64,000 nt of DNA from contig DATJNY010000029.1 in the NCBI GenBank assembly GCA_035507575.1, positions 20,067 to 84,066 of the forward strand, written 5' to 3'. The notes below the pieces were generated by a model. That model was not told the origin of the DNA. It did no database searches and saw nothing but the letters and a program-made list of their open reading frames with translations. Numbering within the stretch: the stretch's first letter is position 1; every line of letters begins with the position of its first letter. Shown here piece after piece: positions 1 through 64,000 of this stretch. Source of the DNA: Thermoplasmata archaeon (lineage in GTDB: Archaea > Thermoplasmatota > Thermoplasmata > Lutacidiplasmatales > UBA184). The translations under genes and the position numbers were made by a program.

Positions 1-228
1 GTCCGCGAGGTGATCGAGCCGGGTCAGGAGGGACTGCTCGCGGAGCCGCTTCTCGCGGCGGACCTCGCCGCGAAGGTGAAGACGCTGCTCGACGACCCCG
101 CACTCGCCCGTCGCATGGGCGCGGCGGGGCGACGGCGCGCCGAGGAGCGTTACGGGCTCGCGACGGTCGCCCAGCAGCTGCTCAAGCTGTACGCAGACCT
201 GCACGCAGCTGGTTTATCTGGACCTTGA
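1..228 (+). CDS. Glycosyltransferase (GT-B/GT4-like), C-terminal fragment; N-terminus is outside the window
   Basis: The frame is open from the window edge. The C-terminal sequence ...LLDDPALARRMGAAGRRRAEERYGLATVAQQLLKLY resembles the C-terminal helices of family 1/4 glycosyltransferases. GC3 is high. Confidence 0.55.
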   Translation, partial: VREVIEPGQEGLLAEPLLAADLAAKVKTLLDDPALARRMGAAGRRRAEERYGLATVAQQLLKLYADLHAAGLSGP

Positions 229-1024
229 GACGGGCGGCCTCGGCGCCCGCCGCCTTCTTCCAATCGTCTCCCGAGGAGGCGTAAAGGACGCTCCGGGACG
301 CGTTGATCAGGAGCGCGCGGCCGTGCGCGTCGACACCGTCCCGGACCGCGCTCGACAGCGAACCGCCCTGGGCCCCGACGCCGGGGACCAGGACGGGAAT
401 GCTGTTGCCGAGGAGAGAGCGCGCCGCCCGGAACGCGTCCGAGAAGGTCGCCCCGAGCACGACCCCGACGTTCCCGTGCGCGTGCGACAGGCGACGCGCT
501 TCCCCGACGACCGCCAGCCAGAGCGGACCGCGCGGGGTGGGGATCTCCTGGAAATCCGGCGCGCCGGGGTTCGAGGAGTGGGCCACGACGAAGACGCCGT
601 GCGCCGAGTCCTCCAGGAACGGCTGGATCGAGTCCCAGCCGATCCAGGGGGTCAGCGTGATCGCGTCGAACCCGAAGCGCCGGAACGCGCCGTCCCGCCA
701 GAAGGACATCGTGTTCGGGATGTCGTTCGCTTTGAGGTCGAGGATCCGCAAGCGCGTGGCGCCGATCCGCCGGCACGCCCGCTCCAGGCTCACGAACCCT
801 TCCGGCCCGTACCGGAGGTAGAACGCCATCTGCATCTTGTAGGCGGCCGTGTACGGCAACGTCGCGTCGACGATCCCGTCCAGAAAGGCGTTCAACTGCC
901 GCGCCGCCGGTAGACGGCGGAGGGGCTTCGGCATCTGGGCCGGGTCGGGGTCCAGCCCGACACACACGAGCGAGTCACGGGCCTTGAGGATCCGGTCGAC
1001 CCGGGCTACGAACTTGTCGGGCAC
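182..1024 (-). CDS. pyrF: Orotidine 5'-phosphate decarboxylase, type 2
   Basis: The ORF 182..1507 contains SLVCVGLDPD, DLKANDIPNT and PGVGAQGG type-2 ODCase-like motifs. The upstream 160 codons are R/S-rich and look non-coding, so I placed the start at the in-frame GTG at 1024 (VPDKFVARV...). The start is uncertain. Confidence 0.8.
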   Translation of the reverse strand: MPDKFVARVDRILKARDSLVCVGLDPDPAQMPKPLRRLPAARQLNAFLDGIVDATLPYTAAYKMQMAFYLRYGPEGFVSLERACRRIGATRLRILDLKANDIPNTMSFWRDGAFRRFGFDAITLTPWIGWDSIQPFLEDSAHGVFVVAHSSNPGAPDFQEIPTPRGPLWLAVVGEARRLSHAHGNVGVVLGATFSDAFRAARSLLGNSIPVLVPGVGAQGGSLSSAVRDGVDAHGRALLINASRSVLYASSGDDWKKAAGAEAARLKVQINQLRAGLRTA

Positions 1025-1097
1025 CGGACCCCGGGGGGCGCTCTGGGCCAAATAGATTGCCCCGCCGCATCGTCCACGGTGCGCGCGGACGCCTCCC

Positions 1098-1105
1098 CTT
1101 TTATC
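1098..1105 (+). promoter_or_regulatory. TATA-like element (CTTTTATC) upstream of the RPA gene
   Basis: This is a rare AT-rich octamer in a GC-rich intergenic region, about 35-40 nt upstream of the ATG at 1140. Confidence 0.4.
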
Positions 1106-1139
1106 GGCGCGCCGGGTTCCTCGCCTTCCGCTCGTTACG

Positions 1140-2306
1140 ATGACCGTCTCGGACACCCCCGAACCGCTCGCGGAGACCCGGCTTCGGGCTCTTTCGGTCG
1201 CGAAGAGCCCGGTCGAGATCATCGCCCGCGTCGTCCAGTCGGAACGACGCGAGGTCACCCGTCGATCGGACGGGGGCCGGCGGCCCCTCTTGTCCGGGCT
1301 CCTCACCGACGGCACCGCGACGGTGCGGTTCACGTGGTGGGATCCTCCCCGCGAGGGGATCGAACGGGGCACGGTGCTCCGCGCGGTCGGCGCCGAGGTC
1401 CGGGAGTTCCGGGGCCGGCCCGAGCTCACGTTCACCTGGAAGACCCGGGTCGAGCCGGCGAGCCCGGTCGAGCTCCCGCGGATCGCCCCCGAGGAGTTCC
1501 CGCTCAAGTCCGTCCGGGCGCTGGCGGCTCGCGACGAGGGGTTCCGCGTGCGCGTGCGGATCGTCCGCGTCCAGGCGAAACCCGTGACGGTCGGCGCGGA
1601 GCGCCGCGTCGTCCACGAGGGGCTGATTGCCGACGCGACCGGGACGCTGCCGTTCTCCTCCTGGAGCGACTTCCAGTTGTCCGGGGGCGACGCGGTCCAG
1701 ATCGTCGGCGGCTACCTCCGCGAGTTCCGGGGACGCCCCCAGCTCGTGCTCGACGACCGGGCGACGGTGACCCGTATCGACGCGGACGATCTGCCGGAAC
1801 CGGCCGCGCTCTTGCGCGCCCTGCCCCGCTCGATCGCCCGGGCCGAGGACGAAGGGGGTGGCGATGCGCTCGCGATCGAGGGTGTCGTCGTCGGGCTGCT
1901 GCCGCCGAGCGGACTCGTCTATCGGTGCCCCACCTGTCGGCGCAGCGTCAAGAGCGGGATCTGTCGCGTCCACGGCCAGGTCGAGGGGCAACCGGACCTG
2001 CGGGCCCGCATCGTGCTCGATGACGGGACGGGCGCGCTCACCGTGAACGCGGGCCGCGCCGATACCGAACGTCTGTGGGGCGTCACCCTCGCGGAGGCGC
2101 GCGCGCGGATGCGCGATGAACCGGACCCGAGCCTGCTCGAGGAGCAACTGCTCGAAGTGCTGCTCGGCCGACGCCTCCGCGTCCGGGGGCCAGGGTCGAA
2201 GGACGATTTCGGCGTCACAATCACCCCGGAGTCGATCGAGGTCGTCGAGATCGACCTCGACGCGGCGGCGTCGGAGCTGTCGGCGCGCCTCGAGGGAGGG
2301 CGCTGA
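1140..2306 (+). CDS. Replication protein A large subunit (RPA41-like ssDNA-binding protein with OB folds and a zinc finger)
   Basis: There are repeated OB-fold-like segments (VRFTWWDPP...REFRGRPELTF; LPFSSWSD...REFRGRPQLVL) and a CPTCRRSVKSGICRVHG zinc motif. The stop overlaps the next start (TGATG). Confidence 0.75.
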   Translation: MTVSDTPEPLAETRLRALSVAKSPVEIIARVVQSERREVTRRSDGGRRPLLSGLLTDGTATVRFTWWDPPREGIERGTVLRAVGAEVREFRGRPELTFTWKTRVEPASPVELPRIAPEEFPLKSVRALAARDEGFRVRVRIVRVQAKPVTVGAERRVVHEGLIADATGTLPFSSWSDFQLSGGDAVQIVGGYLREFRGRPQLVLDDRATVTRIDADDLPEPAALLRALPRSIARAEDEGGGDALAIEGVVVGLLPPSGLVYRCPTCRRSVKSGICRVHGQVEGQPDLRARIVLDDGTGALTVNAGRADTERLWGVTLAEARARMRDEPDPSLLEEQLLEVLLGRRLRVRGPGSKDDFGVTITPESIEVVEIDLDAAASELSARLEGGR

Positions 2307-3220
2307 TGGCGCTCCGGGAGCCGGCCTGGCGCGTGACCGCGCGCGAACTCGAGAGTGCGCTCGAGGAGGAACGCGGTGCGGGCGAGCGCGCGGTCTCCTA
2401 CCTCCTCAGCCCCTTCGGGGCCCGGATGAATCGCGTGCTCGTCGCGGGGACGCTCTCTCCGGCGGAACCGATCGGGCGCGACGAGTCGTCCGGGTTCTGG
2501 CGGGCGCGCCTGAGCGATCCCACCGGAGCGATCGCGGTCACGGCCGGCAGCTTTCAGCCGCGTGCCATGGCCCAGTTGCGCTCCGCCCGCGAGCCGCGCC
2601 CGGCGATCGTCGTCGGGAAGGTGCACCTGTATCGGGGCCGGGACGGGGTCGGTTACGTGTCGGTACGCGCGGAGGCCGTTCGCTCAACCTCCGAGAACGA
2701 GGAGCGTGCGATGCTCGTCGACGCCGTCCGCCAGACGCTCGATCGGCTCGACCTGCTCGAGCGCCTCGAAAAGTCCCCCACGACCGATGAGACGGCGCTC
2801 CGCGGCGACGGCACCCCCGCGACCTGGATCCGGGCGGCGCGCGACGCCCTCCAGCGGTACCCCCAGGTCGACCGCGCGGCGTTCCGACGCGAATTGCTTC
2901 CCGTGGTCCGGCGCATCGCCGGCGAATCGGCGCCGCCCCCCGCCGGAACCCCGCCCACGGTCACCGTCACGCGCGCCCCTCCGCCCCGCGCGGCCGCGCC
3001 CCCGCCGACCGCGGCCGAGCGCGCCGAGGAGTCGGTCTTCCTCGATCTGCTCGACGAGATCGCGGAGGTCTCGGTCGACGGCTACGCCGATCTCAAAGAG
3101 GTTCTCTCGCGCCTCGAGACGCAGGGCGTCGTCGCCGACCGCGCCGAATCGGTCCTGAACCGGCTCGAGGAAGAGGGCGTGGTCGAGGAGCCGATCGTCG
3201 GGAAACTCCGCCGGGCCTGA
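2306..3220 (+). CDS. RPA32-like OB-fold subunit with a C-terminal winged-helix-like tail
   Basis: It is translationally coupled to the upstream RPA gene. It has an OB-like core (NRVLVAGTLS...WRARLSDPTGAIAV...GKVHLYRGRDG.YVSV) and a C-terminal acidic helical domain. Confidence 0.6.
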   Translation: MALREPAWRVTARELESALEEERGAGERAVSYLLSPFGARMNRVLVAGTLSPAEPIGRDESSGFWRARLSDPTGAIAVTAGSFQPRAMAQLRSAREPRPAIVVGKVHLYRGRDGVGYVSVRAEAVRSTSENEERAMLVDAVRQTLDRLDLLERLEKSPTTDETALRGDGTPATWIRAARDALQRYPQVDRAAFRRELLPVVRRIAGESAPPPAGTPPTVTVTRAPPPRAAAPPPTAAERAEESVFLDLLDEIAEVSVDGYADLKEVLSRLETQGVVADRAESVLNRLEEEGVVEEPIVGKLRRA

Positions 3221-3250
3221 CGGTCCGGCGGCCCCCGCGTCTCGACAGGC

Positions 3251-3258
3251 TATATATA
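3251..3258 (+). promoter_or_regulatory. Strong TATA box (TATATATA)
   Basis: This is the only perfect alternating TA octamer seen in the window. It lies 104 nt upstream of the FKBP ATG and about 25 nt upstream of the 5' stem of the candidate C/D sRNA. Confidence 0.6.
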
Positions 3259-3278
3259 GGCCCCGGGCTCGGAGGCGC

Positions 3279-3340
3279 GGGGGAATGAGGAACACCTGTC
3301 TCTCCGATTCCGTGACGAGAACTGCGACGAGCTGACCCCC
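3279..3340 (+). ncRNA. Candidate C/D box sRNA (2'-O-methylation guide)
   Basis: The sequence reads GGGGG-A-[ATGAGGA]-12 nt-[CCGA]-TTCC-[GTGACGA]-13 nt-[CTGA]-CCCCC. The C, D' and C' boxes each differ by one nucleotide from consensus and the D box is perfect. There is a 5-bp terminal GC stem, canonical spacer lengths and a TATA box at the expected distance. Confidence 0.5.
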
Positions 3341-3361
3341 AACCCCGGTACACGCTGACCG

Positions 3362-4291
3362 ATGGCCGAAAGGAAACCGTCCCCGCTGCTCGCGATCGTG
3401 CTGGTCGTGATCGTCGTCGCCGCCGGGGGCGCCGGCGCCGCCTTCCTCTACCTCGAGAACCACCGCGGCCCGGGCGCGGGGCCGCTCACGGTCGCGGTCG
3501 GGGACAACGTGACGGTGAACTACATCGGCCTCTTCGCGGACGGCCCCCAGCAGGGGCGGGTCTTCGACACCTCGCTCTACTCGATCGCGTTGAACAACGT
3601 CTCCTGGCCGAAGTCGCTCCAATACGAGTCGCGCGGCGGATCGCCCTCGGATTACACGCCGCTCGGCGTCTACGTCGGGCCCAACGCTCCGTCCTCCGGC
3701 TACACGATCGGCAACCTGACGTTCGGGGGCGTCGTCACCGGGTTCTGGCAGGGTCTCGTCGGGCTTCCGGGGAACCGGACCACCTACATCTCGGTCCCGG
3801 CCCCGCTCGGCTACCCGACCGTGAACGCGTCCTGCTACGTGACGCAGCCGCTCGTCACGACCTACCCCGTCGTCGTGTCGCTCACCCCGGCGCAGTTCCG
3901 CAGCCTCTTCCCGAACGTCACGCTCGTCGCGGGGGCGGTCTACACCGACCCCGTCTACGACTGGTCGGACCAGGTGCTCAGCGTGAACGCCACGTCGGTG
4001 ACCTACGAGAACCTCCCCACCGTCGGGGCGATCTCCAACCCCTCCGGCTGGCCCGTGCTCGTGACCAACATCTCGTCGACGACGATCACGCTGACGAGCC
4101 AGTTGGGCCCGAGCCAGGCCGGCCTGGTGCTCGGCCACGCCAGCGGCTCGGGGTACTGCGGTTCGACCTCGTTCGTGATCAGCTCGGTGAATCTGGCGAA
4201 CGGGACGTACGTCGAGGACTACAATTCGCAGGTGGCGGGCCGGAACCTGATCTTCGTCGTGACCGTGCTCGACATCCTGCGGCCGACGTAG
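3362..4291 (+). CDS. Membrane-anchored FKBP-type peptidyl-prolyl cis-trans isomerase with an extra C-terminal domain
   Basis: It has an N-terminal TM helix (LLAIVLVVIVVAAGGAGAAFLYL). The FKBP-like pattern is GDNVTVNYIGLFADG...VFDTS...GFWQGLVGLPGNRTTYISVPAPLGY. Confidence 0.7.
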   Translation: MAERKPSPLLAIVLVVIVVAAGGAGAAFLYLENHRGPGAGPLTVAVGDNVTVNYIGLFADGPQQGRVFDTSLYSIALNNVSWPKSLQYESRGGSPSDYTPLGVYVGPNAPSSGYTIGNLTFGGVVTGFWQGLVGLPGNRTTYISVPAPLGYPTVNASCYVTQPLVTTYPVVVSLTPAQFRSLFPNVTLVAGAVYTDPVYDWSDQVLSVNATSVTYENLPTVGAISNPSGWPVLVTNISSTTITLTSQLGPSQAGLVLGHASGSGYCGSTSFVISSVNLANGTYVEDYNSQVAGRNLIFVVTVLDILRPT

Positions 4292-4301
4292 GGTCGCCGG
4301 C

Positions 4302-5204
4302 TCATCCGCCGAGGGTGACCTTGCCGCGCTTCATCAACTGCTGGAGCTGCTCCTCGGCCGCCTGATCGATCATCGAGGCGCCGGGTCGGCCGCGCCCGGG
4401 AGCGTACTCCCGGATCGTCCGCCGGGCCTCGTCCCGCCGGGACCGCATCTCGCCGAGCAGCCGGCGCCCTTCCCGGTCGAGGTCGGCCATCTCGCGCGAC
4501 AGCGCGTCGACTTTCGCCATCACCTCGGCCCGGGCCTTGCCCTTCGCGCGCAGCTCCGCGACGAGCCCGCCCGCGTCGACGAGCTTGGCCCGGAGCTCGG
4601 CCATCTTGCGATCGCGCTCGCCTCGGGTCGCCACGAGCTCGGCGCCCAGGCGCTCGATCTCGGCCCGCGCCGCCCCGACCCGCTCCTCCGCCGCCTTACG
4701 CTGGAGCTCGTGCTGGGCGACCACCTCGGTCTGCGCCTCCGCCGCCTTGAGGTCCTTGTGACGCTGCCGCAGATGCGCGATGAGCGCGTTCTCCTCGTCG
4801 ATCGGGAGCGCCCGCGTCTGCTGGCGGTGCTCGAGCTCGGCGATCTCGCGCCGGATCTGCTCCGGCCGAAGCCGTTCGCCCGGCGCGAAGCTGAGCTTGA
4901 GCTCCCGCAAGGCGATGATCGCGGACTCGGCCGCCCGACGGGCCGCGTCGCGCTGGTTCCGCAACGTCGTCATTCGGCGCCCGAGGAGGCCGTGCTCGTC
5001 GTAGAGCCGTTGGACCTCATCCTGAGGAGCCTGGCGTCGGTCGTAGAGCGCCTTCTGCTCGGCCGAGAGCTTGCGCATCTCCCCGATCAGCTCGTCCCGC
5101 TTCCCCTGCAGCGCTCCGAGCCGGGCATCGATCGCTCGGAGGCGGTTGCGGGTCTCCCGCTCCCGATCGAGCTCGTCGTCGGACAGGGCGGCACGCGGGG
5201 CCAC
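4302..5204 (-). CDS. Archaeal coiled-coil protein (COG1340-like)
   Basis: About 300 aa is almost entirely heptad-like E/R/K/L/A-rich sequence. The maximal ORF (to 5318) overlaps the larB 3' end, so I placed the start at the in-frame GTG at 5204. TTG 5228 or ATG 5318 are also possible. Confidence 0.6.
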   Translation of the reverse strand: MAPRAALSDDELDRERETRNRLRAIDARLGALQGKRDELIGEMRKLSAEQKALYDRRQAPQDEVQRLYDEHGLLGRRMTTLRNQRDAARRAAESAIIALRELKLSFAPGERLRPEQIRREIAELEHRQQTRALPIDEENALIAHLRQRHKDLKAAEAQTEVVAQHELQRKAAEERVGAARAEIERLGAELVATRGERDRKMAELRAKLVDAGGLVAELRAKGKARAEVMAKVDALSREMADLDREGRRLLGEMRSRRDEARRTIREYAPGRGRPGASMIDQAAEEQLQQLMKRGKVTLGG

Positions 5205-5268
5205 GTCGCGCGAAGGTCCCGTACCCAAGAAAAGCCCTTCCCCTCCGTCCCCTCGAGGGCGGAGGAGT

Positions 5269-5997
5269 CTACCGGGCAAAGCGCTGGGCCGCGAACAGGG
5301 CGGCGGGCACCGCCCCATCGATGTTCACCACGGCGATCGGCGCGCACGACTGGAGCATCGCGTTCAGCGCCGCCTCCCCACGGCCGCCGCGACCGTAGCC
5401 GACCGACGTCGGGATCCCCACCACCGGAGCGCGAACCAATCCCGCGAGGACCGTCGGCAGCGCCCCTTCGCGGCCGGCGAACGCGAGGTAGAGCTCGGGG
5501 CGCCGGCGCTCCAGCCGACGCGCCGCGGCGAGCAACCGATGCAGTCCCGCCACTCCCACATCGTAGGCGCGAACCGTCCGCACTCCGAGCCCCTCGAGCA
5601 CGGCGCGCGCCTCCTCCGCCAGGGGGACGTCACTCGTGCCCGCGGTGACGAGGGCGACCGTGCCGGGCCGATACGCTCCGCCGAGCGGGCCAAGCAGTCG
5701 GACGATCCGCCCGTGGGCCAGCGTGCGCAGCCGGCCGCGGAGCGCGGGGTCGGCGCCGAGCGCTCGCCGCTGGCCCGGGGAGGGCCGGGAGATCAGAGCG
5801 CCCGAGCCGTTGGACGCCAGGGCGCGGGCGATGCCGAGAAGGTGGTCGACGGTCTTCCCTTCCGCGAGGATCACTTCCGGTACGCCGACCCGGCGCGGCC
5901 GGTCCCGGTCGAGCCGCGCGTAGCCGCCCACGACGATCTCCCGGCGGCGACGCGGAGCCGGCACACGAGCCGCGGGCGGGGACACAACGTTCCGCAC
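5269..5997 (-). CDS. larB: LarB-like / PurE-class (NCAIR mutase-like) carboxylase-hydrolase
   Basis: Motifs: GVPEVILAEGKT...VALVTAGTSDVPLAEEA...VGVAGLHRL...AGREGALPTVLAGL...VVGIPTSVGYG. The start is uncertain: GTG 5997 lies only about 10 nt from the divergent TATA element, and GTG 5964 and 5931 are alternatives. Confidence 0.8.
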   Translation of the reverse strand: MRNVVSPPAARVPAPRRRREIVVGGYARLDRDRPRRVGVPEVILAEGKTVDHLLGIARALASNGSGALISRPSPGQRRALGADPALRGRLRTLAHGRIVRLLGPLGGAYRPGTVALVTAGTSDVPLAEEARAVLEGLGVRTVRAYDVGVAGLHRLLAAARRLERRRPELYLAFAGREGALPTVLAGLVRAPVVGIPTSVGYGRGGRGEAALNAMLQSCAPIAVVNIDGAVPAALFAAQRFAR

Positions 5998-6006
5998 CCA
6001 AGCCGT

Positions 6007-6014
6007 GATATATC
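6007..6014 (+). promoter_or_regulatory. Palindromic TATA-like element (GATATATC) in the larB/ACAD divergent region
   Basis: It is an AT-rich octamer about 35 nt upstream of the ACAD ATG at 6045. Confidence 0.45.
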
Positions 6015-6044
6015 GGGTCCCCGTGGTCCGCGCGCCGCGCTTCT

Positions 6045-7193
6045 ATGCCCGATTTCTCGCTCTCGCCCGAGCAGGAAAGCCTGCGCGATCTCGCCCGAAA
6101 GTTCGCCCGGACCGAAATGGCCCCCCACGCCGCGGAGTGCGACCGCTCGGCGCGATTCCCCGAGGAGATCTATCGCAAGGCGTACGAGCTCGGGCTGATG
6201 AATCTCAACGTTCCGACGGAGTATGGCGGCAGCGGACTCGGCGTCGTCGACCAGTGCCTCATCGTCGAGGAGCTCGCCCACGCCTGCGGCGGCATGACGA
6301 CGTCGGTGATCGCGAACTGTCTCGCGCTCGAGCCGATCCTGCTCGGCGGGACCCCGGAGCAGAAGGACCGGATCCTGAAACCGTTCTGCGCGCAGTACCA
6401 GCTCGCGTCGTTCTGCCTGACCGAGCCGTCGGGCGGGAGCGATGCGGGGGGTCTCAAGACCCGCGCCCGGAAGGAAGGGGATCACTACGTGCTCGACGGC
6501 GAGAAGTGCTTCATCACGAATGCCCCGCACGCCTCCCTCTACACGGTCTTCGCGACCGTCGACCCCTCGCTGCGGCACAAGGGGATCACCGCGTTCGTCG
6601 TGCCGCGCTCGGCGGTCGGTGTTTCCCCCGGCAAGGACGAGGAGAAGATGGGCCACCGCGCCTCGTCGACGAGCACGGTGCGCTTCGACGGCGTGAAGGT
6701 GCCGGCGGCGGACCGGCTCGGCGCGGACGGAGATGGGTTCGCGCTGGCGATGCGTACGCTCGACCAGACCCGGACCCCGATCGGGGCGCTGGCGACCGGC
6801 ATCGCCCAGGCGGCGCTCGATCACGCCGCCGCCTACGCGCTGAAGCGCCAGACGTTCGGCAAGCCGATCGCGGAGCACCAAGCGATCCAGATCAAGCTCG
6901 CGAACATGGCGCAGGCCGTCCATGCTGCGCGCCTGTTGACCTGGCACGCCGCCTGGACGATCGACCACGGCGCGAAGGGGACCCTCGAGTCGTCGATCGC
7001 GAAGTGCTTCGCGTCGGACTCCGCCCTCCACGTCGCGGACGAGGCGATCCAGACGTTCGGCGGGTACGGTTACATGAAAGAGTATCCCGTGGAGAAGCTC
7101 CTGCGGGACGCGAAGCTCACCCAGATCTACGAAGGCGCGAACGAGATCCAACGGACGGTCATCGCCCGCGAGTTGCTGCAGCAGTACGCCTGA
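6045..7193 (+). CDS. Acyl-CoA dehydrogenase (short/medium-chain type)
   Basis: Full-length ACAD pattern: ...FCLTEPSGGSDAGG..., ...YVLDGEKCFITNA..., ...QTFGGYGY...YPVEKLLRDAKLTQIYEGANEIQ. Confidence 0.9.
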   Translation: MPDFSLSPEQESLRDLARKFARTEMAPHAAECDRSARFPEEIYRKAYELGLMNLNVPTEYGGSGLGVVDQCLIVEELAHACGGMTTSVIANCLALEPILLGGTPEQKDRILKPFCAQYQLASFCLTEPSGGSDAGGLKTRARKEGDHYVLDGEKCFITNAPHASLYTVFATVDPSLRHKGITAFVVPRSAVGVSPGKDEEKMGHRASSTSTVRFDGVKVPAADRLGADGDGFALAMRTLDQTRTPIGALATGIAQAALDHAAAYALKRQTFGKPIAEHQAIQIKLANMAQAVHAARLLTWHAAWTIDHGAKGTLESSIAKCFASDSALHVADEAIQTFGGYGYMKEYPVEKLLRDAKLTQIYEGANEIQRTVIARELLQQYA

Positions 7194-7205
7194 GCCGGGG
7201 GGCCG

Positions 7206-7982
7206 ATGGAGATCGTCGTCTGTGTGAAGCCGGTCCCGGAGTCGGAGACCCGGCTGCGCCCGACGGGCGACGGCCGGTCGCTGGATCCCGAGGCGGTCAA
7301 GTTCGTCCTCGCCGGATACGATGAGTCGGCGGTGGAGCAGGCGCTGCTCCTGAAGGAAGCGATTCCCGGCTCGAAGGTGCACGCGGTGGCGTACGGGGTC
7401 GCCCCGAGAACGGAGGAGGTGCTCCGCTCGGCGATCGCCCTCGGGTGCGATGCGGCGACCTGGATCGATGCCGGGGAGGAGACGAGCGGAGACCCGATCG
7501 TGGCGGCCCGGGCGCTCGGCGGACTGATCCGTTCCGTGCCGCACGACCTCGTGCTGTGCGGCAAGCAAGCCGGCGACGACGAGAGCGGCCTCGTTGGGGC
7601 CGCGCTCGGGGAGCTGCTCGAGGTCCCCGAGTTCGGCAGTGTGGTCGACCTGCGCTGGGACGCGGCGACGGGACAGTTCCGTTTCCAGCGGTCGGTCGAG
7701 GCCGGAACGGAGAGCTGGACCGCCGCGACGCCCCTCATCGTCGGGTTGCAGCAAGCCTGGAACGATCCGCGCACGGCGAAGCTCCCCGCGATCCTCAAGT
7801 CCCGAAAGGCGACGATCGCCCGGGCGACCCCCACAGCCGCCGGCGGGGGACGGTCGTCTCCTGAACGGTTCGAGCTCCCGCCGCCCCGGACCGGTGCGAA
7901 GATGATCGAGTACCGCACTCCCGAGGAGGCGGCCCAGAAGCTCGTCCGGATCCTGCGTGAGGAAGCGAAGGTGTTTCCGTGA
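7206..7982 (+). CDS. etfB: Electron transfer flavoprotein beta subunit
   Basis: The sequence [18 protein letters not shown]...[13 protein letters not shown]...[15 protein letters not shown] is typical of EtfB/FixA. It lies directly downstream of the ACAD gene. Confidence 0.9.
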
Positions 7983-8956
7983 GCGGGACCGCCCTCGTCG
8001 TCGCCGAGATCCACGCGGGACGCCTCGCACCGGCGACCGCCGAGGCCGTCGGCGTCGCGCGCTCGCTCGGGCTGACCGTGATCGGCTTCGCTGCGGGATC
8101 GGACGCGGGCTCCGCAGCCGCCGAGTTTGGCGCGCTCGGAGTAACCGAAGCGTTCGCGGTCCCGGACCCGCGCCTCGATACCGCGCCGAGCGGGGCGCGG
8201 ATCGGGTCGATCCGACAAGCACTATCGGCGTCGAATGCGACCACCGTTCTCACGGTCGGAACCGCCCTGGGTCGAGACCTCGTCGGCCATCTCGCGATCG
8301 CCTGGGACGCCGCGGCCGCGACCGGAGTGACGGAGGTCGTCGCGACCGGCGAAGGGTTCCGCGTGCGTCGCCCGATCTTCGGAGGGCGGGCCACCGAAAC
8401 GCGACTCCTGGCCGGCGGCCATTTCGCCCTCGCGATCCGGCCCCACGCCTTTCCCCCTGCGGCGGGCGGCGCGAATCCGTGTACCGTTCGGGAGCTTCCG
8501 GCCGGTGAACTCGCCCCGGGTCTCCTCGCGGCACGACGCACGGGGGTCTCCGCCGCGGCGGCCGGTGCCGGCCCCGGGCTCACCGACGCGTCGATCGTCG
8601 TCTCCGGGGGACGGGGCGTCCGTGCGCCCGAGAACTTCCACTTGATCGAGGAGCTCGCCGCCGCGCTCGGGGCGGCGGTGGGAGCGTCCCGGGCGGTGAC
8701 CGACGCCGGTTGGCGCCCCACCTCGCTGCAAGTCGGCCAGACCGGCCGTGCCGTCTCGCCCCAGCTCTACATCGCGGTCGGGATCTCGGGAGCGATCCAG
8801 CACCTCGTTGGGATGATCAGCTCCCGGGTGATCGTCGCGATCAATTCGGACGCCTCGGCACCGATCTTCAAGGTCGCCGATTACGGGATCGTCGGCGACC
8901 TGTTCCAGATCGTTCCCGCGCTCACCGCCGAGATCCGTCGCGTGCGCGGACTCTAG
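7979..8956 (+). CDS. etfA: Electron transfer flavoprotein alpha subunit
   Basis: A GTGA overlap links it to etfB. It has the C-terminal FAD motif ...[19 protein letters not shown]...[25 protein letters not shown]. Confidence 0.9.
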
Positions 8957-8963
8957 CCCGCGG

Positions 8964-10265
8964 TCACAGGTCCCGATACAGGTCGATCCCGTCGCGCACG
9001 AGGGTCGTCATCGACAATCGAGCGGCCTTGCGCGCCTTCTGAAGGAGGCGACGCGCCGGTTCCTTCGGCCGGCCTCCGTCATCGAACATCCCGCGGAACA
9101 GCTCGGCCGCGAACCGCGGGTAGGCCGTGTAGAACCGGGGATTCCACTTCACCCGGTCCATGGAGGCGAAGTCCCGGAAGTCCGCGAGGACGTGCGACGC
9201 TTCGAGACGCTGGTCGTATTCCGCGAGCGACGCCGCATCGTACGCTCCCCGGGCTCGCGCCGCGAGCGCGGTGTCCGCGGCCGCGAGGCCCGAGCGGACC
9301 GCGTAGTTCATGCCCTGGATCGTCAGCCCGTTCGAGAAGACGAATCCCGCCGCGTCGCCGACCACCATCCACCCGTCGCCGTGGAACGCCGCCGGCCGGC
9401 TCGCCCACCCCGAACTGATCAGCTTCGCGCCGTATTCGACCAGCTCGCCGCCCCGCAGCCGCCCCGCGATCGTCGGATGGAGCTTGAACTGCTCGAGGAG
9501 GTCGTGGGCGTAGACGCCCTTTCCGAACAGCGATTGGAGGTTCACGATGAGGCCGAGCGAGAGCGTGTCGCGGTTGGTGTAGAGGAAGCCCCCGCCCATC
9601 ACCCCCGGCGGGAAGAGGCCGGTCACCCACTCTTCCGCATGCCCTTCGCCCGGTCCGACGCCGAACCGATCCTCGATCACCCGGGGGTCGAGCCGGTAGA
9701 CTTCCTTCATCCCGAGCTCGGTCGCGTCCCCCGAGAGATGGGGGTTCGGGCGGATCGGAGTCCCGAGGGAGAGCCGGGAGTTCGCGCCGTCCGCGACGAC
9801 CGTCACGGGCGCGGTCATCGTCTCGCCGCCCTGGACGACCCCATGCACGCGGGTCCCCTCCCAGTTCAGGCGCTCGACGGGAACCGAGCTCACGACCGTG
9901 GCGCCCGCCTCCTCGGCCTTCTTCGCGAGCCACGCGTCCGTGCGGGCTCGAAGGACCGTGTGGGCCACGTACGGCTCGCGTCGCCAGCCCGACTCTTCGA
10001 GGTCGAAGGAGACCGCGCTCTCCGACGTCAGGAACCCGAAGCGCTTCCGGACGAGGTGGCGTTCGACGGGCATCTCCTTCCACCAGTTCGGGAGGACCGC
10101 GTCCAGGTCGTGCCCCCAGAGCACCCCACCCGACAGGTTCTTCGTGCCGGGCTCGGGGCCCCGTTCGAGCAGCAGGACGTTCGCGCCCCGCTGGGCGAGC
10201 CGGATCGCGGTCGCGCTGCCGGCCATGCCCGCGCCGACGACGATGACGTCGAAATCGTCGCCCAT
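8964..10265 (-). CDS. fixC: FixC-like ETF:quinone oxidoreductase (FAD-dependent)
   Basis: It has an N-terminal DVIVVGAGMAGSATAIRLAQRGANVLLLERG Rossmann motif, a FixC-like length (433 aa), and is convergent with etfA. Confidence 0.85.
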   Translation of the reverse strand: MGDDFDVIVVGAGMAGSATAIRLAQRGANVLLLERGPEPGTKNLSGGVLWGHDLDAVLPNWWKEMPVERHLVRKRFGFLTSESAVSFDLEESGWRREPYVAHTVLRARTDAWLAKKAEEAGATVVSSVPVERLNWEGTRVHGVVQGGETMTAPVTVVADGANSRLSLGTPIRPNPHLSGDATELGMKEVYRLDPRVIEDRFGVGPGEGHAEEWVTGLFPPGVMGGGFLYTNRDTLSLGLIVNLQSLFGKGVYAHDLLEQFKLHPTIAGRLRGGELVEYGAKLISSGWASRPAAFHGDGWMVVGDAAGFVFSNGLTIQGMNYAVRSGLAAADTALAARARGAYDAASLAEYDQRLEASHVLADFRDFASMDRVKWNPRFYTAYPRFAAELFRGMFDDGGRPKEPARRLLQKARKAARLSMTTLVRDGIDLYRDL

Positions 10266-10316
10266 CGGGCGCCGGACGCAGGCGGTCCGATTTAACGGTG
10301 CGCGAACGGGCGATCG

Positions 10317-10982
10317 CTACTGCCGGATCCAGCTGCCCTGGCCGGCGTTCGCCATCACGCCCTGGCTCGCGTCCTCGATCATCTTCTGGAATTTGAACGG
10401 CTTGGGAATGCCCTTCCAGTCCTCGTTGCCGAGCCGGGTGCCGCCTTCAGAGCTCACGCGGACCGTCCCGTACCCGAGGATCCGCTGGAACAGGGACTGG
10501 CGCACGTCGACCCCGCGCACCTGCGTAACCGGGATCTCGTGGAAATCCTTGCCGAGGATGCCGGTCTGCACGATCACGCGGTGGGACGTGACGGCGTACA
10601 CGGTCCGGATCCAGCGCAGCGCGCGGACGAGGATCCAGATCAGGCCGACCAGCACGAGGAAGGCGAACAGCCACGTCACCCACTTGGGAAGGTTCACCTC
10701 GGCCGACCCGAGTCGGGACAGCACCGAGTTCCAGGCCCCGAGCTGGAGGCCCCCCCACCCGTAGACGTACGCTGCGGAGAAGAGCGCGAGCAGACCGAAG
10801 ATGAGGACGAAGAGGATCGGCCCGGGGAAGTAGAACAGCTTCGTCGCGCGGGTCTCCTCCAGCAGATACTCCTGGTCGGCGAGATACGTCGCCTTCAACA
10901 GCCGAGGCATCGGACGGGCGCTGGCCATCGACGCCGTCGCGCTACGCGGAATCCCGCCGGGAGCGGCGCCGGAAGCCGTCAT
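10317..10982 (-). CDS. Membrane protein with a bacterial-type PH (bPH_2/YdbT-like) domain
   Basis: Two TM helices are followed by YAVTSHRVIVQTGILGKDFHEIPVTQVRGVDVRQSLFQRILGYGTVRV. I placed the start at ATG 10982 because the maximal ORF would overlap the divergent gene. ATG 10928 is also possible. Confidence 0.65.
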   Translation of the reverse strand: MTASGAAPGGIPRSATASMASARPMPRLLKATYLADQEYLLEETRATKLFYFPGPILFVLIFGLLALFSAAYVYGWGGLQLGAWNSVLSRLGSAEVNLPKWVTWLFAFLVLVGLIWILVRALRWIRTVYAVTSHRVIVQTGILGKDFHEIPVTQVRGVDVRQSLFQRILGYGTVRVSSEGGTRLGNEDWKGIPKPFKFQKMIEDASQGVMANAGQGSWIRQ

Positions 10983-11046
10983 CGGGTCGACGGGAGCGGA
11001 GCGAGGGTGATAAACCCTCGTCTGGAACGGGACCTCGCCTTCGCCG

Positions 11047-11054
11047 CTTATATC
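11047..11054 (+). promoter_or_regulatory. TATA-like element (CTTATATC)
   Basis: It lies about 25-30 nt upstream of the ATG at 11077. Confidence 0.45.
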
Positions 11055-11076
11055 GGCCGGGAGGTCCCGAAGAGCG

Positions 11077-11928
11077 ATGGGCGTCACGGACTGCCACGTC
11101 CACATCAACCCCCTTTGGGAGATGCGGCCCGACGCGGTTCGCCTGCTGACCCACGTGGACGCCGCGGCCGCCCGCTACCTGAAGGATCCGAGAGCGTTCC
11201 TCGAGTACCTCGACGCCTGCGGGGTCGAGCGCGCCGCACTGATCAACTACGTCGCTCCGGAGGTGATCGGCTACACAGAGCGGGCGAACGAGTTCGTCAG
11301 CGAGTACGCCCGCGAGGACCCGGAGCGATTGATCGCCGTCGGAGGGATCCGGCCGGACCACCCCGAACCCGAGCGAGAGATCGCGCGGCTCGAGGAACGG
11401 CTCGGGATCCGCGCGATCAAGCTGCATCCCCCCCACCAGCTGTTCCGCCCGAACGCCTACACCGAGGGGGAGCTCCCGAGCTTGCGGGGGATCTACGCCG
11501 CGTGCGCCGCCCACCACCTGCCCGTGATCTTCCACACCGGGACGTCGGTCTTCCCGCGGGCCCGCAACAAATTCTCCGACCCGATGCTCGTCGAGGATGT
11601 CGCCCTCGATTTCCCGGATCTCACGATCGTGCTTGCGCACGGGGGCCGGCCGATCTGGATGGAGACCGCGTCGTTCCTTGCGCGCCGGTTCCCGAACGTC
11701 TGGCTCGAACTCTCCGGTATCCCGCCGGCTCGGCTTCTGGAGTACTTCCCCCGGCTGCCGCAGCTCGTCGAAAAGACGATCTTCGGCACGGATTGGCCCG
11801 GTCCGGGCGTGAAGGACATTCGCGCGAACTTGGAATCGTTCCGCGCGCTGCCGATCCCGATTGACGCGCAGCGGCGCATCCTCGAAGAGAACCCGCTGCG
11901 GGTTTTCCCTCGAGGAAAGTCCTCCTGA
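11077..11928 (+). CDS. Amidohydrolase-family metal-dependent hydrolase (TIM barrel, COG2159-like)
   Basis: It has an N-terminal DCHVHI metal-binding motif, an internal ...KLHPPHQ...IFHTG... segment, and LAHGGRP. Confidence 0.75.
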   Translation: MGVTDCHVHINPLWEMRPDAVRLLTHVDAAAARYLKDPRAFLEYLDACGVERAALINYVAPEVIGYTERANEFVSEYAREDPERLIAVGGIRPDHPEPEREIARLEERLGIRAIKLHPPHQLFRPNAYTEGELPSLRGIYAACAAHHLPVIFHTGTSVFPRARNKFSDPMLVEDVALDFPDLTIVLAHGGRPIWMETASFLARRFPNVWLELSGIPPARLLEYFPRLPQLVEKTIFGTDWPGPGVKDIRANLESFRALPIPIDAQRRILEENPLRVFPRGKSS

Positions 11929-11977
11929 AATAGTCGGGCTCGCTCGCCTCGCCGTGCCCGAACCCCCGAAGGACCCG

Positions 11978-12382
11978 ATGGCCGAGTCGGCCGCGCCCGC
12001 CCCCGAGGGGGAGGAGCCGACGCCGACCGTCGAGGTGGTCGAAGGCGGCGAGGAGGTCGGTCGCCTTCCTCTCCCGCGGCGCAACCGGGGCGAGGTGTTC
12101 GGGATCGCGAGCCAGCTGCTCGGCGCGGCCCGGATCCGGGTGATGTGCGAGGACTCGATCTCCCGGATGGGGCGGATCACGGGGAAGATGAAGAAGAAAA
12201 TGTGGATCCGGGAAGGGGATCTGCTCGTCGTCCGGCCGTGGGGCTTCCAGGAAGGCAAGGCGGACATCCTCTTCCGCTACAGCCGCACGCAGTCGCAGTA
12301 CCTGGCCCGGAAGAATCTCCTGCCCGCGTCGGTGAACCTGTTCTCGACGGACGTCCCGACGGACGCCCCGCCGCCGGCCTAG
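11978..12382 (+). CDS. eif1a: Translation initiation factor aIF-1A
   Basis: S1-like core: GEVFGIASQLLGAARIRVMCEDSISRMGRITGKMKKKMWIREGDLLVVRPW. I placed the start at ATG 11978 because the upstream part of the ORF overlaps the previous gene. Confidence 0.85.
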   Translation: MAESAAPAPEGEEPTPTVEVVEGGEEVGRLPLPRRNRGEVFGIASQLLGAARIRVMCEDSISRMGRITGKMKKKMWIREGDLLVVRPWGFQEGKADILFRYSRTQSQYLARKNLLPASVNLFSTDVPTDAPPPA

Positions 12383-12389
12383 TCGGACG

Positions 12390-13892
12390 ATGTGGGCCGC
12401 TCCGTTGCGACCGCTCTCCTCCTTGGAGATGGCGGTCGTAGAGGCGAATGCCGTCGCCCTGGGCACCACGGTCGATTTCCTGATGGAGAATGCGGGCCGC
12501 GCTGTGGCCGAGGAAGCGACCGCGCATCTCCCGTCGCCCCCCGCCCGCGTCGCGGTCGTCGCGGGCCACGGCAACAAGGGCGGGGACGGGACGTGCGCGA
12601 CGTACTACCTCCACCAGTGGGGGTATTCGCCCGAGGTGTGGCTCGTCCGGCCCCCCTCGGAGATCGCGACGCGCGCGGCCCGACGATGCTTCGAGCGGAT
12701 CGAGCGCCGCTGCCCCATCCACCTGGGCCCCCCGCGGCCGGAGGAGCTTGCCGGCTTTCCGCTCGTGATCGACGCGCTGCTCGGCACCGGACAGGGAGGG
12801 CGACTCCGGCCCCCGATCCGCGACGCGGTCGTCGCGATCCGCGAGAGCCGGGCGCCGGTGCTCTCGATCGACCTCCCGACCGGGGTCGCCGACCCCGACG
12901 GGCTCCGGCCGAACTGGACCGTGACCCTCACCTCCCCCAAGGAAGAGATGACCGCCGGTACGTCAGGGATCGTGCGCGTGCGCGACATCGGGATCCCGGC
13001 GGACGCCTGGATCCACACCGGTCCGGGTGAGTTCCTGTTCTTCCCGCGCCCCACCGGCCTCGAAGATCGTGGCCGGACCGGGCGCGTCGTGGTGATCGGG
13101 GGCGGCCCGTACGCCGGTGCCCCGGCCCTCGCGGGCCTCGCCGCGCTGCGCTCCGGCGCAGAGCGCGCCACGGTCCTCGCTCCCGAGGGCGCGGCCGAGC
13201 GCATTCAGGGGTTCAGTCCGAATCTCGTCGTCCGGGCGTTCGGCGTCGAGCGATTCCGCCCCACCGACGTCCCCGAGATCCTCGAGTTCGTCCGAACAGC
13301 CCGCCCGCGCGCCGTCGCCCTCGGCATGGGCGCCGGTGCCCACCCCGAGACCGTCGAGGCACTGCGCGAGCTCGAGCGATCGTTGGTCGGCACCGTGCCC
13401 CTGCTCGTCGATGCGGACGGTCTGGCCGCTCTCCCGACGAAGGAGGAGATCGGAGCGCACGGGGAACGGGTGGTGCTGGTCGCCACGCCTAACGGGGGCG
13501 AGTACGAGCGGTACTTCGGAGGGAGCCTCAGCGGGACGCCGGCGGAACGCCGCGAGCGTGCTCGGATCATCGCGAGCGATCGGGGGCTCACGCTGGTCGC
13601 CAAGGGTGAGCCGGACCTTCTCACCGACGGCGTGTCCGCGTTCGAGAACCGCCACCACCACCCCGCGAATACGGTGAGCGGCGTCGGCGACGTGCTGGGC
13701 GGCGTGTTGGCCAGCCTGCTCGCGCAGGGCGTCTACCCGCTCCACGCGGCGCGGCTCGCGACGTGGTGGGTCGGGGACGCCGGTCTGCGTGGCGCCGCGC
13801 GGAAGAGCTTCGGCCTCGTCGCGACCGATGTGATCGAGGAACTCCCCGCGATCCTCACGACCGGGCTCGAGCGCGTCCACGCGCCGACGTAA
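12390..13892 (+). CDS. nnr: Bifunctional NAD(P)H-hydrate repair enzyme (epimerase plus ADP-dependent dehydratase)
   Basis: An N-terminal YjeF_N-like region (GHGNKGGDG...IDALLGTG) and a C-terminal carbohydrate-kinase-like region (VIGGGPYAGAP...SGVGDVLGG) are present. Confidence 0.85.
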   Translation: MWAAPLRPLSSLEMAVVEANAVALGTTVDFLMENAGRAVAEEATAHLPSPPARVAVVAGHGNKGGDGTCATYYLHQWGYSPEVWLVRPPSEIATRAARRCFERIERRCPIHLGPPRPEELAGFPLVIDALLGTGQGGRLRPPIRDAVVAIRESRAPVLSIDLPTGVADPDGLRPNWTVTLTSPKEEMTAGTSGIVRVRDIGIPADAWIHTGPGEFLFFPRPTGLEDRGRTGRVVVIGGGPYAGAPALAGLAALRSGAERATVLAPEGAAERIQGFSPNLVVRAFGVERFRPTDVPEILEFVRTARPRAVALGMGAGAHPETVEALRELERSLVGTVPLLVDADGLAALPTKEEIGAHGERVVLVATPNGGEYERYFGGSLSGTPAERRERARIIASDRGLTLVAKGEPDLLTDGVSAFENRHHHPANTVSGVGDVLGGVLASLLAQGVYPLHAARLATWWVGDAGLRGAARKSFGLVATDVIEELPAILTTGLERVHAPT

Positions 13893-13901
13893 GGGCCGGC
13901 C

Positions 13902-14552
13902 TCAGGCGTACCGCACGCGGCCCTTGATCGCCTTCGCGCGGTTCCGGACGTCCTTCGCCCCGTCCGGATTGCCGGAGGTGTACCCCTCGAGGAACGCCCG
14001 CACGAGCGCGTCGGAGCGGGCGTGGAGGGCCTTCAGGTCCTCCTCCACCAGATGGAGGTCGATGCCGAGCTCTTCCACGCCGGGGCTTCGGGATCCCATC
14101 GACAGATCGAGGAACGCCGGCGGTCCGTCCGGACCGTCCGGGAAGAGCACGTTCGAGCTCGTGAGATCCCCATGGGCGATCCCGCCGGCGTGGAGGCGCC
14201 CGAGCGCCTCGCCGAGGTGGCGTACCGCGCCGGCCAGGCTCTCGGCGGGGACGTCGGGGCGCTCGAGGAGCTCCTTCAAGGTCGGACCGGCGAGGAGCTC
14301 CAGCACGAGGCGGTGGCGCGAGAGGTCGATGTCGTAGACGATCGGCGTGCGCACGCCGAGGCGGCGGGCGTCGACGAGCAGGCGGGCTTCCGTCCTGGTG
14401 CGCTCGCGGCGAAGCCGCTCGTCGAGCGCCTTCGCGCGGTAGCTCTTCGTCTCCCGCTCCTTCAGGAGAGCGGGCAGGCCCATCCACTCCACGCGGCGGA
14501 GCGTGGCCTCCGCGCCCCGGGAGACCTCCGGGCCCTCGACCTCGTCCGACAC
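13902..14552 (-). CDS. bud32: KEOPS kinase/ATPase Bud32 (standalone)
   Basis: It has an RIO/Bud32-like pattern: SRGAEATL...KERETKSYR...ERTRTEARLL...GIAHGDLTSSNVLF. I placed the start at the in-frame GTG at 14552 because the maximal ORF overlaps the upstream SRPBCC gene. A TATA-like element sits about 30 nt upstream. Confidence 0.8.
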   Translation of the reverse strand: MSDEVEGPEVSRGAEATLRRVEWMGLPALLKERETKSYRAKALDERLRRERTRTEARLLVDARRLGVRTPIVYDIDLSRHRLVLELLAGPTLKELLERPDVPAESLAGAVRHLGEALGRLHAGGIAHGDLTSSNVLFPDGPDGPPAFLDLSMGSRSPGVEELGIDLHLVEEDLKALHARSDALVRAFLEGYTSGNPDGAKDVRNRAKAIKGRVRYA

Positions 14553-14596
14553 GGGGGAACTCGCGCCGCCGACCGGTGGCCGGTATAAGACGGTGG

Positions 14597-15067
14597 TCAG
14601 GTCGCGGGCGGCCCGACGCGGAACGCCCGTTCGATCGCCGCCGCATAGTCCTGGAACGACGCGCGTTGCCGGCGCCGCAGCGCGTAGCCCGAGACCGCGA
14701 GCGCGAGACGCCAGGACCAGGTCCGCCCCACGAACTCGAAGTCCGCGATGACCCGACTGCCTCGGCCGTCGGGGAGCACGGTGTACCCGGTCTGCAACGT
14801 GGACACCGTCACCCCCGACGAGATCACGTGTCCGCTCATGTGCCAGGTACGCGGGCCGGTGCGCGTCACCGTGCCGGTCGTCGTGCGCACTCGGCCCCCA
14901 AACTCGGCGGTCGTTGAGAGCCGCGTCCGGTCCGGATCGAGCGGCGTCACCGTCCGGTCGACGAGGCCGTCCGTCAGTCGCACGTCCTCGGACGAGTAGT
15001 CGAGCCACCACCGCACGACGAACTCGGGCGGGGCCCGGACGGGTTGGTCGATCCGGAAACGGACCAT
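14597..15067 (-). CDS. SRPBCC (START/polyketide-cyclase-like) family protein
   Basis: It is 156 aa, and its beta-rich pattern with a C-terminal helix is typical of SRPBCC proteins. GC3 is good. Confidence 0.55.
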   Translation of the reverse strand: MVRFRIDQPVRAPPEFVVRWWLDYSSEDVRLTDGLVDRTVTPLDPDRTRLSTTAEFGGRVRTTTGTVTRTGPRTWHMSGHVISSGVTVSTLQTGYTVLPDGRGSRVIADFEFVGRTWSWRLALAVSGYALRRRQRASFQDYAAAIERAFRVGPPAT

Positions 15068-15115
15068 TGCGGGATCATTCGGGGCCCCTACATGACCCCG
15101 GGCGCCCCCGCCCGG

Positions 15116-16294
15116 TCAAGGCAGGGGGCCGCCGGCGGCCCGGCCGGGGCGCGAGCGGAACCCGATCTCCCCGTACAGCACCTCCATCACGGCGAGCGAG
15201 ACGATCGTGGTCGCGATCGCCATCGTGAACAGTCCCAGGTAGCCGAAGTACGCGATCGCGACCGCGCCGACCAGGGGCCCGACGCTCCACAGGGAGGAGT
15301 TGATCAGGGAGAACATGCCGAGATACTCCGCGCGATGACCGTCCGGCGCCATCCGCGCGACCCAGGCGGGCATCCCGGTCCCGACGAGGGCGAGTCCGGC
15401 GTTCCGCACCGACTGGGCCGGCACGGTCTCGGGCCACGTCGTCGAGACCATGAACAACCCGTACGAACCGAGCGTCAGCAGCGTACCGTACCAGATCCCC
15501 CGGATCTCGCCCCGTCGATCGATCAACCGCCCCAGCGGGAGGGAGACGATCGCCCCGGTGACGAGCCCCGCGACCGCGACGACGCTCACCTCGAGGTTGT
15601 TCGCGCCCAGGCTGGCGGCGAGGTAGCCGTAGAACGCGGCCACCGCCCCCGCCCCGATCGCCCGGATCGACACGGCGAACGAGAAGACGACGATCGGCCG
15701 CATCTCCCGTAGCGGTCGTCGGGTCGGCGTAGGGGGCAACCGGATGTCGGGAACGAGGAAGATCACCACCGAGAGGGTCCCGATCATCACGGCGACGACG
15801 AACGGGAAGAGCGCGACCAGCCCGAACTCGAAGGTGACGACGCCGGCGAGGATCACCCCGACGACCGCCCCCGCATTCGAGGTCGCATTCAGGAGCCCGT
15901 ACCCGGCGCCCCGCTCGTTCGCCCGGGTGACGTCCGCGACGTACGCCGTGTACGCCGGCCCGCCGATCGCGAGCGCGAGCTCCGCGGCGATGAACAACGC
16001 TCCGGCGAGAGCGTAGCCGGGCGCGAACGTCACCGCGAGGAACAGCGGGAACGCGAGCGCCTCGCCGAGCAGGAGGTACGGGCGGCGCCGGCCGGCCCGG
16101 TCCGACAGGCGGCCCACGAGGGGTCCGATCAGGCTCGCCGGGACGTAGGCGAACGTCAGGATCGCGAGGGCGATCGGAAGGGTGGCGCCCTTGAGCTCGA
16201 CGAGGTAGAGCGGCAGGAAGACGATGAACAGGCCGCTGCGGTTGTTCGCGAGCAACGAGTAGAGCGAGAGCGACAGGAGCTCGCGATTGGCCAT
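15116..16294 (-). CDS. MFS transporter
   Basis: There are about 12 hydrophobic segments and a GRLSDRAGRRRP loop motif between TM2 and TM3. Confidence 0.8.
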   Translation of the reverse strand: MANRELLSLSLYSLLANNRSGLFIVFLPLYLVELKGATLPIALAILTFAYVPASLIGPLVGRLSDRAGRRRPYLLLGEALAFPLFLAVTFAPGYALAGALFIAAELALAIGGPAYTAYVADVTRANERGAGYGLLNATSNAGAVVGVILAGVVTFEFGLVALFPFVVAVMIGTLSVVIFLVPDIRLPPTPTRRPLREMRPIVVFSFAVSIRAIGAGAVAAFYGYLAASLGANNLEVSVVAVAGLVTGAIVSLPLGRLIDRRGEIRGIWYGTLLTLGSYGLFMVSTTWPETVPAQSVRNAGLALVGTGMPAWVARMAPDGHRAEYLGMFSLINSSLWSVGPLVGAVAIAYFGYLGLFTMAIATTIVSLAVMEVLYGEIGFRSRPGRAAGGPLP

Positions 16295-16404
16295 CGAGCG
16301 GCGGGGAAGGCCCGCGGCGTATCAGGCTAGGGGACTCGGTCCCGCGGGTGCTGGCGGGCGATGGGTTAAGAGCCCGTTTCGTCCTCGACGCGCCGGTGCG
16401 ATCC

Positions 16405-17190
16405 ATGGCGGAAGAGCTGCAGGTCGGTCGGAAGAGCGAGGAGGACGGCGTCGAGATCCTGGTCCTCAACCATCCGCCCGTGAACGCCCTCGGCACCCGA
16501 TTGCTCGCGGACCTCGACCGTCGCCTCGCCGAGCTCGGTTCCGATCCGAAGGTGCGCGCCGTGGTCGTGACCGGCGAGGGGCAGTACTTCAGTGCCGGGG
16601 CGGATGTCAAGGAGATGGCCACGATGGATCTCGCGGAAGCCCCCGCGGTCGCGCGCCGGGGGCTCGCGGTGTACGCCCGGCTCGCCGCGTTGCGCGCCCC
16701 GGTGATCGCCGCCATCAACGGGCTCGCTCTGGGCGGCGGCCTCGAACTCGCCCTCGCCTGCGACCTTCGGCTCGCCGGTGAGTCCGCGAAGCTCGGCGCT
16801 CCCGAGGTCACCCTCGGTCTCATCCCAGCGTACGGCGGAACGCAACGGCTCCCGCGGCTCGTCGGCGTCGCGAAGGCGAAGGAGCTGATCTTCACGGGCG
16901 GCATGATCTCGGCGGCGGAGGCCCTCAAGATCGGGCTCGTCAACAAGACCGTCCCCGCGGGGCAGGAACTCCGGGCTGCCCGCGATCTCGCGCATACGAT
17001 CGCCCAGCGCGCGCCGAAAGCGGTCCAGGCGGCGAAGCGATCGATCGTCGAGGGGCTGGAACTTCCGCTCGCCCAGGGGATCGAAAACGAGACCCGTCTC
17101 TTCGAGAACGAAGTGATGAGCTCGGAGGATCTCGGAGAAGGCATCGCGGCGTTCGTCGAACGCCGCCCGCCGAAGTTCCAGGGGAAGTAG
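16405..17190 (+). CDS. Enoyl-CoA hydratase (crotonase family)
   Basis: Motifs: VVTGEGQYFSAGADVKEM...AAINGLALGGGLELALACDLR...PEVTLGLIPAYGGTQRL. I placed the start at ATG 16405. Confidence 0.85.
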   Translation: MAEELQVGRKSEEDGVEILVLNHPPVNALGTRLLADLDRRLAELGSDPKVRAVVVTGEGQYFSAGADVKEMATMDLAEAPAVARRGLAVYARLAALRAPVIAAINGLALGGGLELALACDLRLAGESAKLGAPEVTLGLIPAYGGTQRLPRLVGVAKAKELIFTGGMISAAEALKIGLVNKTVPAGQELRAARDLAHTIAQRAPKAVQAAKRSIVEGLELPLAQGIENETRLFENEVMSSEDLGEGIAAFVERRPPKFQGK

Positions 17191-17193
17191 CCG

Positions 17194-18387
17194 ATGGCGA
17201 TCGAATTCTCCTTCACGCCCGACCAGGAGGCGTTCCGGTCGGCGGTCCGCGCCTTCCTGCAGAAGGAGGTCGCCCCGATCGTCGTGGAGATGGACGAGAA
17301 GGAGGAGTTCCCCCAGGCCTCCGTCCGCAAGATGCAGACGGAAGGGTACTTCGGCGTGCCGATCCCCGAGGAGTACGGGGGTCTCGGGCTCGGCAAGGTC
17401 GGGTACTGCATCTTCCTCGAGGAACTGGGGAAGGTCGATGCCTCCCACGGCGTCATCGTGGGGGCCCACACGTCGCTCGGAACCACCCCGCTCCTGTACT
17501 ACGGCACGGAGGAGCAGAAACGTCGGTGGCTCGTGCCGGCGGCGAAGGGCGACGCGCTGCTCGCGTTCAGCCTGACCGAGCCGGGTTCGGGATCGGACTC
17601 GGGCGCCGTCCATACCGTGGCGGAGCGTTCGGGCGACAACTGGGTCCTCACCGGCAACAAGATCTACGTCTCGAACGGCCGCGAGGCCGATACGGTCATC
17701 GTGATGGCCGGCAACGATGTCAAGCTCGGTCCGAACGGCGGGGTCACCGCGTTCCTCGTCGACACGAAGCTCCCGGGGTTCCGGGTCGGCCGCTGCGAGA
17801 AGAAGATGGGTCTCCACGGCACGTCGACGGCGGAGCTCATCCTCGATCACGTCACGCTCGGCCCCGAGTGCGTGCTCGGGGAGGTGGGGAAGGGGTTCCA
17901 TGTCGCGATGACCGCCCTCGACGTGGGCCGGGTCTCGCTCGGCGCCGCGAGCTTGGGCGGGATCGAGGCGGCGACGCACGAAGCGCTCGAATTCGCGAAG
18001 AATCGGACCCAGTTCGGGCTGCCGATCAGCGAGTACGAGGTCATCCAGTTCAAGCTCGCCGACATGGCGATGCGCGCCCACGCCCTCCGCCTGATGGTCT
18101 ATCAGGCCGCCGAGCACCAGGACCGGCTCGGGACGGACCCGAAGACGTGGAGCCGGCTCGAGCGCGCGGAGAAGACCCGGGAAGCGGCGATCGTGAAGTG
18201 CCTCGCCTCGGAGTGGGCGTCCGACGTCATCGACGAGGCCCTGCAGATCCACGGCGGGATCGGCTACATCCGCGGGACGCCGATCGAGCGCGCGTACCGG
18301 GATGCCCGCATCAGCGAGATCTTCGAGGGCACGAACGAGATTCAGCGGCTCGTGATCTCGCGCGACCTCATCGCGCGGGGCCTGTAG
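17194..18387 (+). CDS. Acyl-CoA dehydrogenase
   Basis: Full-length ACAD with SLTEPGSGSDSGA, ...QIHGGIGY and ...RDARISEIFEGTNEIQ. Confidence 0.9.
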   Translation: MAIEFSFTPDQEAFRSAVRAFLQKEVAPIVVEMDEKEEFPQASVRKMQTEGYFGVPIPEEYGGLGLGKVGYCIFLEELGKVDASHGVIVGAHTSLGTTPLLYYGTEEQKRRWLVPAAKGDALLAFSLTEPGSGSDSGAVHTVAERSGDNWVLTGNKIYVSNGREADTVIVMAGNDVKLGPNGGVTAFLVDTKLPGFRVGRCEKKMGLHGTSTAELILDHVTLGPECVLGEVGKGFHVAMTALDVGRVSLGAASLGGIEAATHEALEFAKNRTQFGLPISEYEVIQFKLADMAMRAHALRLMVYQAAEHQDRLGTDPKTWSRLERAEKTREAAIVKCLASEWASDVIDEALQIHGGIGYIRGTPIERAYRDARISEIFEGTNEIQRLVISRDLIARGL

Positions 18388-20065
18388 CCGCCGGAGTCTC
18401 CTCCGCCCGCAGCACCCGTCGCAGCACCTTCTGGACGCCGCTCTTCGGCAGGGCGTCCCGGAACTCCACCGAGCGCGGGGCCTTGTAGTGGGCGATCCGG
18501 TCGCGCACGAAGGCGATCAGGTCGGCTTCGGTGACCGTGGAACCCGGCTTCCGAACCACGAAGGCCTTGAGCACTTCGCCGTGCTCGGCGTCCGGCCCGC
18601 CGACGACCGCGACGTCCTCGACCGCGGGATGCTGGAAGAGCACTTCTTCGACCTCGCGCGGGTAGACCTTCATCCCGCCGACGTTCACCATGTCCTTCTT
18701 CCGGTCGACGATGTACGCGTAGCCGTCCGCGTCGAGACGGGCCGCGTCGCCCGTGAGGAACCACCCGTCCCGGAGGACGTGGGCGGTCTCCTCGGGATGG
18801 CCGAAGTAGCCGAGCATCACCTGGGGGCCGCGGACGGCCAGCTCGCCGACCTCGCCCGGGCCGAGCTCGCGCGTCCCGGTCTCGAGATCGACGATCCGCT
18901 GGTCGGTGCTCGGGAGCGGAAGGCCGATCGAACCGGCCCGCCGCTCGCCGCGTAGGGGGTTCGCGTGCGTGCCGGGCGACGTCTCGCTCAACCCGTATCC
19001 TTCGACCACCGAGCCCCCCGTCAACTCCTCGAAGCGACGAGCGACCTCGATGGGGAGGGGCGCCGATCCCGAGAGGCAGTACTTGATCGAGCGGATCCGG
19101 TGCTTCGCGATGTCCGGCTGGTGGTTGAACGCGTTGTAGAGCGCCGGGACCCCGGGGAACTGCGTGGGCTGATACTTGTCGATGAGGCGCAGCAATTCCG
19201 GCACGTCCGGCCGGGTCTGCATCACGATCGCGGCCCCGTCGGAGAGTCCGAGGAGCAGCGCGATCGTCAGCCCGTAGATGTGGAAGAAGGGAATCGAGGC
19301 GAGGATGACCTCCTCCCCCGAGACACGGGTCGTGTTCCAGGCGTTCGCCTGCGCGATGTTCGCCACGAGATTGCGATGGGTCAGCATCGCGGCCTTGGGC
19401 ACGCCGGTGGTGCCGCCGGTGTACTGGTAGACGGCGACCGTCTGGGCCGGATCGCCCTGGTAGGGGGCGATCGAGTCCTGGCTTCGCCGCGCGGCCGAAT
19501 ACGGATGCACCCACTCCTCGTGCGGGAATTCGGTTGGCATCTTGCGCCGGCGCAGGACCGAGTTCACGAACGGCCGGACATACCACGGGTAGAAGTCGCG
19601 GAGCCGCGCCACGTACGCGACGGGCACCGGGTATTCGGCGCGGACCTTCGCCACGTTCGGGAAGAGGATCTCCAGCGTGACGATCGCCTTCGGACCCGAA
19701 TCGCGGAGGACCCGAGAGAGGTCCTGACCGAGATACAGCGGGCTGACCTGGACGGCGATCGCCCCGAGGCGCAGGGTGGCGAACAGCGCGATCGGGTACA
19801 GCGGGCAGTTCGGCAGGTAGAGCGCGACCCGGTCCCCCGGCCCGATCCCGTCGCGTCGCAGCGACGCCGCGAGCCGCTCGCTCTCGGCCCAGAAGCGTCG
19901 GTAGGTCCATTTCGACCCGTAGTAGATCAGGGCCGTGTGGTCCGCCCACTTCTGGCAGCTTTGCTCGATGAGGTCGGTGAGCAGGACGTTCGGGACCTCG
20001 ATCGTCGGCGGGACGTCGGCGGGGTACTTCTTGAGCCAGACCCGCTCGAGCGACGGGGCGGACAC
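18368..20065 (-). CDS. Long-chain fatty-acid--CoA ligase (AMP-dependent synthetase)
   Basis: Motifs: YQYTGGTTGVPKAAMLTHRNL, GYGLSETSP, TGDAARLDADGYAYIVDRKKD and VGGMKVYPREVE. Confidence 0.9.
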   Translation of the reverse strand: MSAPSLERVWLKKYPADVPPTIEVPNVLLTDLIEQSCQKWADHTALIYYGSKWTYRRFWAESERLAASLRRDGIGPGDRVALYLPNCPLYPIALFATLRLGAIAVQVSPLYLGQDLSRVLRDSGPKAIVTLEILFPNVAKVRAEYPVPVAYVARLRDFYPWYVRPFVNSVLRRRKMPTEFPHEEWVHPYSAARRSQDSIAPYQGDPAQTVAVYQYTGGTTGVPKAAMLTHRNLVANIAQANAWNTTRVSGEEVILASIPFFHIYGLTIALLLGLSDGAAIVMQTRPDVPELLRLIDKYQPTQFPGVPALYNAFNHQPDIAKHRIRSIKYCLSGSAPLPIEVARRFEELTGGSVVEGYGLSETSPGTHANPLRGERRAGSIGLPLPSTDQRIVDLETGTRELGPGEVGELAVRGPQVMLGYFGHPEETAHVLRDGWFLTGDAARLDADGYAYIVDRKKDMVNVGGMKVYPREVEEVLFQHPAVEDVAVVGGPDAEHGEVLKAFVVRKPGSTVTEADLIAFVRDRIAHYKAPRSVEFRDALPKSGVQKVLRRVLRAEETPAATGPAR

Positions 20066-20069
20066 GGGT

Positions 20070-20468
20070 TCACCCCCCCGACGGGGCGTCGGATTCTTTC
20101 GCGAACTGGACTCCGGGCTTATAGCCCGGAACGAAGCGTACGCGCGTGCCGATCGCGAGCTCGGCTTCCGCCTTCACCGAAGGCATCCAGCCAGTGACTC
20201 GACCGCCGCCATCGAGCTCGACCACGACGTACGCATACGGCGCGTCGTTCAGGAACTCGTCGCCGGGGACTGTGAGGACGGTGAATGCGACGACCGAGCC
20301 TCGCTCCGCGAGCTTCGTCTCCACGAGGTCCGCCCGGCCGCAGCGGGGACAGGCGAGACCCCAGGTCGCCGTGACGAGCCCGCAATTCGGGCAGCGAAAC
20401 CCGCGAAGCTGCCGCTCCTCCTCGTAGCCGTGAACGAACTCCTGGATCGAATGCGGAGCGCGCGGCAA
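20070..20468 (-). CDS. DUF35 zinc-ribbon/OB-fold protein (thiolase-associated scaffold)
   Basis: A CPNCG...CPRCG rubredoxin-like ribbon is followed by an OB segment (GSVVAFTVL...YAYVVVELDGG.RV). It lies immediately downstream of the thiolase gene. Confidence 0.8.
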   Translation of the reverse strand: MPRAPHSIQEFVHGYEEERQLRGFRCPNCGLVTATWGLACPRCGRADLVETKLAERGSVVAFTVLTVPGDEFLNDAPYAYVVVELDGGGRVTGWMPSVKAEAELAIGTRVRFVPGYKPGVQFAKESDAPSGG

Positions 20469-20492
20469 TTCTTCGGACGCGACGACCCCCCC

Positions 20493-21647
20493 TCAGCGCC
20501 GGGAGAAAATGTGCACGGAACAGGAGCCGCCGGTCGCCCCGACATTGTGGGCCAGCGCGGTCTCGGCCTTCGGCACGGCTCGACCGCCCGCCAGCCCGTT
20601 GAATTGCTCGAAGATCTCGACGACCTGGCTCGCGCCCGTCGCGCTCACCGGGTGGCCTTTCGCCTTAAGCCCACCCGAAGGATTGACCGGCAGCTTCCCG
20701 TCGCGGGCGGTGACGCCGTCGACTTCCGCCGCTCCCGCCGTCCCTCGGGGGACGAAGCCGAGATCTTCGAGGGCGAGCAGCTCGGCGATGGTGAAGCAGT
20801 CGTGGACTTCCAGGAAGTCGATCGCGGTGCGCTCGAGCTTCGCCTGGCGGAACGCCTTTTCCGCGGCGGTTCGGGTCGCCGGAAGCCCGAGAAGGTCGGG
20901 ACGATCCTGCATCTCGGTGATCGACCCCGCGCGGGCGGAGGCCCGGATCACCAGCGGCTCGGTCGTCGGCTGCTTCATGAACTCCTTCGCGGCCACCACC
21001 ACGGCCGCGGCCCCGTCCGAGAACGGGCAGCAGTCGAACAGCCGGAGCGGCGAGGCGATCATGGGCGAGTTGAGGTACGTCTCCATCGTGATCTCCTTCT
21101 GGAATTGGGCGTGCGGGTTCCGGGCCGCGTTCGCGTGGTTCTTCACCGCCACGCTGCCGAGGACCTCCGGTTTCATGGGGAACGCCTTCTGGTAGGCGTT
21201 CGCGAGCGTCGCGTAGAGTCCCGGGAAGGTCGCCCCGTTCTTCGTTTCGAACGCGTAGTCGGCCGCCTCCGCGAAGTAACTCGTGGCGGTCAACGTGTCG
21301 AGATGCGAGAGCTTCTCCACCCCGACGACGAGAGCGGCGTCGGCGAACCCTCCCGCCACGTGAACGAACGCCTCGTGAAGCCCCGCGCTCGAGGAGGAGC
21401 ACGCCGATTCGATCGTGCACGACGGGACGTCCGGGATCCCGAGCCCGCCGTTGATCAACGGTCCGACGTGACCCTGCTTCTCGGTGAGCCCGAAGCAGTT
21501 CGACACGAAGGTGTAGCCGATGTCCTTCGGCTCTAGGCCGGCCTGACGGATCGCTTCGAGCGAGACGCGCGTCGCCGCCTCGCGGCCGGTCTCCTTCATC
21601 TTGCCGAACCGATTCGAGGCGGCACCGACCACCCACGCTTCGCGCAT
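20493..21647 (-). CDS. Thiolase (SCP-x/archaeal acetoacetyl-CoA thiolase type)
   Basis: Motifs: ...TIESACSSSSAGLHEA...VVGVEK...GGLKAKGHPVSATG...NVGATGGS. Confidence 0.85.
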   Translation of the reverse strand: MREAWVVGAASNRFGKMKETGREAATRVSLEAIRQAGLEPKDIGYTFVSNCFGLTEKQGHVGPLINGGLGIPDVPSCTIESACSSSSAGLHEAFVHVAGGFADAALVVGVEKLSHLDTLTATSYFAEAADYAFETKNGATFPGLYATLANAYQKAFPMKPEVLGSVAVKNHANAARNPHAQFQKEITMETYLNSPMIASPLRLFDCCPFSDGAAAVVVAAKEFMKQPTTEPLVIRASARAGSITEMQDRPDLLGLPATRTAAEKAFRQAKLERTAIDFLEVHDCFTIAELLALEDLGFVPRGTAGAAEVDGVTARDGKLPVNPSGGLKAKGHPVSATGASQVVEIFEQFNGLAGGRAVPKAETALAHNVGATGGSCSVHIFSRR

Positions 21648-21684
21648 CGCCCTCCCTCCGAGCGAACGAGACCGGCGACCGTCT

Positions 21685-22008
21685 TTAGGCTATGCCGCCC
21701 CGACGGGGGATCTGCTCGTCGACCTCGGTCCCGGGTAGGTCGAGAAGGCGGCGAAGACGAGCGAATGCGCGCTCGGCCGCCGCGGGGTCGCGGGTCTTGA
21801 ACAAGAGGCGTCCCGATCGGCTGATCGTGACTTCGGGATCCGTGGCGGCGAGGAGCATGACGCGGGCGTCGACGACCGCGATCCCCTCCCGCTCGAGCGC
21901 CTCCCGGGCCAACGCCAGGTCGAGGCGGAGTGGCGGGTCGGGGATCGCCTCGTACCCTCCGTTGTTGGAGCAGAGCTTGAGCTTCCGATACATGGACGCG
22001 GGGGCCAT
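21685..22008 (-). CDS. Hypothetical small protein (weak resemblance to the C-terminal domain of ThiF/MoeB-type E1-like enzymes)
   Basis: It is 107 aa with high GC3. The segment EVTISRSGRLLFKTRDPAAAERAF recalls the ...GRaliKGt.d...A motif of ThiF C-termini. There is no other support. Confidence 0.4.
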   Translation of the reverse strand: MAPASMYRKLKLCSNNGGYEAIPDPPLRLDLALAREALEREGIAVVDARVMLLAATDPEVTISRSGRLLFKTRDPAAAERAFARLRRLLDLPGTEVDEQIPRRGGIA

Positions 22009-22065
22009 AGAGCGCGCTCCACCTGAAGATTCGCGTTCGCGCCGGGCGACTCGCGGGACTCCTCG

Positions 22066-22839
22066 GTGTCCGCGAATCGAGCGAATTTAGGTAGATTTAT
22101 GTACCCGACTGGCCCGTGGCGCGACCAACCGTCTCAGGTGGCGAACGTGGCGCAACCGTACTACCAAGAGCCGCCGGAAGCCCAGTCGATCAAATCGATG
22201 CTCCACATCGCGAGGATCCTCGCGATCATCTTCGGCATCCTCCTGCTGCTGGGCGGTCTCGCCTACGCGGCGGTGGTCGCGTACTACGCCAGCGTCTGCT
22301 CGACGGTCCTCTACGATTCGTATTGTGGCGCGTCCGTTGGCTTCCTGCTCATCTGGCCGATCCTGATCATCATCTGGGGGGTCGTCGACTTCCTCATTTA
22401 CATGCAGATGAAGGCAATCGAGGACATGGTCAACGCCCGCCAGTACGAGGCGGCCAAGGCGAAGACCCTGATCTGGATGATCCTCGGATTCATCATCGGT
22501 GGCATCATCCTCGGGGTCATCCTGCTGATCGCCTACATCAAGTTCGACCCGCTCATCAACGCGCAACGCGCGATGATGGGAGGCCAGCCCCCCGCCGGCG
22601 GCTACCCACCGCAGCAGCCGATGTACGCCCAACCGCCGCCCGCATACGGTGCGCCCCCGCCGCAGGCCGCTCCCGCGCCCATGGCGGCCCCGGCGCCCAT
22701 GGCGGCACCGGCTCCGGCGCCCGCGCCGATGCCCCCCGCGGCCCCCCAGGTCCCGTTCTGCCCGACCTGCGGCCAGCCGGGGACTTGGGTTCCTCAGTAC
22801 AGCCGCTACTACTGCTACAACGACAAGCAGTACCTCTGA
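22066..22839 (+). CDS. Four-TM membrane protein with a Pro/Ala-rich linker and a C-terminal zinc-ribbon-like motif
   Basis: Four hydrophobic helices are followed by PPAGGYPPQQPMYAQPPPAYGAPPPQAAPAPMAAPAPMAAP... and FCPTCGQPGTWVPQYSRYYCYNDKQY. The start is uncertain: ATG 22066, ATG 22099 or GTG 22138. Confidence 0.6.
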   Translation: MSANRANLGRFMYPTGPWRDQPSQVANVAQPYYQEPPEAQSIKSMLHIARILAIIFGILLLLGGLAYAAVVAYYASVCSTVLYDSYCGASVGFLLIWPILIIIWGVVDFLIYMQMKAIEDMVNARQYEAAKAKTLIWMILGFIIGGIILGVILLIAYIKFDPLINAQRAMMGGQPPAGGYPPQQPMYAQPPPAYGAPPPQAAPAPMAAPAPMAAPAPAPAPMPPAAPQVPFCPTCGQPGTWVPQYSRYYCYNDKQYL

Positions 22840-22890
22840 ATCGGGGATCCCCGGTTCGGGTCGAACCCCTTCCGGGCGTTCGCGTCCGGC

Positions 22891-23517
22891 CTACAGGATG
22901 ACGGCTTTCCGAACGCAGTCGTCGATGATCTGGTCGACGTCCAGCTGATCCTCCTCGCGAAGGATCTGCAGCAGATTCGAGCGCGTAGCGGGCTTGTCCG
23001 GCACGGCCTGGCAGCACACGCCGGGCCGAGTGGAGATCCCATAGGTTCCGATCTCTTTGGCGACCGCCTCGATCTCCTGCTTGTCGAATCCGATCAGCGG
23101 CCGGACGATCGGCAGTCGGACGGAGACCGTCGCGTTGTGCATGTTCGAGAGGGTCTGCGAGGCGACCTGACCCAGCGCTTCGCCGGTGACGAGGAACGTG
23201 GCGCCCTCGCGCTCGGCCACGCGCTCCGCGGAGCGCCACATGAAGCGCCGGCAGAGCACGCAACCGACGTGGCGGTCGGTGTTCCGCATGATCGTCGTCT
23301 GGGTCGAGCCGTGGGGGATGAGATAGAGGGGGATCGGCTGGCCATACCGTTGGCGCAGGAGTCCCAAGTGGTCCACGACCTTCTCGAGCGGGGAGTCGTC
23401 CGTGAACGGCCGATTGTCCATGTGGACCGCGACGATCTCGTGCCCTTGGCGGAGCATGTAGTGCAATGCCACCGGCGAGTCGATGCCGCCGCTCATCAGC
23501 ATCACCCCCCGCGCCAT
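22891..23517 (-). CDS. thiI: ThiI-like PP-loop ATPase domain protein (no THUMP or rhodanese domain)
   Basis: The MLMSGGIDSPVAL PP-loop, GCVLCRRFM, FLVTGEALGQVASQTLSN, RPLIGFDKQEI and GVCCQAVPDKP match the ThiI catalytic domain. The protein is only 208 aa. Confidence 0.75.
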   Translation of the reverse strand: MARGVMLMSGGIDSPVALHYMLRQGHEIVAVHMDNRPFTDDSPLEKVVDHLGLLRQRYGQPIPLYLIPHGSTQTTIMRNTDRHVGCVLCRRFMWRSAERVAEREGATFLVTGEALGQVASQTLSNMHNATVSVRLPIVRPLIGFDKQEIEAVAKEIGTYGISTRPGVCCQAVPDKPATRSNLLQILREEDQLDVDQIIDDCVRKAVIL

Positions 23518-23611
23518 ACGGAACCGACCACCCTCGCCGCGCTATTTACATCTGGCTCCGCGGGGACGTGCGGTGAGCCGGAGGTAAATACCGCCCGAGG
23601 GTCGATGCGAC

Positions 23612-24430
23612 GTGGTTGAGACGGCGTCCGAGCCGATCGAGCTCCAGGTCCTCGACGAGGGCCGGGGCCCGGCGATCCTGCTGCTGCACGGGGCGGGCCT
23701 GAGCCGCTCGGTATGGAACGACGTCGTCGCGGGGCTCGCCCCCGGTTTCCGGGTCCTCGCGGTGGATCTTCGGGGTCACGGGCGGAGCTCGAACCCCCCG
23801 TCGTCCACCTTCAGCTTCCTCGAACTGGAAGGGGACCTGCTCCGTCTGCTCGACGCGAAGCAGCTCGACCGCGTGTACGTCGTCGGGCACTCGGGCGGAG
23901 CCCTCCTCGCGCTCCGCTTCACCCTCGACCATCCCGAGCGGGTCTCCGGTCTCGTCATGATCTCGGGGGCGGCGTACACCGACTCGCATACCCGTTCGAT
24001 CACGCAGCGATGGACCGACACCTACCAGCACGAGGGTCCGGACGCTTTCGGGCTTCGGCTGCTGAAGGACCTCTACTACCCGGATTGGATCGAAGCGCAC
24101 CTCGACTTCGCGGACCGGGTGCGGGCCGCGGTCCAGCGTCAAGATCTCGCCCCCGCGACCCGCTGGAGCGACGCGATGGCGAAATTCGATGAGAAGGCCC
24201 GCGTGCCCTCGATCCGGGTTCCGACCTTGATCGTCCAAGCGATGGACGACCAGGTCGTGGACGCCTCCCACGGACGGATCCTCCGACAGTCGATCCCGGG
24301 AGCGCAGATCCGGATCCTCCCCCAGACGGGCCATATGGTCCCGCTGGAGCGCCCGAAGGAGACCGTGGAAGCCATCGCTGCCTTCGTCCGCGCCGCCGAG
24401 GAGCAGCGGGGCGTCCCGCGGGCGAGCTGA
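23612..24430 (+). CDS. Alpha/beta hydrolase
   Basis: Motifs: LLLHGAGLSRSVW..., a nucleophile elbow VVGHSGGA, and a C-terminal ...GHMVPLERP. Confidence 0.8.
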   Translation: MVETASEPIELQVLDEGRGPAILLLHGAGLSRSVWNDVVAGLAPGFRVLAVDLRGHGRSSNPPSSTFSFLELEGDLLRLLDAKQLDRVYVVGHSGGALLALRFTLDHPERVSGLVMISGAAYTDSHTRSITQRWTDTYQHEGPDAFGLRLLKDLYYPDWIEAHLDFADRVRAAVQRQDLAPATRWSDAMAKFDEKARVPSIRVPTLIVQAMDDQVVDASHGRILRQSIPGAQIRILPQTGHMVPLERPKETVEAIAAFVRAAEEQRGVPRAS

Positions 24431-24474
24431 CCCCCGGGCGCGCCCTTATCAAGCTCCGGCGCGATTGCCGGCCG

Positions 24475-24648
24475 ATGGCCCCCGACGACGCCGGCGAGAT
24501 GGCCGAGAAGGTCGCTCAGCTCGAGAAGGATCTGGTCGAGCTGCGACGGCGCCTCGCTGCCCTCGAAAAGCAGCTCGACCCCCGCTCGGAGCACCCGTCC
24601 GACCGGACCGCGGTGCGCGAGAAGGTCGCGTACGACTGGCAGGCGTAG
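24475..24648 (+). CDS. Unannotated 57-aa coiled-coil peptide ORF
   Basis: ATG at 24475 to TAG at 24648: MAPDDAGEMAEKVAQLEKDLVELRRRLAALEKQLDPRSEHPSDRTAVREKVAYDWQA. GC3 is very high. It ends 3 nt before the Nudix ATG. It falls below the ORF-track length cutoff. Confidence 0.4.
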   Translation: MAPDDAGEMAEKVAQLEKDLVELRRRLAALEKQLDPRSEHPSDRTAVREKVAYDWQA

Positions 24649-24651
24649 GCG

Positions 24652-25317
24652 ATGCCGCCGGGCGCCTCGGCCGGTACGGCGCCCCGCTCGATCGACGATC
24701 TGCTCGCCCGGCACGAGGACCTCACTCCCCCGGTCGGCACCGCGGGGGCGGCGGTCACCATCCTCCTTCGCGACGGCCGATCCGACGTCGAAATTCTACT
24801 CATCGAACGGACCGAACGAGAGACCGACCCCGCGTCCGGCCAGGTCGCGTTCCCGGGCGGACGGGTCGACGACGGGGACAGTTCGATGCGCGCGACCGCA
24901 TTGCGCGAGCTCCAGGAGGAGGTCGGGCTGACCGCCGCCGACCTCGCCGGGCCCCCGCGGTACGTCACGACGGCAAACGCCGCCCGATTCCACCTGAAAG
25001 TCGCGATCTTTGTCGCCGCGCTCGGCCCGAACGGTCAGCCTCCGACCGCGCGCAGCGCGGACGAGGTGGCGCACGTGTTCTGGCTCCCCCGCTCGGCCCT
25101 CGCCAACACCGTTCGGGTGCACCGAGAGACCGGGCTCGGACTCCTCGAGGTGCCGGCGACGGTCTACGAAGGTCACGTCCTTTGGGGGTTCACGCGCCGC
25201 TGTCTCCGCGAGTTCTTCGGACTCCCTACCGAGGACGAGTGGGCCGGCCCGGCGTTCGCCGTGTCGACCCCGGAGCCGGCCGAAGAGCCCGGCGACGGCC
25301 GCCCACCATCCTCCTGA
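24652..25317 (+). CDS. Nudix hydrolase (CoA pyrophosphatase-like)
   Basis: The Nudix box GQVAFPGGRVDDGDSSMRATALRELQEEVGL is preceded by ILLIERTERE, similar to the NudL/NUDT7 signature. Confidence 0.8.
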   Translation: MPPGASAGTAPRSIDDLLARHEDLTPPVGTAGAAVTILLRDGRSDVEILLIERTERETDPASGQVAFPGGRVDDGDSSMRATALRELQEEVGLTAADLAGPPRYVTTANAARFHLKVAIFVAALGPNGQPPTARSADEVAHVFWLPRSALANTVRVHRETGLGLLEVPATVYEGHVLWGFTRRCLREFFGLPTEDEWAGPAFAVSTPEPAEEPGDGRPPSS

Positions 25318-25362
25318 CACGACGGCCGACGCCATTATCCGCATCCTGGGCGTCGTTGGACC

Positions 25363-25572
25363 ATGCCGGTCGGCTGGACGCGACGGCTCACCTGCCCGAA
25401 GTGTGGGGGTGCGTTCGACTACGAGTTCATTCCGGGGGCGTCGTTCACCGCGATCCGTCTCGGCACGTCCCGCTACATGCGGTGCCCGATCTGCCGGCGC
25501 TTTTCGGTCTTCAAGATGACGGGACCGGAAACGGCCCCACTCCCGCCGCCGCCTTCTCCGGGGGCGCCGTGA
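25363..25572 (+). CDS. Small zinc-ribbon protein
   Basis: It is 69 aa with CPKCG...(30 aa)...CPIC. A TATA-like CATTATCC element lies about 28 nt upstream. Confidence 0.6.
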   Translation: MPVGWTRRLTCPKCGGAFDYEFIPGASFTAIRLGTSRYMRCPICRRFSVFKMTGPETAPLPPPPSPGAP

Positions 25573-25805
25573 CCGATTCGGCCGCTACCCCGCCCGCCGT
25601 GCCGCGCTTCAGCGACAGCCGCACGACCTTGCGCGGGCTCGCGATCCTTCTTCCCGCGATCGCCGCGACGGTCGTCGGCCTCGTCGTACTCGCCCCCCGC
25701 CCCGAGCCGGCGCTGGAGATCAGTCTCCTCATCGCGGCCGCGCTGCTCGCGATCGTGGCGATCGGGGTGGCTTGGGGCCGACCCGAGCGGACCGGTCGCG
25801 CGTAG
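25569..25805 (+). CDS. Small two-TM membrane protein
   Basis: An in-frame GTG overlaps the previous stop (GTGA). The sequence VTDSAATPP...LAILLPAIAATVVGLVVLA...ISLLIAAALLAIVAIGVAW forms two hydrophobic helices. It is the 3' part of the artefactual long ORF 24465..25805. Confidence 0.5.
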   Translation: MTDSAATPPAVPRFSDSRTTLRGLAILLPAIAATVVGLVVLAPRPEPALEISLLIAAALLAIVAIGVAWGRPERTGRA

Positions 25806-25847
25806 CGGCTCCCGGGAAGCCCCGGTCACCTCAACGGTCGTCCAATG

Positions 25848-25868
25848 CTTTAAATACCTCCTTAAATA
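25848..25868 (+). promoter_or_regulatory. Tandem TATA boxes upstream of tbp (TTTAAATA and TTAAATA)
   Basis: The direct repeat is CTTTAAATACCTCC / CTTAAATACTCC. The proximal copy lies 28 nt upstream of the TTG start at 25890. Confidence 0.6.
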
Positions 25869-25889
25869 CTCCCGCGGCCGGGGATTCCT

Positions 25890-26438
25890 TTGGTCAAGAT
25901 TCGGATCGAGAACGTGGTGGCGTCGACCTCCCTCGGCGACGAACTCGACCTTCAGTCGATCGCGCTCGGGTTGGACGGGGCGGAGTACGAGCCCGAACAG
26001 TTCCCCGGTCTCATCTACCGCCTGAAGCAGCCGAAGACCGCCATCCTGCTGTTCCGTTCCGGGAAGGTCGTCTGCACCGGCGCGAAGAGCATGCACGAGG
26101 TCGAAGAGTCGATCCACACCGTCGCGGCCCAGATCAAGAAGGGCGGCCAGAAGATCAACATGAAGCCGAAGATCGAGGTCCAGAACATCGTCGCGAGCTC
26201 GGACCTCGAGAGCGAGATCAACCTGAACGCGATCGCCGTCACGCTGGGCCTGGACCGGGTCGAGTACGAACCCGAGCAGTTCCCCGGGCTCGTCTGCCGC
26301 ATCGACGAACCGAAGGTCGTCGTGCTGCTGTTCGGCAGCGGCAAGCTCGTGTGCACCGGCGCGCGGAAGCCGTCGGACGTCGAGGTCGCGGTCAAGAAGA
26401 TCACGAAGGAGCTCCAGGGCGCGGGACTCCTGCGCTGA
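25890..26438 (+). CDS. tbp: TATA-box binding protein
   Basis: It has two TBP repeats: IENVVAS...LDLQSIAL...EYEPEQFPGLIYR...LLFRSGKVVCTGAKS and VQNIVAS...EYEPEQFPGLVCR...LLFGSGKLVCTGARK. It uses a TTG start. Confidence 0.95.
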   Translation: MVKIRIENVVASTSLGDELDLQSIALGLDGAEYEPEQFPGLIYRLKQPKTAILLFRSGKVVCTGAKSMHEVEESIHTVAAQIKKGGQKINMKPKIEVQNIVASSDLESEINLNAIAVTLGLDRVEYEPEQFPGLVCRIDEPKVVVLLFGSGKLVCTGARKPSDVEVAVKKITKELQGAGLLR

Positions 26439-26459
26439 GCCGGGGCTTCGACTCCCCGC

Positions 26460-27332
26460 GTGCCGCTCCCGATCGGCCTGCCGATCGTCGATCACCACTG
26501 CCATCTTTCTCCCGCCGGGGAGGGGGTCGCCGCCGCGAGACGGTTCCGCGCCGCGGGGGGCACGCACCTCTTTCTCGCGACGCAGAACTACGGGCCGGGC
26601 CCCGCGGTCACTCTCGAAGACTATCGGAGGCAGTTCGACACGACGGAACGGCTCGGCCGGCAGGTCGAAGCCGAGGCCGGAGTCCGCGTCTACCTCGTCG
26701 TCGCGCCGTACCCCATCGACCTGATCGGAGCGTCGGCGGCCATCGGCCCGGAAGCGGCATTCGCGGCCCATGCCGAGGCGCTCGAACTCGCGGGCGCATG
26801 GGTCAAGGAGCGGCGCGCGGTCGCGCTGGGCGAGGTCGGACGCGCCCACTTTCCGGTGGCGGCGCCGGCCCAGGAGCTCCTCGAACGGGCCCTGCAGAAG
26901 GCGTTCGAAGTCGCCCGCGACGTCGGCTGTCCGATCGTGTTCCACTCCGCCGACCTCGAGCCGTCGGATTTCCTCGCGCTCGCGGCCTTCGCGCGCGCGG
27001 CCGGCGTTCCGGCCGGCCGGGTGGTGAAGCACTTCGCGCGGAAGCGATGGACCTCCGAGGAGTACGCCGGCATCGTGCCGTCGTATCTCGCGCGACGGGA
27101 GCTCGTCCGTGAGGTGCGCCCCGACCCCGGACCGTGGTTCCTCGAGACCGACTTCCTGGACGACCCGAAACGACCCGGGGCCGTGCTCGACCTCGCGACC
27201 GTCCCCCGTCGAGCGGCCGCCTGGTCCGCGGAGGGTGAGGCGATGTCCGAGCGCCTGCGCGTCCCGTTCGTGGAGTCGGTGCGGCAGGTCTATGGCTTCG
27301 AGCCCGAACTGACCGGAGGGCGACCGCGATGA
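26460..27332 (+). CDS. TatD-related metal-dependent hydrolase (archaeal COG1099-like)
   Basis: It has an N-terminal IVDHHCHL, a TIM-barrel hydrolase-like spacing of H/E/D residues, and VFHSAD. Confidence 0.65.
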   Translation: MPLPIGLPIVDHHCHLSPAGEGVAAARRFRAAGGTHLFLATQNYGPGPAVTLEDYRRQFDTTERLGRQVEAEAGVRVYLVVAPYPIDLIGASAAIGPEAAFAAHAEALELAGAWVKERRAVALGEVGRAHFPVAAPAQELLERALQKAFEVARDVGCPIVFHSADLEPSDFLALAAFARAAGVPAGRVVKHFARKRWTSEEYAGIVPSYLARRELVREVRPDPGPWFLETDFLDDPKRPGAVLDLATVPRRAAAWSAEGEAMSERLRVPFVESVRQVYGFEPELTGGRPR

Positions 27333-27967
27333 CGAAGCGACGCGGGCGGCTGATCGCCGTCGAAGGGATCGACGGGGCGGGAAAGTCGACGTTCGTCCGA
27401 GCCTTCGCGAACGGTCTCCGGCGCCGCGGCTACTCCGTGGGAGTGCGGCGCGAGCCGGCGGACCCGCTGCTGGGCCGGTTGGCCCAGGCTTCGAGCGTCC
27501 AGGATCCCTGGCTCGGCGGCGTCTACTTCACCCTCGACCGACTCCTCGCCCGCCCGGAGCTGGAGCGCGATCTCCGCCGCCACCACGTCGTCGTGCAGGA
27601 CCGATCGCTTTACTCGACCCTCGCGTACCAGGGCAGCGCCCTCGGCGCCGGTGCCGCGCGTCGGCTCGCCCAGCTGCAGCGCTCGGCGACCGTGCTCCCC
27701 GACCGCGTCGTGCTCCTCGACATCGACCCGACGGAAGCGGGGCGGCGCGTGGGGTTGCGTTCCCGGACCCGTTCCCCCCTCGAGCGACTCGCGATCCAGC
27801 GTCGCGTGCGACGCGCGTACCGCCGCCTGGCCCGAGGTCCGTCCTGGATCGTGCTCGACGGTCGCCGCCCGATCGCCGAGGGCGTCTCGGAAGCGCTCCG
27901 TCGGCTCGGGGGGACTTTGACGCGTCCGCCGCGTAGGCGGGGTCGGTCCCGGCGACGGCGAACCTGA
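27329..27967 (+). CDS. tmk: Thymidylate kinase
   Basis: It has a LIAVEGIDGAGKST P-loop and a DRSLYSTLAYQG segment. It overlaps the previous gene by 4 nt (ATGA). Confidence 0.8.
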   Translation: MTKRRGRLIAVEGIDGAGKSTFVRAFANGLRRRGYSVGVRREPADPLLGRLAQASSVQDPWLGGVYFTLDRLLARPELERDLRRHHVVVQDRSLYSTLAYQGSALGAGAARRLAQLQRSATVLPDRVVLLDIDPTEAGRRVGLRSRTRSPLERLAIQRRVRRAYRRLARGPSWIVLDGRRPIAEGVSEALRRLGGTLTRPPRRRGRSRRRRT

Positions 27968-27998
27968 TATTGCCGAGTCCGGTCCCCCCGAAACCTCG

Positions 27999-29156
27999 AT
28001 GAGCGCCCCGGCGAAGATCCTCGTGCGCGAGGAGACCCTCGATCCGTCGTTCCTCCCCCCTCGGCTCGTGCACCGCGAGTCGGAGCTCGGGCTGCTGACG
28101 AAGCGATTTCGCGAAGCGCTGGGGAAGGGCCTCCCTTACCACTTCCTGCTGACCGGGGGGGTCGGGAGCGGCAAGACCGCGCTGGTGCGGCGGCTCGGCG
28201 CGGATCTCGAGCGGGCCGGTCGGTTCCACGACCTCGCCGCCCGGGTGATCTACGTGAATTGCTGGCGCCGCGCGAGCGACCGAACCGTGATGCTCGACCT
28301 GCTCCGGGGGGTGAAGGTGTCGCTCCCGGATCGCGGGTACAGCCTGTCGGAAATGCTCGACGTCTTCGAGCAAGGGATCCGGCGCGCGCCGCAGCACCTC
28401 GTCATCCTCCTCGACGAGGCGGCGGCCCTCGTCAAGCAGGAGACGAAGCTCGTCTATCTCTTGTCGCGCTCGCGCGAGGTGGAGCTGGGCTCCATCTCGC
28501 TCGTCCTGGTCGCCGCCGAGGACCTCTTCCCGTTCCTGGATGCGCCGAGCCGCTCGAGCTTTGGCGTGACCCATCGGCTCGCTCTCGCCCCCTACGATCG
28601 GGCGGCGCTCGTCGACATCCTCGAGGAGCGCGCCCGGATCGCGCTCCGGCCCGGGAGCGTCGACCGCGACGTGCTCGAGCAGGTCGCGCGCGTCGCCGCC
28701 CCCAACGGCGACGCGCGGTTCGCCCTCGAGATCCTGACGGGGGCCGCTCACGCCGCGGAGGACGCGAACTCGGAGACGGTCGAGCCCGAGCATGTCCGCC
28801 GCGCGAAGGGGTCGCTGCTGCCGACGATGTCGGAGTCCCACCTCGAGGAGCTCTCCGTGAACCAGCTCGGCGTGCTGCTCGCGCTCGCTCGGTCGCTGAA
28901 GCGCAAGGGCGTCCTCGTCCCGAGCCAGAAGCTCCGCGCCACCCACGCGGCACTCGTCGAGGAGCTCGGCGCGCCGGCGATGAGCCGCACGACCTTCTGG
29001 CGCACGCTGAAAGAACTCGAACGGGACGGCCTGGTGACGCTCGACGCCGGGGCGTCGGGGGAATCGAGCCAGGTCGGCATGGACGAGTTGCCGGCGAGTT
29101 TGCTCACCACCCTGCTCGAAGAGCGCACCGGTGGCGCCCGGGCTCGTAAACCCTAA
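27999..29156 (+). CDS. cdc6: Orc1/Cdc6 replication initiator
   Basis: Motifs: ...LDPSFLPPRLVHRESEL..., Walker A LTGGVGSGKTA, Walker B VILLDEA, and a C-terminal winged helix (...TFWRTLKELERDGLV). Confidence 0.9.
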   Translation: MSAPAKILVREETLDPSFLPPRLVHRESELGLLTKRFREALGKGLPYHFLLTGGVGSGKTALVRRLGADLERAGRFHDLAARVIYVNCWRRASDRTVMLDLLRGVKVSLPDRGYSLSEMLDVFEQGIRRAPQHLVILLDEAAALVKQETKLVYLLSRSREVELGSISLVLVAAEDLFPFLDAPSRSSFGVTHRLALAPYDRAALVDILEERARIALRPGSVDRDVLEQVARVAAPNGDARFALEILTGAAHAAEDANSETVEPEHVRRAKGSLLPTMSESHLEELSVNQLGVLLALARSLKRKGVLVPSQKLRATHAALVEELGAPAMSRTTFWRTLKELERDGLVTLDAGASGESSQVGMDELPASLLTTLLEERTGGARARKP

Positions 29157-29180
29157 GACGAGCGTCCGGGTCGGCGCGTC

Positions 29181-30098
29181 GTGGCAAGCGGGCTCGTACC
29201 GGTTCGGCCGCCACTGTCGGGAGATCGACTACCGGAGTGGATCCGGACCCGACCGCCTCAGGGCCCCCTTTACCCCGAAGTTCGGTCCCTGCTGGACCGG
29301 CTCGCTCTGGGCACGGTCTGCCGGGAGGCGCGGTGCCCGAACCTCCCCGAGTGCTGGTCGGCGGGCACGGCGACCCTGATGCTCCTCGGAACGGAGTGCA
29401 CCCGCCGCTGCGGATTCTGCGCGGTGACGACCCACTGGCCGAACGGGGCGGTCGACGCGACCGAACCGGCCCGCGTCGCGGAGGCGGTGCGGGAGTGGGG
29501 CCTGCGGTACGTCGTCCTCACCCAGGTCTGCCGGGACGACCTCCCCGACGGCGGAGCCTCGGTCCTCGCGGAGACCGTGGGTCGGATCCGCGCATCGGCA
29601 CCGGGCGTGCTCGTCGAGCTCCTGATCGGCGATCTCGCCGGAAACGAAGCGGCGCTCGCGACCTTGCTCGAACACCCGCCCGACGTGCTCGCGCACAACC
29701 TCGAATCGGTGCGCTCCGTGTCTCCGAAGATCCGCGACCACCGGGCGGGGTACGACCGCTCGCTCGAGGTCCTCCGCCGGGCGCGAAGAGTCGGTGGGCC
29801 CGCCCTGGTCACGAAGAGCTCGATCATGGTCGGGTTGGGGGAGACCGAGCCCGAGATGCGCCGGGCGTTCCAGGACCTGCGGGCGGCCGGGGTGGACCTC
29901 CTGACCCTGGGTCAGTACCTGCGGCCCGGTCCTGCCCACCTCCCCGTCGCCCGGTTCGTCCCGCCCGAGGAGTTCGAGAGCTGGAAGTCGGAGGCGCTCC
30001 GATCCGGGTTTGCGGGCGTCGAGGCCGGGCCCCTGGTCCGCTCCTCCTACCACGCCGAAGAGCTATATCGCCGGGCGCTCGGCACCCGCGGAGGGTGA
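29181..30098 (+). CDS. lipA: Lipoyl synthase
   Basis: The auxiliary cluster motif is CREARCPNLPEC and the radical-SAM motif is CTRRCGFCAV. The C-terminal segment is RSSY. Confidence 0.9.
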   Translation: MASGLVPVRPPLSGDRLPEWIRTRPPQGPLYPEVRSLLDRLALGTVCREARCPNLPECWSAGTATLMLLGTECTRRCGFCAVTTHWPNGAVDATEPARVAEAVREWGLRYVVLTQVCRDDLPDGGASVLAETVGRIRASAPGVLVELLIGDLAGNEAALATLLEHPPDVLAHNLESVRSVSPKIRDHRAGYDRSLEVLRRARRVGGPALVTKSSIMVGLGETEPEMRRAFQDLRAAGVDLLTLGQYLRPGPAHLPVARFVPPEEFESWKSEALRSGFAGVEAGPLVRSSYHAEELYRRALGTRGG

Positions 30099-30101
30099 TC
30101 G

Positions 30102-30467
30102 ATGGCGAAGAAGGCCCGTCGCAAGCTCGAAGAGGAGGAGGAACAGGCGTTCGAGTTCCCCGTCTTCGATGAAGAGACGTTCGCGACGAAGGAGTTCGAG
30201 CTCGGCGGGGGCCTGCTCGTCGCGGGCCTGCTCACGCTCGGGATCGGCCTGTTCTCATGGGGCCTTTCGCTGGCCGGCCTCACCGTGTGGATCCCGCTCG
30301 GCCTCGGGATCCTGATCGTGGCCGCGAGCCCGTACCTGGTGCGCCGGCTGCGCGAGCGCTCCTCGCTGTACACGACGGGGGACTGGGCGGGCCTGATCGC
30401 GATGGAGTTCTTCGGCTGGTTCGCGCTCTGGTTCCTGCTGCTCGATCTCGTCCCGCTCGGCCACTAG
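30102..30467 (+). CDS. Hypothetical small membrane protein (acidic N-terminus, 3-4 TM helices)
   Basis: It is 121 aa, lies 3 nt after the lipA stop, has hydrophobic helices and high GC3. Confidence 0.55.
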   Translation: MAKKARRKLEEEEEQAFEFPVFDEETFATKEFELGGGLLVAGLLTLGIGLFSWGLSLAGLTVWIPLGLGILIVAASPYLVRRLRERSSLYTTGDWAGLIAMEFFGWFALWFLLLDLVPLGH

Positions 30468-31873
30468 CGCGGGGCGAGCCAGGGAAGTCGCTTTCCGAGC
30501 AGCTCCCGCAGGGCCTCCCCGAGCGCCGGGGAATCGGGGGCACCGGCGAGCGGCCAGACCTCGACCCGCGACGCGTCGGAGGGGGTGAGATCCTTGCCGA
30601 GGGCGAGCCGTGGGAGGAGCGACCGAATGACGGATTCGAGGTCCCGTTCGGTACGCCGCGTCTCGACCGCTAGGCTCCCGTCGGGACGCACGTACGGCCC
30701 CTGGAGCACCGGGGCGTCCGGCGCGGTCCACTTTTCGAGGAAGTGTCCGACCCGGTCGAGCCCGGCCGGCGGGCCATCCTGGGGCCGGACCGCCGGGCGG
30801 TGGGAGTGCCCCACCTCGATCAGAATGAGGATCCGATCCGGGCCCGCGACGCTGGCGGACCCGAGGAGCGCGAAGTCGGAACGTCGAACCTCCTCCGCGA
30901 TCGCCCGTTCCGCCTTGCGGACCTGCGGGTAGAGCGTATCGTCGACGAGATCCGGCCGGGGCACCCCGACCACGGCGACATGGCTCGCGCGCTCCTGTAG
31001 CCGCGCGAGCGCCTCGGCTCGGGAGAGCAGGGTGCGCGTCGGGAGGTCGAACCAGCGCACGTGGGGAGCGTCGAGGTAGGCGCCGGCGGCGAGGACGAGC
31101 AGGGCGAGATTGCGTCGGGAGAGGGCGCTCGCCACGTTCCGGTGGGGGTCGACGGGATCGGGCAGGATCAACGCGACGTCCGCCGGGAGCCGGGGGGGTT
31201 CCGCACCTCCTTCGACGAGCCGGACCGGTACGCGCCAGCCGCGGGCGGCGGAGAGGAGGCCCCGCAGGGAGCCGAATCGGAGCACCAAGAGCTCCACGAG
31301 GTATCCCGAAAGCCCCTCGGTCTTCGCCTCGGAGCCGTACACTCCGAGGGCCCGAAAGAACTGCTTCGCGAGACGGACCTGCACGACGAGCTCCGGGGTC
31401 TCGCGAGCCGCGAGGTACGCCTGGTGGAACGGCGTGCGGTCCACCGGCGAGAGGGGGTGCGCCGGGTCCTCGACCGCGAACCCGGGCACCGCGTCGACCC
31501 GGAAGCCGTCGAACTCCCCCCGGAGGTACGGGTGCTCGGCGTACCGGGTCTCGGGGTTCGTGAGGATCGCCCGGCCGAGCGCGAGGCCTTCCTCGCGGAG
31601 CCGCTCTCGCGGCAGGTCGGGGGGGAACAGCAGGAACAGGTCGACGTCCAGACGGTCGGCGAGGTAGGTCCCCCGGGCGGCACTACCGGCGACGAGCGCG
31701 CGGACGAGGGGGCTCTGACGGGCTCGGGCGGCCTCGACGACCCGCTCGACCAGGGCCTCCCGCACCCGATCGACCTTGGCGACGAACTCCGGGCTGGGTG
31801 CGAGTCGACGCGCGACCTCGGACTCCACCCGGTCCGCCTCCGCGGCGGCGGTCGACGGAGGGCGGTCGGTCAT
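30464..31873 (-). CDS. cca: CCA-adding enzyme (archaeal class I tRNA nucleotidyltransferase)
   Basis: Motifs: ...LVAGSAARGTYLADRLDVDLFLLFP..., ...AEHPYLRGEFDGFRVDAVP... I placed the start at ATG 31873 (469 aa). Confidence 0.85.
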   Translation of the reverse strand: MTDRPPSTAAAEADRVESEVARRLAPSPEFVAKVDRVREALVERVVEAARARQSPLVRALVAGSAARGTYLADRLDVDLFLLFPPDLPRERLREEGLALGRAILTNPETRYAEHPYLRGEFDGFRVDAVPGFAVEDPAHPLSPVDRTPFHQAYLAARETPELVVQVRLAKQFFRALGVYGSEAKTEGLSGYLVELLVLRFGSLRGLLSAARGWRVPVRLVEGGAEPPRLPADVALILPDPVDPHRNVASALSRRNLALLVLAAGAYLDAPHVRWFDLPTRTLLSRAEALARLQERASHVAVVGVPRPDLVDDTLYPQVRKAERAIAEEVRRSDFALLGSASVAGPDRILILIEVGHSHRPAVRPQDGPPAGLDRVGHFLEKWTAPDAPVLQGPYVRPDGSLAVETRRTERDLESVIRSLLPRLALGKDLTPSDASRVEVWPLAGAPDSPALGEALRELLGKRLPWLAPR

Positions 31874-31898
31874 CCGCCCTCCGGACGCCGCCGGGAAG

Positions 31899-33035
31899 AT
31901 GAACCTTCGGCTCGAGGGAGGGGGAGCCTTCAAGCGGTTCCGCGCGGTCGTACGTTCTCGCGAAGCCGTGTCCGCTGCGGTCCCCCACCCTGCATCGCTC
32001 TTCGAACCGCTCGACGGCGGAAAGGTCCGGTGCACCGCGTGCGCGCGGTACTGCACGATCCCCGAGGGTTCGCACGGTTTCTGCTTCGTCCGAAAGAACG
32101 AGCGGGGTCGGCTCGTCCTGCTGTCCTACGGGCGGGCGGCGGCGACGCAAGTCGACCCCGTCGAGAAGAAGCCGCTCTCCCACTTCCATCCCGGGGCGCG
32201 GGTGTTCTCGATCGGCACGGTCGGCTGCAACTGGCGCTGCCTCTACTGCCAGAACGCGGAGATCTCGCAGGAGCACGAGGTCACGGGACGCCCCCTCTCG
32301 CCGGCGCAGGCTGTGGGGGGCGCCCAACGGTACGGCTGCGCGGGGATCACGTTCACTTACAACGAACCGACGATCTTCCTCGAGTATGCACTCGACGTGG
32401 CGCGGGCGGCCCGCTCGGCGGGGCTGTTCACGAACTTCGTGACGAACGGCTACATGACCCCCGAAGCGGTCGAGGTCCTCGGGCCCAACCTCGACGCCGT
32501 GAGCGTCGACTTCAAGGGCAGCGGCGAACCCGGGTTCATGCGCAAGTTCATCACGGCCAAGGGCCCGGAGCCGATCCTCTCCACGATGCGGGACCTCAAG
32601 GACCGGGGCGTGCACGTCGAGGTGACGGATCTCATCGTTCCTCGGGTCGGGGACTCCGTGGACGCGACGCGGAAGCTCGCGCGCTACGTCGTGGACGAGC
32701 TGGGGCCGGCGACCCCCTTCCACCTCCTCCGGTTCCATCCGGATTACAAGATGATGGACCTGCCCGAGACGCCGATCGCGACGCTCGAAGGGCTGCATGC
32801 CGTCGCGAAGGAGGAGGGGCTCGAGTACGCGTATCTCGGGAACGTCTGGGGGCACCCGCTCGAGCACACGTACTGCCCGGCCTGCGGGGCGATCGCCGTG
32901 CGCCGCTTCGGGTTCACGATCCAGGCGTGGAATCTCGATGCGGGCAACCGATGCCGGGCGTGCGGGCATGCCCTCCCGATCGTGGGGAGCCTCGCCGAGG
33001 ATTACGTCCCGACGTTCGCGACGCCCGTGGCGTAG
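31899..33035 (+). CDS. AmmeMemoRadiSam-system-type radical SAM enzyme (PflA-like activase family)
   Basis: Motifs: KVRCTACARYCTIPEGSHGFCFVRKN..., the radical-SAM cluster GCNWRCLYCQN, and the C-terminal cysteines YCPACG...CRACG. The start is uncertain (ATG 31899 or downstream). Confidence 0.8.
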   Translation: MNLRLEGGGAFKRFRAVVRSREAVSAAVPHPASLFEPLDGGKVRCTACARYCTIPEGSHGFCFVRKNERGRLVLLSYGRAAATQVDPVEKKPLSHFHPGARVFSIGTVGCNWRCLYCQNAEISQEHEVTGRPLSPAQAVGGAQRYGCAGITFTYNEPTIFLEYALDVARAARSAGLFTNFVTNGYMTPEAVEVLGPNLDAVSVDFKGSGEPGFMRKFITAKGPEPILSTMRDLKDRGVHVEVTDLIVPRVGDSVDATRKLARYVVDELGPATPFHLLRFHPDYKMMDLPETPIATLEGLHAVAKEEGLEYAYLGNVWGHPLEHTYCPACGAIAVRRFGFTIQAWNLDAGNRCRACGHALPIVGSLAEDYVPTFATPVA

Positions 33036-33046
33036 GCCCCGTCGCC

Positions 33047-33070
33047 GGGGAAAAAGGGGAAAGGAAAGGG
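33047..33070 (-). terminator. Pyrimidine/oligo-T tract downstream of the surface-protein gene (CCCTTTCCTTTCCCCTTTTTCCCC on the minus strand)
   Basis: It is the only T5 run in this GC-rich convergent gap, about 30 nt after the TAA stop, next to a 5-bp GC hairpin. Archaeal terminators are typically oligo-T. Confidence 0.35.
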
Positions 33071-33082
33071 TTCGGCGGCGCG

Positions 33083-36000
33083 TTACGGCGCGGGCGGCGG
33101 GGACGCGGTACTTTCCGACTGCTCGTCCCACTGCGCGGGGGCGCTGCTGTGCCCTTCCGGGGCGCCTCCCTCGGTCGTCGGGGTAGGACCGGTCCACGGG
33201 GCGGCAGGGGGCGGGGACTCGCCCCGACGGCGCGTCAGCACCGCGAGGAGCGCCAGCACGAGGGCGATCACCGCGATCACCAGCGCGACGATGAGCCAGG
33301 TGTTGAACGTCGACGACGTCACGAACGAGGTCGTCGAGCTCGACGCGAACGCGGCACCGAGGTTCCCCGGCGCACCGTTCACCACCACGTTCCCGGTCCC
33401 GCCGGACACCGTGTAGCCCGAGGGAGCGCTCACCGAGTACGCGTAGGTCCCGTTGGGGACGTACCAGGTCAACGACGCACCCGAGGTCGACTGCGTGACC
33501 CCGTTGACCGTCGCGGACCACGTGACCCCGGGGGCGAGACCGCTCGCCGAGATCGTCACCGCATAGGTGACCTGCGTGAACGCGATGAGGATCGCGTACC
33601 CGCTCGCCGTCACCGTGACCGTGCCGCTGGACGGCGACGCCGTGTAGCCCGCGACGGCCCCGACCTGGTAGCTGAACGTACCGACCCCCGAGGCGAACTG
33701 GATCGTCGAGCCCGTCGAGTTGCCCGCGATCCCGCCGAAGACGGCGTTCCACGCCGTGCCCGCGGGCAGTCCGGTCTCCGTCAGGGTGACGGTCGTCGCC
33801 GGGCTGAACGCCAGCTCGACCGCGACGTCGCCCGTTGTCCCCGTGGCGACCGAGCCGGACGACGGGGACGCCGTGAATCCGGGAACGGCGCCCACGGTGT
33901 AGGCATATGTCCCGGACGTCGCCGCGAACACCATCCACGCGTTGGCGCTCGACTGGGTCGCCCCGTCGAAGGTCACCGACCAGGTCGTGCCCGCGGTGAG
34001 CCCGTCCTCGTAGAACCAGACCGCCGTCTCGTTCGCCGGCGCGTAGAGCGGGTAGTAGTCCCAGTTCTGGTCGCCGACGTAGTACGGGTTCAGCGTCCCC
34101 TCGGTGTTCCAGGAGTGCCAGTCGGCCCAGTAGTTCCCCGTGTACGGCTCGACGGGGCTGTTGAACGAATTGTAGCAGTCCCCACAGCCGTAGCCGCTGT
34201 AGGCCTGGATGTGCGCCGCGCTGTACGTGTCGGTCGCGCCGTTGTCCCCGATGAACGTCGAGCCCCAGACGTAGTTGTACTCCGAATCCCACAACGAGAC
34301 CCCGTAGCTGGTGTCATCGATGAAGCTCGAGCCGAGGAGGTCGTTCTCGTAGGTGTCGACCTCCCACACGCCGAGCCAATCGTGCGAGGAGCTCACGCCG
34401 TTGAGGTACGCGTACTCGGTGAAGTTCAGGACGACCCCGTAGAAGTCGGCGGTCGACGTCAGCCCCTGCAGGTAGATGCTTCCCGGGTAGTAGCCGTCGC
34501 CGGAACCCGCGTCGTAGAGACCGATCGGATAGTTCGACACCGCGACGTTCGAGATCTGCAGCTGATACGTCTCCTCGGTGTAGACCGCGGCGATCGGCGG
34601 CGTCCCTCCCCACGCGTCGGAGTAGAAGCCCCACGGCATGGAGGTCGTCGCGTTCGTGGCCGTGACCCCGGTGATGTCGATCTCCCCGGATTCGTAGACC
34701 CAGACCCCGATCGAGAGATCGGAGACCGTGACCCCGGAGATCTGCAGGTGGGTGGACGGCCAGTAATACTCGTCGTCCAGCGGGAGGATCTCGACGCCCA
34801 CGGACAGACCCGTCGCGGAAACGTCCGAGACGTTGTCCCACGAGGAGCCGTCGATCTCGACGCCGATGGCCTGGTCGCTGGCGCTGACCCCGGAGATCGT
34901 CACACCGATCGAAGGGTCGATCACGAGTCCGATCGCCCCGTCGGCGGCCGAGACCCCGGAGACCGTCGTATGGGGAGAGTCGGTCAAGTATACCCCGTAC
35001 GCATAGTCGCCCGCGGCCACCGTAGCGATCGAGCCGCCGGGCGAGTCCACGAACTCGACGCCGTAGGTGCCCGAATTGTCGGCGGAGACGTCCGCGACCG
35101 AGGTGCCCGGGGTATCGGTCGCTTCGACGCCCGTCGAGTCGAGCTCCGCGGTAACCGTGGAGACCGAGACGCCGGTCGAGTCGCTCGCGAAGACGCCGTG
35201 AGCGTCTCCGTCCGCGAGCACGTCCGTCACCGACACCGTCGCCGAGTCCTCGACGACGAGCCCGGCCGCGCCCTCGAGCGCGACGAGTCCGTCGATGGTC
35301 AGTCCGACCGAGCCCTCGTCCATCTCAACCCCGAGCGAGTCGTCCCCGCTCGCGTTGACGTCCGTGATGCGCGTGTGGTTCGACGCGTCGATCTCGACGC
35401 CCAACGACGCCTCCGTGACGTTGACGGTGGTGAACGTGCTCGACGACGTCCCGTAGTCGAGGCGCACGCCGAGCGACTCGTCCGTCGAGGTGATCCACGA
35501 GAACGAGTTACCGGTCGTGTCGTACGAGGCGATTCCCCCGCAGTAGAGATCGTTGTAGCACTCGTCCTGCGAGTCGCTGACCACGACATCCGTCACGGTC
35601 GCTCCCGAGGTGTAGTAGAGATTGATCCCGATGTAGTCGTCGATGACCGCGGCGTCCGAGAACGAAATCGCGCCGGTCTCGTAATCCAGCTCGAAGCCAA
35701 ACTCGTTCCCGCCGTCGTAGAGGTCCGTCGCCGAGAAGCCGCTCCCGCCGCCGAAGACCACGCCTCCGTAGGCGTCCTCGATGTCGGCGTCGCTCACGAC
35801 CACGTTGTTGACGTCGTCGCCGAGAACTCCGAAATCCCAGGGGTAGAGGATCGTGATGTCCGTGAGCGTCAGCCCCGTCGAATCAAGGACGTAAACCTCC
35901 GCGGCACCATCCTCGTACCAGCCCGTCGACGTGAGTCCAGTGACGGTCGTGTCGGTGGCGTTCCACGCCGAGATCGCCCCAGCATCGTAGACCCACGTGT

Positions 36001-38539
36001 CAGAGATGGTGGTGCCGAGCGTGGCGTCGAGCTCGATCGCGAGCGCCGAGTTGTCGTCGGGGTCGTACGCCCCCACGTCGTTGAAGGTGGTGTCCTTCGA
36101 GAGCGTAATGTTCGCTCCCAACGAGTCCTCCGTGACGTTGAGCTCGTTGATGGTCATCCCGGTGGTCCCTGGGATGCTGTAGTAGGCGAGACTCGAGCTT
36201 CCGATGTAGCCGGCGTCATAGCCGACCTCGAAGCCCGCGCCGTAGTCCGTAACGTTGACCCAACTGTACGTGCTGTCAACCGAAGTCGCGGACTCAACGC
36301 CCAGCGAGTCGTCCACGGAGAGGGTCCACACCGTGGTGTGCGACGAACCGAGGTCGGTCACGCCGGTAGATTCCTCGCCCGCGATGACGTACGAGAGGGT
36401 CGTGCCCGTGGAGTCGCCGACCCATATGCCCTGAGAGAAATCGAGCGCGAGCGCGTAGTAGACGACCGCGTTCGTCTCCTGCCAGAATTCGATGGAGCCG
36501 CCGGCGGGAGCATACTCGCCGTGGAAACCGGAACCGATCAGGACCTGGTAGCTGACATTGTCCACTCCCTGGTCGTCGAGGAACGCGATCTGGGAGGAGA
36601 ATTGCTCGAACTCGGGGTCAGCGAGGAGCTCGCCCGCGGGGGTGAGCAACCCGGTCGCGGGGGGGTAGGGCTCCGGATACCAGTAGAGCCAGCCGTACTC
36701 CTCGGAAGACGGCCCCTGTGAGATTCCCGAGACGTTGATCGCGCCCGTCACTCCGATCGCCTGGAACAGGGCGAACGTCGGGTACGTGTAGTCGTTCACG
36801 CGGTCGAAGGTGACGTTGACGAAGGGCTCGAGCCCGTAGAAGTCGTACGGGGGAGTCGCCGGGGAACCGACCGCCGCGGCGAGTGCGCTCGCCTGCGCAT
36901 CTCCGTACATGTACAGCGGAGCCTGGTCGTTATCGATGTTCGCCACGAGCGCGAGGGAGTAGCCGGTGACGCTGCCGGTCACCGGGGTCCCGTTCAGCTC
37001 GTCGTACCCGTCGGCCCACGCTTGAACATAGTACGCCGAGGTCCAGGGCGCCCCGAGGGGCGGGAGATAGGTGTTGAAATCGCCAGAGTTGTCGGTCGGC
37101 ACCCAGCTCAGGTTCTGGCCGTAGCCGCCCGGGGCCTGGTTTCCGACGAAGACGAAGCCGAACGACGGGTCGATCGACCCCGAGAGGTGAATATCGCCGG
37201 AGGGCACGGCGACCTGCGGTTCGGCCCCCCAGAGTCCGTAGAGCATCGCCGGTCCCTGGTTCATGACCAGCGCGTGGCTCGGGGTCCAGTAGTCCGCGAT
37301 CCCGATCGAGGACTCGCCGGTGTCGTCGCCCCAGTTGTATCCGGAGGGCACGTTTTGGAATCCGCCCGCCGTCAGGTTCGAGTATTCGAGGTTGATCGTA
37401 CCGTTCACGGACCGGAAGTCGGCGTTGTCCCCGCCGATGCCGCCGACGAGCACGATCTCGGCGTCCCGGTAGAATCCGCCGGGCGTCGTGTCGAACCCGT
37501 CGATCGTGAAGCCCGGGGTGGTGGGGGGCGTGCCGCCCGCCGTGTTGTTGAACACGACGGAGTCACTGATCCCGGTCTGGCGGAGGTGAGTGCCCGCCTC
37601 GATGATGTTGTAGCCGTAGGAGACGACGGACTGACCCTCCGAATTCGTCGTCGCGTTGTTGTAAAGTTGCAGCGTGATGGGGTACGAGGCCGCCGAGATT
37701 GGGATGGTCTTCCCGACGCACTGGAAGACCCCGCCGTACTCCGCGAGGATGAGGTCAACACCGGCGGAGTTGTTGTTGCACGCCGAGACGATGACCCCGG
37801 AGCCGATGTATCCACCGCTCGCGTTGAACGTGTCGTCGACGAAATGGATGCCCGTGTCGTTCCAGTTCACGACGTTCTGGGTCCAGAAGAACCCGGAATT
37901 GCTACCGGGGACGGTGATGTTGGTCGCGATGGTGTTCAGCTGGATGCCGAACGTGTACGGGCTTCCGATGTAGCCCTGGTGCTGACCGGGATTGTTCGGC
38001 ATGATGAGGTCCGTGGCGCCGGGGTTCGTGGCATTCGGGGGCGTGTTGAACACCACCTGCCCGAGAATGTGCGACGTGTTGTAGGAGTACGTCTGGGCAC
38101 CGAGCCCATAGTCGGCGATCCCGAGGGGCGCGGGAGGATTCGTAAATGCGGGAATGATGGTCGAGACGGAGGTCTCGCCTTTGAGAATCGCGAGATTCGG
38201 CAGAGAGGTCAGGGGATGGGTCATCGTGCCCGCCTGAAGCATCTGGACCCAGGGGGCCGTCGCATAGGTCGGGGAAAGGCCGGTGAGGGCGGCCGCCGCG
38301 CCCGCGGAGGTTCCGCTCCCTTCGAGCTCGGCCGGATTCGGGATCTCGGCATTCGTGGGCGCGGCGCTGGGCACCGGCGCGACGGTACTCGGGTTGACCC
38401 CAACCGCCGCGGCCAGCGGATTCCCCGGCGATGCCGCCGCCGAAAGGGCGGCGCCACCCGGCAAGACCATCACGGCGCAGATCGCGAGCACAATCGGCAG
38501 CAGCCAGACAGGTCGGAGGTGGGACCCCGAGGTCGTCAT
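33083..38539 (-). CDS. Giant membrane-anchored surface protein: signal peptide, thermopsin-like (peptidase A5) domain, long parallel beta-helix region, three Ig-like repeats, C-terminal TM anchor
   Basis: The signal-like N-terminus is RPVWLLPIVLAICAVMVLPGGAALSA. PPAPLGIADYGLG, FGIQLNTIA, FWTQNVVNW, HFVDDTFN and YRDAEIVLVGGIGGDNADF parallel the remembered Sulfolobus thermopsin motifs (PPAPAGIASFGL, LQFNIVL, YWLQDVGQF, TFIDNVWN, YYDAELVWGGGGNG). There are tens of roughly 22-aa V.V.D/G... beta-helix-like repeats. The C-terminal segment is WLIVALVIAVIALVLALLAVL followed by RRRG. I placed the start at ATG 38539. Confidence 0.85.
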   Translation of the reverse strand: MTTSGSHLRPVWLLPIVLAICAVMVLPGGAALSAAASPGNPLAAAVGVNPSTVAPVPSAAPTNAEIPNPAELEGSGTSAGAAAALTGLSPTYATAPWVQMLQAGTMTHPLTSLPNLAILKGETSVSTIIPAFTNPPAPLGIADYGLGAQTYSYNTSHILGQVVFNTPPNATNPGATDLIMPNNPGQHQGYIGSPYTFGIQLNTIATNITVPGSNSGFFWTQNVVNWNDTGIHFVDDTFNASGGYIGSGVIVSACNNNSAGVDLILAEYGGVFQCVGKTIPISAASYPITLQLYNNATTNSEGQSVVSYGYNIIEAGTHLRQTGISDSVVFNNTAGGTPPTTPGFTIDGFDTTPGGFYRDAEIVLVGGIGGDNADFRSVNGTINLEYSNLTAGGFQNVPSGYNWGDDTGESSIGIADYWTPSHALVMNQGPAMLYGLWGAEPQVAVPSGDIHLSGSIDPSFGFVFVGNQAPGGYGQNLSWVPTDNSGDFNTYLPPLGAPWTSAYYVQAWADGYDELNGTPVTGSVTGYSLALVANIDNDQAPLYMYGDAQASALAAAVGSPATPPYDFYGLEPFVNVTFDRVNDYTYPTFALFQAIGVTGAINVSGISQGPSSEEYGWLYWYPEPYPPATGLLTPAGELLADPEFEQFSSQIAFLDDQGVDNVSYQVLIGSGFHGEYAPAGGSIEFWQETNAVVYYALALDFSQGIWVGDSTGTTLSYVIAGEESTGVTDLGSSHTTVWTLSVDDSLGVESATSVDSTYSWVNVTDYGAGFEVGYDAGYIGSSSLAYYSIPGTTGMTINELNVTEDSLGANITLSKDTTFNDVGAYDPDDNSALAIELDATLGTTISDTWVYDAGAISAWNATDTTVTGLTSTGWYEDGAAEVYVLDSTGLTLTDITILYPWDFGVLGDDVNNVVVSDADIEDAYGGVVFGGGSGFSATDLYDGGNEFGFELDYETGAISFSDAAVIDDYIGINLYYTSGATVTDVVVSDSQDECYNDLYCGGIASYDTTGNSFSWITSTDESLGVRLDYGTSSSTFTTVNVTEASLGVEIDASNHTRITDVNASGDDSLGVEMDEGSVGLTIDGLVALEGAAGLVVEDSATVSVTDVLADGDAHGVFASDSTGVSVSTVTAELDSTGVEATDTPGTSVADVSADNSGTYGVEFVDSPGGSIATVAAGDYAYGVYLTDSPHTTVSGVSAADGAIGLVIDPSIGVTISGVSASDQAIGVEIDGSSWDNVSDVSATGLSVGVEILPLDDEYYWPSTHLQISGVTVSDLSIGVWVYESGEIDITGVTATNATTSMPWGFYSDAWGGTPPIAAVYTEETYQLQISNVAVSNYPIGLYDAGSGDGYYPGSIYLQGLTSTADFYGVVLNFTEYAYLNGVSSSHDWLGVWEVDTYENDLLGSSFIDDTSYGVSLWDSEYNYVWGSTFIGDNGATDTYSAAHIQAYSGYGCGDCYNSFNSPVEPYTGNYWADWHSWNTEGTLNPYYVGDQNWDYYPLYAPANETAVWFYEDGLTAGTTWSVTFDGATQSSANAWMVFAATSGTYAYTVGAVPGFTASPSSGSVATGTTGDVAVELAFSPATTVTLTETGLPAGTAWNAVFGGIAGNSTGSTIQFASGVGTFSYQVGAVAGYTASPSSGTVTVTASGYAILIAFTQVTYAVTISASGLAPGVTWSATVNGVTQSTSGASLTWYVPNGTYAYSVSAPSGYTVSGGTGNVVVNGAPGNLGAAFASSSTTSFVTSSTFNTWLIVALVIAVIALVLALLAVLTRRRGESPPPAAPWTGPTPTTEGGAPEGHSSAPAQWDEQSESTASPPPAP
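33341..34024 (-). repeat. Three tandem 76-aa (228-nt) domain repeats inside the surface-protein gene
   Basis: R1 is AVWFYEDGLTAGTTWSVTFDG...GTYAYTVGAVPGFTASPSSGSV. R2 is TTVTLTETGLPAGTAWNAVFGG...GTFSYQVGAVAGYTASPSSGTV. R3 is TYAVTISASGLAPGVTWSATVNG...GTYAYSVSAPSGYTVSGGTGNV. Confidence 0.75.
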
Positions 38540-38561
38540 CGCGCGGGCCAACCCGTGGGGG

Positions 38562-38569
38562 TCTAAAGA
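38562..38569 (-). promoter_or_regulatory. TATA-like element (TCTTTAGA on the minus strand) upstream of the surface-protein gene
   Basis: It lies about 25-30 nt upstream of the ATG at 38539. Confidence 0.4.
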
Positions 38570-38802
38570 CGTTGCGAAAACGACCGTTCTGCCGGCCCGG
38601 CGCGCCAACCGCACGGGGCCCAACCGCGGAACGGGTCTCGCCACCCCGGCACCGGGAAGGCGGTTAGGACCCGTGGGGAATCGAGCTAGAGAACCCGCTC
38701 GACCTGATCCCCCCAGAGAGCACCACGAAGGTCCTGTGAGAGGGATTTCCCCCGCTCCGGACTCGGGGATCGGGCGACCCCGTCGAGCTTAGGTGGAGGA
38801 GC

Positions 38803-38810
38803 GTTTAATC
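38803..38810 (+). promoter_or_regulatory. TATA-like element (GTTTAATC)
   Basis: It lies about 30 nt upstream of the ATG at 38837. Confidence 0.45.
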
Positions 38811-38836
38811 GCCCCGTTCTGCTTGCGCCCCTGGGT

Positions 38837-39457
38837 ATGGTCGGAGATCCTGACCCGCCTACCGGCCCGAAGGAGGTAGCGTTCTCCTGCCCTCGCTGCG
38901 GTGCGCCCCTGCCAGTTCCCGCGGAGGATGGGTTCGTCACCTGTGAATACTGCGGTGTTCGAACACAAGTCTCGAGCTTAGCCCCGCCCCCACGCCGGTC
39001 CACCCCCTCTGAGGAGTCTTCCCCGGAACTCGAGCCGTCCCTCCAATCGATCGGCGACGAACCCGGGCCCGGAGGGATGTCTTTCGTTGCTCGAATTGTG
39101 ATTGTGATCGTAGTGATTGCAATAGCCATTGCACTCGTTGCCGCCACGCAGCCTCCCGCGAATCCGGGCGGCCCTTCCGTCGCAGCGTGTTCGGTCGCCA
39201 TCAACGCGTCCGCCACTTCGGGGCCCGCTCCGTTTACCGCGACGTTCACGGCCGAAATTACTACACCACCGGGAGATTCTGCCAGCGAACCGATGTGGCA
39301 GTTTGGCCCGTTCCCCCCGGGCTTGGATCTCAACTACACGGATGGGACGACCGTCACCCATACGTGGGACGCTAGTGGTTCCTTCGGAGTCCACGTGACA
39401 GTACCCGATACGAGCCTGCAGGGGTGCTGGGCCGCCATGAACGTCAACGTGACCTGA
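38837..39457 (+). CDS. Zinc-ribbon / single-TM / PKD-domain protein
   Basis: The N-terminal ribbon is CPRCG...CEYCG, the TM helix is FVARIVIVIVVIAIAIALVAA, and the C-terminal region is PKD-like (GPAPFTATFTAE...HTWDASGSFGVHVTV). Confidence 0.7.
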   Translation: MVGDPDPPTGPKEVAFSCPRCGAPLPVPAEDGFVTCEYCGVRTQVSSLAPPPRRSTPSEESSPELEPSLQSIGDEPGPGGMSFVARIVIVIVVIAIAIALVAATQPPANPGGPSVAACSVAINASATSGPAPFTATFTAEITTPPGDSASEPMWQFGPFPPGLDLNYTDGTTVTHTWDASGSFGVHVTVPDTSLQGCWAAMNVNVT

Positions 39458-39549
39458 GGTAAGCCCGGGCGGGACCACGGCCCCCCTACGGACTCGCCCT
39501 CCGGGCCAGATGGATCCTCCGTAGGGACTCGTCCTGACAACGCCTCCGG

Positions 39550-39586
39550 TACGGGGGTCGGCAGCGCGTGCTTGCCGATCCCCGTA
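39550..39586. other. Strong intergenic hairpin (14-bp stem, 9-nt loop)
   Basis: TACGGGGGTCGGCA-gcgcgtgct-TGCCGATCCCCGTA forms 13 Watson-Crick pairs plus one G-T/U wobble. It lies in the 216-nt gap between the PKD gene and tRNA-Leu. Confidence 0.5.
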
Positions 39587-39672
39587 TGAAGCGAAACGAC
39601 CCGTCGCCAGACCGGAACGTGGATTCGGCTCGCGCCCCGCAGCCACAGAGCGACGGAGGAAGGATTTTCTTA

Positions 39673-39755
39673 TGCCGGGGCCAGGATTCGAACCTGGGAA
39701 CTCCTGCGAGAGCAGATCTTGAGTCTGCCGCCTTTGGCCGCTCGGCCACCCCGGC
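39673..39755 (-). tRNA. tRNA-Leu (anticodon CAA), class II with a long variable arm; no encoded CCA
   Basis: Manual cloverleaf: acceptor GCCGGGG/CCCCGGC, anticodon stem GCAGA/TCTGC, loop CTCAAGA, variable arm CTC-GCAG-GAG, T arm CCAGG-TTCGAAT-CCTGG, discriminator A. Confidence 0.95.
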
Positions 39756-39779
39756 GCGCTCCCTGCGAGGCGGCGGCCG

Positions 39780-39787
39780 GCTTAACT
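39780..39787 (-). promoter_or_regulatory. TATA-like element (AGTTAAGC on the minus strand) upstream of tRNA-Leu, overlapping the rnp4 stop codon
   Basis: It lies about 29 nt upstream of the tRNA 5' end at 39755. Confidence 0.45.
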
Positions 39788-40255
39788 GTCTTCCGATGCG
39801 TCGTCCGGCTCCTCGTCGAACTCGCCCGGCGCGAGCGCGTCGACCAGGGCGCCTTCCGGCCGAAGCGCCGGTCGCTCGGGATCGATCCGACTCGCGCCGG
39901 CTCCTGCCACGGGAGACCGAACCAGAACTCGACGCTGTCGGCCGCACCTAAGGCAGGTGCGGACCCGCCGGCCCCCGCGGAGACGGGTCCGGACCGTACG
40001 GCCCTCGACCCAGAACGACGAACATCCCCGGCAGTAGAGGTCCCGGAACTCGGGCACCAACCGCACGTTGTAGCGAGTCCCGATCCGCCGGGCGAGCGTC
40101 ACGTAACGGTCCGCGAGGGCCACGTGTCCGTCGCGCGCCTCGCGCTCTGCCAATGCGAACAGCGTCGTGATCCGCTCGCGAGCGATGCGAACCATCTGCG
40201 CGGTGCGCCGGCCACGTCGGCCGCCGCGTCTCACGGCGTCTGAGGTTGCTGGCAT
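39782..40255 (-). CDS. rnp4: RNase P protein component 4 (Rpr2/RPP21 family)
   Basis: The sequence is IARERITTLFALAEREA....LADRYVTLARRIGTRYNVRLVPEFRDLYCRGCSSFWVEGRTVRTRLRGGRRVRTCLRCG (zinc ribbon). I placed the start at ATG 40255. Confidence 0.8.
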   Translation of the reverse strand: MPATSDAVRRGGRRGRRTAQMVRIARERITTLFALAEREARDGHVALADRYVTLARRIGTRYNVRLVPEFRDLYCRGCSSFWVEGRTVRTRLRGGRRVRTCLRCGRQRRVLVRSPVAGAGASRIDPERPALRPEGALVDALAPGEFDEEPDDASEDS

Positions 40256-40554
40256 ACCGGACAGAATACGGCGGCTCGCGCGATGATGGTGCGGCACCGG
40301 ATGCAGTACTTTCCGGAAGGGGGAGGAGCGATCGGCCCCGTCGCGGCTCCGCCGCTCCCCGCGAGACTCATCGAAGCCGACGACGGGGTCGCCGGGACGC
40401 CGGTGAACGCCGAGAGCATCGGCATGGCGGTCGGAGTCGTCGCGGGAGGCGGCACGGTCACCGCGGTGTCGACCTGGGGCAGCGTATAGCCGCACTTCGC
40501 GCAAAAGAGCGCCCCTTCGGGGCCGTTCTCGCCGCAGTGGAGACAGACCGTCAC
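40231..40554 (-). CDS. Double zinc-ribbon protein with a Pro/Thr/Ala-rich linker
   Basis: CLHCG...CAKCG is at the N-terminus and CIRC...CPVC at the C-terminus. The start is uncertain: I chose GTG 40554 because it lies about 20-25 nt downstream of an AT-rich element, and the maximal ORF reaches 40641. Confidence 0.55.
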   Translation of the reverse strand: MTVCLHCGENGPEGALFCAKCGYTLPQVDTAVTVPPPATTPTAMPMLSAFTGVPATPSSASMSLAGSGGAATGPIAPPPSGKYCIRCRTIIARAAVFCPVCQQPQTP

Positions 40555-40598
40555 GCCCACGGCAAGGTTAATGCCGTATTTCACCGTCAAGTACCTCG

Positions 40599-41393
40599 TT
40601 GAGACAACGGTCGGTCGCACTCGTGACACGGGACCCGGCACTCTACGGGGAGTTGGCGGGATTCTTGCGGGAGCGACGGTTGTCCTGCGTGAGCCTCCTT
40701 CCCGGTCAACGGATCCCCGAACGCGTCGCGGTCGTCCTGACGTCGCCGGCGGAGGCGCGCGAGATTTCGCACCCCCGGGTCCTCATTGTCGCCGAGGACG
40801 GGGATCGTCGGGCCCTCAGCGCGGCGGTGGAGCTAGCCCTGGACTCGGGCTCGTCGGACGGCGAGATCGTCGTCGGCATCGACCCGGGTCCCCGCCCCGG
40901 CTACGCGGTCTTCGCCGGCGACCGATGTCTCGGTGAGGGCATCCTCGACTCGCCCGAGGCGGCGGGCCCGTTCTCCGGCCAGCTCCGACACCGCTTCGCG
41001 TCCCGCCACGTGCGCTTCCGCGTCGGCGCGGGAGACCCACCGCGTCGGAATCGCATCGTCAATGCCCTGCTCGCCCATCATCGATCCGTCGAGCTCGTCG
41101 ACGAGCAGGGCACGACCCCGCGGGGACATCGGCGTCCGAGGGACGCGCTGGCCGCCCGGTCGATCGCGCGGGGAGTCGGGCGGGTCGTGCGCGAGCACCT
41201 GCCGACGAACCCCACCCCGGGAGAGATCGCGGATACGCAGCGGCTGAGCCGGGAGGGAAGCGGCGGTCTCATCACCATCTCGCGATCGTCCGCGCACCGC
41301 GTCCTCCGTGGGGAGATCTCGATGGCCGAGGCTGTGGAGAGCACCCTCGCGGCGCGACATCGCGGCGCGAGCTCGCAGCGAGAACCGCTTTAA
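40599..41393 (+). CDS. Conserved hypothetical protein, possible RNase H-fold (RuvC/YqgF-like, DUF460/COG2433-like) nuclease
   Basis: VVGIDPGPRPGYAVFAGD resembles the first acidic motif of RNase H-fold nucleases. It uses a TTG start about 28 nt downstream of the GGTTAATG element. The assignment is tentative. Confidence 0.45.
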   Translation: MRQRSVALVTRDPALYGELAGFLRERRLSCVSLLPGQRIPERVAVVLTSPAEAREISHPRVLIVAEDGDRRALSAAVELALDSGSSDGEIVVGIDPGPRPGYAVFAGDRCLGEGILDSPEAAGPFSGQLRHRFASRHVRFRVGAGDPPRRNRIVNALLAHHRSVELVDEQGTTPRGHRRPRDALAARSIARGVGRVVREHLPTNPTPGEIADTQRLSREGSGGLITISRSSAHRVLRGEISMAEAVESTLAARHRGASSQREPL

Positions 41394-41395
41394 TC
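41388..41395 (+). promoter_or_regulatory. TATA-like element (CTTTAATC) upstream of GluRS, overlapping the previous stop codon
   Basis: It lies about 25 nt upstream of the ATG at 41416. Confidence 0.5.
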
Positions 41396-41415
41396 CGCGC
41401 CGGGGTCGGCCGACG

Positions 41416-43146
41416 ATGGCGCTCCCTGCGGAGGACGTAGCCCGCATCCGCCGGCTGACGCTGGAGAACGCCCTCGCCCACGATGGGGCTCCGCGCGTCG
41501 GTCCCATTCTCGCACGTGTCCTCGCGACCGAGCCGATGCTGCGCCCGCGAGCGCCGGAGGTGCAGGACGCGATCGCCGCGGCGATCGGAGAGTTTGGCAC
41601 CCTCCCCCGGTCCGAGCTCGCGCGGGCGCTCGAGGCGCTCGGGGGTCCCGAGCCCGAGCGGAGCCGCGCGACGCACTCGGAAGGCGGCGAGTTCCCGGAC
41701 CTGCCCGGCGCCGAGCCGGGCAAGGTCGTGCTCCGGATGGCTCCGTTCCCGAGCGGGGTCCTCCATATCGGACACGGCCGCATGCTCTACGTCCACCAGC
41801 ACTACCGCGAGCGGTACGCCGGGCGCCTCCTCCTCGTCTTTGACGACACGGTCGGTTCGGAGGAGAAGCGGGTGGAGACCGAGTTCTTCGACTTCATCCT
41901 GGAGGATTGCCGGCTGGCCGGCGTGATCCCGGACGAAGTGATCTACAAGTCCGACCGGATCCCGAAGTTCTACCCCTGGGCGGAACGGATCATCCAACTG
42001 GGCCGGGCGTACGTCTGCCGCTGCCCGGCGGAACAGTTGCGGGAGAATCGGGCCCGGGGAGTGGCCTGTGCGGAGCGAGGCCAGACGGTGGACGAGGCCG
42101 CCGAGGAGTGGCGGCGGATGCTCGCGGGGGACTACGCGCCGGGGCAAGCCGTTCTGCGTCTCAAGACCGATCTCCAGGACCCCGACCCGGCGTTCCGGGA
42201 CCGGGTGCTCTGCCGGATCAGCGACCTCGATCACCCTCGCGTGGGCCACCGCTACCGCGTGTGGCCGATGCTCGAGTTCTCTTGGGCCGTCGACGACATC
42301 GAGCTCGGCGTCACCCACGTCCTCCGGGGCAAGGACCTGGTAATCGAGGACCGGATGGAGCGGTACATCTGGGACCTGCTCGGGATCACCGGCCCCGCGT
42401 TCGTCCACTGGGGCATCCTTCGCGTCCGCGAAGCGAAGGTCTCGAAGAGCAAATCGTACCGTGAGGTGAAGAGCGGCCTCTACGACGGGTGGGCGGATCC
42501 GAGGACGTGGTCCCTCCGCTCCCTCGACCGTCGGGGGATCTCGATGGACGCCGTGCGCGCGTTCATCCTCTCCTTCGGGATGTCGCTCTCGGACGTGGAG
42601 GTCCCGGCCGAGACGCTGTACGCCGAGAACCGCAAACGGATCGACGCCAGCACCCCCCGGCGCGCGTACGTCCCGGACCCGGTACGCGTCGACGTCGAGG
42701 GCTACCCCGCGGAACTCGAGACGGTCGAGCTTCCCAACCACCCCGATCGGCCGGAGCTGGGTCGGCGTCGCGTCCGGGCCGGACCGAGCTTTTTCCTTCC
42801 GTACCCGGACCTCGCCCGCCACCCGGGCGAGGAGATCCGACTGAAGGAGCTCCTCAACGTGCGCCTCCCGCCCGAGATCCCACCGCGAGGGACCCCGATC
42901 CGCGCCGTATTCACGAGTCGGGAGAACAAGCGGCTCCCGCGTCTCCAGTGGGTCGGCGTCGAGGGGGCCGTGCCCGTCGACGTGCTGGGGGTCGAGGGGG
43001 AGCATACGTCCGGCGTGGGCGAGCCGGCGCTCGCCGACGCCTCGGCGCGAGACGTCCTCCAGTTCGAACGCGTCGGGTTCGTCCGGGTCGACGCCGACGT
43101 GACGGCCGGGGCGCGGCCCGTGCGGGTGGTGTACGGGCACCCCTGA
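41416..43146 (+). CDS. gltX: Glutamyl-tRNA synthetase (archaeal type)
   Basis: It has a class I HIGH motif (PSGVLHIGHGR) and a KMSKS-like VSKSKS. Its 576-aa length is typical of archaeal GluRS. I placed the start at ATG 41416. Confidence 0.9.
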   Translation: MALPAEDVARIRRLTLENALAHDGAPRVGPILARVLATEPMLRPRAPEVQDAIAAAIGEFGTLPRSELARALEALGGPEPERSRATHSEGGEFPDLPGAEPGKVVLRMAPFPSGVLHIGHGRMLYVHQHYRERYAGRLLLVFDDTVGSEEKRVETEFFDFILEDCRLAGVIPDEVIYKSDRIPKFYPWAERIIQLGRAYVCRCPAEQLRENRARGVACAERGQTVDEAAEEWRRMLAGDYAPGQAVLRLKTDLQDPDPAFRDRVLCRISDLDHPRVGHRYRVWPMLEFSWAVDDIELGVTHVLRGKDLVIEDRMERYIWDLLGITGPAFVHWGILRVREAKVSKSKSYREVKSGLYDGWADPRTWSLRSLDRRGISMDAVRAFILSFGMSLSDVEVPAETLYAENRKRIDASTPRRAYVPDPVRVDVEGYPAELETVELPNHPDRPELGRRRVRAGPSFFLPYPDLARHPGEEIRLKELLNVRLPPEIPPRGTPIRAVFTSRENKRLPRLQWVGVEGAVPVDVLGVEGEHTSGVGEPALADASARDVLQFERVGFVRVDADVTAGARPVRVVYGHP

Positions 43147-43166
43147 CGCGAGAGAAGGTTTAGAAG

Positions 43167-43586
43167 GTGGGTCGACCCATTTCCGGCGAGGTCTCGGTGC
43201 GCTTCCTCCACACGTCGATCACCGTGAAGAGCATGGAGGAGAGCCTCGCGTTCTACACGGAGGTCCTGGGGCTCGAATTCGAGCGGCGCCGGACGATTCC
43301 GGAGAACCACGCGGAGATCGCCTTCGTGAAGGATCCCCTGTCGGGCGCGCGCATCGAACTCACGCACTGGGACGGAAAGGACACGTTCGAGGCCGGCGAG
43401 CAGCTCGATCACCTCGCGTTCGAGGTGCCCGAACTCGACCGCTTCCTTCTCAAGCTCCGGTCGAAGAACGTCCGGATCGCGAAGGAACCGTACCGCCTCG
43501 TGGGCGGCTCCTCGCGCATCGCGTTCGTGCTCGACCCGAACGATGTCTGGATCGAGCTGATCGAGCGCGCGCCGCCTCCGGGGTAG
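43167..43586 (+). CDS. VOC-family protein (lactoylglutathione lyase / methylmalonyl-CoA epimerase-like)
   Basis: Motifs: LHTSITVKSMEESLAFYTEVLGL...IELTHW...DHLAFEV. GTG 43197 is an alternative start. Confidence 0.75.
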   Translation: MGRPISGEVSVRFLHTSITVKSMEESLAFYTEVLGLEFERRRTIPENHAEIAFVKDPLSGARIELTHWDGKDTFEAGEQLDHLAFEVPELDRFLLKLRSKNVRIAKEPYRLVGGSSRIAFVLDPNDVWIELIERAPPPG

Positions 43587-43596
43587 CCGGACGACC

Positions 43597-44862
43597 GTGG
43601 CGACCGCGCTCGCGGACCCAACCGGCGAGATCCACCGCCGATCGCTCCTCGCGGTCTTCGGAGCGACCTTCTTCGTCCGGTTCGCGTTCGGGATCACGCT
43701 CGCGGTCTTCGCGAGCTACATCACGGGCAAGCTGACCGGGCTCAGCTCCGATGACCAGGGGACGATCGGGCTCGTCGCCGCGATGGCCCCGATCGGCGAG
43801 TTCTCCACGGTGCTGCTCTCGGGCGTGCTCACGGATCGCATCGGCCGGTTCCCCGTGCTGTTCGGTGGGATGATCGGTGCGGCGGTCCTCTTCGGGATGG
43901 TCGCCCTGACCCGCTCGGTCCTCGCGCTCGGCGCGTTCAACTTCCTCTTCGGCATCTCGAGCGGCGCGATCCTCGCTTCCAGCCTTGCCGTCGTCGCGGA
44001 TCGCTCGACCCAGGACGAACGGGGCCTCGAGATGGGCCGCTACGACGCGATGAACCTCGCCGGATGGCTCGGAGGATACGCGTTCGGCATCGCGATCCTC
44101 GGCTTCGTCCAGGACGGCCACGTTCCGCTCGGCGCGCTCCCGTGGGTCTTCGTTCTCGGGGCGCTCGTCCTCGTGGGGGGCCTCGCCTTCGCCTGGCTGC
44201 TCGTCGGCCCGCTGCCGCGCCCGGCACCGGTGCGCGGCACGCCGATCGGGGAGATCCTCCGGGGGGCGTTCCGCCTCGGCGTGCTGCTGGTGACGCTCCC
44301 CTGGCTCGTCGTCTACATGCTGATCGGCTACGTCCTGGTCTTCGTCGGTCCGGCCTCCGCGTCCGTGGGCGTCTCCGACCTGTACATCGCGGTGGGGATC
44401 GGAGCCGGTGGGGCGTTGCTGGTGCTCTCCCAGCCGCGCTTCGGCCGCCTCGCCGATCGGTACGGTCGTACCCTGCTGATGAACGCCGGGGTCGCCGGGT
44501 TCGTCGGGGTCATGCTCTTCGCGTCGCTGGCGATCGCGTACGGCCCGCAGATCGAGCTCCTGGTGCCTCTCGGGATCTGCGCCGTTCCGGCGCTCGGCTA
44601 CGGGCCGGCGGCGCTCGCCGCGTTGACCGATCTCTCGCGCGCGCTCAGTCGGGGCACGACGATGGCGATCTACTCGTTCACGATCTCGCTCGGCATGATC
44701 CTCGGCCTCGTTGCGGGCACGCAGCTCGTCGCGCGCCTCGGCAACCCCGGGTACTACGTGTTCTTCGGCGCCGTCGCGGGCGCGCTCGTGGCCCTTACCG
44801 TCGCCCGCCAGGTCTACGGGGTCGTCGCGCCGGGACCCCCGGTCACGACTCCGGCTCGATGA
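43597..44862 (+). CDS. MFS transporter
   Basis: There are about 12 TM segments and a DRIGRFPVL loop motif. Confidence 0.8.
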   Translation: MATALADPTGEIHRRSLLAVFGATFFVRFAFGITLAVFASYITGKLTGLSSDDQGTIGLVAAMAPIGEFSTVLLSGVLTDRIGRFPVLFGGMIGAAVLFGMVALTRSVLALGAFNFLFGISSGAILASSLAVVADRSTQDERGLEMGRYDAMNLAGWLGGYAFGIAILGFVQDGHVPLGALPWVFVLGALVLVGGLAFAWLLVGPLPRPAPVRGTPIGEILRGAFRLGVLLVTLPWLVVYMLIGYVLVFVGPASASVGVSDLYIAVGIGAGGALLVLSQPRFGRLADRYGRTLLMNAGVAGFVGVMLFASLAIAYGPQIELLVPLGICAVPALGYGPAALAALTDLSRALSRGTTMAIYSFTISLGMILGLVAGTQLVARLGNPGYYVFFGAVAGALVALTVARQVYGVVAPGPPVTTPAR

Positions 44863-45763
44863 CGATGTGCCGCAACACCGGATAGGCGGCCCGGAGCGAC
44901 GCGGTGACCTGGTCGATCGCCGTCTCGAGCTGATCGGTCGTCATCCCGTCCTGAAAGTTGATCTTGAGCGCGAGCAGCGCGTCGTCCGGACCGAGCAGCA
45001 TCGATTGGAAGCTGCGGACCTTCGCGACCGCGGCGTTCCGCTCGACGACCGCGAGCATGCCGCGCGCCTCCGCCGGCTCGAGGCCCCGCCCGATCAGGTA
45101 CTCCCGGCTCTCCCGGGTGAGAACGAATCCCATCGCAATGAGGAGCAGCCCTTCCGCCGCCGCGCTCACCCCGTCGGCGAACGCGTCCCCGGTCTGATAG
45201 ACGACGAGCAGCCCCGCGAGGGCCGCGACGCTCGCGACGATCGACACGAGGTCCTGATAGAAGATCGACTTGAGGCCCTGGTTCGCGGACTCGAGGAGAT
45301 GCGAGAGGGTGAGGCGTCCCAGCCGAAGTTCCCGCAGGGTCACCCAGACGCTCACGATGCTGACGGCGAGGGTCGCGGCCACGACCAGCAGCGCCTCGTC
45401 GAGGTGGCGCAGCGCCTCGGGGGCGATGATCTGGTCGACGCCTTCCGTGAGGGCGAGCACGCCCGCGACGGTGAACGTGACGACGATCGAGACGAACGCC
45501 CAGAAGAATCGCTCCTTCCCCCGTCCGAACTGGTACTCGTGCGAGGCGGGCCGACGCGACAGGTACAGGCCCCACAGCAGCAGGGCCGCCCCGACGAGGT
45601 CGGTGATCGTGAAGATCGCCTGGGCGAGGACCGCGCGGCTGCCGGACGCGATCGCGACCACGAAATTGACGGCGAACAACGTCGCGTTCAGCAGGAGGGT
45701 CGCGACGATGATGACCTGGGGTCGCATCGAGAGCCCGGGGTCTCCTCCGGGACGGTCCCTCAC
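44843..45763 (-). CDS. Cation diffusion facilitator (CDF) family metal transporter
   Basis: Six TM helices are followed by a cytoplasmic domain. The sequence is SGSRAVLAQAIFTITDLVGA...FGRGKERFFWAF. The internal ATG at 45727 is an alternative start. Confidence 0.85.
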   Translation of the reverse strand: MRDRPGGDPGLSMRPQVIIVATLLLNATLFAVNFVVAIASGSRAVLAQAIFTITDLVGAALLLWGLYLSRRPASHEYQFGRGKERFFWAFVSIVVTFTVAGVLALTEGVDQIIAPEALRHLDEALLVVAATLAVSIVSVWVTLRELRLGRLTLSHLLESANQGLKSIFYQDLVSIVASVAALAGLLVVYQTGDAFADGVSAAAEGLLLIAMGFVLTRESREYLIGRGLEPAEARGMLAVVERNAAVAKVRSFQSMLLGPDDALLALKINFQDGMTTDQLETAIDQVTASLRAAYPVLRHIVIEPES

Positions 45764-45832
45764 TGGGCCTCGGAGGTTAAGCGTTCCGAGCCAGGCGGTC
45801 GGAGCCCCCTCGACCGGTCGGCGGGACTAAGG

Positions 45833-45840
45833 GTTAAATC
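45833..45840 (+). promoter_or_regulatory. TATA-like element (GTTAAATC)
   Basis: It lies about 30-35 nt upstream of the ATG at 45869. Confidence 0.45.
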
Positions 45841-45868
45841 GCGGCGTCCCGTCCGCCGTCGGAAACCG

Positions 45869-46846
45869 ATGAGCGAGTCCTCTCCGCCCCCGACGACCGG
45901 GCCCTCGACGGGAGCGGGCACGAGGACGGGCGCCGCGCTACGCCGCCCCCGTCCCACGCTCTCCCAAATGGGGCTCGCGCCCGGCAAGCGCACCCGGTTG
46001 AAGCGCCTCCTCTACGACCATGGGCCGGGGGGCGGGACGCTGCTGATCCTGCCGATCGACCAAGGGCTCGAGCACGGCCCGATGGACTTCTTCGCGAACC
46101 CCGATTCGCTCGACCCGAAGTATCAGTACGATCTCGCGCGTGACGGGAACTTCAGCGCGATCGCGCTCCACATCGGCCTCGCGGAGAAGTACTTCCACGA
46201 GTACGCCGGCGAGGTCCCGCTGATCCTGAAGCTGAACGGAAAGACGGCGATCCCTTCCGACGCCCAGGCGTTCAGCGCGCTCACCGGCTCCGTGGAGGAC
46301 GCCGTCCGATTGGGCGCGGACGCGGTGGGCTACACGGTCTACGTCGGCTCGCCGTCGCAGGATCGCGACTTCGAGCAGTTCCGCCGCGTTCGCGAAGAGG
46401 CGGATCGGCTGGGGATGCCGGTGATCGTCTGGGCGTACCCCCGCGGGGACGCCGTCGCGAAGAAAGGCGGGAAGGAGAGTCTCTACGCGATCGACTACGC
46501 GGCGCGCGTTGCACTCGAGCTCGGCGCCGACATCGTGAAGGTGAACTTCCCCGTGCCGTCGGAGAAGGACGCCGACAGCCCGCCCCCCTACAACGCGCTG
46601 AAGCTCACGGCTGCCGAAGCGTTCCGACGGGTCGTGCACAGCGCCGGCCGCTGCCTGGTCCTCGTCTCGGGGGGAGAGAAGATGGGGGATACCGAGCTGT
46701 TGGCGAAAGTCCGCGCCTCGATGGACGACGGCGCGACGGGGATCATCTTCGGCCGCAACATGTGGCAGCGCCCGCGGGCCGAGGCCCTGCGCATGACGCG
46801 GGAGCTCCATGCGATCTTCCGGGAGTACGCCCAGCCCCTCCCGTAG
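45869..46846 (+). CDS. fbaB: Class I fructose-bisphosphate aldolase (DhnA/FbaB type)
   Basis: The segments LILPIDQGLEHGP, ...PLILKLNGKT, ...VGYTVYVGS, ...VIVWAYPRG and ...ADIVKVNFP parallel E. coli FbaB-type aldolases. I placed the start at ATG 45869, inside the artefactual long ORF 44711..46846. Confidence 0.85.
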   Translation: MSESSPPPTTGPSTGAGTRTGAALRRPRPTLSQMGLAPGKRTRLKRLLYDHGPGGGTLLILPIDQGLEHGPMDFFANPDSLDPKYQYDLARDGNFSAIALHIGLAEKYFHEYAGEVPLILKLNGKTAIPSDAQAFSALTGSVEDAVRLGADAVGYTVYVGSPSQDRDFEQFRRVREEADRLGMPVIVWAYPRGDAVAKKGGKESLYAIDYAARVALELGADIVKVNFPVPSEKDADSPPPYNALKLTAAEAFRRVVHSAGRCLVLVSGGEKMGDTELLAKVRASMDDGATGIIFGRNMWQRPRAEALRMTRELHAIFREYAQPLP

Positions 46847-47378
46847 CCCCGCCGTTCGGCTCCAGCTCACGATCTCGGGCGAGGATCATCCGAAGGCGTG
46901 CACCGGCCGGCGCCTCCTCCAAAGGGGGCTCGTCGAGCTCGCGGGCCACGGGAGCCGGGCCCGACCTCCGGTCGTCCTGAACCCGTACGCGGCGATCCCG
47001 CTCTCCGCCGCCGACCGACTGGCGGTGCGGCGCGGCGGGCTCCTCGTGGTCGACTGCTCCTGGAACCGGCTCACCGAGCGAGGGCGATTTCCCTCGCCTG
47101 CCGAGCCGCTCGCCGGGATCCCCCGTCGACTCCCGATCCTCATCGCGACCAATCCCCAGCACTACGGGCGGCCCGCGCAGCTCAACACGGTCGAGGCGTT
47201 CGCCGCCGCGCTGGCAGTGCTCGGGCGACCGGAGCAGGCCGCGACCCTGCTCGCGGGTTTCCGGGGGAGCGACAGCTTCCTCCGCGTCAACGCCGCGCGG
47301 ATCGGGGAGTACGCCCGGGCGGCGGGCGCGGACGAGATCCTCGCGGCCGAACGACGGCTGTTCGGCGCCGCGCCGTGA
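46809..47378 (+). CDS. tsr3: 16S rRNA aminocarboxypropyltransferase Tsr3
   Basis: Motifs: DHPKACTGRRL...LLVVDCSWNRL...LIATNPQHYGRPAQLNTVEAFAAAL. It overlaps the fbaB 3' end by 38 nt. Confidence 0.8.
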   Translation: MRSSGSTPSPSRSPAVRLQLTISGEDHPKACTGRRLLQRGLVELAGHGSRARPPVVLNPYAAIPLSAADRLAVRRGGLLVVDCSWNRLTERGRFPSPAEPLAGIPRRLPILIATNPQHYGRPAQLNTVEAFAAALAVLGRPEQAATLLAGFRGSDSFLRVNAARIGEYARAAGADEILAAERRLFGAAP

Positions 47379-47380
47379 GC

Positions 47381-48349
47381 TTAACGGGAATCGGGGAAGC
47401 GCCGACCCTCGGTCGGCAGGTGCTCCACGACGAGATCCGCGGTCGTGCGGACCGGGCGGCCCAGCGGGACTCGGGCGGAGATCACCCCCCCGTACCGTTC
47501 GAACACCCTTGTGGTGTGCAGCGTGAGGCACCGACCGTCGTACACGGAGCGACCGGTGAGGTCCGGGTCGTGGCCGCGCAGGAACACCGAGAGACCGGTC
47601 GCGCGGAGGAACCGGGTGAGGTCCTCCGCGGTCCAGGCCTCCGAAACCCCCCGGCGGAGCCGGGACGCCTCGCATTCCGTCCACACGATGTCGACGAGCG
47701 TCGTTTCGTCCGGGTCGTCGAAGACGCGCCGCCAGGCGGTCGGGAGGGGCGTGCGCGGGAATCCGGCGTGGGCGAAGTAGAGGCCATTCGCCGAGACGGC
47801 GGCGAGGGGCCCCCGCTCGAGGAGCGCCGCCAGCCTCGTGTACCGGGCGGCGACGGGGCCCCACAGCTCGTCGACCTCCTCGGGGAGGGAGCTCGGCAGC
47901 ACCGGGATGCGGGAGGCCGTCTCGTGGTTTCCCTGCACAAGGAAGACACGGTCCGGAAACCGGGCCGCGAGGTCGAGGAGCAGGCAGGCGTTCACCACCG
48001 AGCCGTCCGCGGAGTCGTCCGGCACCCGATCGACGTAGTCGCCCAGGCCGACGAGACAGCGGGGACCGCCGTCGGGCCGGAGGAACTCCTCGCGGACGGC
48101 GAGCGTGGACCGCCAGTCCCCGTGGGTGTCGCCGAATACGAGCGCTTCGGTGAACCCCGACGCGGGCAGCTCCGCGACCCCGTTTCGGAGGGGGACCGCA
48201 CGCTCCAGCCGGTCGAGCAGGCGATCGGCGTCCTCGGGAGAGGCGTCGAGCACCGCCCCCGGATCGAGCGGGGGATCGATCACGGCTGCGCTCCTCCGCT
48301 CAGCGACGGGGAAATGCGGGGGGCCGGAATTTCCGGCCGCCGGTCGCAT
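47381..48349 (-). CDS. PPP-family serine/threonine protein phosphatase (metallophosphoesterase)
   Basis: It has GDTHGD, GDYVDR and GNHE motifs. The maximal ORF runs through the tRNA-Gln gene, so the start must be at or below 48489. Candidates are ATG 48349 or GTG 48282, which is preceded by GGAGGAG. Confidence 0.75.
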   Translation of the reverse strand: MRPAAGNSGPPHFPVAERRSAAVIDPPLDPGAVLDASPEDADRLLDRLERAVPLRNGVAELPASGFTEALVFGDTHGDWRSTLAVREEFLRPDGGPRCLVGLGDYVDRVPDDSADGSVVNACLLLDLAARFPDRVFLVQGNHETASRIPVLPSSLPEEVDELWGPVAARYTRLAALLERGPLAAVSANGLYFAHAGFPRTPLPTAWRRVFDDPDETTLVDIVWTECEASRLRRGVSEAWTAEDLTRFLRATGLSVFLRGHDPDLTGRSVYDGRCLTLHTTRVFERYGGVISARVPLGRPVRTTADLVVEHLPTEGRRFPDSR

Positions 48350-48489
48350 CGACCGGACGGTCCTTTGAACCGGCGCATGCCCTAGGCAACAGGGTCCTAA
48401 GCCCTGCCTCGGTGGCCCGTCGCGCATGTGCGCGTCGTTTGGCCGAGCTGGAGCACCCCCGCATCGGAAGCCGTAGGTATACCGCCAGA

Positions 48490-48596
48490 TAGCCCCGGCA
48501 GGAGTTTCGGCCGGCGGGGTCGCGGACCCCCGCGGCGTTCGAACCTGCGTCGCGAGATCCAGAGTCTCGCATGATTGGCCACTACACCACGGGGCT
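48490..48596 (-). tRNA. tRNA-Gln (anticodon CUG) with a 34-nt non-canonical intron in the T-loop (position 59/60)
   Basis: Manual fold: acceptor AGCCCCG/CGGGGCT, anticodon stem CGAGA/TCTCG, loop CTCTGGA, T stem GCAGG/CCTGC. The T-loop TTCGAA|T is interrupted by the intron. The BHB motif is TTCG[AAC]GCC...GGC CGAA[ACT]. The mature length is 73 nt, with discriminator A and no encoded CCA. Confidence 0.85.
48504..48537 (-). other. tRNA intron (bulge-helix-bulge substrate)
   Basis: The intron is CGCCGCGGGGGTCCGCGACCCCGCCGGCCGAAAC. Its internal hairpin is GCGGGG..CCCCGC, extended by GCC/GGC. Two 3-nt bulges are separated by the 4-bp helix TTCG/CGAA. Confidence 0.8.
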
Positions 48597-48621
48597 ACGC
48601 GGCGCTTCAGCGGCGGGGCGT

Positions 48622-48630
48622 TGATAAACA
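48622..48630 (-). promoter_or_regulatory. TATA-like element (TGTTTATCA on the minus strand) upstream of tRNA-Gln
   Basis: It lies about 30 nt upstream of the tRNA 5' end at 48596. Confidence 0.5.
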
Positions 48631-48756
48631 TTGCCCGCGGCGCACGGCGCCGGTCGGCGGACCGGCGCGCCCGGCCGCGGACCGGACGCCGTCGTCCCAC
48701 CGTACTTCACAAATAGGCCAACGGAGTCCGACGCCGGTCCATGCCCCGGAGGTCGC

Positions 48757-50538
48757 ATGGCGGAGGGAGAGACGATCCGCCCGGTCGATCGCAGCCCGAC
48801 CTCGGCCCCGGGGCCCACGCCTAAGTCCCGGTGGTGGCCGTCCGCGCGACGGTCCGCGACGATCTATCTGGCGATCCCGCTCCTCGCCTCGACGGCGCTC
48901 GCCGCGACCGTTGGCGTGTCGTTCGGGAATCTCGCGAACTACCTCCCGACCGCGGGGATCGACGTTGTCTACTCGTTCCTGCGGATGTCGGCGGCGTACG
49001 GGCTCTCGCTCGCGTTTGCGCTCGCGTACGGCTACTACGCGGCCACCCGCCGGACGGGCGAGCGGGTGATGATCCCGATCCTGGACATCCTGCAATCGGT
49101 ACCGATCCTCGGTTTCTTTCCGGTCGCGATCGTGGTCTTCGCCGCCCTCACTCCCAACAGTTGGCCCGGGGTGAATTTCGCCTCCGTGTTCCTGATCTTC
49201 ACCTCGATGGCGTGGAACATGGTCTTCGGGGTGTACGAGTCCCTGAAAACCCTCCCCGCGGAGCTCAAAGAGGCCGCCGACACGTTCCACGTCCGTGGAA
49301 TCCTCCTGTTCCGCCGGGTCCTCTTCCCGGCGACGATCAATCGCCTCGTCTACAACTCCGTCCTCTCCTGGACCGCGGGTTGGTTCTTCCTGGTCGAAGC
49401 CGAGATCTTCACCACCAACTCGAGCCAAGCCTTGCCCGGGATCGGAAGCTTCCTCTCGTTCGCTGCGAGCGAACACAACACCAACGCGTTCCTCGCGGGG
49501 ATCGTGGTATTGGTGGCGCTGATCGCCTTCCTCGACTTCGCGGTCTGGCGGCCGCTCGGGAAATGGGCCGAGCGGTTCCGGTATGATACGGCCCCCTCGG
49601 GCGAAGGCGAGGCGATCACCGGCGGGGACTCGGCCGGACGGTTCAGCCGGGTCGCGGCGTACGTTCGTCGCGGCGTGCGCACGAGCGTCGCGCGCATCAG
49701 TACGCCGCTCGTCCAGATCGCGGCGATCGCCGTCGCACCCGCCCGGAAGACCGAACGTCGACGCAGTGCGCTCTCCTACTTCGGGATCGGCGCGATCCTC
49801 GTGATCGGGTGGCTGCTCGTTATCGCCCTGTCCGTCGCGATCTTCCACGTCTTCTCCGGTCCGATCTTGCCGGGAGTGCTCCACCAGATCGAGCTGCTAC
49901 CGCTCGCGATGGGCGCGTCGATGGCCCGGGTCGTCGCCGCGTACGTCCTCTGTCTCCTGATCGCGTTGCCCCTCGGCTTGCTCCTCGCCCGCAGCCCGCG
50001 CGCGGCCCGGTTCGGGATGCCGACGGTGGAGGTGATCGCCTCGTTCCCCGCGACCGCGCTCTTCCCGGTGATCATCTTCGAACTGATCCCCTACATCTCG
50101 GCCGAGGGCGCGGCGGTCCTGATGCTCATGACGGGGATGCTCTGGTATCTCTTCTTCAACATCCTCTCGGGCATCCGTGCCCTGCCTCCGGATCTCGACG
50201 AAGCCGCGCACTCCTTCGGCCTTCGGGGCTGGAAACGATTCTCGCAGGTCGTGCTGCCGGGGATCTTCCCGGCGCTCATCACCGGATCGATCACGGCCTT
50301 CGGAGGCGGTTGGAACACGCTCATCGTCGCGGAGTACCTGAACGTCGGGAGCTCGCAATCCCTCAGCCTCTTCGGCGTCGGCCGGGCCATCGACATCGGC
50401 TACGCCATGCCGAACCACACCGGCTACCCGCTGATGGTCGCCGCCATCCTCACGCTCGTCGGAACCGTCGTCGCCATCAACGAACTCATATGGAAACCGC
50501 TCTACCGACGGGCGGTCGAGAAGTACCGCTACGACTGA
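48757..50538 (+). CDS. ABC transporter permease, duplicated/fused (NitT/TauT-like family)
   Basis: Two homologous permease halves are present (…RVMIPILDILQSVPILGFFPV… and …RFGMPTVEVIASFPATALFPV…), each with an EAA-like loop (ELKEAADTFH / DLDEAAHSFG). I placed the start at ATG 48757. Confidence 0.8.
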   Translation: MAEGETIRPVDRSPTSAPGPTPKSRWWPSARRSATIYLAIPLLASTALAATVGVSFGNLANYLPTAGIDVVYSFLRMSAAYGLSLAFALAYGYYAATRRTGERVMIPILDILQSVPILGFFPVAIVVFAALTPNSWPGVNFASVFLIFTSMAWNMVFGVYESLKTLPAELKEAADTFHVRGILLFRRVLFPATINRLVYNSVLSWTAGWFFLVEAEIFTTNSSQALPGIGSFLSFAASEHNTNAFLAGIVVLVALIAFLDFAVWRPLGKWAERFRYDTAPSGEGEAITGGDSAGRFSRVAAYVRRGVRTSVARISTPLVQIAAIAVAPARKTERRRSALSYFGIGAILVIGWLLVIALSVAIFHVFSGPILPGVLHQIELLPLAMGASMARVVAAYVLCLLIALPLGLLLARSPRAARFGMPTVEVIASFPATALFPVIIFELIPYISAEGAAVLMLMTGMLWYLFFNILSGIRALPPDLDEAAHSFGLRGWKRFSQVVLPGIFPALITGSITAFGGGWNTLIVAEYLNVGSSQSLSLFGVGRAIDIGYAMPNHTGYPLMVAAILTLVGTVVAINELIWKPLYRRAVEKYRYD

Positions 50539-50579
50539 CGGTCTGCTCGCCGAGGGGTCCGGGCTCCGGGGGACGGACG

Positions 50580-51395
50580 ATGGCGCTGATTCGCGTGGAG
50601 CGCGTCGACAAGTCGTTCGCCGCCCGGCACGGCTCGATCACGATCATGCACGACATCTCCTTCGATGTCGCGGACTCCGACTTCCTCGCGATCGTCGGCC
50701 CGTCGGGGTGCGGTAAGTCGACGCTCCTCCGCCTGATCCAGGGCCTCGACCGGCCCACGAGCGGCACGATCTCCTTCCGGGACGCGCCCGTGCGCGGCGT
50801 GTGCACGAAGATGGCGATGGTCTTCCAGAGCTTCGCCCTCTATCCGTGGCTCACGGTGTCGGAGAACGTCGCCTTCGGGCTCGAAGCGCTCGGCTGGGAA
50901 CCGGATCGGATCCGCGGGCAGGTCGATCGGTACATCTCCGTGACCGGCCTCGACGGGTTCCAGGAGGCGTATCCGCGCGAGCTCTCGGGGGGGATGCGCC
51001 AGCGCGTCGGCCTCGCCCGCGCCCTTGCGGTCGAACCGTCCGTCCTGCTCATGGACGAGCCGTTCAGCGCGCTCGATCCCCTGACGGCGGAGAGCTTGCG
51101 GGAAGAGATCCTCCAGCTCTGGCGGGACCCCGAACTTCCCCCCGACGCCGTCCTCCTCGTCACGCACAACATCGAGGAGGCGATCCAGCTCGCCGACCGG
51201 ATCATCGTCCTCTCCCGTCGCCCTTCCCACGTCCTCGCAGACGTGCACGTGGAGCTGCCCCGACCCCGGGACCGAAAGTCGCCCGCCTTCTACGAGCTGA
51301 CCGACCAGGTCTATTCCCTCATCACGGAGGGCGGGGGGGCCGCCCCCGCGACGCCCCCCGCGAACGGTGCCGCCGCCGTTCAAAAAGCCTTATAG
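50580..51395 (+). CDS. ABC transporter ATP-binding protein
   Basis: Walker A is GPSGCGKST, the signature is LSGGMRQR, and Walker B is LLMDEPFSALD. I placed the start at ATG 50580, inside the long artefactual ORF. Confidence 0.9.
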   Translation: MALIRVERVDKSFAARHGSITIMHDISFDVADSDFLAIVGPSGCGKSTLLRLIQGLDRPTSGTISFRDAPVRGVCTKMAMVFQSFALYPWLTVSENVAFGLEALGWEPDRIRGQVDRYISVTGLDGFQEAYPRELSGGMRQRVGLARALAVEPSVLLMDEPFSALDPLTAESLREEILQLWRDPELPPDAVLLVTHNIEEAIQLADRIIVLSRRPSHVLADVHVELPRPRDRKSPAFYELTDQVYSLITEGGGAAPATPPANGAAAVQKAL

Positions 51396-51434
51396 CGACC
51401 GCCCCGGATAGGGCGACTCCCCGGTCCGACGTCC

Positions 51435-52061
51435 GTGCCGACGAGCTATCCCAAGTGCAGTCCCACCGAGATGCAGGGGCTGCTCGTACTCCTCAACGCC
51501 CACAAGGGCTCGGAGGACGTGGCGTTGCTCGCCGATGACCTCGACCTCGAGATCGACGAGATCCTGCCCTCGCTCGACTTCGCCAGTGTGCTCGGGCTCG
51601 TGAAGGTGGCGGACGGGCGGGCGACGTTCACGGAGCTCGGCCGGAAGTACATCTCCTCCTCGATCCGCGACCGCAAGGCGGTCCTTCGGGAGCAGCTGAA
51701 GAAGACGACGCTGTTCAAGACGCTCCTGCGCGCCCTCGACAACGCGCCGGACCACCAGCTCACCGACGAGCAGCTCACCCAACTCGTTTCGGTCACGCCC
51801 GCGACGGCGGACGAGTCCGTACAGAACATCGTGAACTGGGGACGCTACGCCGAATTGATCCGGTACGACGCCGACCAACATCTGATGGTCGCCGTCCGCC
51901 GAGCCTCGGGTTTGGCCAAGTCGACCCCGGGCAATCGTCCCCCGCCCCCCGCGTCCCCGCAGGCCCCCGGTGCCCCGACGTCGACGGGCCGGAAGGCCGG
52001 CGCGAGCCCGACGGATCCCGTCGAGCACGCCGCCCCGCTCTTCGACTCGGTCCCGGCGTAG
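51435..52061 (+). CDS. Standalone AAA-associated (ABC nitrate/sulfonate ATPase C-terminal-like) domain protein with a Pro-rich tail
   Basis: The sequence is EMQGLLVLLNAHKGSEDVALLADDLDLEIDEILPSLDFASVLGLVKVADGRATFTELG. It sits directly after the ABC ATPase. The family assignment is from memory. Confidence 0.55.
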   Translation: MPTSYPKCSPTEMQGLLVLLNAHKGSEDVALLADDLDLEIDEILPSLDFASVLGLVKVADGRATFTELGRKYISSSIRDRKAVLREQLKKTTLFKTLLRALDNAPDHQLTDEQLTQLVSVTPATADESVQNIVNWGRYAELIRYDADQHLMVAVRRASGLAKSTPGNRPPPPASPQAPGAPTSTGRKAGASPTDPVEHAAPLFDSVPA

Positions 52062-52144
52062 CGACGCCCGGGCCGGGCCGGCGACTCACCCTAAGGAAAG
52101 CGCGGCGCTAAGTTCCCGCGTCCGGGTCCCCCCTTGGAGCCGCC

Positions 52145-52711
52145 ATGGAGCACCTTCACATCGCCGGGATCCCCGGCAGCCTGCGAAAGAATGCCTTCTC
52201 GACGAGCCTGCTTCGGGCCGCCGTCGAGCTCGCCCCTCCCGATACGGAGATCGAGATCCTCGACATCTCCGGCTTTCCGGTCTTCAACCAGGACCAGGAG
52301 GCGGCGCCCCCGCCGGCCGTCGTAGCGTTCAAGGAGCGGGTCCGTGCGGCGGACGCGGTGCTGTTCTCGATCAACGAGCACAACTACTCCCTCTCGGCGG
52401 CCGAGAAGAACGCGATCGACTGGGCGTCGCGACCGACCGGCTCGAACGCGTGGGACCGCAAACCGGCCGGCCTGATGAGCGCCTCGATCGGAACGATGGG
52501 CGGCGTGCGCGCGCAGCTCGATCTCCGCCACGCGATGGTCTTCCTCAACATGTTCCCGATCAACAAGCCCGAGGTGATCGTCCCGTTCGCCAACCAGAAG
52601 ATCGACGCGAGCGGGCGGGTGACGGACGAAGCGGTGCGCACGACGATCGCGGCGCATCTCGTCGAGCTGGTCCGGCACACCCGGATCCTCGTGCGCGGTC
52701 GCGCCCCGTAG
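52145..52711 (+). CDS. NAD(P)H-dependent FMN reductase (flavodoxin-like fold)
   Basis: Motifs: HIAGIPGSLRKNAFSTSLL...AVLFSINEHNYSLSAAEKNAIDW. Confidence 0.8.
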   Translation: MEHLHIAGIPGSLRKNAFSTSLLRAAVELAPPDTEIEILDISGFPVFNQDQEAAPPPAVVAFKERVRAADAVLFSINEHNYSLSAAEKNAIDWASRPTGSNAWDRKPAGLMSASIGTMGGVRAQLDLRHAMVFLNMFPINKPEVIVPFANQKIDASGRVTDEAVRTTIAAHLVELVRHTRILVRGRAP

Positions 52712-52725
52712 GTCGCGCGACAAAG

Positions 52726-52733
52726 CGCTTAAG
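52726..52733 (+). promoter_or_regulatory. Palindromic TATA-like element (GCTTAAGC) upstream of tRNA-Ala
   Basis: It lies about 30 nt upstream of the tRNA 5' end at 52761. Confidence 0.5.
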
Positions 52734-52760
52734 CGGAAGCGCTCCTCCCCTCGCCCCGAT

Positions 52761-52832
52761 GGGCACGTAGATCAGCGGAAGATCGCTGCTTTCGCAAAGC
52801 AGAGGTCGGGGGTTCAAATCCCCCCGTGTCCA
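52761..52832 (+). tRNA. tRNA-Ala (anticodon CGC); no encoded CCA
   Basis: Manual cloverleaf: acceptor GGGCACG/CGTGTCC with the G3:U70 Ala identity pair, anticodon stem CTGCT/AGCAG, loop TTCGCAA, T arm GGGGG-TTCAAAT-CCCCC. Confidence 0.95.
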
Positions 52833-52844
52833 TTTCGCCCCGAG

Positions 52845-52849
52845 TTTTT
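52845..52849 (+). terminator. Oligo-T run (TTTTT) 13 nt downstream of tRNA-Ala
   Basis: A T5 tract is rare in this GC-rich sequence. Its position fits an archaeal oligo-T terminator. Confidence 0.45.
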
Positions 52850-52969
52850 CCCGCGCGGCGAGGGTCCGATCCGGGGGCGCCCGCGCTTCCCCGCACGAGA
52901 TTCCGCCGCTTCCCCCGCCTGCGTCGCATCCGCCTTTCGAGCCGCACCGGATCGGGAGTGCGAATCCCT

Positions 52970-53863
52970 TCACCGACGGGGGGAAGGGAACCAGAGGTCC
53001 CGCGCCGCCTGAATCCACTCGAGGAATCGCTCGCGCGCGAAGTACCCGCCCGCCGGGATGAGCGGGTCGGCGCCCAGGACACCGGGGAGAGACCTAAGCC
53101 GTAGCTCCACCTCGCGCGCCTCGAAGTAGTTCTCGGCGCTTCCGAGGAGATACACTCCGCGAGGATGCTCCGTCCAGTGCGGACGGTCCCACAGGCGGGG
53201 TAACTCCACCGCGTGCGGGTCGAACGAGTCGTCGACCTTGAGCCAGATCCCATACGTCGCCATCCCCGCCTCTCGTTCCAGATTCAGGATCATGACGCAC
53301 AGGATCGCGCGGGCCGCTTCCAACTTCGACTGGCGGATCCGAAAGGTCCGGGCCGAAAGTCGGGCTCGCTTCGCCTTGATCGAGTAGGGCTGGCGGGGGT
53401 TCTCCACCAGGGCCTCCAGGACGTTCCAATCGGCCCGCGAGAGCTCCCCTGCCTCGACCGCGGGGACGGAGGGGATCCGATCCGCTTCCTCGGAGATCGG
53501 GGGGCCGAGTATCTTCGAGAGGCGGGGATCGTTCGGGGCATCCGCCTCTTTCGTGAATCGTACGGCCAGGTAGAGATTCGGCCGGAACCGCATGACGTAG
53601 GCCAGATCGTCGATCTCGTTCAGTCGGGACACCGGCAGGTCGGTCGGGCCCGCGCCGGCGAACCGCCACGTGAGCGCGTGCCGACCCAGGATCGCCGCCG
53701 CCGGGTGGATGCCATACGCCGTCAGCACCCCCGCCGCCTCCATCCGCTGGCGTCGCGCGCGGACCGCCTTACCGGTAAGGCCGACCTCCCGCCCGATCGC
53801 TTCGTCGGAACCGAGGGCATCGGACACGAGGTGGGAGAAGATGGCGAGGTCGGTCCGGTCCAT
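52970..53863 (-). CDS. Putative transcriptional regulator with two Lrp/AsnC-like HTH-plus-effector modules
   Basis: Two segments resemble HTH_AsnC (MDRTDLAIFSHLVSD...IGREVGLTGKAVRARRQRMEAAGVL and LSRADWNVLEALVENPRQPYSIKAKRARLSARTFRIRQSKLEAARAI). I placed the start at ATG 53863. Confidence 0.5.
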   Translation of the reverse strand: MDRTDLAIFSHLVSDALGSDEAIGREVGLTGKAVRARRQRMEAAGVLTAYGIHPAAAILGRHALTWRFAGAGPTDLPVSRLNEIDDLAYVMRFRPNLYLAVRFTKEADAPNDPRLSKILGPPISEEADRIPSVPAVEAGELSRADWNVLEALVENPRQPYSIKAKRARLSARTFRIRQSKLEAARAILCVMILNLEREAGMATYGIWLKVDDSFDPHAVELPRLWDRPHWTEHPRGVYLLGSAENYFEAREVELRLRSLPGVLGADPLIPAGGYFARERFLEWIQAARDLWFPSPRR

Positions 53864-53969
53864 CGCCGCGGCAGACCGGACGGACGATTTTAGGAGTGGG
53901 ACTCCCGGACCGTTTATGCCCCCGGCCGGCCAGTGAACGTGAAGCCCGTCGGGGCGAGGACGGAACTCC

Positions 53970-54803
53970 ATGGACGCCGCCGGTCAATCGGAGAAAGCTC
54001 TGGAATTTACGAACCCCGAGGTGACGCTCTATTCGGCCGACGTCGCGGCGTCGCTTCGGTTCTACCGCGACGTGCTGGGCTTTGCCGAGAGCCGACGGGA
54101 ACCCCAGTCGGGGGCGTTCCCGGGTCCCACCCTCGTACTGGGTCCGCTCACGCTGGGGCTCGCCTCGATGGACGCGGTCGAGCCTATTCGCGGCGAGCCC
54201 CGAGGTCGCGGACCCCCTCGCTTCGAACTGGACTTCAACACGGAGGACGTGGACGGGGCGTACGGGTGGGCCACCTCCCATGGCGCGCCGTCGGTGAAGG
54301 CCCCGTACGACTTTCTGGGGTACATCCACAGCGCGTGCGTGGCCGACCCGGACGGAAACCACATCTCGTTCTACACGCGCCTACCGGTCACGGTGTCGGC
54401 CGACCCGGCCGCCCGCCCGACGCTGAAGAACCACCTCTTCAACCTGTATTCGAACCACATCGAAGAGTCGCTCCAACTCTACCGGGGGATCCTGAACTTC
54501 ACCGAGACGTTCCGCGTGCCCCGACAGGGTTCGCCGAGTCATGTGGAGATGGAATTGGGCGCCCTGAATCTCGGGGTCTCGACGGTCGAGGCGTTGAAGC
54601 GGGATCATGGCCTCTCGGGCGGAGGAGGACCGCCCCGGTCGGAGCTCGTCCTGTCGGCCGAGCACGTGGACGGGGCGTACGCGCGGCTCCGCGCCCGAGG
54701 AGTGCCTTCGCTGATCCCGCCGCACGACGTCGGAGGATCCCGACGGAAGGCGTGGGTCGCCGACCCCGACGGCAATCCGATCCAGATCGCCGGTCGCGCC
54801 TGA
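53970..54803 (+). CDS. Two-domain VOC/glyoxalase-family protein
   Basis: Two repeats have the LRFYRDVLGF / LQLYRGILNF beta-alpha-beta-beta-beta pattern, each ending in ...ADPDGN.I.F/I. Confidence 0.7.
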   Translation: MDAAGQSEKALEFTNPEVTLYSADVAASLRFYRDVLGFAESRREPQSGAFPGPTLVLGPLTLGLASMDAVEPIRGEPRGRGPPRFELDFNTEDVDGAYGWATSHGAPSVKAPYDFLGYIHSACVADPDGNHISFYTRLPVTVSADPAARPTLKNHLFNLYSNHIEESLQLYRGILNFTETFRVPRQGSPSHVEMELGALNLGVSTVEALKRDHGLSGGGGPPRSELVLSAEHVDGAYARLRARGVPSLIPPHDVGGSRRKAWVADPDGNPIQIAGRA

Positions 54804-54993
54804 CGCGCTGCCGTCGCCGGATCCATCCACTCTCGTCGGCCCCAGACAGGGTACAACCTGTCGATCGGCCCCGGGGCACCTTCGATCGCCGAAGCCCGAA
54901 GTCCCTCGCGGCAGCCCGCTTGGCCAAAATGGCGGTCGAAGCTCCTGCTCGGCGGCCCTAAGCCGGCCCGGTGCCGGGGCGGGTCTGCTCGGC

Positions 54994-55284
54994 TTAGCAG
55001 CTGCCGCGGGCGACGACCTGCTCGCAGTGAGAAGCCGGGGCGACCTGGAGCGTGCCGAGCTGACCGAACGGAGCGAAGTACGTGCGCACCGACTCCGCGT
55101 TCGGGCCATCGAGGATCAAGTAGAGATGGTGGCCTCCGTTCGAGACGGCGTCGCCGTAGATCGTCAGCCCCGCCTTCGCCGCGTTTCCCTTGGAAACAAT
55201 CTGAAGCAGCGCGGGGGCCATCTGGGGGTTCTGGGCCGGGCAGGCGGTCGGGGCGTGCGTGTGCTCAACGACGAACAGCGGCAT
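54994..55284 (-). CDS. Hypothetical 96-aa protein (possibly DUF3303-like)
   Basis: MPLFVVEHTHAPTACPAQNPQMAP...GHHLYLILDGPNAESVRTYFAPFG. It is the 3' part of the artefactual ORF 54994..55956. A TATA-like CCAAATAC element lies about 25 nt upstream of the ATG at 55284. Confidence 0.55.
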   Translation of the reverse strand: MPLFVVEHTHAPTACPAQNPQMAPALLQIVSKGNAAKAGLTIYGDAVSNGGHHLYLILDGPNAESVRTYFAPFGQLGTLQVAPASHCEQVVARGSC

Positions 55285-55320
55285 CGCTGGTCGCTGCGCG
55301 GACCAAGTATTTGGGCAGTG

Positions 55321-55356
55321 ATTTCGGCGCGGGAACGGTCGAGCCCGCGCGGAAAT
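55321..55356. other. Intergenic hairpin (13-bp stem with one mismatch, 10-nt loop)
   Basis: ATTTCGGCGCGGG-aacggtcgag-CCCGCGCGGAAAT, within a 250-nt non-coding divergent gap. Confidence 0.4.
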
Positions 55357-55533
55357 CGCCGGGTCTCCCTTCGTTCCGGATCGGATGCAACCGGGGCCGA
55401 GTCGGCGCCGCGCCTCTCGGACCCTGGGGTCGGGGACTTCGCGTCGGACCGGCTCCGCGCGAGGGTTCCCCGGGGGCCCCGGACGACCGGTCTCAGGCGC
55501 GGGAGTAATATCGGCAGGACCGCTCGGGCGTCC

Positions 55534-55932
55534 GTGTCCGAGCCCGTATCGGTGCCCTTGAGGAAGCTGACCCGCGCGGAAGAGCGCGTGATCCGCCACG
55601 GAGGGACCGAGCCGCCGTTCTCCGGAGAGTACGAGCACTTCACCGGACGGGGGTCGTATGCCTGCAAACAGTGCGGCGCCGTCCTGTACCGCTCGGCGGA
55701 CAAGTTCGACGCGGGCTGCGGCTGGCCCAGCTTCGATCGAGAGGTCGAGGGCGCCGTGCGCCACCTCCCGGATGCGGATGGGGAGCGGGTCGAGATCCGG
55801 TGCGCCCGGTGCGACGGGCACCTCGGTCACGTGTTCGTGGGCGAGGGATTCACCCCGCGCGACACGCGACACTGCGTGAACTCGATCTCCCTCGTCTTCG
55901 TTCCGGACCCGCCGGGATCGACTCCTCCGTAG
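55534..55932 (+). CDS. msrB: Peptide methionine (R)-S-oxide reductase MsrB
   Basis: Motifs: HGGTEPPFSGEY...YACKQCGAVLY...KFDAGCGWPSF...IRCARCDGHLGHVF.GEG.......CVNS. I placed the start at GTG 55534, about 25 nt downstream of the GTAATATC element. Confidence 0.85.
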   Translation: MSEPVSVPLRKLTRAEERVIRHGGTEPPFSGEYEHFTGRGSYACKQCGAVLYRSADKFDAGCGWPSFDREVEGAVRHLPDADGERVEIRCARCDGHLGHVFVGEGFTPRDTRHCVNSISLVFVPDPPGSTPP

Positions 55933-56013
55933 AACGGGAGGGGGCGGCCGCGCCACCTGCTCCCGCTGCGGCTACCGCAGGACTATACCCCCCGGTGCCG
56001 TCGGGCTCCCACC

Positions 56014-56190
56014 ATGCCGAAGGTCGTCGTGCAATCGATCGAGAACGGGCCGAATCTGGTGCTGATCGACGGGAAGGCGGACGTCGCCCTCTGCCGATGC
56101 GGTCAGTCGTCGAAGAAGCCGCTCTGCGACGGCACGCACCGGAAGGTCAACTTCCACGGCGCGGCCGCGACGACGGTCATCCTCGAATAG
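56014..56190 (+). CDS. Unannotated 58-aa CDGSH iron-sulfur domain protein
   Basis: The sequence is MPKVVVQSIENGPNLVLIDGKADVALCRCGQSSKKPLCDGTHRKVNFHGAAATTVILE. The C.C...(S/T)...P.CDG(S/T)H signature is intact. An ACTATACC element lies about 28 nt upstream. It falls below the ORF-track length cutoff. Confidence 0.7.
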   Translation: MPKVVVQSIENGPNLVLIDGKADVALCRCGQSSKKPLCDGTHRKVNFHGAAATTVILE

Positions 56191-56980
56191 CGGAGCGGGG
56201 CCGCCCTTCGGGACGGAGCACGGCCACGTACATCCCGCGGCCGGGCATCAGACCGTTCCGGCGGTAGCGGGCCCGGAAGCCCGCCGCCCGGAACGCGGCG
56301 AGGAAGGTGGCACGGTCGAACATCCCGAGGTCGTGGTGCTCCACCCAATGCTGGACCCCCGTTGGCGTCGCGACGAGATGGTGCATATCCATGATCGACC
56401 GGCTCCCGCGCTGCGCGGAGAGGTTCATGCGCGCGATCGGCCATCGCTTGCCCCCGTAGATCCCGAGATGCACGTACCCGGGCCGGTACGTCTCCCTCGT
56501 GAGCCAGGGCTCGATGAGGACGAGGCCACCGGGCTCGAGATGCTTCGCGAAGGTCCGGAGCGTTCGGGTGAGGTCCCGGGACGACCGGACGTGGCCGATC
56601 GCGGAGAACAGGCACGTGATGACGTCGAATCGCCGTCCTAGGTCGAACGTCTCCATCCGCGCGCGGACGAACCGGACGTCGGGGAGCTTTCGGCGCGCCT
56701 CGCGCAGCATCCCGGCGTCCGCGTCGACGCCGGTCGTCTGGAAGTGACGGCTCAGGTAGCGAAGGTGGTTCCCGGTTCCGCACGCGACATCGAGCAGCGT
56801 GCGGCTGCCGCGTCGCCCGTACCTCTGGATCCAGCGCCGGAGGCGTCGGGACTCTTCCGCGTAATCCTTCCACGCGTAGATCCGGTCGTAGATCGCCGCC
56901 GAATATCGATAGGGCCGGACCACCTCGGGGGGCATCGCGGCCCGACCCGCTCGGGGCGGGCGGCGGCGCTTAACTGTCAC
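56177..56980 (-). CDS. Class I SAM-dependent methyltransferase (TylM1/DesVI-like small-molecule N-methyltransferase pattern)
   Basis: It has YDRIYAWKDYAEE...LLDVACGTGNHLRYL...TGVDADAGML. The GTG start overlaps the upstream stop (GTGA). ATG 56935 is an alternative start. Confidence 0.8.
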   Translation of the reverse strand: MTVKRRRPPRAGRAAMPPEVVRPYRYSAAIYDRIYAWKDYAEESRRLRRWIQRYGRRGSRTLLDVACGTGNHLRYLSRHFQTTGVDADAGMLREARRKLPDVRFVRARMETFDLGRRFDVITCLFSAIGHVRSSRDLTRTLRTFAKHLEPGGLVLIEPWLTRETYRPGYVHLGIYGGKRWPIARMNLSAQRGSRSIMDMHHLVATPTGVQHWVEHHDLGMFDRATFLAAFRAAGFRARYRRNGLMPGRGMYVAVLRPEGRPRSAIRG

Positions 56981-57702
56981 GCGTCATCGCGGCGTCGGCG
57001 TCGCCGAGGCTCGTCGTCCGAGTCGGATCGCTCGCGACGACCGTAGGAGCCCGAACCGCGGCCGTAACTCGGTCGGGATCGTCCGCCCGGAGGGGACCAC
57101 TTTCCGCCGCTCCGCCCGTATCGAGGCGGAGGTCGGTCGCCATATCGGCCTCCTCGGTCCCCGCCCCGGGAGCGGGGTCCGTCGGTTCGGGGCGGCAAGG
57201 TGAAGCGATTGCCGCACGCCGCGCACTCTCCGACGAGGTTCCCCTCGGCGTCGTTCGAGAACGTCAGCGGAGCCCCGCATTGGCGGCACGGGCGGGAACG
57301 GGGTGCTCCCTCGCCTCCCCCGAATTCGCGACGGGGCGCGCGCTGGTACGGCGCCGATCGCTCCCGGCGCCCCGCCGGCGGGGCGCCCTCCGGCACGAAC
57401 ACGGTCGTCGTTTCGCACTCCTCGCAGTGGACTTCGAGGGCCCCATCGTCCCGGGCGCTAACACTGAGCGGCGAGCCGCAGTCGGCGCATTCGGGGCCGG
57501 GGACGGCGGGCGGAGCGGCGGGAGAAGGCTCCCCCGCCGGCGATGGAGAGGGCGGTGCCGACCCGGAGCCGAGCGGGAGGGTCCCTTCTACGAGCGTCGT
57601 CACCCGATGGCACTCGTCGCAGGTGCCGGTCAGCACGCGCGCCTCCTGCACGGAGTACGCCACTTCGGCGCCGCATTCTGGGCACGTGCTCACGTGGACC
57701 AC
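56977..57702 (-). CDS. Triple zinc-ribbon protein with an RG/RGG-rich, then acidic/basic, C-terminal tail
   Basis: It has three C..C-(n)-C..C modules (CPECG...CDEC; CADCG...CEEC; CRQCG...CAACG) separated by Pro-rich linkers. The tail is RSRGGDRGGRYGDRPPPRYGRSGGKWSPPGGRSRPSYGRGSGSYGRRERSDSDDEPRRRRRRDDA. Confidence 0.65.
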   Translation of the reverse strand: MVHVSTCPECGAEVAYSVQEARVLTGTCDECHRVTTLVEGTLPLGSGSAPPSPSPAGEPSPAAPPAVPGPECADCGSPLSVSARDDGALEVHCEECETTTVFVPEGAPPAGRRERSAPYQRAPRREFGGGEGAPRSRPCRQCGAPLTFSNDAEGNLVGECAACGNRFTLPPRTDGPRSRGGDRGGRYGDRPPPRYGRSGGKWSPPGGRSRPSYGRGSGSYGRRERSDSDDEPRRRRRRDDA

Positions 57703-57807
57703 CGAACGGCCCGGAGCATCGACGGCTCATTACGTGGACGCCCCGGGTCGTCGGTCGCCCCGGTCCGGCCGGCTTATCCGCGCCCGTAGCCCGTACGGAG
57801 AGGGATC

Positions 57808-58383
57808 ATGAGCGGGGCAACGAGCTCGGGCGGCAGGGAGGTCGCGACGTTGGGCGGCGGTTGCTTCTGGTGCACGGAAGCCGTGTTCTCGGAGCTCCGG
57901 GGCGTCGAGAGGGTCGAGCCGGGATACGCGGGCGGCACCCGGCCGAACCCGTCCTACGAGGAGGTCTGCACGGGTCGGACGGGGCACGCGGAGGTCGTTC
58001 AGGTGACCTTCGACCCGAAGCTCCTCTCCTACCACGATCTCCTGACGATCTTCTTCACCGTCCACGATCCGACGACGCTGAATCGCCAGGGCGCGGATGT
58101 GGGGACCCAGTACCGATCCGTCGTGCTGTATCACGACGCCGCGCAGAAGGCGACGGCCGAACGGGTGATCGCCGAACTCGAGGGCGAGAAGATCTGGCGG
58201 AAGAAGTTCGTCACGGAACTCGTCCCGTTCACCGCGTTCTACCCGGCCGAGGAGTATCACCACGACTACTTCCGGCGCAACCCGTCGGGGGGGTACTGCC
58301 AGTTCGTGATCGCCCCGAAGGTCGCGAAGTTCCGATCGCATTTCGCGGAGCGGCTGAAAAGCGCTCCCGCGGCGCGGGCCTGA
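57808..58383 (+). CDS. msrA: Peptide methionine (S)-S-oxide reductase MsrA
   Basis: It has the [12 protein letters not shown] active-site motif and ...[12 protein letters not shown]...[17 protein letters not shown]. Confidence 0.9.
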
Positions 58384-58959
58384 TCACAGCGCGAGATAGA
58401 CGAAGTAGCCCGCGAACCCGAGCAGCAGGATGGCCGACCCGATGACGACGGCCTCGCCGACCCTCGGTCGGCCTCGCGTCCCCAGGTGAAGCGCGTAGGG
58501 GAACGTGACGACCCAGATCGCGATCGCGGCGAAGAGGCCGAGGAACAGCACGTACCCGCCGAGGTAGGCGAACGCCAGACCGGCGGTGAGCCACCAGACG
58601 ATCTGAACGGGATTGGTCACGCCCACGAAGACGCCCTGGGAGTAGGTCCGCAAGGCCTCGGTCGGTGGCGTCTCGGCGCTCCGTCGGGGTCGGAGCAGTC
58701 GGATCGCGAGGAAGGTCATCGCGACGGCCCCGACGAGGTACACCCACCGCACGACGGACCCGAGGTCGACGACGGACCGGAGGGCGTAGACGAGGACGCC
58801 GAGGACGAGGTCGGCGCTCATCGCGCCGAGTCCGGTCACGATCCCCGCGCGCAACGAACGGACGGTCTGTGACGCGATGAGGGCGTTCATCGGCCCGGGA
58901 GGGATCGTCAGCGAGAATCCGAGCGCGAGCCCGAAGACCAGCGCGAACGCGAGCTCCAC
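58384..58959 (-). CDS. LysE/RhtB-family amino-acid exporter
   Basis: It is about 190 aa with 6 TM segments. PPGPMNALIASQ near the N-terminus is typical of the family. I placed the start at GTG 58959 because the upstream part of the ORF is R/P/G-rich. Confidence 0.75.
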   Translation of the reverse strand: MELAFALVFGLALGFSLTIPPGPMNALIASQTVRSLRAGIVTGLGAMSADLVLGVLVYALRSVVDLGSVVRWVYLVGAVAMTFLAIRLLRPRRSAETPPTEALRTYSQGVFVGVTNPVQIVWWLTAGLAFAYLGGYVLFLGLFAAIAIWVVTFPYALHLGTRGRPRVGEAVVIGSAILLLGFAGYFVYLAL

Positions 58960-59009
58960 TCGGCCGCCCCCCGCGCAAGGTTCAACTGGCGCGCGACATA
59001 GGTTCTCGC

Positions 59010-59387
59010 ATGGCGTCGTCCGGATGCGCCCGCTGCGGTAGCCCGCTCGCCGCGGACAGCGCGTTCTGCACCCAGTGCGGGACCCGGGTTGCGCCGGGAA
59101 CGCCCCCGACGGGGACCGGGGGACCGCTGCCGCCCTCCCCGGACCCGATCCCGATGTCGAACTCCGCGCCGACCCCGGCACCCCTTCCCCAGCGATCCCG
59201 GCTCTGTGTGAACTGCCAGAGCCAGATGGCGTCGGTCGGCATGCTCTCGTTTCGAACGGGAGGCTGGACCGGGGGCGCCGGTCCGCACACCGGAGGCTGG
59301 AACGCCGCGACGGAGTCGCTCCACCCGTTCAGCCTGTACTATTGCGCGAAGTGCGGGAAGTTCGATCTCTATTACGCGGGTACCTGA
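59010..59387 (+). CDS. Zinc-ribbon protein (N- and C-terminal ribbons, Pro-rich linker)
   Basis: It has CARCG...CTQCG, then CVNC...YYCAKCGKFDLY. Confidence 0.55.
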   Translation: MASSGCARCGSPLAADSAFCTQCGTRVAPGTPPTGTGGPLPPSPDPIPMSNSAPTPAPLPQRSRLCVNCQSQMASVGMLSFRTGGWTGGAGPHTGGWNAATESLHPFSLYYCAKCGKFDLYYAGT

Positions 59388-59450
59388 GCCCGCGAGTCGG
59401 GCCTCGCCTCCGCTCGGCGGCGCTAAGCGGGGACCGGCCCTGCCGGTGAC

Positions 59451-59897
59451 GTGGAGCGACCGGAGGCCGACCGACCGAGCGCACCGTACGTCGTGATCGA
59501 CGGACGAGTCCTCGGTCCGTCGACATATCGACCCTCGACGGTGCTCGATCTGGGAGCGACTCCCGAATGGAAGCGGGCGCTCGCGGTCCTCGGGGCCCTG
59601 CTCGTGGGCGAGGGCGCGACGCTGCTGGTGAACGCGGAGTGGGCCGCGATCGGCGGGGTGGCGCTGTTCCTCGTCGCGGCGGTCGCAGCCGGGTCGGAGC
59701 GGCTCGAGCTGGCTACGTCGCTGGGCACGGCGGGGCTCTGCTGGGTCGGCGGAGGCGTGGCGGCTACGTTCGGGAACGTCGGCAGCGCGGGGATCGACGG
59801 GCTGCTGGTGGCCGGGGCGTTGGTCCTCGCGTTCGCATGGTTCGGAGTGGACGCGTCGGGGAGACGGACGAAACGTATTTCGCCGCCCGCGGAGTGA
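59451..59897 (+). CDS. Hypothetical membrane protein
   Basis: It is 148 aa with 3-4 Ala/Gly/Leu-rich hydrophobic segments and high GC3. No family was recognised. Confidence 0.45.
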   Translation: MERPEADRPSAPYVVIDGRVLGPSTYRPSTVLDLGATPEWKRALAVLGALLVGEGATLLVNAEWAAIGGVALFLVAAVAAGSERLELATSLGTAGLCWVGGGVAATFGNVGSAGIDGLLVAGALVLAFAWFGVDASGRRTKRISPPAE

Positions 59898-59916
59898 TCG
59901 GAGGGAGGGCGCGCGC

Positions 59917-60420
59917 GTGGGGGGAACGGAGGAACGCGCGGGCCACGTCTTCCAACTCAGCCGCAAGTCCGCGGTGCCCGGCGAGCGGGGGCTGCCGAAG
60001 CGACCGGTCCGGGAGGCCGACGTCACGCACGCCGGGGTCGTCGGCGACTTCAACGTCTACCGGCACGATGAGAAGCACGACGACCCCGCGATGGCGATCC
60101 TGGTGGTCCCCAAGGAGACCCTGGAGGAGTTCCGGCGAGAAGGGTGGCCGGTCGAACCCGGTGATCTCGGCGAGAACATCACCTCCGTGGGCCTGGCGTA
60201 CGACGCGTTCGTCCCGGGGCGGCGGTTTCGCGTCGGCCCCGTCCTCCTGGAGATCACCAAGGCCTGCACCCCGTGCGAGAACCTCTACACGCTCCCGTAC
60301 GTCGGCGAGGCTCGAGGTCCGGAGTTCCTCAAAGTAACGTTGGACCGACGCGGCTGGTATGCCCGCGTCCTCGAAGAAGGGACGATCCGCACCGGCGATC
60401 GAATCACGTCGGCGACCTGA
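59917..60420 (+). CDS. MOSC domain protein (YiiM-like)
   Basis: Motifs: GVVGDFNVYRH...PGDLGENIT..G........G.RFRVG.VLLEITKACTPC. Confidence 0.8.
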   Translation: MGGTEERAGHVFQLSRKSAVPGERGLPKRPVREADVTHAGVVGDFNVYRHDEKHDDPAMAILVVPKETLEEFRREGWPVEPGDLGENITSVGLAYDAFVPGRRFRVGPVLLEITKACTPCENLYTLPYVGEARGPEFLKVTLDRRGWYARVLEEGTIRTGDRITSAT

Positions 60421-60495
60421 CGCGAGCGCGACGGCCGCTCGGCGCGCGACGGGCATCGCTTTGACGGGGCGCGCTCTTCCTCCGCCAAAGGATCG

Positions 60496-60885
60496 ATGGC
60501 GCCGCGAACGAAACGGACTTCCGCCCCGCCCTCCGGTGAATCGATGGAGCGGGTGGAGACGGCCGTGCGGGAGGTGATCCGCGCGATCGCCCCCGAGCTT
60601 CGGATCGAGAAGAAGTGGGGGATGCCGTGGTTCACGGGCAACGACCTGGTCGTCCTGCCCGGGGCGTTCGCGCATCACGTCGGGGTCGAGTTCTGGCGGG
60701 GGACTTCGTTGCGCGACCCGCATCACTTGCTCGAAGGAACGGGAAAGAACCTGCGGCACGTGAAACTTCGTTCCACACGCGAGGCGACCTCCCCCGAAAT
60801 GATCGCTCTCGTTCGCGAGGCCGTCGAGCTCGATCGCCGCGAACCTCCGCGCTCCCGAGCCGGTCCCCGAGCGCCCGCGCTGTAG
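60496..60885 (+). CDS. DUF1801 (YdhG-like) domain protein
   Basis: Motifs: ...IRAIAPELRIEKKWGMPWFTGNDLVV...FAHHVGVEFWRG. Confidence 0.65.
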   Translation: MAPRTKRTSAPPSGESMERVETAVREVIRAIAPELRIEKKWGMPWFTGNDLVVLPGAFAHHVGVEFWRGTSLRDPHHLLEGTGKNLRHVKLRSTREATSPEMIALVREAVELDRREPPRSRAGPRAPAL

Positions 60886-60886
60886 C

Positions 60887-61777
60887 GTGATGACGACGCC
60901 GGCGATCGACGCCCCCGATGCGGACCTGCTGGCCCGCACCCAGCGCAATCTCCTGCGGTTCCACGGGCTCTCGCTCCGGGCAGGCCCGGGGGCGCGTCGG
61001 GAAGATTGGCCCGATGCCACGGCGCTGGGAAGCGGGCTCCCGACCCGATCCGCGAACACGCTCTTCGCGGTCCGGCCGGGGCCGTCCCTCCCGGACCTCT
61101 TGTCCCGGTGCCGCGACTTCTACCGGTCGACCCCTTCCTGGCGCGCGAGCGCCCCGGAACCGTGGGCACCGGCGCTCGAACCGCTCGTCCGGGGCGCCGG
61201 GCTGCAGTTCGATACTCGCGTCCCGCGCCTGGTCTTCCGGGGAGGAGCGAACGAGCCACCTGTGCCGAGCGACCTCCGGGTGGAACGTGTCGAGCACCTG
61301 GCGGCACTGCGGGACTTCTGCGACGCCGCCTCCCGGGGCTTTGGGATCCCGCGGCGCTACCTCCTCTATGCGTTCTCGCGAGGGGTTCCGCTCACGGAGT
61401 CCGGTCGACCGGCCCTTCGCCTGTTTGTGGGGTACGATCGTGGGCGACCGGTCGCCACGTCAGCCGCCACGACGTCCGACGGGGTGACGGGAATCTTCTT
61501 CGTCGCGACGGCTCCCTCCTCCCGACGCCGGGGTTTCGCCCAGGCGCTGACCGCGGTCGCCCTCGCGGACGGTCGGGGTCTCGGGGGGGAAATGGCTTGG
61601 CTCCAATCCTCGGCCGCGGGACGGCGACTCTACGAACGGATGGGGTTCCGTCCGCTCTGCGACGACCTCGAGTGGTTCGCCCCGGCGACCGCCGAGGGGC
61701 GGATCCGGAGCGCGATCCGCGAGCTACGGATCGTCGCCGGGCCGTTCCGCATGCGGTTGCCGATCACCGGGGCGTGA
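60887..61777 (+). CDS. GNAT-family N-acetyltransferase (C-terminal acetyl-CoA-binding domain)
   Basis: The C-terminal segment is GIFFVATAPSSRRRGFAQALT...AGRRLYERMGF. Confidence 0.65.
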   Translation: MMTTPAIDAPDADLLARTQRNLLRFHGLSLRAGPGARREDWPDATALGSGLPTRSANTLFAVRPGPSLPDLLSRCRDFYRSTPSWRASAPEPWAPALEPLVRGAGLQFDTRVPRLVFRGGANEPPVPSDLRVERVEHLAALRDFCDAASRGFGIPRRYLLYAFSRGVPLTESGRPALRLFVGYDRGRPVATSAATTSDGVTGIFFVATAPSSRRRGFAQALTAVALADGRGLGGEMAWLQSSAAGRRLYERMGFRPLCDDLEWFAPATAEGRIRSAIRELRIVAGPFRMRLPITGA

Positions 61778-61788
61778 CATCGAGGATT

Positions 61789-62178
61789 TCAGCGACGAGC
61801 GGGCTCGAACAACCCGACGAGGTTCCCCTCGCTGTCCCGGAAGTACGCGGCGAATCCGATGCTGCCGTCCGCGATCGGAGCCCGCGGCTCGACCATCTTC
61901 CCGCCGTTCTTCTCGACCTTCTTCGCGGTTTCGTCGATGTCGTCGACCCGGATCGTGATCGTCGGGGCGGTGACGGGGGCTTGGCGTCGAAGCAACCCCC
62001 CGTTGATCGCGCCGGGCCGCGCCGACTGTCCGTCGGAGCCCGAGGCGCTGGTCTGTACGAGCGTGTACTCGATTCCCGGGGTAGGGGTCATCTTCCAGCC
62101 GAACGCCCGCTGGTAGAACCTGCGGGCCCGCTCCACGTCGTCCGTCGGAATCTCGAAATGCACTACCTCGCCGCTCAT
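61789..62178 (-). CDS. VOC/glyoxalase-family protein
   Basis: Motifs: VVHFEIPTDDVERARRFYQRAFGW...AYFRDSEGNLVGLF. I placed the start at ATG 62178, inside the longer ORF. Confidence 0.8.
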   Translation of the reverse strand: MSGEVVHFEIPTDDVERARRFYQRAFGWKMTPTPGIEYTLVQTSASGSDGQSARPGAINGGLLRRQAPVTAPTITIRVDDIDETAKKVEKNGGKMVEPRAPIADGSIGFAAYFRDSEGNLVGLFEPARR

Positions 62179-62287
62179 GGCTCTCCCCCGTCCGACCGAT
62201 CCGGGGTCCTTAACCCGGGTCGCAAGGTGCTGAAACGGGGGGGATCGAACGAAACCTCCTTGACCCCGGGGCACGCTGTGTCGGACG

Positions 62288-62710
62288 ATGGCCAAGCAGC
62301 CGACCTGGGAGGATGCGGACCTTCTCCTTCGCATCGACGAACTCGCCGCGGAGGAGCAGACTCGGAAGGCGATCGACTGGTTCCGCACGACGCACCTCGG
62401 CGCGGAGGCGCCGAACGTCCACCCCATCCTGCGCGACGCGCCCGAGTTCCTCTACGTGCACCGGTTCATCGAGCTGTTCGAGACGATGGGCACGCTCGTC
62501 AAGTTCCACCTCCTCAACGAGGACATGGTCCACGACCGCTGGATGATCCGTTCCATCTGGCAGTTCCTGAAGCCGACCATCGAGCGGGAGCGGCGCACGA
62601 TCCAGTCCCCCACGCTCGCCGAGAATTTCGAATGGCTGGCCGAGCGCAACCGTCTCTGGGCGGAGAAGCGCGCGACGAAGCCGAAGGGCGGCTCGGCCGC
62701 CGAGAAGTAA
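62288..62710 (+). CDS. Hypothetical protein (helical, no family recognised)
   Basis: It is 140 aa with high GC3 and non-low-complexity composition. Confidence 0.55.
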   Translation: MAKQPTWEDADLLLRIDELAAEEQTRKAIDWFRTTHLGAEAPNVHPILRDAPEFLYVHRFIELFETMGTLVKFHLLNEDMVHDRWMIRSIWQFLKPTIERERRTIQSPTLAENFEWLAERNRLWAEKRATKPKGGSAAEK

Positions 62711-62729
62711 GGCGACGCCCGGCCCGCCG

Positions 62730-63596
62730 CTAGCGGGCGGAGGGGTCTCGCAGGCGACCCCGGTCGACGACGACCCATTGCCAGCCGTCCTCCACCTCGA
62801 CGGGCGCGACGACGAGGTCGTTCCCGACCAGGTCCGTGTGGAACTGCAAGAGGGCGGAGAAGACCTCATCGGTGTCATCACCGGTCCGGCGCGCGATCTC
62901 GGTGAGCGACCCGATCCACGTTCCGTCCTGCACGAGTTCGCGCAACGCGCGAACATACCGGGGTAATCGGGGGTCGGCGGTCGACCGGACCTCCCGGGCG
63001 CTCGAGACCGCCGTGTGCCAGCGGTGGGGGAGTCGGCGGTGAAGCGGCGGCGAGGCGCCGTAGCCGCCGGGAACGGGAGGCTCTTCGGGCGTCGCGACCG
63101 GAGGACCCCGGCCCTGGATCGCGTCAACCTCCCGCATCAGGTGATCGAGCTCGTCGACCGCCCAGTTTCGGGCCGGCGCCTCGGGGGCGGTGGAGACGAT
63201 CGGCACCGGCGCGCCGGCGGTCTCGGCGGCTTCGAGCGGCACCTCGAGGTCGGGATCCGAGACCCGTGCCTCGATGACGCGCGCGAGTTCTTCGATGTCG
63301 CTCTCGGGAACGGGACGCAAGTTCCGCCGCATGCGGAACCGATCGAGCGCGGAGCGGAGCTCGGGGCTCGGCACCGGAAACGCGTGGCGATGCTCCCCGT
63401 CGCGCAGCTCCACCCACGGGGCGCCGTCCGAGTCTTTGAGCACGCGGAGGCCCGCATGGACCACGAGGTCGCAATACAGTTCGTGCGCCGGCGGGCCGCC
63501 CATCGCGCCGATCGGCGGCATCCACTCGCCTCGCCCGACCTTGCTCAGGTCGAGGATCGCTAGCTCTTCGTTTGTCACCCCGGTCCACCCGTCCAC
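62730..63596 (-). CDS. Hypothetical protein (no family recognised; C-terminal region looks winged-helix-like)
   Basis: It is 288 aa with balanced composition in the N- and C-terminal thirds, a Pro-rich middle, and high GC3. Confidence 0.5.
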   Translation of the reverse strand: MDGWTGVTNEELAILDLSKVGRGEWMPPIGAMGGPPAHELYCDLVVHAGLRVLKDSDGAPWVELRDGEHRHAFPVPSPELRSALDRFRMRRNLRPVPESDIEELARVIEARVSDPDLEVPLEAAETAGAPVPIVSTAPEAPARNWAVDELDHLMREVDAIQGRGPPVATPEEPPVPGGYGASPPLHRRLPHRWHTAVSSAREVRSTADPRLPRYVRALRELVQDGTWIGSLTEIARRTGDDTDEVFSALLQFHTDLVGNDLVVAPVEVEDGWQWVVVDRGRLRDPSAR

Positions 63597-63903
63597 CCGG
63601 TCACGGGCATCGGGAGCCCACGGCCCCCAGCTTGCGTCGCCGGTCGGGGTTTAGTTCTTTTCGAGGCAGAGGAAACGGTTCGAACCGAGATCCGGCCCCC
63701 CGCCTTCTTGTGCGGAGATGCCGTAACGGCCCACGATGTGCGACCTTCCCGAGGAAGAGTCCGCCGAATATTTCGCGTGGCGCGCCCGAGCGCCGGCCCT
63801 CGACCCCTCCCCTCGCCCGACGGGCGAGCGGGAGCCCGCGTCGACCTGGTCGACGCGTTCCGCCCGAGCGGTCGAGACGGCCGAGGCGTAGCGGTCGCGG
63901 CGT

Positions 63904-64000
63904 TCAGAACCCACGAAACACTTCGTAATCCACGTCGTCGACGGGGACCCCGAGGGTCTCGGTCAACAGGGCGACCGTGGCCACGACCATCTCCGGCAGG
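63904..64000 (-). CDS. 3' end of an unidentified CDS (continues beyond the window)
   Basis: The frame is open to the window edge and ends with ...LPEMVVATVALLTETLGVPVDDVDYEVFRGF followed by a stop. GC3 is high, and it is too short to assign. Confidence 0.35.
   Translation of the reverse strand, partial: LPEMVVATVALLTETLGVPVDDVDYEVFRGF

What the first reader, a model, noticed from the sequence alone, without database searches (positions are those of the whole stretch)
33083..38539. 1818-aa surface-anchored protein fusing a thermopsin-like protease domain to a very long parallel beta-helix
This single gene takes up 8.5 percent of the window. After a signal-like N-terminus, residues from about 125 to 400 carry motifs that parallel Sulfolobus thermopsin as I remember it (PPAPLGIADYGLG, FGIQLNTIA, FWTQNVVNW, HFVDDTFN, YRDAEIVLVGGIGGDNADF). 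About 700 residues of 20-25-aa beta-helix-type repeats follow (e.g. VSVTDVLADGDAHGVFASDSTGVSVSTVTAELDSTGVEATDTPGTSVADVSADNSGTYGVEF...). Then come three Ig-like repeats and a C-terminal TM helix with a short cytoplasmic tail. The protein is dense in N-x-S/T sequons, with dozens visible, which implies heavy N-glycosylation. A tethered thermopsin on a rigid stalk could be either a cell-surface protease or a protease-derived S-layer or adhesin component. I cannot tell from sequence whether catalytic residues are retained.
Basis: partly seen in the sequence, partly recalled or inferred. Interest (0 to 1): 0.6.

Follow-up and report, generated by a model that had tools for sequence, protein, structure and literature searches.

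The report
Membrane-anchored thermopsin protease on beta-helix stalk
This gene really does encode a very large, sugar-coated acid protease held on a rigid stalk at the surface of an acid-soil archaeon, but the design is common in that lineage and similar anchored thermopsins are already characterised, so it is a well-described ordinary case.

Summary
Window 33083-38539 (minus strand) is one uninterrupted 1818-aa gene.

- **Protease head.** Residues 128-411 match Pfam Thermopsin (MEROPS A5) at E 2e-35, about 100 bits above the cut-off. The published candidate active-site motifs are present and invariant or nearly invariant in 82 homologues.
- **Shaft and anchor.** About 780 residues of right-handed parallel beta-helix follow, supported by Pfam NosD/Beta_helix hits, a confident AlphaFold model and a 22-residue period. 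Then come three 77-aa CnaB-like stalk domains, one transmembrane helix and a 48-aa proline-rich cytoplasmic tail.
- **Composition.** The ectodomain has 0.53 % Lys+Arg, against about 11 % in neighbouring proteins. Of its 28 sequons, 16 are positionally conserved.
- **Family.** The host is a 70 % GC soil Thermoplasmata genome, apparently Lutacidiplasmatales-like. Public records already label such proteins "thermopsin family protease". The head has 359 cluster representatives in 1.84 billion.

The best reading is a tethered, N-glycosylated acid endopeptidase that scavenges peptides. A structural coat or stalk role is a live rival and may coexist, as with Sulfolobus SSO1175/M164_1049/Saci1846. No link to glutamic (G1) peptidases was detectable. 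I file it as a new member of a known kind, of modest interest.

The parts
38562..38569 (-). TATA-like box (TCTTTAGA) about 26 nt upstream of the ATG. It implies a leaderless or near-leaderless transcript and favours the ATG at 38539 over the GTG at 38644.
   Evidence: Read directly from the sequence. Homologues also start at the equivalent Met. Promoter function is inferred.
38429..38539 (-). Residues 1-37: Sec-type signal peptide, with n-region Arg9, a hydrophobic core at 11-32 and an Ala-rich c-region ALSAAAS.
   Evidence: Kyte-Doolittle peak of 2.34 at residues 14-32. SignalP was not available.
38255..38428 (-). Residues 38-95: poorly conserved Ala/Pro/Ser-rich linker, possibly a propeptide.
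   Evidence: Identity to 29 homologues is 18-29 % here, against 45-65 % in the head.
36620..38254 (-). Residues 96-640: conserved protease head. It comprises the Pfam Thermopsin domain (128-411; window 37307-38158) plus a conserved extension of about 230 aa that packs with it as one rigid unit.
   Evidence: Pfam E 2e-35 and 4.7e-37 on the domain alone. The AlphaFold model of residues 90-700 has mean pLDDT 92.9 and pTM 0.93. Invariant or near-invariant residues are D143, Q200, N202, Q221, D236, N239, D359, E361, D406, T407 and E409. The head has 359 representative clusters, nearly all matching over about 500 residues at the N-terminus of 1000-2500-aa proteins.
34250..36592 (-). Residues 650-1430: right-handed parallel beta-helix shaft, about 35 rungs of 22 residues. 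The central part (about 1030-1175) is a lineage-specific, hypervariable insertion.
   Evidence: Pfam NosD at 5.1e-14 and Beta_helix at 1e-9. AlphaFold rungs. Foldseek matches to AlgE6, AlgE4 and phage tailspikes at E 3e-4 to 1.5e-3. A 22-aa period. Alignment occupancy is only 0.33-0.45 at residues 1001-1200.
34028..34249 (-). Residues 1431-1504: conserved C-terminal cap of the helix, carrying the GNYWADWH motif.
   Evidence: Near-invariant G1468, N1469, W1471, D1473 and W1474. The same motif type (GGGNYWSNH) occurs in the headless paralogue on contig C23.
33341..34027 (-). Residues 1505-1733: three tandem 77-aa beta-sandwich stalk repeats (GL..G..W ... GTY.Y). No Pfam model covers them.
   Evidence: Autocorrelation peak at lag 77 and anchors at 1513, 1590 and 1667. 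AlphaFold pLDDT is 85-95. Foldseek matches CnaB/pilin-type tandem domains: 6fwv at 2.5e-9, 7vcr at 7.9e-8, 1d2p at 1.7e-6. There is no Pfam hit. The module occurs on many different proteins per genome in the genus.
33230..33304 (-). Residues 1746-1770: single C-terminal transmembrane anchor.
   Evidence: Kyte-Doolittle peak of 3.49. AlphaFold helix at 1748-1768. 63 of 82 homologues have such a helix.
33086..33229 (-). Residues 1771-1818: cytoplasmic tail with an RRR stop-transfer, then Pro-rich sequence with two Trp motifs (PWTGP, QWDE).
   Evidence: In the 63 anchored homologues, W-x(1-3)-P occurs in 49, W-x-[E/D/Q] in 52 and a basic pair after the TM helix in 62. The tail is disordered in the model.
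33051..33070 (-). Pyrimidine-rich stretch ending in T5, just after the TAA stop. It resembles an archaeal terminator.
   Evidence: Read from the sequence. Function is inferred.

Best explanation
The gene encodes a type-I membrane-anchored, N-glycosylated cell-surface acid endopeptidase of the thermopsin family (MEROPS A5). The host is an acid-soil Thermoplasmata archaeon that looks Lutacidiplasmatales/TMEG-like.

**Proposed mechanism**
- The Sec signal peptide is removed after export.
- The protease head of about 545 residues is a thermopsin domain plus a conserved extension that packs rigidly with it.
- The head sits at the far end of a beta-helix shaft of about 35 rungs, roughly 17 nm long.
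- Three CnaB-like 77-aa stalk domains connect the shaft to a single C-terminal TM helix.
- A short conserved Pro/Trp-rich tail lies in the cytoplasm.
- The head would therefore stand some 25-30 nm from the membrane. There it would cleave environmental proteins at low pH, so the peptides are released next to the cell's own peptide uptake system.

**Adaptations.** The near absence of Lys and Arg, together with conserved N-glycans, makes the ectodomain acid-stable and resistant to proteolysis.

**Shown versus inferred.** Shown here are the gene, the domain order, family membership, retention of the family's conserved residues, and the composition. Proteolytic activity, nutritional role, glycosylation, dimensions and pH optimum are inferred.
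For: - **Family match.** Thermopsin scores 123 bits over 5-253 of 256 model positions.
- **Conserved residues.** The motifs Rawlings (PMC3842238) lists as candidate active-site positions are all present. QLN corresponds to Q200/N202, Q[D/N]V to Q221/N222, D.E to D359/E361, and DTGE to D406-E409. They are invariant or at least 90 % conserved in 30 and 82 homologues. Q, Q, D.E and TxE are also kept in the two other thermopsin paralogues of the same genome.
- **Selection.** The head is the most conserved part of the protein, at 45-65 % identity against 8-25 % in the mid-helix. It recurs as an N-terminal unit of about 500 aa in 359 representative clusters.
- **Architecture.** Confident models cover the head, helix, stalk and TM helix.
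- **Composition.** The ectodomain has 0.53 % K+R, against a median of 11.25 % for 30 neighbouring proteins.
- **Glycosylation.** 16 of 28 sequons are positionally conserved, and an STT3/AglB homologue is present.
- **Uptake.** The genome has an Opp/Dpp-type peptide-binding protein.
- **Lineage context.** Literature on this lineage reports extracellular thermopsin, S53 and A4 peptidases plus peptide transport as prevalent (PMC9287336).
- **Characterised analogues.** SsMTP and SsMTP-1 (SSO1175) are cell-bound, multi-domain thermopsin-like proteases active at pH 2 and induced on peptides (PMC3958906).
Against: - No activity, expression or proteomic data exist for this protein.
- The catalytic residues of family A5 have never been determined, so 'retained' means only that the family-wide conserved positions are retained.
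- The equivalents of thermopsin Asp144 (D235) and Asp302 (D406) vary. D235 is not conserved in the 82 homologues. Asp302 is Glu in both paralogues.
- A membrane-anchored thermopsin-family protein in Sulfolobus has a proven structural role.
- The same helix-stalk-anchor cassette exists without any protease head in this genome. The shaft is therefore not merely a holder for the protease.
Confidence: 0.65

Rival explanations
1. The protein is primarily structural. It would be one of the anchored glycoprotein building blocks of the cell coat, or a stalk holding another surface layer. The thermopsin-like head would serve as a binding or spacing module, either inactive or with only incidental activity. 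This would resemble M164_1049/Saci1846 in Sulfolobales.
For: - Saci1846 and M164_1049 are thermopsin-family proteins with a signal peptide, three Ig-like domains and a C-terminal TM helix. They anchor SlaA alongside SlaB (PMC12207459; PMC6712394).
- A headless beta-helix + three repeats + TM + W-motif tail protein exists in the same genome.
- The stalk-anchor module is shared by many surface proteins per genome.
- The cytoplasmic tail motifs are conserved, suggesting an intracellular partner.
- The estimated length of 25-30 nm is in the range of archaeal envelope spacings (inference).
Against: - The strongest purifying selection falls on the polar residues of the thermopsin head.
- The family is multi-copy and not syntenic. 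None of 82 related loci shares the neighbours.
- 19 of 82 homologues lack a strong C-terminal hydrophobic helix, so they lack the anchor or are truncated.
- No lattice-forming partner was identified.
- The Sulfolobus orthologue SSO1175 is itself an active protease, so a structural role would not exclude catalysis.
Confidence: 0.22
2. The beta-helix is itself the working part. It would be a glycan-binding or glycan-cleaving module (lyase, epimerase or depolymerase-like). The protein would then be an adhesin, or a bifunctional enzyme that degrades glycoproteins or polysaccharides.
For: - Foldseek matches mannuronan C5-epimerases AlgE6/AlgE4, a PL6 alginate lyase, and phage tailspike and capsule depolymerases at E 3e-4 to 1.5e-3.
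- A PDB profile search hits NosD and AlgG-type epimerases weakly.
Against: - These matches reflect the generic fold, with low TM-scores.
- The central helix is the least conserved and most indel-rich part.
- No conserved catalytic motif was seen there.
- No carbohydrate-active family was hit in Pfam or NCBIfam.
Confidence: 0.1
3. The ORF is an assembly or frameshift artefact that joins separate genes, or it is a spurious long frame in GC-rich DNA.
For: High-GC DNA produces many long spurious frames. For example, a 1886-aa frame lies on the opposite strand.
Against: - GC3 is 0.90 with GC2 at 0.52, as in real genes.
- Identical 1818-aa products come from five separate records.
- More than 60 homologues have the same domain order.
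- Every segment gives a confident fold.
Confidence: 0.01

Closest known systems
SsMTP-1 (SSO1175) and SsMTP of Saccharolobus solfataricus, with the orthologues M164_1049 (S. islandicus) and Saci1846 (S. acidocaldarius)
   Same: Both have a signal peptide, an N-terminal thermopsin-family domain, tandem Ig-like repeats and a C-terminal membrane anchor. Both are N-glycosylated and cell-bound. SSO1175 has proven acid protease activity, and its orthologues have a proven secondary S-layer stalk role (PMC3958906, PMC6712394, PMC12207459).
   Different: The Sulfolobales proteins are about 600-1300 aa and, in the descriptions read here, have no beta-helix. Here a NosD-type beta-helix of about 780 aa and a conserved head extension of about 230 aa are inserted. 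The host is a mesophilic soil Thermoplasmata, not a thermoacidophilic crenarchaeon. Direct sequence comparison with those proteins was not done here.
Thermopsin of Sulfolobus acidocaldarius (MEROPS A5 type enzyme; Pfam PF05317)
   Same: The catalytic-domain family is the same (E 2e-35), and so are the conserved motifs QLN, Q[D/N]V, D-x-E and DTGE. Both are secreted, heavily N-glycosylated and low in basic residues.
   Different: Thermopsin is a free protein with a mature form of about 300 aa. This one is 1818 aa and membrane-tethered. The equivalent of Asp129 is Asn here, as in 43 of the 75 homologues in Rawlings 2013.
'Thermopsin family protease' proteins of uncultured soil and peat Thermoplasmata (automatic NCBI/JGI annotation; Pfam architecture Thermopsin + NosD/Beta_helix)
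   Same: They have the same full architecture at 30-55 % identity. There are 82 word-indexed homologues and 76 loci in GTDB species genomes, including UBA184 and AcS1-45 of the Lutacidiplasmatales study.
   Different: This copy is longer than the median (1818 against 1523 aa), because of extra rungs at about 1030-1175. It is not syntenic with any of the others.
CnaB-type / pilin-like tandem stalk domains of Gram-positive surface proteins (Cna B repeats 1D2P, PitA 7VCR, TIE 6FWV)
   Same: The three 77-aa repeats share their fold and their tandem arrangement next to the anchor.
   Different: There is no detectable sequence relationship and no Pfam model. Isopeptide bonds were not examined. Anchoring is by a TM helix, not by sortase.

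Membership tests
MEROPS A5 / Pfam PF05317 thermopsin family | Significant, near full-length match to the family profile above the curated threshold | tested here: met
   123 bits against a 25-bit cut-off, E 2e-35, model positions 5-253 of 256. The domain alone scores 128 bits.
MEROPS A5 / Pfam PF05317 thermopsin family | Retention of the family-wide conserved polar residues proposed as active-site candidates (Gln109, Asn111, Gln128, Asp/Asn129, Asn148, Asp257, Asp302, Glu305; Rawlings 2013) | tested here: met
   Motif-level mapping gives Q200, N202, Q221, N222, N239, D359, D406 and E409. These are invariant or at least 90 % conserved in the homologues. The canonical motifs QDV and DNVWN in paralogue C48 fix the register. 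The equivalent of Asp144 (D235) is variable. No residue-level alignment to the type enzyme was made.
MEROPS A5 / Pfam PF05317 thermopsin family | Secreted or extracellular location with a cleavable signal | tested here: met
   An N-terminal hydrophobic segment at 6-37 follows Arg9, and the only other TM helix is at the C-terminus. No dedicated signal-peptide predictor was available.
MEROPS A5 / Pfam PF05317 thermopsin family | Endopeptidase activity at acid pH | not testable with these tools
   This needs expression and an assay.
Right-handed parallel beta-helix (pectin-lyase-like / NosD-type) | Profile matches, a repeating rung of about 22 residues, and a predicted three-sheet helix resembling solved beta-helices | tested here: met
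   NosD at 5.1e-14 and Beta_helix at 1.1e-9 and 2.1e-7. Period 22. AlphaFold rungs with pLDDT above 90. Foldseek matches to AlgE6, AlgE4 and tailspikes. Residues 1032-1174 are modelled with low confidence but have the strongest 22-aa period.
Sulfolobales S-layer stalk proteins (SlaB / M164_1049 type) | Signal peptide, Ig-like domains and a C-terminal TM anchor | tested here: met
   This is a resemblance in architecture only.
Sulfolobales S-layer stalk proteins (SlaB / M164_1049 type) | A partner lattice protein (SlaA-like) held by the stalk | not tested
   No S-layer lattice candidate was searched for in this incomplete genome (84 % complete).
Glutamic peptidases G1 (eqolisins; Pfam Peptidase_A4 PF01828) | Detectable sequence or profile relationship, or a structural match to solved G1 enzymes | tested here: not met
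   hhalign of the thermopsin-domain profile (74 sequences) against a profile of 10 G1 peptidases from the same genus gave probability 0.5 %. No Pfam hit appeared even at E 10. No G1 structure is among the top 50 Foldseek matches; the best are jelly-roll lyases at E 1e-3. Both profiles have low diversity (Neff about 3) and the query model was multi-domain, so a distant fold relationship is not excluded.
PGF-CTERM / archaeosortase-processed surface proteins | A PGF motif, a TM helix and a very short basic tail at the extreme C-terminus | tested here: not met
   There is no PGF motif, and 48 residues follow the TM helix. No NCBIfam hit.

The most novel reading that the evidence does not exclude
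The helix-stalk-anchor cassette, with or without an enzyme head, may be the standard building block of a non-crystalline glycoprotein coat about 25-30 nm thick. That coat would replace an S-layer in wall-less soil Thermoplasmata.

- The conserved cytoplasmic W-x-P-P ... W-S-E tail motifs would tie these proteins to an unknown intracellular partner for sorting, cytoskeletal attachment or signalling.
- The thermopsin head would be an active carboxyl peptidase with a jelly-roll-type fold. Its catalytic residues would lie among Q200, Q221, D359, E361 and E409, not in a pepsin-like Asp pair.
- The 'conserved Asn148/Thr150' of the literature would be a glycosylation sequon.
Probability: 0.15. Interest if true: 0.6.

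Novelty: new member of a known kind. Interest (0 to 1): 0.3.

Why it matters
It adds a cleanly dissected example of how acid-soil Thermoplasmata display acid proteases. These are abundant, uncultured organotrophs.

- The example shows a conserved head of about 545 aa, a variable beta-helix shaft, an unnamed 77-aa stalk repeat, and a TM anchor with a conserved cytoplasmic tail.
- Family A5 still has no solved structure and no known catalytic residues. The confident model and the short list of invariant residues (D143, Q200, Q221, D359, E361, E409) give concrete mutagenesis targets.
- N239-x-S241 appears to be a conserved sequon rather than a catalytic pair.

Beyond that, the protein is typical of its lineage and already carries a correct automatic annotation.

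Tried and rejected
1. **Link to glutamic (G1) peptidases**, a lead from an earlier scan note. I collected 10 Peptidase_A4 proteins from genomes of the same genus. I then built profiles and ran hhalign in global and local modes. The probability was at most 0.5 %. Pfam at E 10 gave nothing, and no G1 chain was in the Foldseek top 50. The link is not supported here.
2. **Solved relatives of the head.** phmmer and a profile search of the PDB found none. The only hits were NosD and AlgG-type matches to the helix.
3. **Conserved gene neighbourhood.** None of 82 related loci carries cca, the radical-SAM gene, the PKD protein or rpr2 next to the homologue. The flanking genes are unrelated housekeeping genes.
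4. **DNA-level tandem repeats in the gene.** None were found, so the repeats are old.
5. **The longer GTG start at 38644.** I rejected it because the TATA-like box lies inside the extension and homologues start at the ATG-equivalent Met.
6. **PGF-CTERM or lipobox anchoring.** The motifs are absent.
8. **Spatial clustering of conserved residues.** Model coordinates are not exposed to the Python box, so this could not be measured.
Full report
**1. The observation**

Window 33083-38539 on the minus strand is one open frame of 1818 codons, running from an ATG to a TAA stop. The stop-to-stop frame could start 35 codons earlier at a GTG (38644). Two things argue against that. A TATA-like TCTTTAGA box lies at 38562-38569, about 26 nt before the ATG and inside that extension. 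Homologues also begin at the equivalent Met.

Third-position GC is 0.90 and second-position GC is 0.52, the same pattern as the real genes around it. The window as a whole is about 70 % GC. A pyrimidine-rich stretch ending in T5 follows the stop.

**2. Domain anatomy**

- **Thermopsin domain.** Pfam Thermopsin (PF05317) matches residues 128-411 over model positions 5-253 of 256. The score is E 2e-35 and 123 bits against a cut-off of 25. The domain alone gives E 4.7e-37.
- **Beta-helix.** NosD and Beta_helix models hit between about 855 and 1434.
- **Regions without a family.** No Pfam or NCBIfam model covers residues 412-700 or the C-terminal 350 residues.
- **Head model.** AlphaFold2 with 82 homologues modelled residues 90-700 at mean pLDDT 92.9 and pTM 0.93. 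The thermopsin domain and the next 230 or so residues therefore form one rigid, almost all-beta unit.
- **Shaft and anchor model.** Residues 640-1818 were modelled at mean pLDDT 81.9.
  - Beta-helix rungs lie at 650-1028 and 1181-1430.
  - Confidence is low at 1032-1118 and 1139-1174.
  - Three beta-sandwich domains lie at 1505-1733.
  - A TM helix lies at 1748-1768, followed by a disordered tail.
- **The low-confidence stretch.** This is where most homologues have gaps, with alignment occupancy of 0.33-0.45. It nevertheless shows the strongest 22-residue periodicity of the whole shaft. It is best read as extra rungs specific to this copy.
- **Fold matches.** Foldseek against the PDB matched the three repeats to CnaB/pilin-type tandem domains: 6fwv at 2.5e-9, 7vcr at 7.9e-8 and 1d2p at 1.7e-6. 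It matched the shaft to AlgE epimerases and phage tailspikes at 3e-4 to 1.5e-3.
- **Repeats and hydrophobic segments.** The repeats have an exact 77-residue period. Hydropathy shows only two strongly hydrophobic segments, the N-terminal signal (6-37) and the C-terminal anchor (about 1746-1770).

**3. Composition**

The ectodomain (residues 38-1745) has 9 Lys+Arg in 1708 residues, which is 0.53 %. The median for 30 other proteins of the window is 11.25 %. Asp+Glu is ordinary at 10.6 %. This 20-fold depletion of basic residues holds across the family, with a median of 7 Lys and 11.5 Arg in about 1500 aa. From general knowledge, this is the signature of acid-stable secreted proteins such as pepsin and thermopsin.

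There are 28 N-x-S/T sequons, against 17.6 +/- 3.7 expected. Sixteen of them are at positions conserved in at least 20 of 29 homologues, and nearly all of those lie in the head. The genome encodes an STT3/AglB homologue.

**4. Organism and relatives**

The window lies in a 1.4-Mb, 84 %-complete assembly. Its neighbours are archaeal housekeeping genes: orc1/cdc6, lipA, the CCA-adding enzyme, rpr2 and gluRS.

Homologues come from 'Thermoplasmata archaeon' assemblies of soils and peat, including UBA184 and AcS1-45. Those two belong to the Lutacidiplasmatales/TMEG set described by Sheridan et al. That study reports 65-71 % GC, genomes of about 2 Mb, acidic soils, and extracellular thermopsin, S53 and A4 peptidases as the prevalent peptidases (PMC9287336).

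- The word-indexed search found 82 homologues. Most have Thermopsin plus NosD/Beta_helix, and several are already named 'thermopsin family protease' or 'Thermopsin/Periplasmic copper-binding protein (NosD)'.
- An exhaustive phmmer search with the 545-aa head found 359 representative clusters at E <= 1e-3, and 139 at <= 1e-30. Almost all match over about 500 residues at the N-terminus of 1000-2500-aa proteins.
- 31 of 41 related genomes have a match.
- There is no conserved synteny.
- The genome has two further thermopsin-domain genes, both membrane-anchored. It also has a headless protein with beta-helix, three repeats, a TM helix and a W-motif tail on contig C23. A Kelch-type protein on contig C8 carries the same repeat.

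The C-terminal module is therefore a shared anchor cassette, and this gene is a protease head fused to it.

**5. Are catalytic residues retained?**

Family A5 has no solved structure. I found none by sequence or by profile. Its catalytic residues are unknown (PMC3842238). Rawlings lists the conserved candidates as Gln109, Asn111, Gln128, Asp129 (Asn in 43 of 75), Asp144, Asn148, Thr150, Asp228, Asp257, Asp302 and Glu305.

I mapped these by motif. Paralogue C48 carries the canonical QDV and DNVWN motifs, and I used it to fix the register. The target then has:

| Thermopsin position | Target residue |
|---|---|
| Gln109 / Asn111 | Q200 / N202 |
| Gln128 / Asp129 | Q221 / N222 |
| Asp144 | D235 (with D236 adjacent) |
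| Asn148 / Thr150 | N239 / S241 |
| Asp257 (+2) | D359 (with E361) |
| Asp302 / Glu305 | D406 / E409 |

- Across 82 homologues, Q200, N202, Q221, N239, T407, E409 and D143 are invariant. D236, D359, E361 and D406 are at least 90 % conserved.
- Across the three paralogues of this genome, the Asp144 equivalent is D, S or D, and the Asp302 equivalent is D, E or E. Q, Q, D-x-E and T-x-E never change.
- N239-A-S241 is a sequon conserved in 29 of 29 homologues. The literature's 'Asn148/Thr(Ser)150' is therefore more simply explained as a glycosylation site. This is my inference.

Everything the family conserves is retained, which argues for an active enzyme. The data do not settle the catalytic type.

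An earlier scan note suggested a glutamic-peptidase relationship, and I tested it. Profile-profile comparison with G1 peptidases from the same genus gave probability of at most 0.5 %. The best Foldseek matches for the head were jelly-roll polysaccharide lyases at only E 1e-3, with no G1 chain in the top 50. The relationship is not supported here, but a distant fold relationship is not excluded.

**6. Mechanism and rivals**

The best-supported reading is a tethered acid endopeptidase that feeds a peptide-scavenging organotroph. The genome has an Opp/Dpp-type binding protein, and the lineage is reported to carry peptide transport and amino-acid catabolism. The closest characterised proteins are the cell-bound multi-domain thermopsin-like proteases SsMTP and SsMTP-1 (SSO1175) (PMC3958906).

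The main rival is a structural role. The SSO1175 orthologues M164_1049 and Saci1846 act as secondary stalks anchoring the SlaA lattice (PMC6712394; PMC12207459). The existence of the headless cassette points the same way.

The two roles are not exclusive. I give about 0.65 to 'active surface protease' as the primary function, about 0.22 to 'primarily structural', and about 0.1 to a glycan-directed role for the helix. Artefact is excluded.

The dimensions are estimates from standard geometry, not measurements: about 35 rungs at 4.8 A gives roughly 17 nm, and three stalk domains add about 10 nm.

**7. Novelty**

The gene is correctly recognisable by routine annotation. It belongs to a family with hundreds of members, and it has characterised analogues. 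The new points are descriptive:

- the conserved head extension of about 230 aa;
- the hypervariable mid-shaft;
- the uncurated 77-aa stalk repeat, which earlier notes of this scan also found;
- the conserved cytoplasmic Trp motifs;
- the sequon reinterpretation.

I file it as a new member of a known kind, with an interest score of about 0.3.

Noticed in passing
window 33086-33229 (-), and the tails of 63 homologues: The cytoplasmic tails after the TM anchor are not random. 62 of 63 have a basic pair just after the helix, 49 of 63 have a W-x(1-3)-P motif (typically AW[TS]PP), and 52 of 63 have a later W-[S/N/D]-E motif, often ending in PPS. The target has PWTGP and QWDE. The same tail type sits on an unrelated headless beta-helix protein in the genome (AWSPPAG...DWKET). 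This suggests an unknown intracellular partner or sorting signal.
   Followed up: partly
own genome contig C23, about 4164-7247 (+): A protein of about 1020 aa with a signal peptide, a NosD/Beta_helix shaft (Pfam 3.4e-18), a GGGNYWSNH cap, three 77-aa repeats, a TM helix and a W-motif tail, but no thermopsin head. This is the anchor cassette on its own.
   Followed up: partly
own genome contig C48 (thermopsin match at 24029-24829, minus strand; locus L001): This paralogue has the most canonical thermopsin domain (206 bits; motifs QDV, DNVWN). It is followed directly by a TM helix and a Pro-rich cytoplasmic tail with two CxxC...CxxC zinc-ribbon-like motifs (CPRCG...CPRCG and CPNCG...CHKCG).
   Followed up: no
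window 37817-37825 (-), residues N239-A-S241: The 'conserved Asn148 and Thr/Ser150' listed as possible active-site residues of thermopsin (PMC3842238) correspond to an N-x-S/T sequon conserved in 29 of 29 homologues. They are probably a conserved N-glycosylation site rather than catalytic residues.
   Followed up: partly
window 38837-39457 (+): A divergently transcribed small ORF (206 aa) with a PKD domain (Pfam 2.8e-6) lies 297 nt upstream of the target. It is not found next to homologues elsewhere.
   Followed up: partly
own genome contig C6:36206-37432 (-): The STT3/AglB oligosaccharyltransferase match lies in an unusually long open frame of 2224 aa.
   Followed up: no
own genome contig C8, about 1742-3553 (+): A protein of about 600 aa with Kelch-like repeats, one 77-aa GLPxxTxW stalk repeat, a PKD-like segment and a TM anchor. 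It is another head on the same stalk system.
   Followed up: no
genomes of the same genus (loci L086-L092, L100-L103): Secreted G1 (Peptidase_A4) glutamic peptidases with the WVGIDG...VEQTG and SAEWI motifs occur in 14 of 41 related genomes. The window's own genome has only a weak match at 26.6 bits.
   Followed up: partly

What the first reader, a model, noticed from the sequence alone, without database searches (positions are those of the whole stretch)
48490..48596. tRNA-Gln(CUG) split by a 34-nt intron at the non-canonical 59/60 T-loop position with a perfect hBHBh' motif
The minus strand reads AGCCCCG-TG-GTGT-AGTGGCCAA-TCAT-G-CGAGA-CTCTGGA-TCTCG-CGAC-GCAGG-TTCGAA-[CGCCGCGGGGGTCCGCGACCCCGCCGGCCGAAAC]-T-CCTGC-CGGGGCT-A. 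The acceptor and T stems close only if the bracketed 34 nt are removed. The junctions form a textbook bulge-helix-bulge. The T stem GCAGG/CCTGC is continuous with the 4-bp helix TTCG/CGAA. Two 3-nt bulges (AAC and ACT) lie on opposite strands. An outer intron helix follows (GCC+GCGGGG / CCCCGC+C+GGC). Cleavage after the second bulge nucleotide on each side is the same geometry as at canonical 37/38 introns. It gives a 7-nt T-loop TTCGAAT and a 73-nt mature tRNA. Tools restricted to anticodon-loop introns would miss this gene, and a 439-aa six-frame ORF runs straight through it. To my knowledge, non-canonical intron positions are mainly a Thermoproteales/crenarchaeal feature and are uncommon in euryarchaeon-like contexts such as this one.
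Basis: partly seen in the sequence, partly recalled or inferred. Interest (0 to 1): 0.7.

Follow-up and report, generated by a model that had tools for sequence, protein, structure and literature searches.

The report
tRNA-Gln gene with T-loop intron
This is a real glutamine tRNA gene interrupted by a 34-base intron in an unusual place (the T-loop), conserved across a whole order of soil archaea, and a second tRNA gene with two such introns that the standard finders run here miss sits right next to it.

Summary
Window 48596..48490 (minus strand) is a tRNA-Gln(CUG) gene. It carries a 34-nt insertion (48537..48504) between tRNA positions 59 and 60. Removing the insertion gives a perfect 73-nt cloverleaf. 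The predicted minimum-energy fold of the precursor contains a strict hBHBh' splicing motif.

The same gene occurs in the same gene neighbourhood in more than 100 related contigs from soil and peat. One of them is a named Ca. Lutacidiplasmatales (TMEG, Thermoplasmata) genome. Across these contigs the exons are almost invariant. The intron keeps its length and its bulge-helix-bulge geometry, but its interior has 89 different sequences. This rules out a pseudogene, a chance match and the 439-aa ORF.

The mechanism (EndA cleavage, then ligation) is inferred, not shown. Intron position 59/60 and the motif are already known from ARMAN-2 and Crenarchaeota. The finding is therefore a new member of a known kind, in a lineage where reviews expect only canonical introns.

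One addition: 27 nt downstream lies an undetected tRNA-Leu(UAG) gene (48462..48315). It has two non-canonical introns, one in the D-loop at 21/22 and one in the T-loop at 59/60. ARAGORN and Rfam both miss it. I could not identify the splicing endonuclease of this clade.

The parts
48490..48596 (-). tRNA-Gln(CUG) gene, 107-nt precursor body (positions 1-73 plus intron)
   Evidence: Sequence check and ARAGORN on the spliced form. Conserved in 116 loci.
48538..48596 (-). tRNA-Gln 5' exon (tRNA positions 1-59, ends ...GCAGGTTCGAA)
   Evidence: Invariant in 84 distinct relatives except columns 9, 19 and a compensatory pair at 30/42-43.
48504..48537 (-). 34-nt intron at position 59/60. The first nt C completes the 5' bulge AA|C. 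GCC.../...GGC plus an inner GC helix form h'. CGAA is the 3' strand of helix H. AC is the first two nt of the 3' bulge AC|U.
   Evidence: 34 nt in 109 of 116 loci, with 89 distinct sequences. A strict motif in the minimum-energy fold of 71 of 90 distinct precursors, against 32 of 1800 interior-shuffled controls.
48490..48503 (-). tRNA-Gln 3' exon (U60, T-stem 3' strand CCUGC, acceptor 3' strand CGGGGCU, discriminator A73; no encoded CCA)
   Evidence: Invariant in all relatives.
48621..48636 (-). Archaeal promoter-like element: TATA box TTTATCAA at -32..-25, preceded by a BRE-like GGGCAATG
   Evidence: Consensus GGCAACGTTTATCAACGG in 95 distinct upstream regions. AT fraction is 0.95-1.0 at -31..-28 in a roughly 70% G+C background.
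48463..48489 (-). 27-nt spacer between the two tRNA genes. There is no room for a promoter of its own, which suggests one transcript.
   Evidence: 27 nt in 74 of 94 distinct loci. Inference for co-transcription.
48315..48462 (-). tRNA-Leu(UAG) gene, 148-nt precursor body with two non-canonical introns. Not found by ARAGORN or Rfam.
   Evidence: The spliced 86-nt form is a perfect class II tRNA-Leu by ARAGORN, while the precursor gives 0 genes. 92 distinct versions exist in relatives.
48412..48438 (-). tRNA-Leu intron 1, 27 nt, in the D-loop between A21 and C22. H = exon GGCC paired with intron GGCC. Bulges are AA|A and AC|C. Helix h uses the D-loop CTC (16-17a) with GAG (23-25).
   Evidence: The exon junction is fixed by relative L148, which lacks this intron. 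The intron's H strand is always GGCC, GGCT or GGTC, and all of these pair with exon GGCC. The centroid fold of the full precursor shows the hBHBh'.
48329..48363 (-). tRNA-Leu intron 2, 35 nt, in the T-loop at 59/60. H = UUCA against GGAA or GGGA: three pairs plus a conserved A57.G juxtaposition. Bulges are AA|G and AU|U. This is a weaker, BHL-like motif.
   Evidence: 35 nt in 74 and 32 nt in 18 distinct sequences. The motif is not the minimum-energy fold (1 of 92).
47381..48283 (-). Metallophosphoesterase gene. This is the real part of the 439-aa ORF. GTG start with GGAGG 8 nt upstream.
   Evidence: Pfam PF00149, 54.8 bits. Start candidates. Syntenic in 101 intron-class loci.
47381..48700 (-). 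439-aa mechanical ORF. Its first 139 codons run over both tRNA genes and are not a gene.
   Evidence: 71 of 97 relatives have in-frame stops across the tRNA region.
48823..50538 (+). Divergently oriented ABC-transporter permease gene (start approximate)
   Evidence: Pfam PF00528, 114.6 bits. Syntenic in 91 intron-class loci.

Best explanation
Window 48596..48490 (minus strand) is a functional tRNA-Gln(CUG) gene of a high-G+C Thermoplasmata archaeon, most likely of the order Ca. Lutacidiplasmatales (TMEG).

The proposed pathway is as follows.
1. The gene is transcribed from a BRE/TATA promoter about 25-40 nt upstream, probably together with the tRNA-Leu(UAG) gene 27 nt downstream.
2. In the precursor, T-loop nucleotides U54-G57 pair with the intron's CGAA. 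The T stem, this 4-bp helix and an intron hairpin then stack into an hBHBh' motif with two 3-nt bulges.
3. The archaeal splicing endonuclease EndA cuts after the second nucleotide of each bulge (A59|C and C|U60).
4. An RtcB-type ligase joins the exons, giving a 73-nt tRNA with the normal T-loop UUCGAAU.
5. The ends are trimmed by RNase P and tRNase Z, and CCA is added.

Shown here: the sequence, the motif, the restored cloverleaf, and the evolutionary conservation of exons, intron length and motif.

Inferred: transcription, the enzymes, the exact cleavage sites and co-transcription.
For: Sequence and boundaries are exact.

The spliced product is a perfect cloverleaf. It is 68/73 identical to an intronless Thermoplasmatales tRNA-Gln(CUG), L105, which scores 61.7 bits in Rfam. 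The unspliced gene scores 25 bits.

The minimum-energy and centroid folds contain the strict hBHBh'.

A genome scan with a pattern that placed no constraint downstream of GTTCRAA found the same exons with a 34-nt insertion at 59/60 in 3 genomes. One is MAG AcS13-54, assigned to Lutacidiplasmatales in PMC9287336. The other 31 Thermoplasmata or Methanomassiliicoccales tRNA-Gln genes in the sample have no intron.

A metagenome scan added more than 100 loci: 109 with 34 nt, 89 distinct introns and only 8 distinct mature sequences.

All cells in the tRNA stems and in helix H are paired. The first h' pair is G-C in 84/84, with compensatory changes further in, for example GCC/GGC to GUC/GAC.

The motif appears in the minimum-energy fold of 71/90 sequences, against 1.8% after shuffling the intron interior.

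Synteny with the same two flanking genes holds while those proteins diverge to 54-85% identity.

The BRE/TATA box is conserved.

Archaeal EndA recognises the motif independently of the mature tRNA domain. A Thermoplasmata-type homodimeric enzyme (Ferroplasma) cuts minimal BHB substrates (PMC8707768, PMC7714728).
Against: There are no RNA data, so splicing, cleavage sites and expression are not observed.

No endonuclease or ligase gene was found in the window. I could not tie an EndA gene to this clade.

The metagenome pattern required CGRAANTC near the intron's 3' end. The invariance of helix H and of the 3' bulge spacing in those loci is therefore partly imposed by the search. Only the three genome-scan loci are unbiased on that point.

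Whether the genome also holds an intronless tRNA-Gln(CUG) could not be checked beyond the window.
Confidence: 0.9

Rival explanations
1. The locus is a tRNA-Gln pseudogene disabled by a 34-nt insertion. The bulge-helix-bulge appearance is a by-product of G+C-rich sequence.
For: The unspliced gene falls below the Rfam threshold. No expression data exist. G+C-rich sequence folds readily.
Against: The exons are invariant across more than 80 distinct relatives whose neighbouring proteins are only 54-85% identical. The intron interior averages 64% identity yet keeps its length and its helix. Shuffled interiors form the motif in 1.8% of trials, against 79% observed. The promoter is conserved. A decaying pseudogene would not show this pattern.
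Confidence: 0.03
2. The gene is the uninterrupted 73-nt tRNA that ARAGORN reports at 48524..48596, using the first part of the 'intron' as its T-stem and acceptor 3' strands.
For: ARAGORN calls it. Rfam aligns the same span at 25 bits. The intron's 5' part (CGCCGCGGGGGUC) resembles the true 3' end.
Against: That fold has A.C and G.G mismatches in the acceptor stem and two mismatches in the T stem. It is below the Rfam gathering score. In relatives the 'intron' bases it relies on change freely, for example CGUCGACCGGCG in L027. The downstream segment UCCUGCCGGGGCUA is invariant.
Confidence: 0.02
3. The region is protein-coding: it is the N-terminal part of the 439-aa ORF 47381..48700.
For: The ORF is open in the window. 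Indels in the spacer and in the neighbouring introns are mostly multiples of three.
Against: 71 of 97 relatives have in-frame stops across the region. Only the C-terminal 300 residues match a protein family, and a GTG start with a GGAGG upstream lies at 48283. The exons show no synonymous-site variation. Long spurious ORFs are expected at 70% G+C.
Confidence: 0.01
4. The insertion is removed, but not as modelled: at other junctions, or by an enzyme other than a standard EndA.
For: The clade's EndA was not identified. The neighbouring tRNA-Leu T-loop intron has only a weak, BHL-like motif, so the enzyme may have unusual specificity.
Against: For tRNA-Gln the motif is strict and matches the canonical geometry. 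Only cuts at A59|C and C|U60 restore a 7-nt T-loop with U54, U55, C56 and A58.
Confidence: 0.04

Closest known systems
Non-canonical 59/60 tRNA introns of Ca. Micrarchaeum acidiphilum ARMAN-2: pre-tRNA-Pro(GGG) with a strict hBHBh', pre-tRNA-Cys(GCA) with hBH (PMC3239211)
   Same: The intron sits between T-loop positions 59 and 60. The T stem serves as helix h. The tRNA-Pro case has the same strict hBHBh' geometry.
   Different: The host lineage and the tRNA differ. ARMAN-2 has a three-unit epsilon2 EndA with broad specificity, and more than half of its tRNA genes are disrupted. Here the host is a Thermoplasmata order whose relatives carry two-repeat (alpha'2-like) EndAs.
Canonical 37/38 bulge-helix-bulge introns of Euryarchaeota, e.g. 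Haloferax volcanii tRNA-Trp, tRNA-Met and tRNA-Gln(UUG) with a 31-nt intron (PMC7714728)
   Same: The motif, the predicted enzymes and the cleavage rule are the same. The intron lies between the 6th and 7th nucleotide of a 7-nt loop closed by a 5-bp stem, so 59/60 in the T arm is the structural twin of 37/38 in the anticodon arm.
   Different: The intron is in the T arm, not the anticodon arm. T-loop nucleotides 54-57 are sequestered until splicing. Gene finders tuned to anticodon-loop introns mis-call or miss the gene.
Multiple and non-canonical tRNA introns of Thermoproteales and other Crenarchaeota (PMC4090602, PMC4033280)
   Same: Introns occur at D-loop and T-loop positions, and there are tRNAs with two introns, like the neighbouring tRNA-Leu.
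   Different: Those lineages use (alpha-beta)2 EndA with a specific loop. They show many relaxed motifs and evidence of intron transposition. Here the Gln and Leu introns show no sequence similarity beyond composition.
Methanopyrus kandleri pre-tRNA-Glu(UUC), with introns at 20b/21 and 37/38 (PMC5829648)
   Same: It is a euryarchaeal tRNA with two introns, one of them in the D-loop, and so resembles the neighbouring tRNA-Leu(UAG).
   Different: M. kandleri has an (alpha-beta)2 EndA, and its D-loop motif is relaxed (HBh'). Here both tRNA-Leu introns are non-canonical in position, and the D-loop one can form a full hBHBh' through an alternative CTC/GAG pairing.

Membership tests
Archaeal bulge-helix-bulge (hBHBh') tRNA intron | Two 3-nt bulges on opposite strands, separated by a 4-bp helix | tested here: met
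   Bulges AAC and ACU flank UUCG/CGAA in the minimum-energy and centroid folds.
Archaeal bulge-helix-bulge (hBHBh') tRNA intron | Flanking helices: h formed by exon-exon pairing and h' formed within the intron | tested here: met
   h is the T stem GCAGG/CCUGC. h' is GCC(G)/(C)GGC plus an inner GC helix. h' forms in 71/90 relatives, against 1.8% of shuffles.
Archaeal bulge-helix-bulge (hBHBh') tRNA intron | Cutting after the second bulge nucleotide on each side restores a standard tRNA | tested here: met
   The 73-nt product is a perfect cloverleaf. It is 68/73 identical to an intronless homologue that scores 61.7 bits.
Archaeal bulge-helix-bulge (hBHBh') tRNA intron | The motif is kept in relatives while the intron interior diverges | tested here: met
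   89 distinct introns against 8 distinct mature sequences. Compensatory and wobble changes occur in h' and H. Caveat: helix H was partly fixed by the metagenome search pattern.
Archaeal bulge-helix-bulge (hBHBh') tRNA intron | Cleavage by EndA and ligation in the cell | not testable with these tools
   No RNA data are available. Junction-spanning reads or an in vitro assay are needed.
Archaeal bulge-helix-bulge (hBHBh') tRNA intron | The host genome encodes a splicing endonuclease | tested here: inconclusive
   No EndA is present in the window or in the held loci. Thermoplasmata-type two-repeat EndAs of about 350 aa exist on high-G+C contigs, but none could be assigned to this clade.
Archaeal tRNA-Gln | Cloverleaf with anticodon CUG, A1-U72 pair and discriminator A73 | tested here: met
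   ARAGORN on the spliced form. All tRNA-Gln genes listed from the 119-gene genome scan sample begin with A and end ...UA. That A1-U72 is typical of archaeal tRNA-Gln is also my own knowledge.
Canonical (37/38) archaeal tRNA intron | The intron lies one nucleotide 3' of the anticodon | tested here: not met
   The anticodon arm CGAGA-CUCUGGA-UCUCG is uninterrupted. The insertion follows position 59.
Self-splicing group I or group II tRNA intron | Ribozyme core of hundreds of nucleotides | tested here: not met
   The insertion is 34 nt. There is no Rfam intron match even at E<=10.
Protein-coding gene (439-aa ORF) | The reading frame and the protein sequence are conserved in relatives | tested here: not met
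   In-frame stops in 71/97 relatives. The Pfam domain lies only in the last 300 residues.

The most novel reading that the evidence does not exclude
The order Ca. Lutacidiplasmatales may be a 'Cluster II' euryarchaeal lineage with a habit of disrupted tRNA genes. The evidence is a conserved tRNA-Gln/tRNA-Leu unit with three non-canonical introns. One of them, the tRNA-Leu T-loop intron, has only a weak, BHL-like motif with a conserved A57.G in helix H. This would imply that the clade's two-repeat EndA has broadened its substrate range, perhaps through a new insertion. That would be an independent case of the tRNA-gene/endonuclease co-evolution so far described for TACK, DPANN and Asgard archaea. 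It would also imply that more tRNA genes of these genomes are hidden from current annotation.
Probability: 0.25. Interest if true: 0.6.

Novelty: new member of a known kind. Interest (0 to 1): 0.4.

Why it matters
Reviews state that Euryarchaeota with alpha4 or alpha'2 endonucleases carry single introns at the canonical position (PMC4090602). They list multi-intron tRNAs in Euryarchaeota only for Methanopyrus kandleri and Methanothermobacter thermautotrophicus (PMC4033280).

Here an abundant order of soil and peat Thermoplasmata keeps a T-loop intron in tRNA-Gln(CUG), and two non-canonical introns in the adjacent tRNA-Leu(UAG).

Practical consequences:
- Rfam-based scans give no tRNA hit for either gene.
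- ARAGORN gives a wrong 3' end for tRNA-Gln and nothing for tRNA-Leu.
- ORF callers can lay a 439-aa protein over both genes.
- tRNA complements and gene starts in these MAGs may therefore be mis-annotated.

Conceptually, the clade offers a clean test of whether intron position alone, with a strict motif, is free to move in lineages with a 'strict' endonuclease. It also tests whether the weaker tRNA-Leu motif requires an altered enzyme.

Tried and rejected
1. Haloarchaeal origin. I first suspected the known Haloferax tRNA-Gln intron, but that one is in tRNA-Gln(UUG) (PMC7714728). The haloarchaeal tRNA-Gln genes in the genome scan have no 59/60 insertion. The window matches Thermoplasmata instead.

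2. A fixed-register covariation count on the whole intron helix was only moderately informative, because the inner helix shifts register between sequences. I replaced it with a per-sequence fold test using shuffled interiors.

3. RNAalifold on the 84-sequence alignment recovered the tRNA stems and helix H but not the variable inner helix.

4. Search for the clade's EndA. An apparent hit in L119 was aRF1 on the other strand. Three protein searches and five contig look-ups found two-repeat Thermoplasmata-type EndAs on contigs of 62-72% G+C. No shared genes or diagnostic tRNAs tie them to this clade.

5. Common origin of the tRNA-Gln intron and the tRNA-Leu introns. Alignment scores were no better than for shuffled sequences.

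6. A naive stem-matching scan of the window for further T-loop-intron tRNAs gave only the two real genes plus chance hits.

7. The Marck and Grosjean 2003 paper was not available, and the string '59/60' cannot be searched. I therefore cannot exclude an earlier report of this particular intron.

Full report
**1. The observation**

The bracketed 34 nt are window 48537..48504.

With these 34 nt removed, ARAGORN folds the remaining 73 nt as a flawless tRNA-Gln(CUG). It has A1-U72, a 7-bp acceptor stem, 5-bp anticodon and T stems, T-loop TTCGAAT and discriminator A73.

On the genomic sequence ARAGORN instead reports a 73-nt gene at 48524..48596. Its acceptor and T stems are mismatched, because the first part of the insertion is used as a false 3' half. 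The Rfam tRNA model gives the same span 25 bits, below its gathering score of 29. The gene is therefore absent from the default Rfam scan.

For ARAGORN, however, the failure is a wrong 3' end and not a complete miss.

**2. The splicing motif**

This holds for the whole precursor (-54.9 kcal/mol, z = -3.1) and for the T arm plus insertion alone (-29.1 kcal/mol, z = -2.5). The arrangement is:
- the T stem GCAGG/CCUGC (helix h);
- stacked directly on it, a 4-bp helix U54-G57 with the intron's CGAA (helix H);
- a 3-nt bulge A58 A59 C on the 5' strand;
- a 3-nt bulge A C U60 on the 3' strand;
- an intron hairpin (helix h').

Each bulge lies 3' of its own strand of H, as in canonical anticodon-loop introns. 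The insertion lies between the sixth and seventh nucleotide of a 7-nt loop closed by a 5-bp stem. Position 59/60 in the T arm is therefore the structural counterpart of 37/38 in the anticodon arm.

**3. Relatives**

I scanned one genome per archaeal species with a pattern for the D arm, the anticodon loop and GTTCRAA. This pattern put no constraint on what follows.
- Three Thermoplasmata MAGs (L019, L027, L103) have the same T-arm exon sequence as the window and a 34-nt insertion at the same place.
- The other 31 Thermoplasmata or Methanomassiliicoccales tRNA-Gln genes in the sample have no intron.
- L027 is MAG AcS13-54, which Sheridan et al. assign to the new order Ca. Lutacidiplasmatales, the former TMEG group (69% G+C, acidic forest soil; PMC9287336).
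- The window has about 70% G+C, and the intron-bearing loci have a median of 68%.

A second scan, of metagenome contigs, used a pattern that required an insertion ending in CGRAANTC.

Taken together, 116 loci carry an insertion at 59/60, and 109 of these insertions are 34 nt long. There are 90 distinct precursors, 89 distinct introns and only 8 distinct mature sequences. One metagenome contig (L158) is identical to the window across the locus.

**4. Selection pattern**

In an alignment of the 84 distinct 107-nt precursors, every exon column is invariant except columns 9, 19 and a compensatory A-U to G-C pair in the anticodon stem. The intron interior averages 64% pairwise identity, with a minimum of 26%.

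All cells of the tRNA stems and of helix H are paired. U55 pairs with A in 37 sequences and with G in 47. The first h' pair is G-C in 84/84. Further pairs show compensatory changes, for example GCC/GGC to GUC/GAC in L027.

The inner helix shifts register between sequences, so I tested each sequence on its own. The minimum-energy fold of the T arm plus intron is a strict hBHBh' in 71 of 90 distinct precursors. When the unconstrained intron interior is shuffled, this falls to 32 of 1800.

One caveat applies. In the metagenome loci the 3' strand of H and its distance from the junction were imposed by my search pattern. On that point only the three genome-scan loci are unbiased, and all three conform.

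**5. Context**

The gene lies between a divergently oriented ABC permease (Pfam BPD_transp_1) and a metallophosphoesterase (Pfam Metallophos). The same arrangement is found in 91 and 101 of the intron-bearing loci respectively. Among the best-scoring loci listed, flanking protein identities run from about 85% down to 54%. The tRNA exons have thus stayed fixed over substantial divergence.

Upstream, a motif GGCAACGTTTATCAACGG is conserved in 95 distinct sequences. The window has TTTATCAA at -32..-25 (48628..48621). These positions are 95-100% A/T against a 70% G+C background, which fits an archaeal BRE/TATA promoter.

The 439-aa ORF 47381..48700 is real as a mechanical ORF. Only its last 300 codons match a protein family, and a GTG start preceded by GGAGG lies at 48283. 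In the ORF's frame, 71 of 97 relatives have stop codons across the tRNA region. The ORF over the tRNA is a high-G+C artefact.

**6. A second, hidden gene**

The sequence 27 nt downstream of tRNA-Gln is conserved at the nucleotide level in all relatives. It is a tRNA-Leu(UAG) gene, window 48462..48315 (148 nt), interrupted twice.

Intron 1:
- It is 27 nt long (48438..48412) and lies in the D-loop between A21 and C22.
- The junction is fixed by relative L148, which lacks this intron and reads GGCCAA|CGAGG.
- The four intron nucleotides before the last two are always GGCC, GGCT or GGTC. All of these pair with the exon's G18 G19 C20 C20a.
- The D-loop CTC (16-17a) can pair with GAG (23-25) to supply helix h. 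This gives a full hBHBh' with bulges AA|A and AC|C.
- That structure appears in the centroid fold of the full precursor. It is not the minimum-energy fold of the isolated segment.

Intron 2:
- It is 35 nt long (48363..48329) and lies at 59/60, like the tRNA-Gln intron.
- Its helix H has only three pairs, plus a conserved A57.G juxtaposition.
- The motif is not predicted thermodynamically. It is best described as a weak or BHL-like motif.

The spliced 86-nt product is a perfect class II tRNA-Leu by ARAGORN, while the precursor yields no gene. Rfam finds no tRNA at gathering threshold in relatives L027 and L148, which carry both genes.

The short, promoter-less spacer suggests one Gln-Leu transcript. 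This is an inference.

**7. Mechanism and comparison with known systems**

The archaeal splicing endonuclease recognises the bulge-helix-bulge motif irrespective of the mature tRNA domain. The homodimeric enzyme of Ferroplasma, a Thermoplasmata member, cuts minimal BHB substrates (PMC8707768). The Haloferax alpha'2 enzyme requires a strict hBHBh' (PMC7714728). The tRNA-Gln motif is strict, so any EndA type should process it.

Position 59/60 is a documented non-canonical site. It appears in the list in PMC4090602, and in ARMAN-2 tRNA-Pro and tRNA-Cys (PMC3239211). The motif, the position and the predicted enzymology are therefore all known.

What is new is the host. Reviews state that Euryarchaeota with alpha4 or alpha2 enzymes have single canonical introns (PMC4090602). 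They list multi-intron tRNAs in Euryarchaeota only for M. kandleri and M. thermautotrophicus (PMC4033280).

I could not identify the clade's EndA. The Thermoplasmata-type relatives I retrieved are two-repeat proteins of about 350 aa, some of them on contigs of 62-72% G+C. None could be tied to Lutacidiplasmatales.

Insertions at 59/60 in tRNA-Gln also occur in unrelated low-G+C archaea: Promethearchaeota L117 and L137, and L160, L209 and L231. The site has therefore been used more than once.

**8. Verdict**

It is a new member of a known kind, of moderate interest. Two things raise its interest somewhat: its order-wide conservation, and the adjacent doubly interrupted tRNA-Leu that the two finders run here (ARAGORN and Rfam) miss.

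Splicing itself, the cleavage sites, expression and the enzyme remain inferred.

Noticed in passing
window 48315-48462 (minus strand): An undetected tRNA-Leu(UAG) gene with two non-canonical introns: 27 nt in the D-loop at 21/22, and 35 nt in the T-loop at 59/60. It lies 27 nt downstream of tRNA-Gln. ARAGORN and Rfam report nothing here, while the spliced 86-mer is a perfect class II tRNA. It is conserved in 92 distinct versions.
   Followed up: yes
L148:860-1100 (relative of the window locus): This divergent clade member lacks the D-loop intron of tRNA-Leu but keeps both T-loop introns. Intron gain or loss has therefore happened within the clade.
   Followed up: partly
window 48329-48489 and the same region in relatives: Length differences between relatives are nearly all multiples of three. 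The spacer is 18, 24, 27, 30, 33 or 36 nt; Leu intron 1 is 0, 24, 27 or 30 nt (one case of 35); Leu intron 2 is 32 or 35 nt. Yet the overlapping ORF is not conserved, and the spacer shows no clear codon periodicity. This is unexplained.
   Followed up: partly
window 48621-48636 (minus strand): A strongly conserved BRE/TATA-like element (GGCAACGTTTATCAACGG consensus) lies upstream of tRNA-Gln. There is no comparable element before tRNA-Leu, which suggests a two-tRNA transcript.
   Followed up: partly
window 48352 (ATG) versus 48283 (GTG), minus strand: An ATG inside tRNA-Leu intron 2 opens the metallophosphoesterase frame. A gene caller could start the protein there, overlapping the tRNA. The GTG at 48283, with GGAGG upstream, is the more likely start.
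   Followed up: partly
L117:7533-7635, L137:1796-1898, L160:464-573, L209:3705-3807, L231:9381-9481, and L013 around 1470-1580: tRNA-Gln genes with 28-37-nt insertions at 59/60 also occur in unrelated low-G+C archaea: Promethearchaeota (L117, with L137 carrying the same exons), unassigned metagenome contigs, and a Woesearchaeota MAG that also appears to be disrupted near its 5' end.
   Followed up: no
L001, L007, L054, L066, L069, L075, L080, L094, L112 (Nitrososphaeria tRNA-Gln loci): The 5' acceptor strand does not match the 3' strand at the expected distance. This suggests an intron or split near the 5' end of tRNA-Gln in these Thaumarchaeota.
   Followed up: no
window 48297-48379 (plus strand): A sub-threshold Rfam hit to the dauA ncRNA motif (33.5 bits against a gathering score of 45, E = 0.13) lies antisense to tRNA-Leu. 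It is most likely a chance match of G+C-rich hairpins.
   Followed up: no
L241:3239-3431: On a 62.5% G+C contig that encodes a two-repeat EndA, ARAGORN finds tRNA-Glu next to a tRNA-Gln(UUG) with a 27-nt intron that ARAGORN places in the anticodon loop. The pair lies within about 1 kb of integrase and resolvase genes.
   Followed up: no
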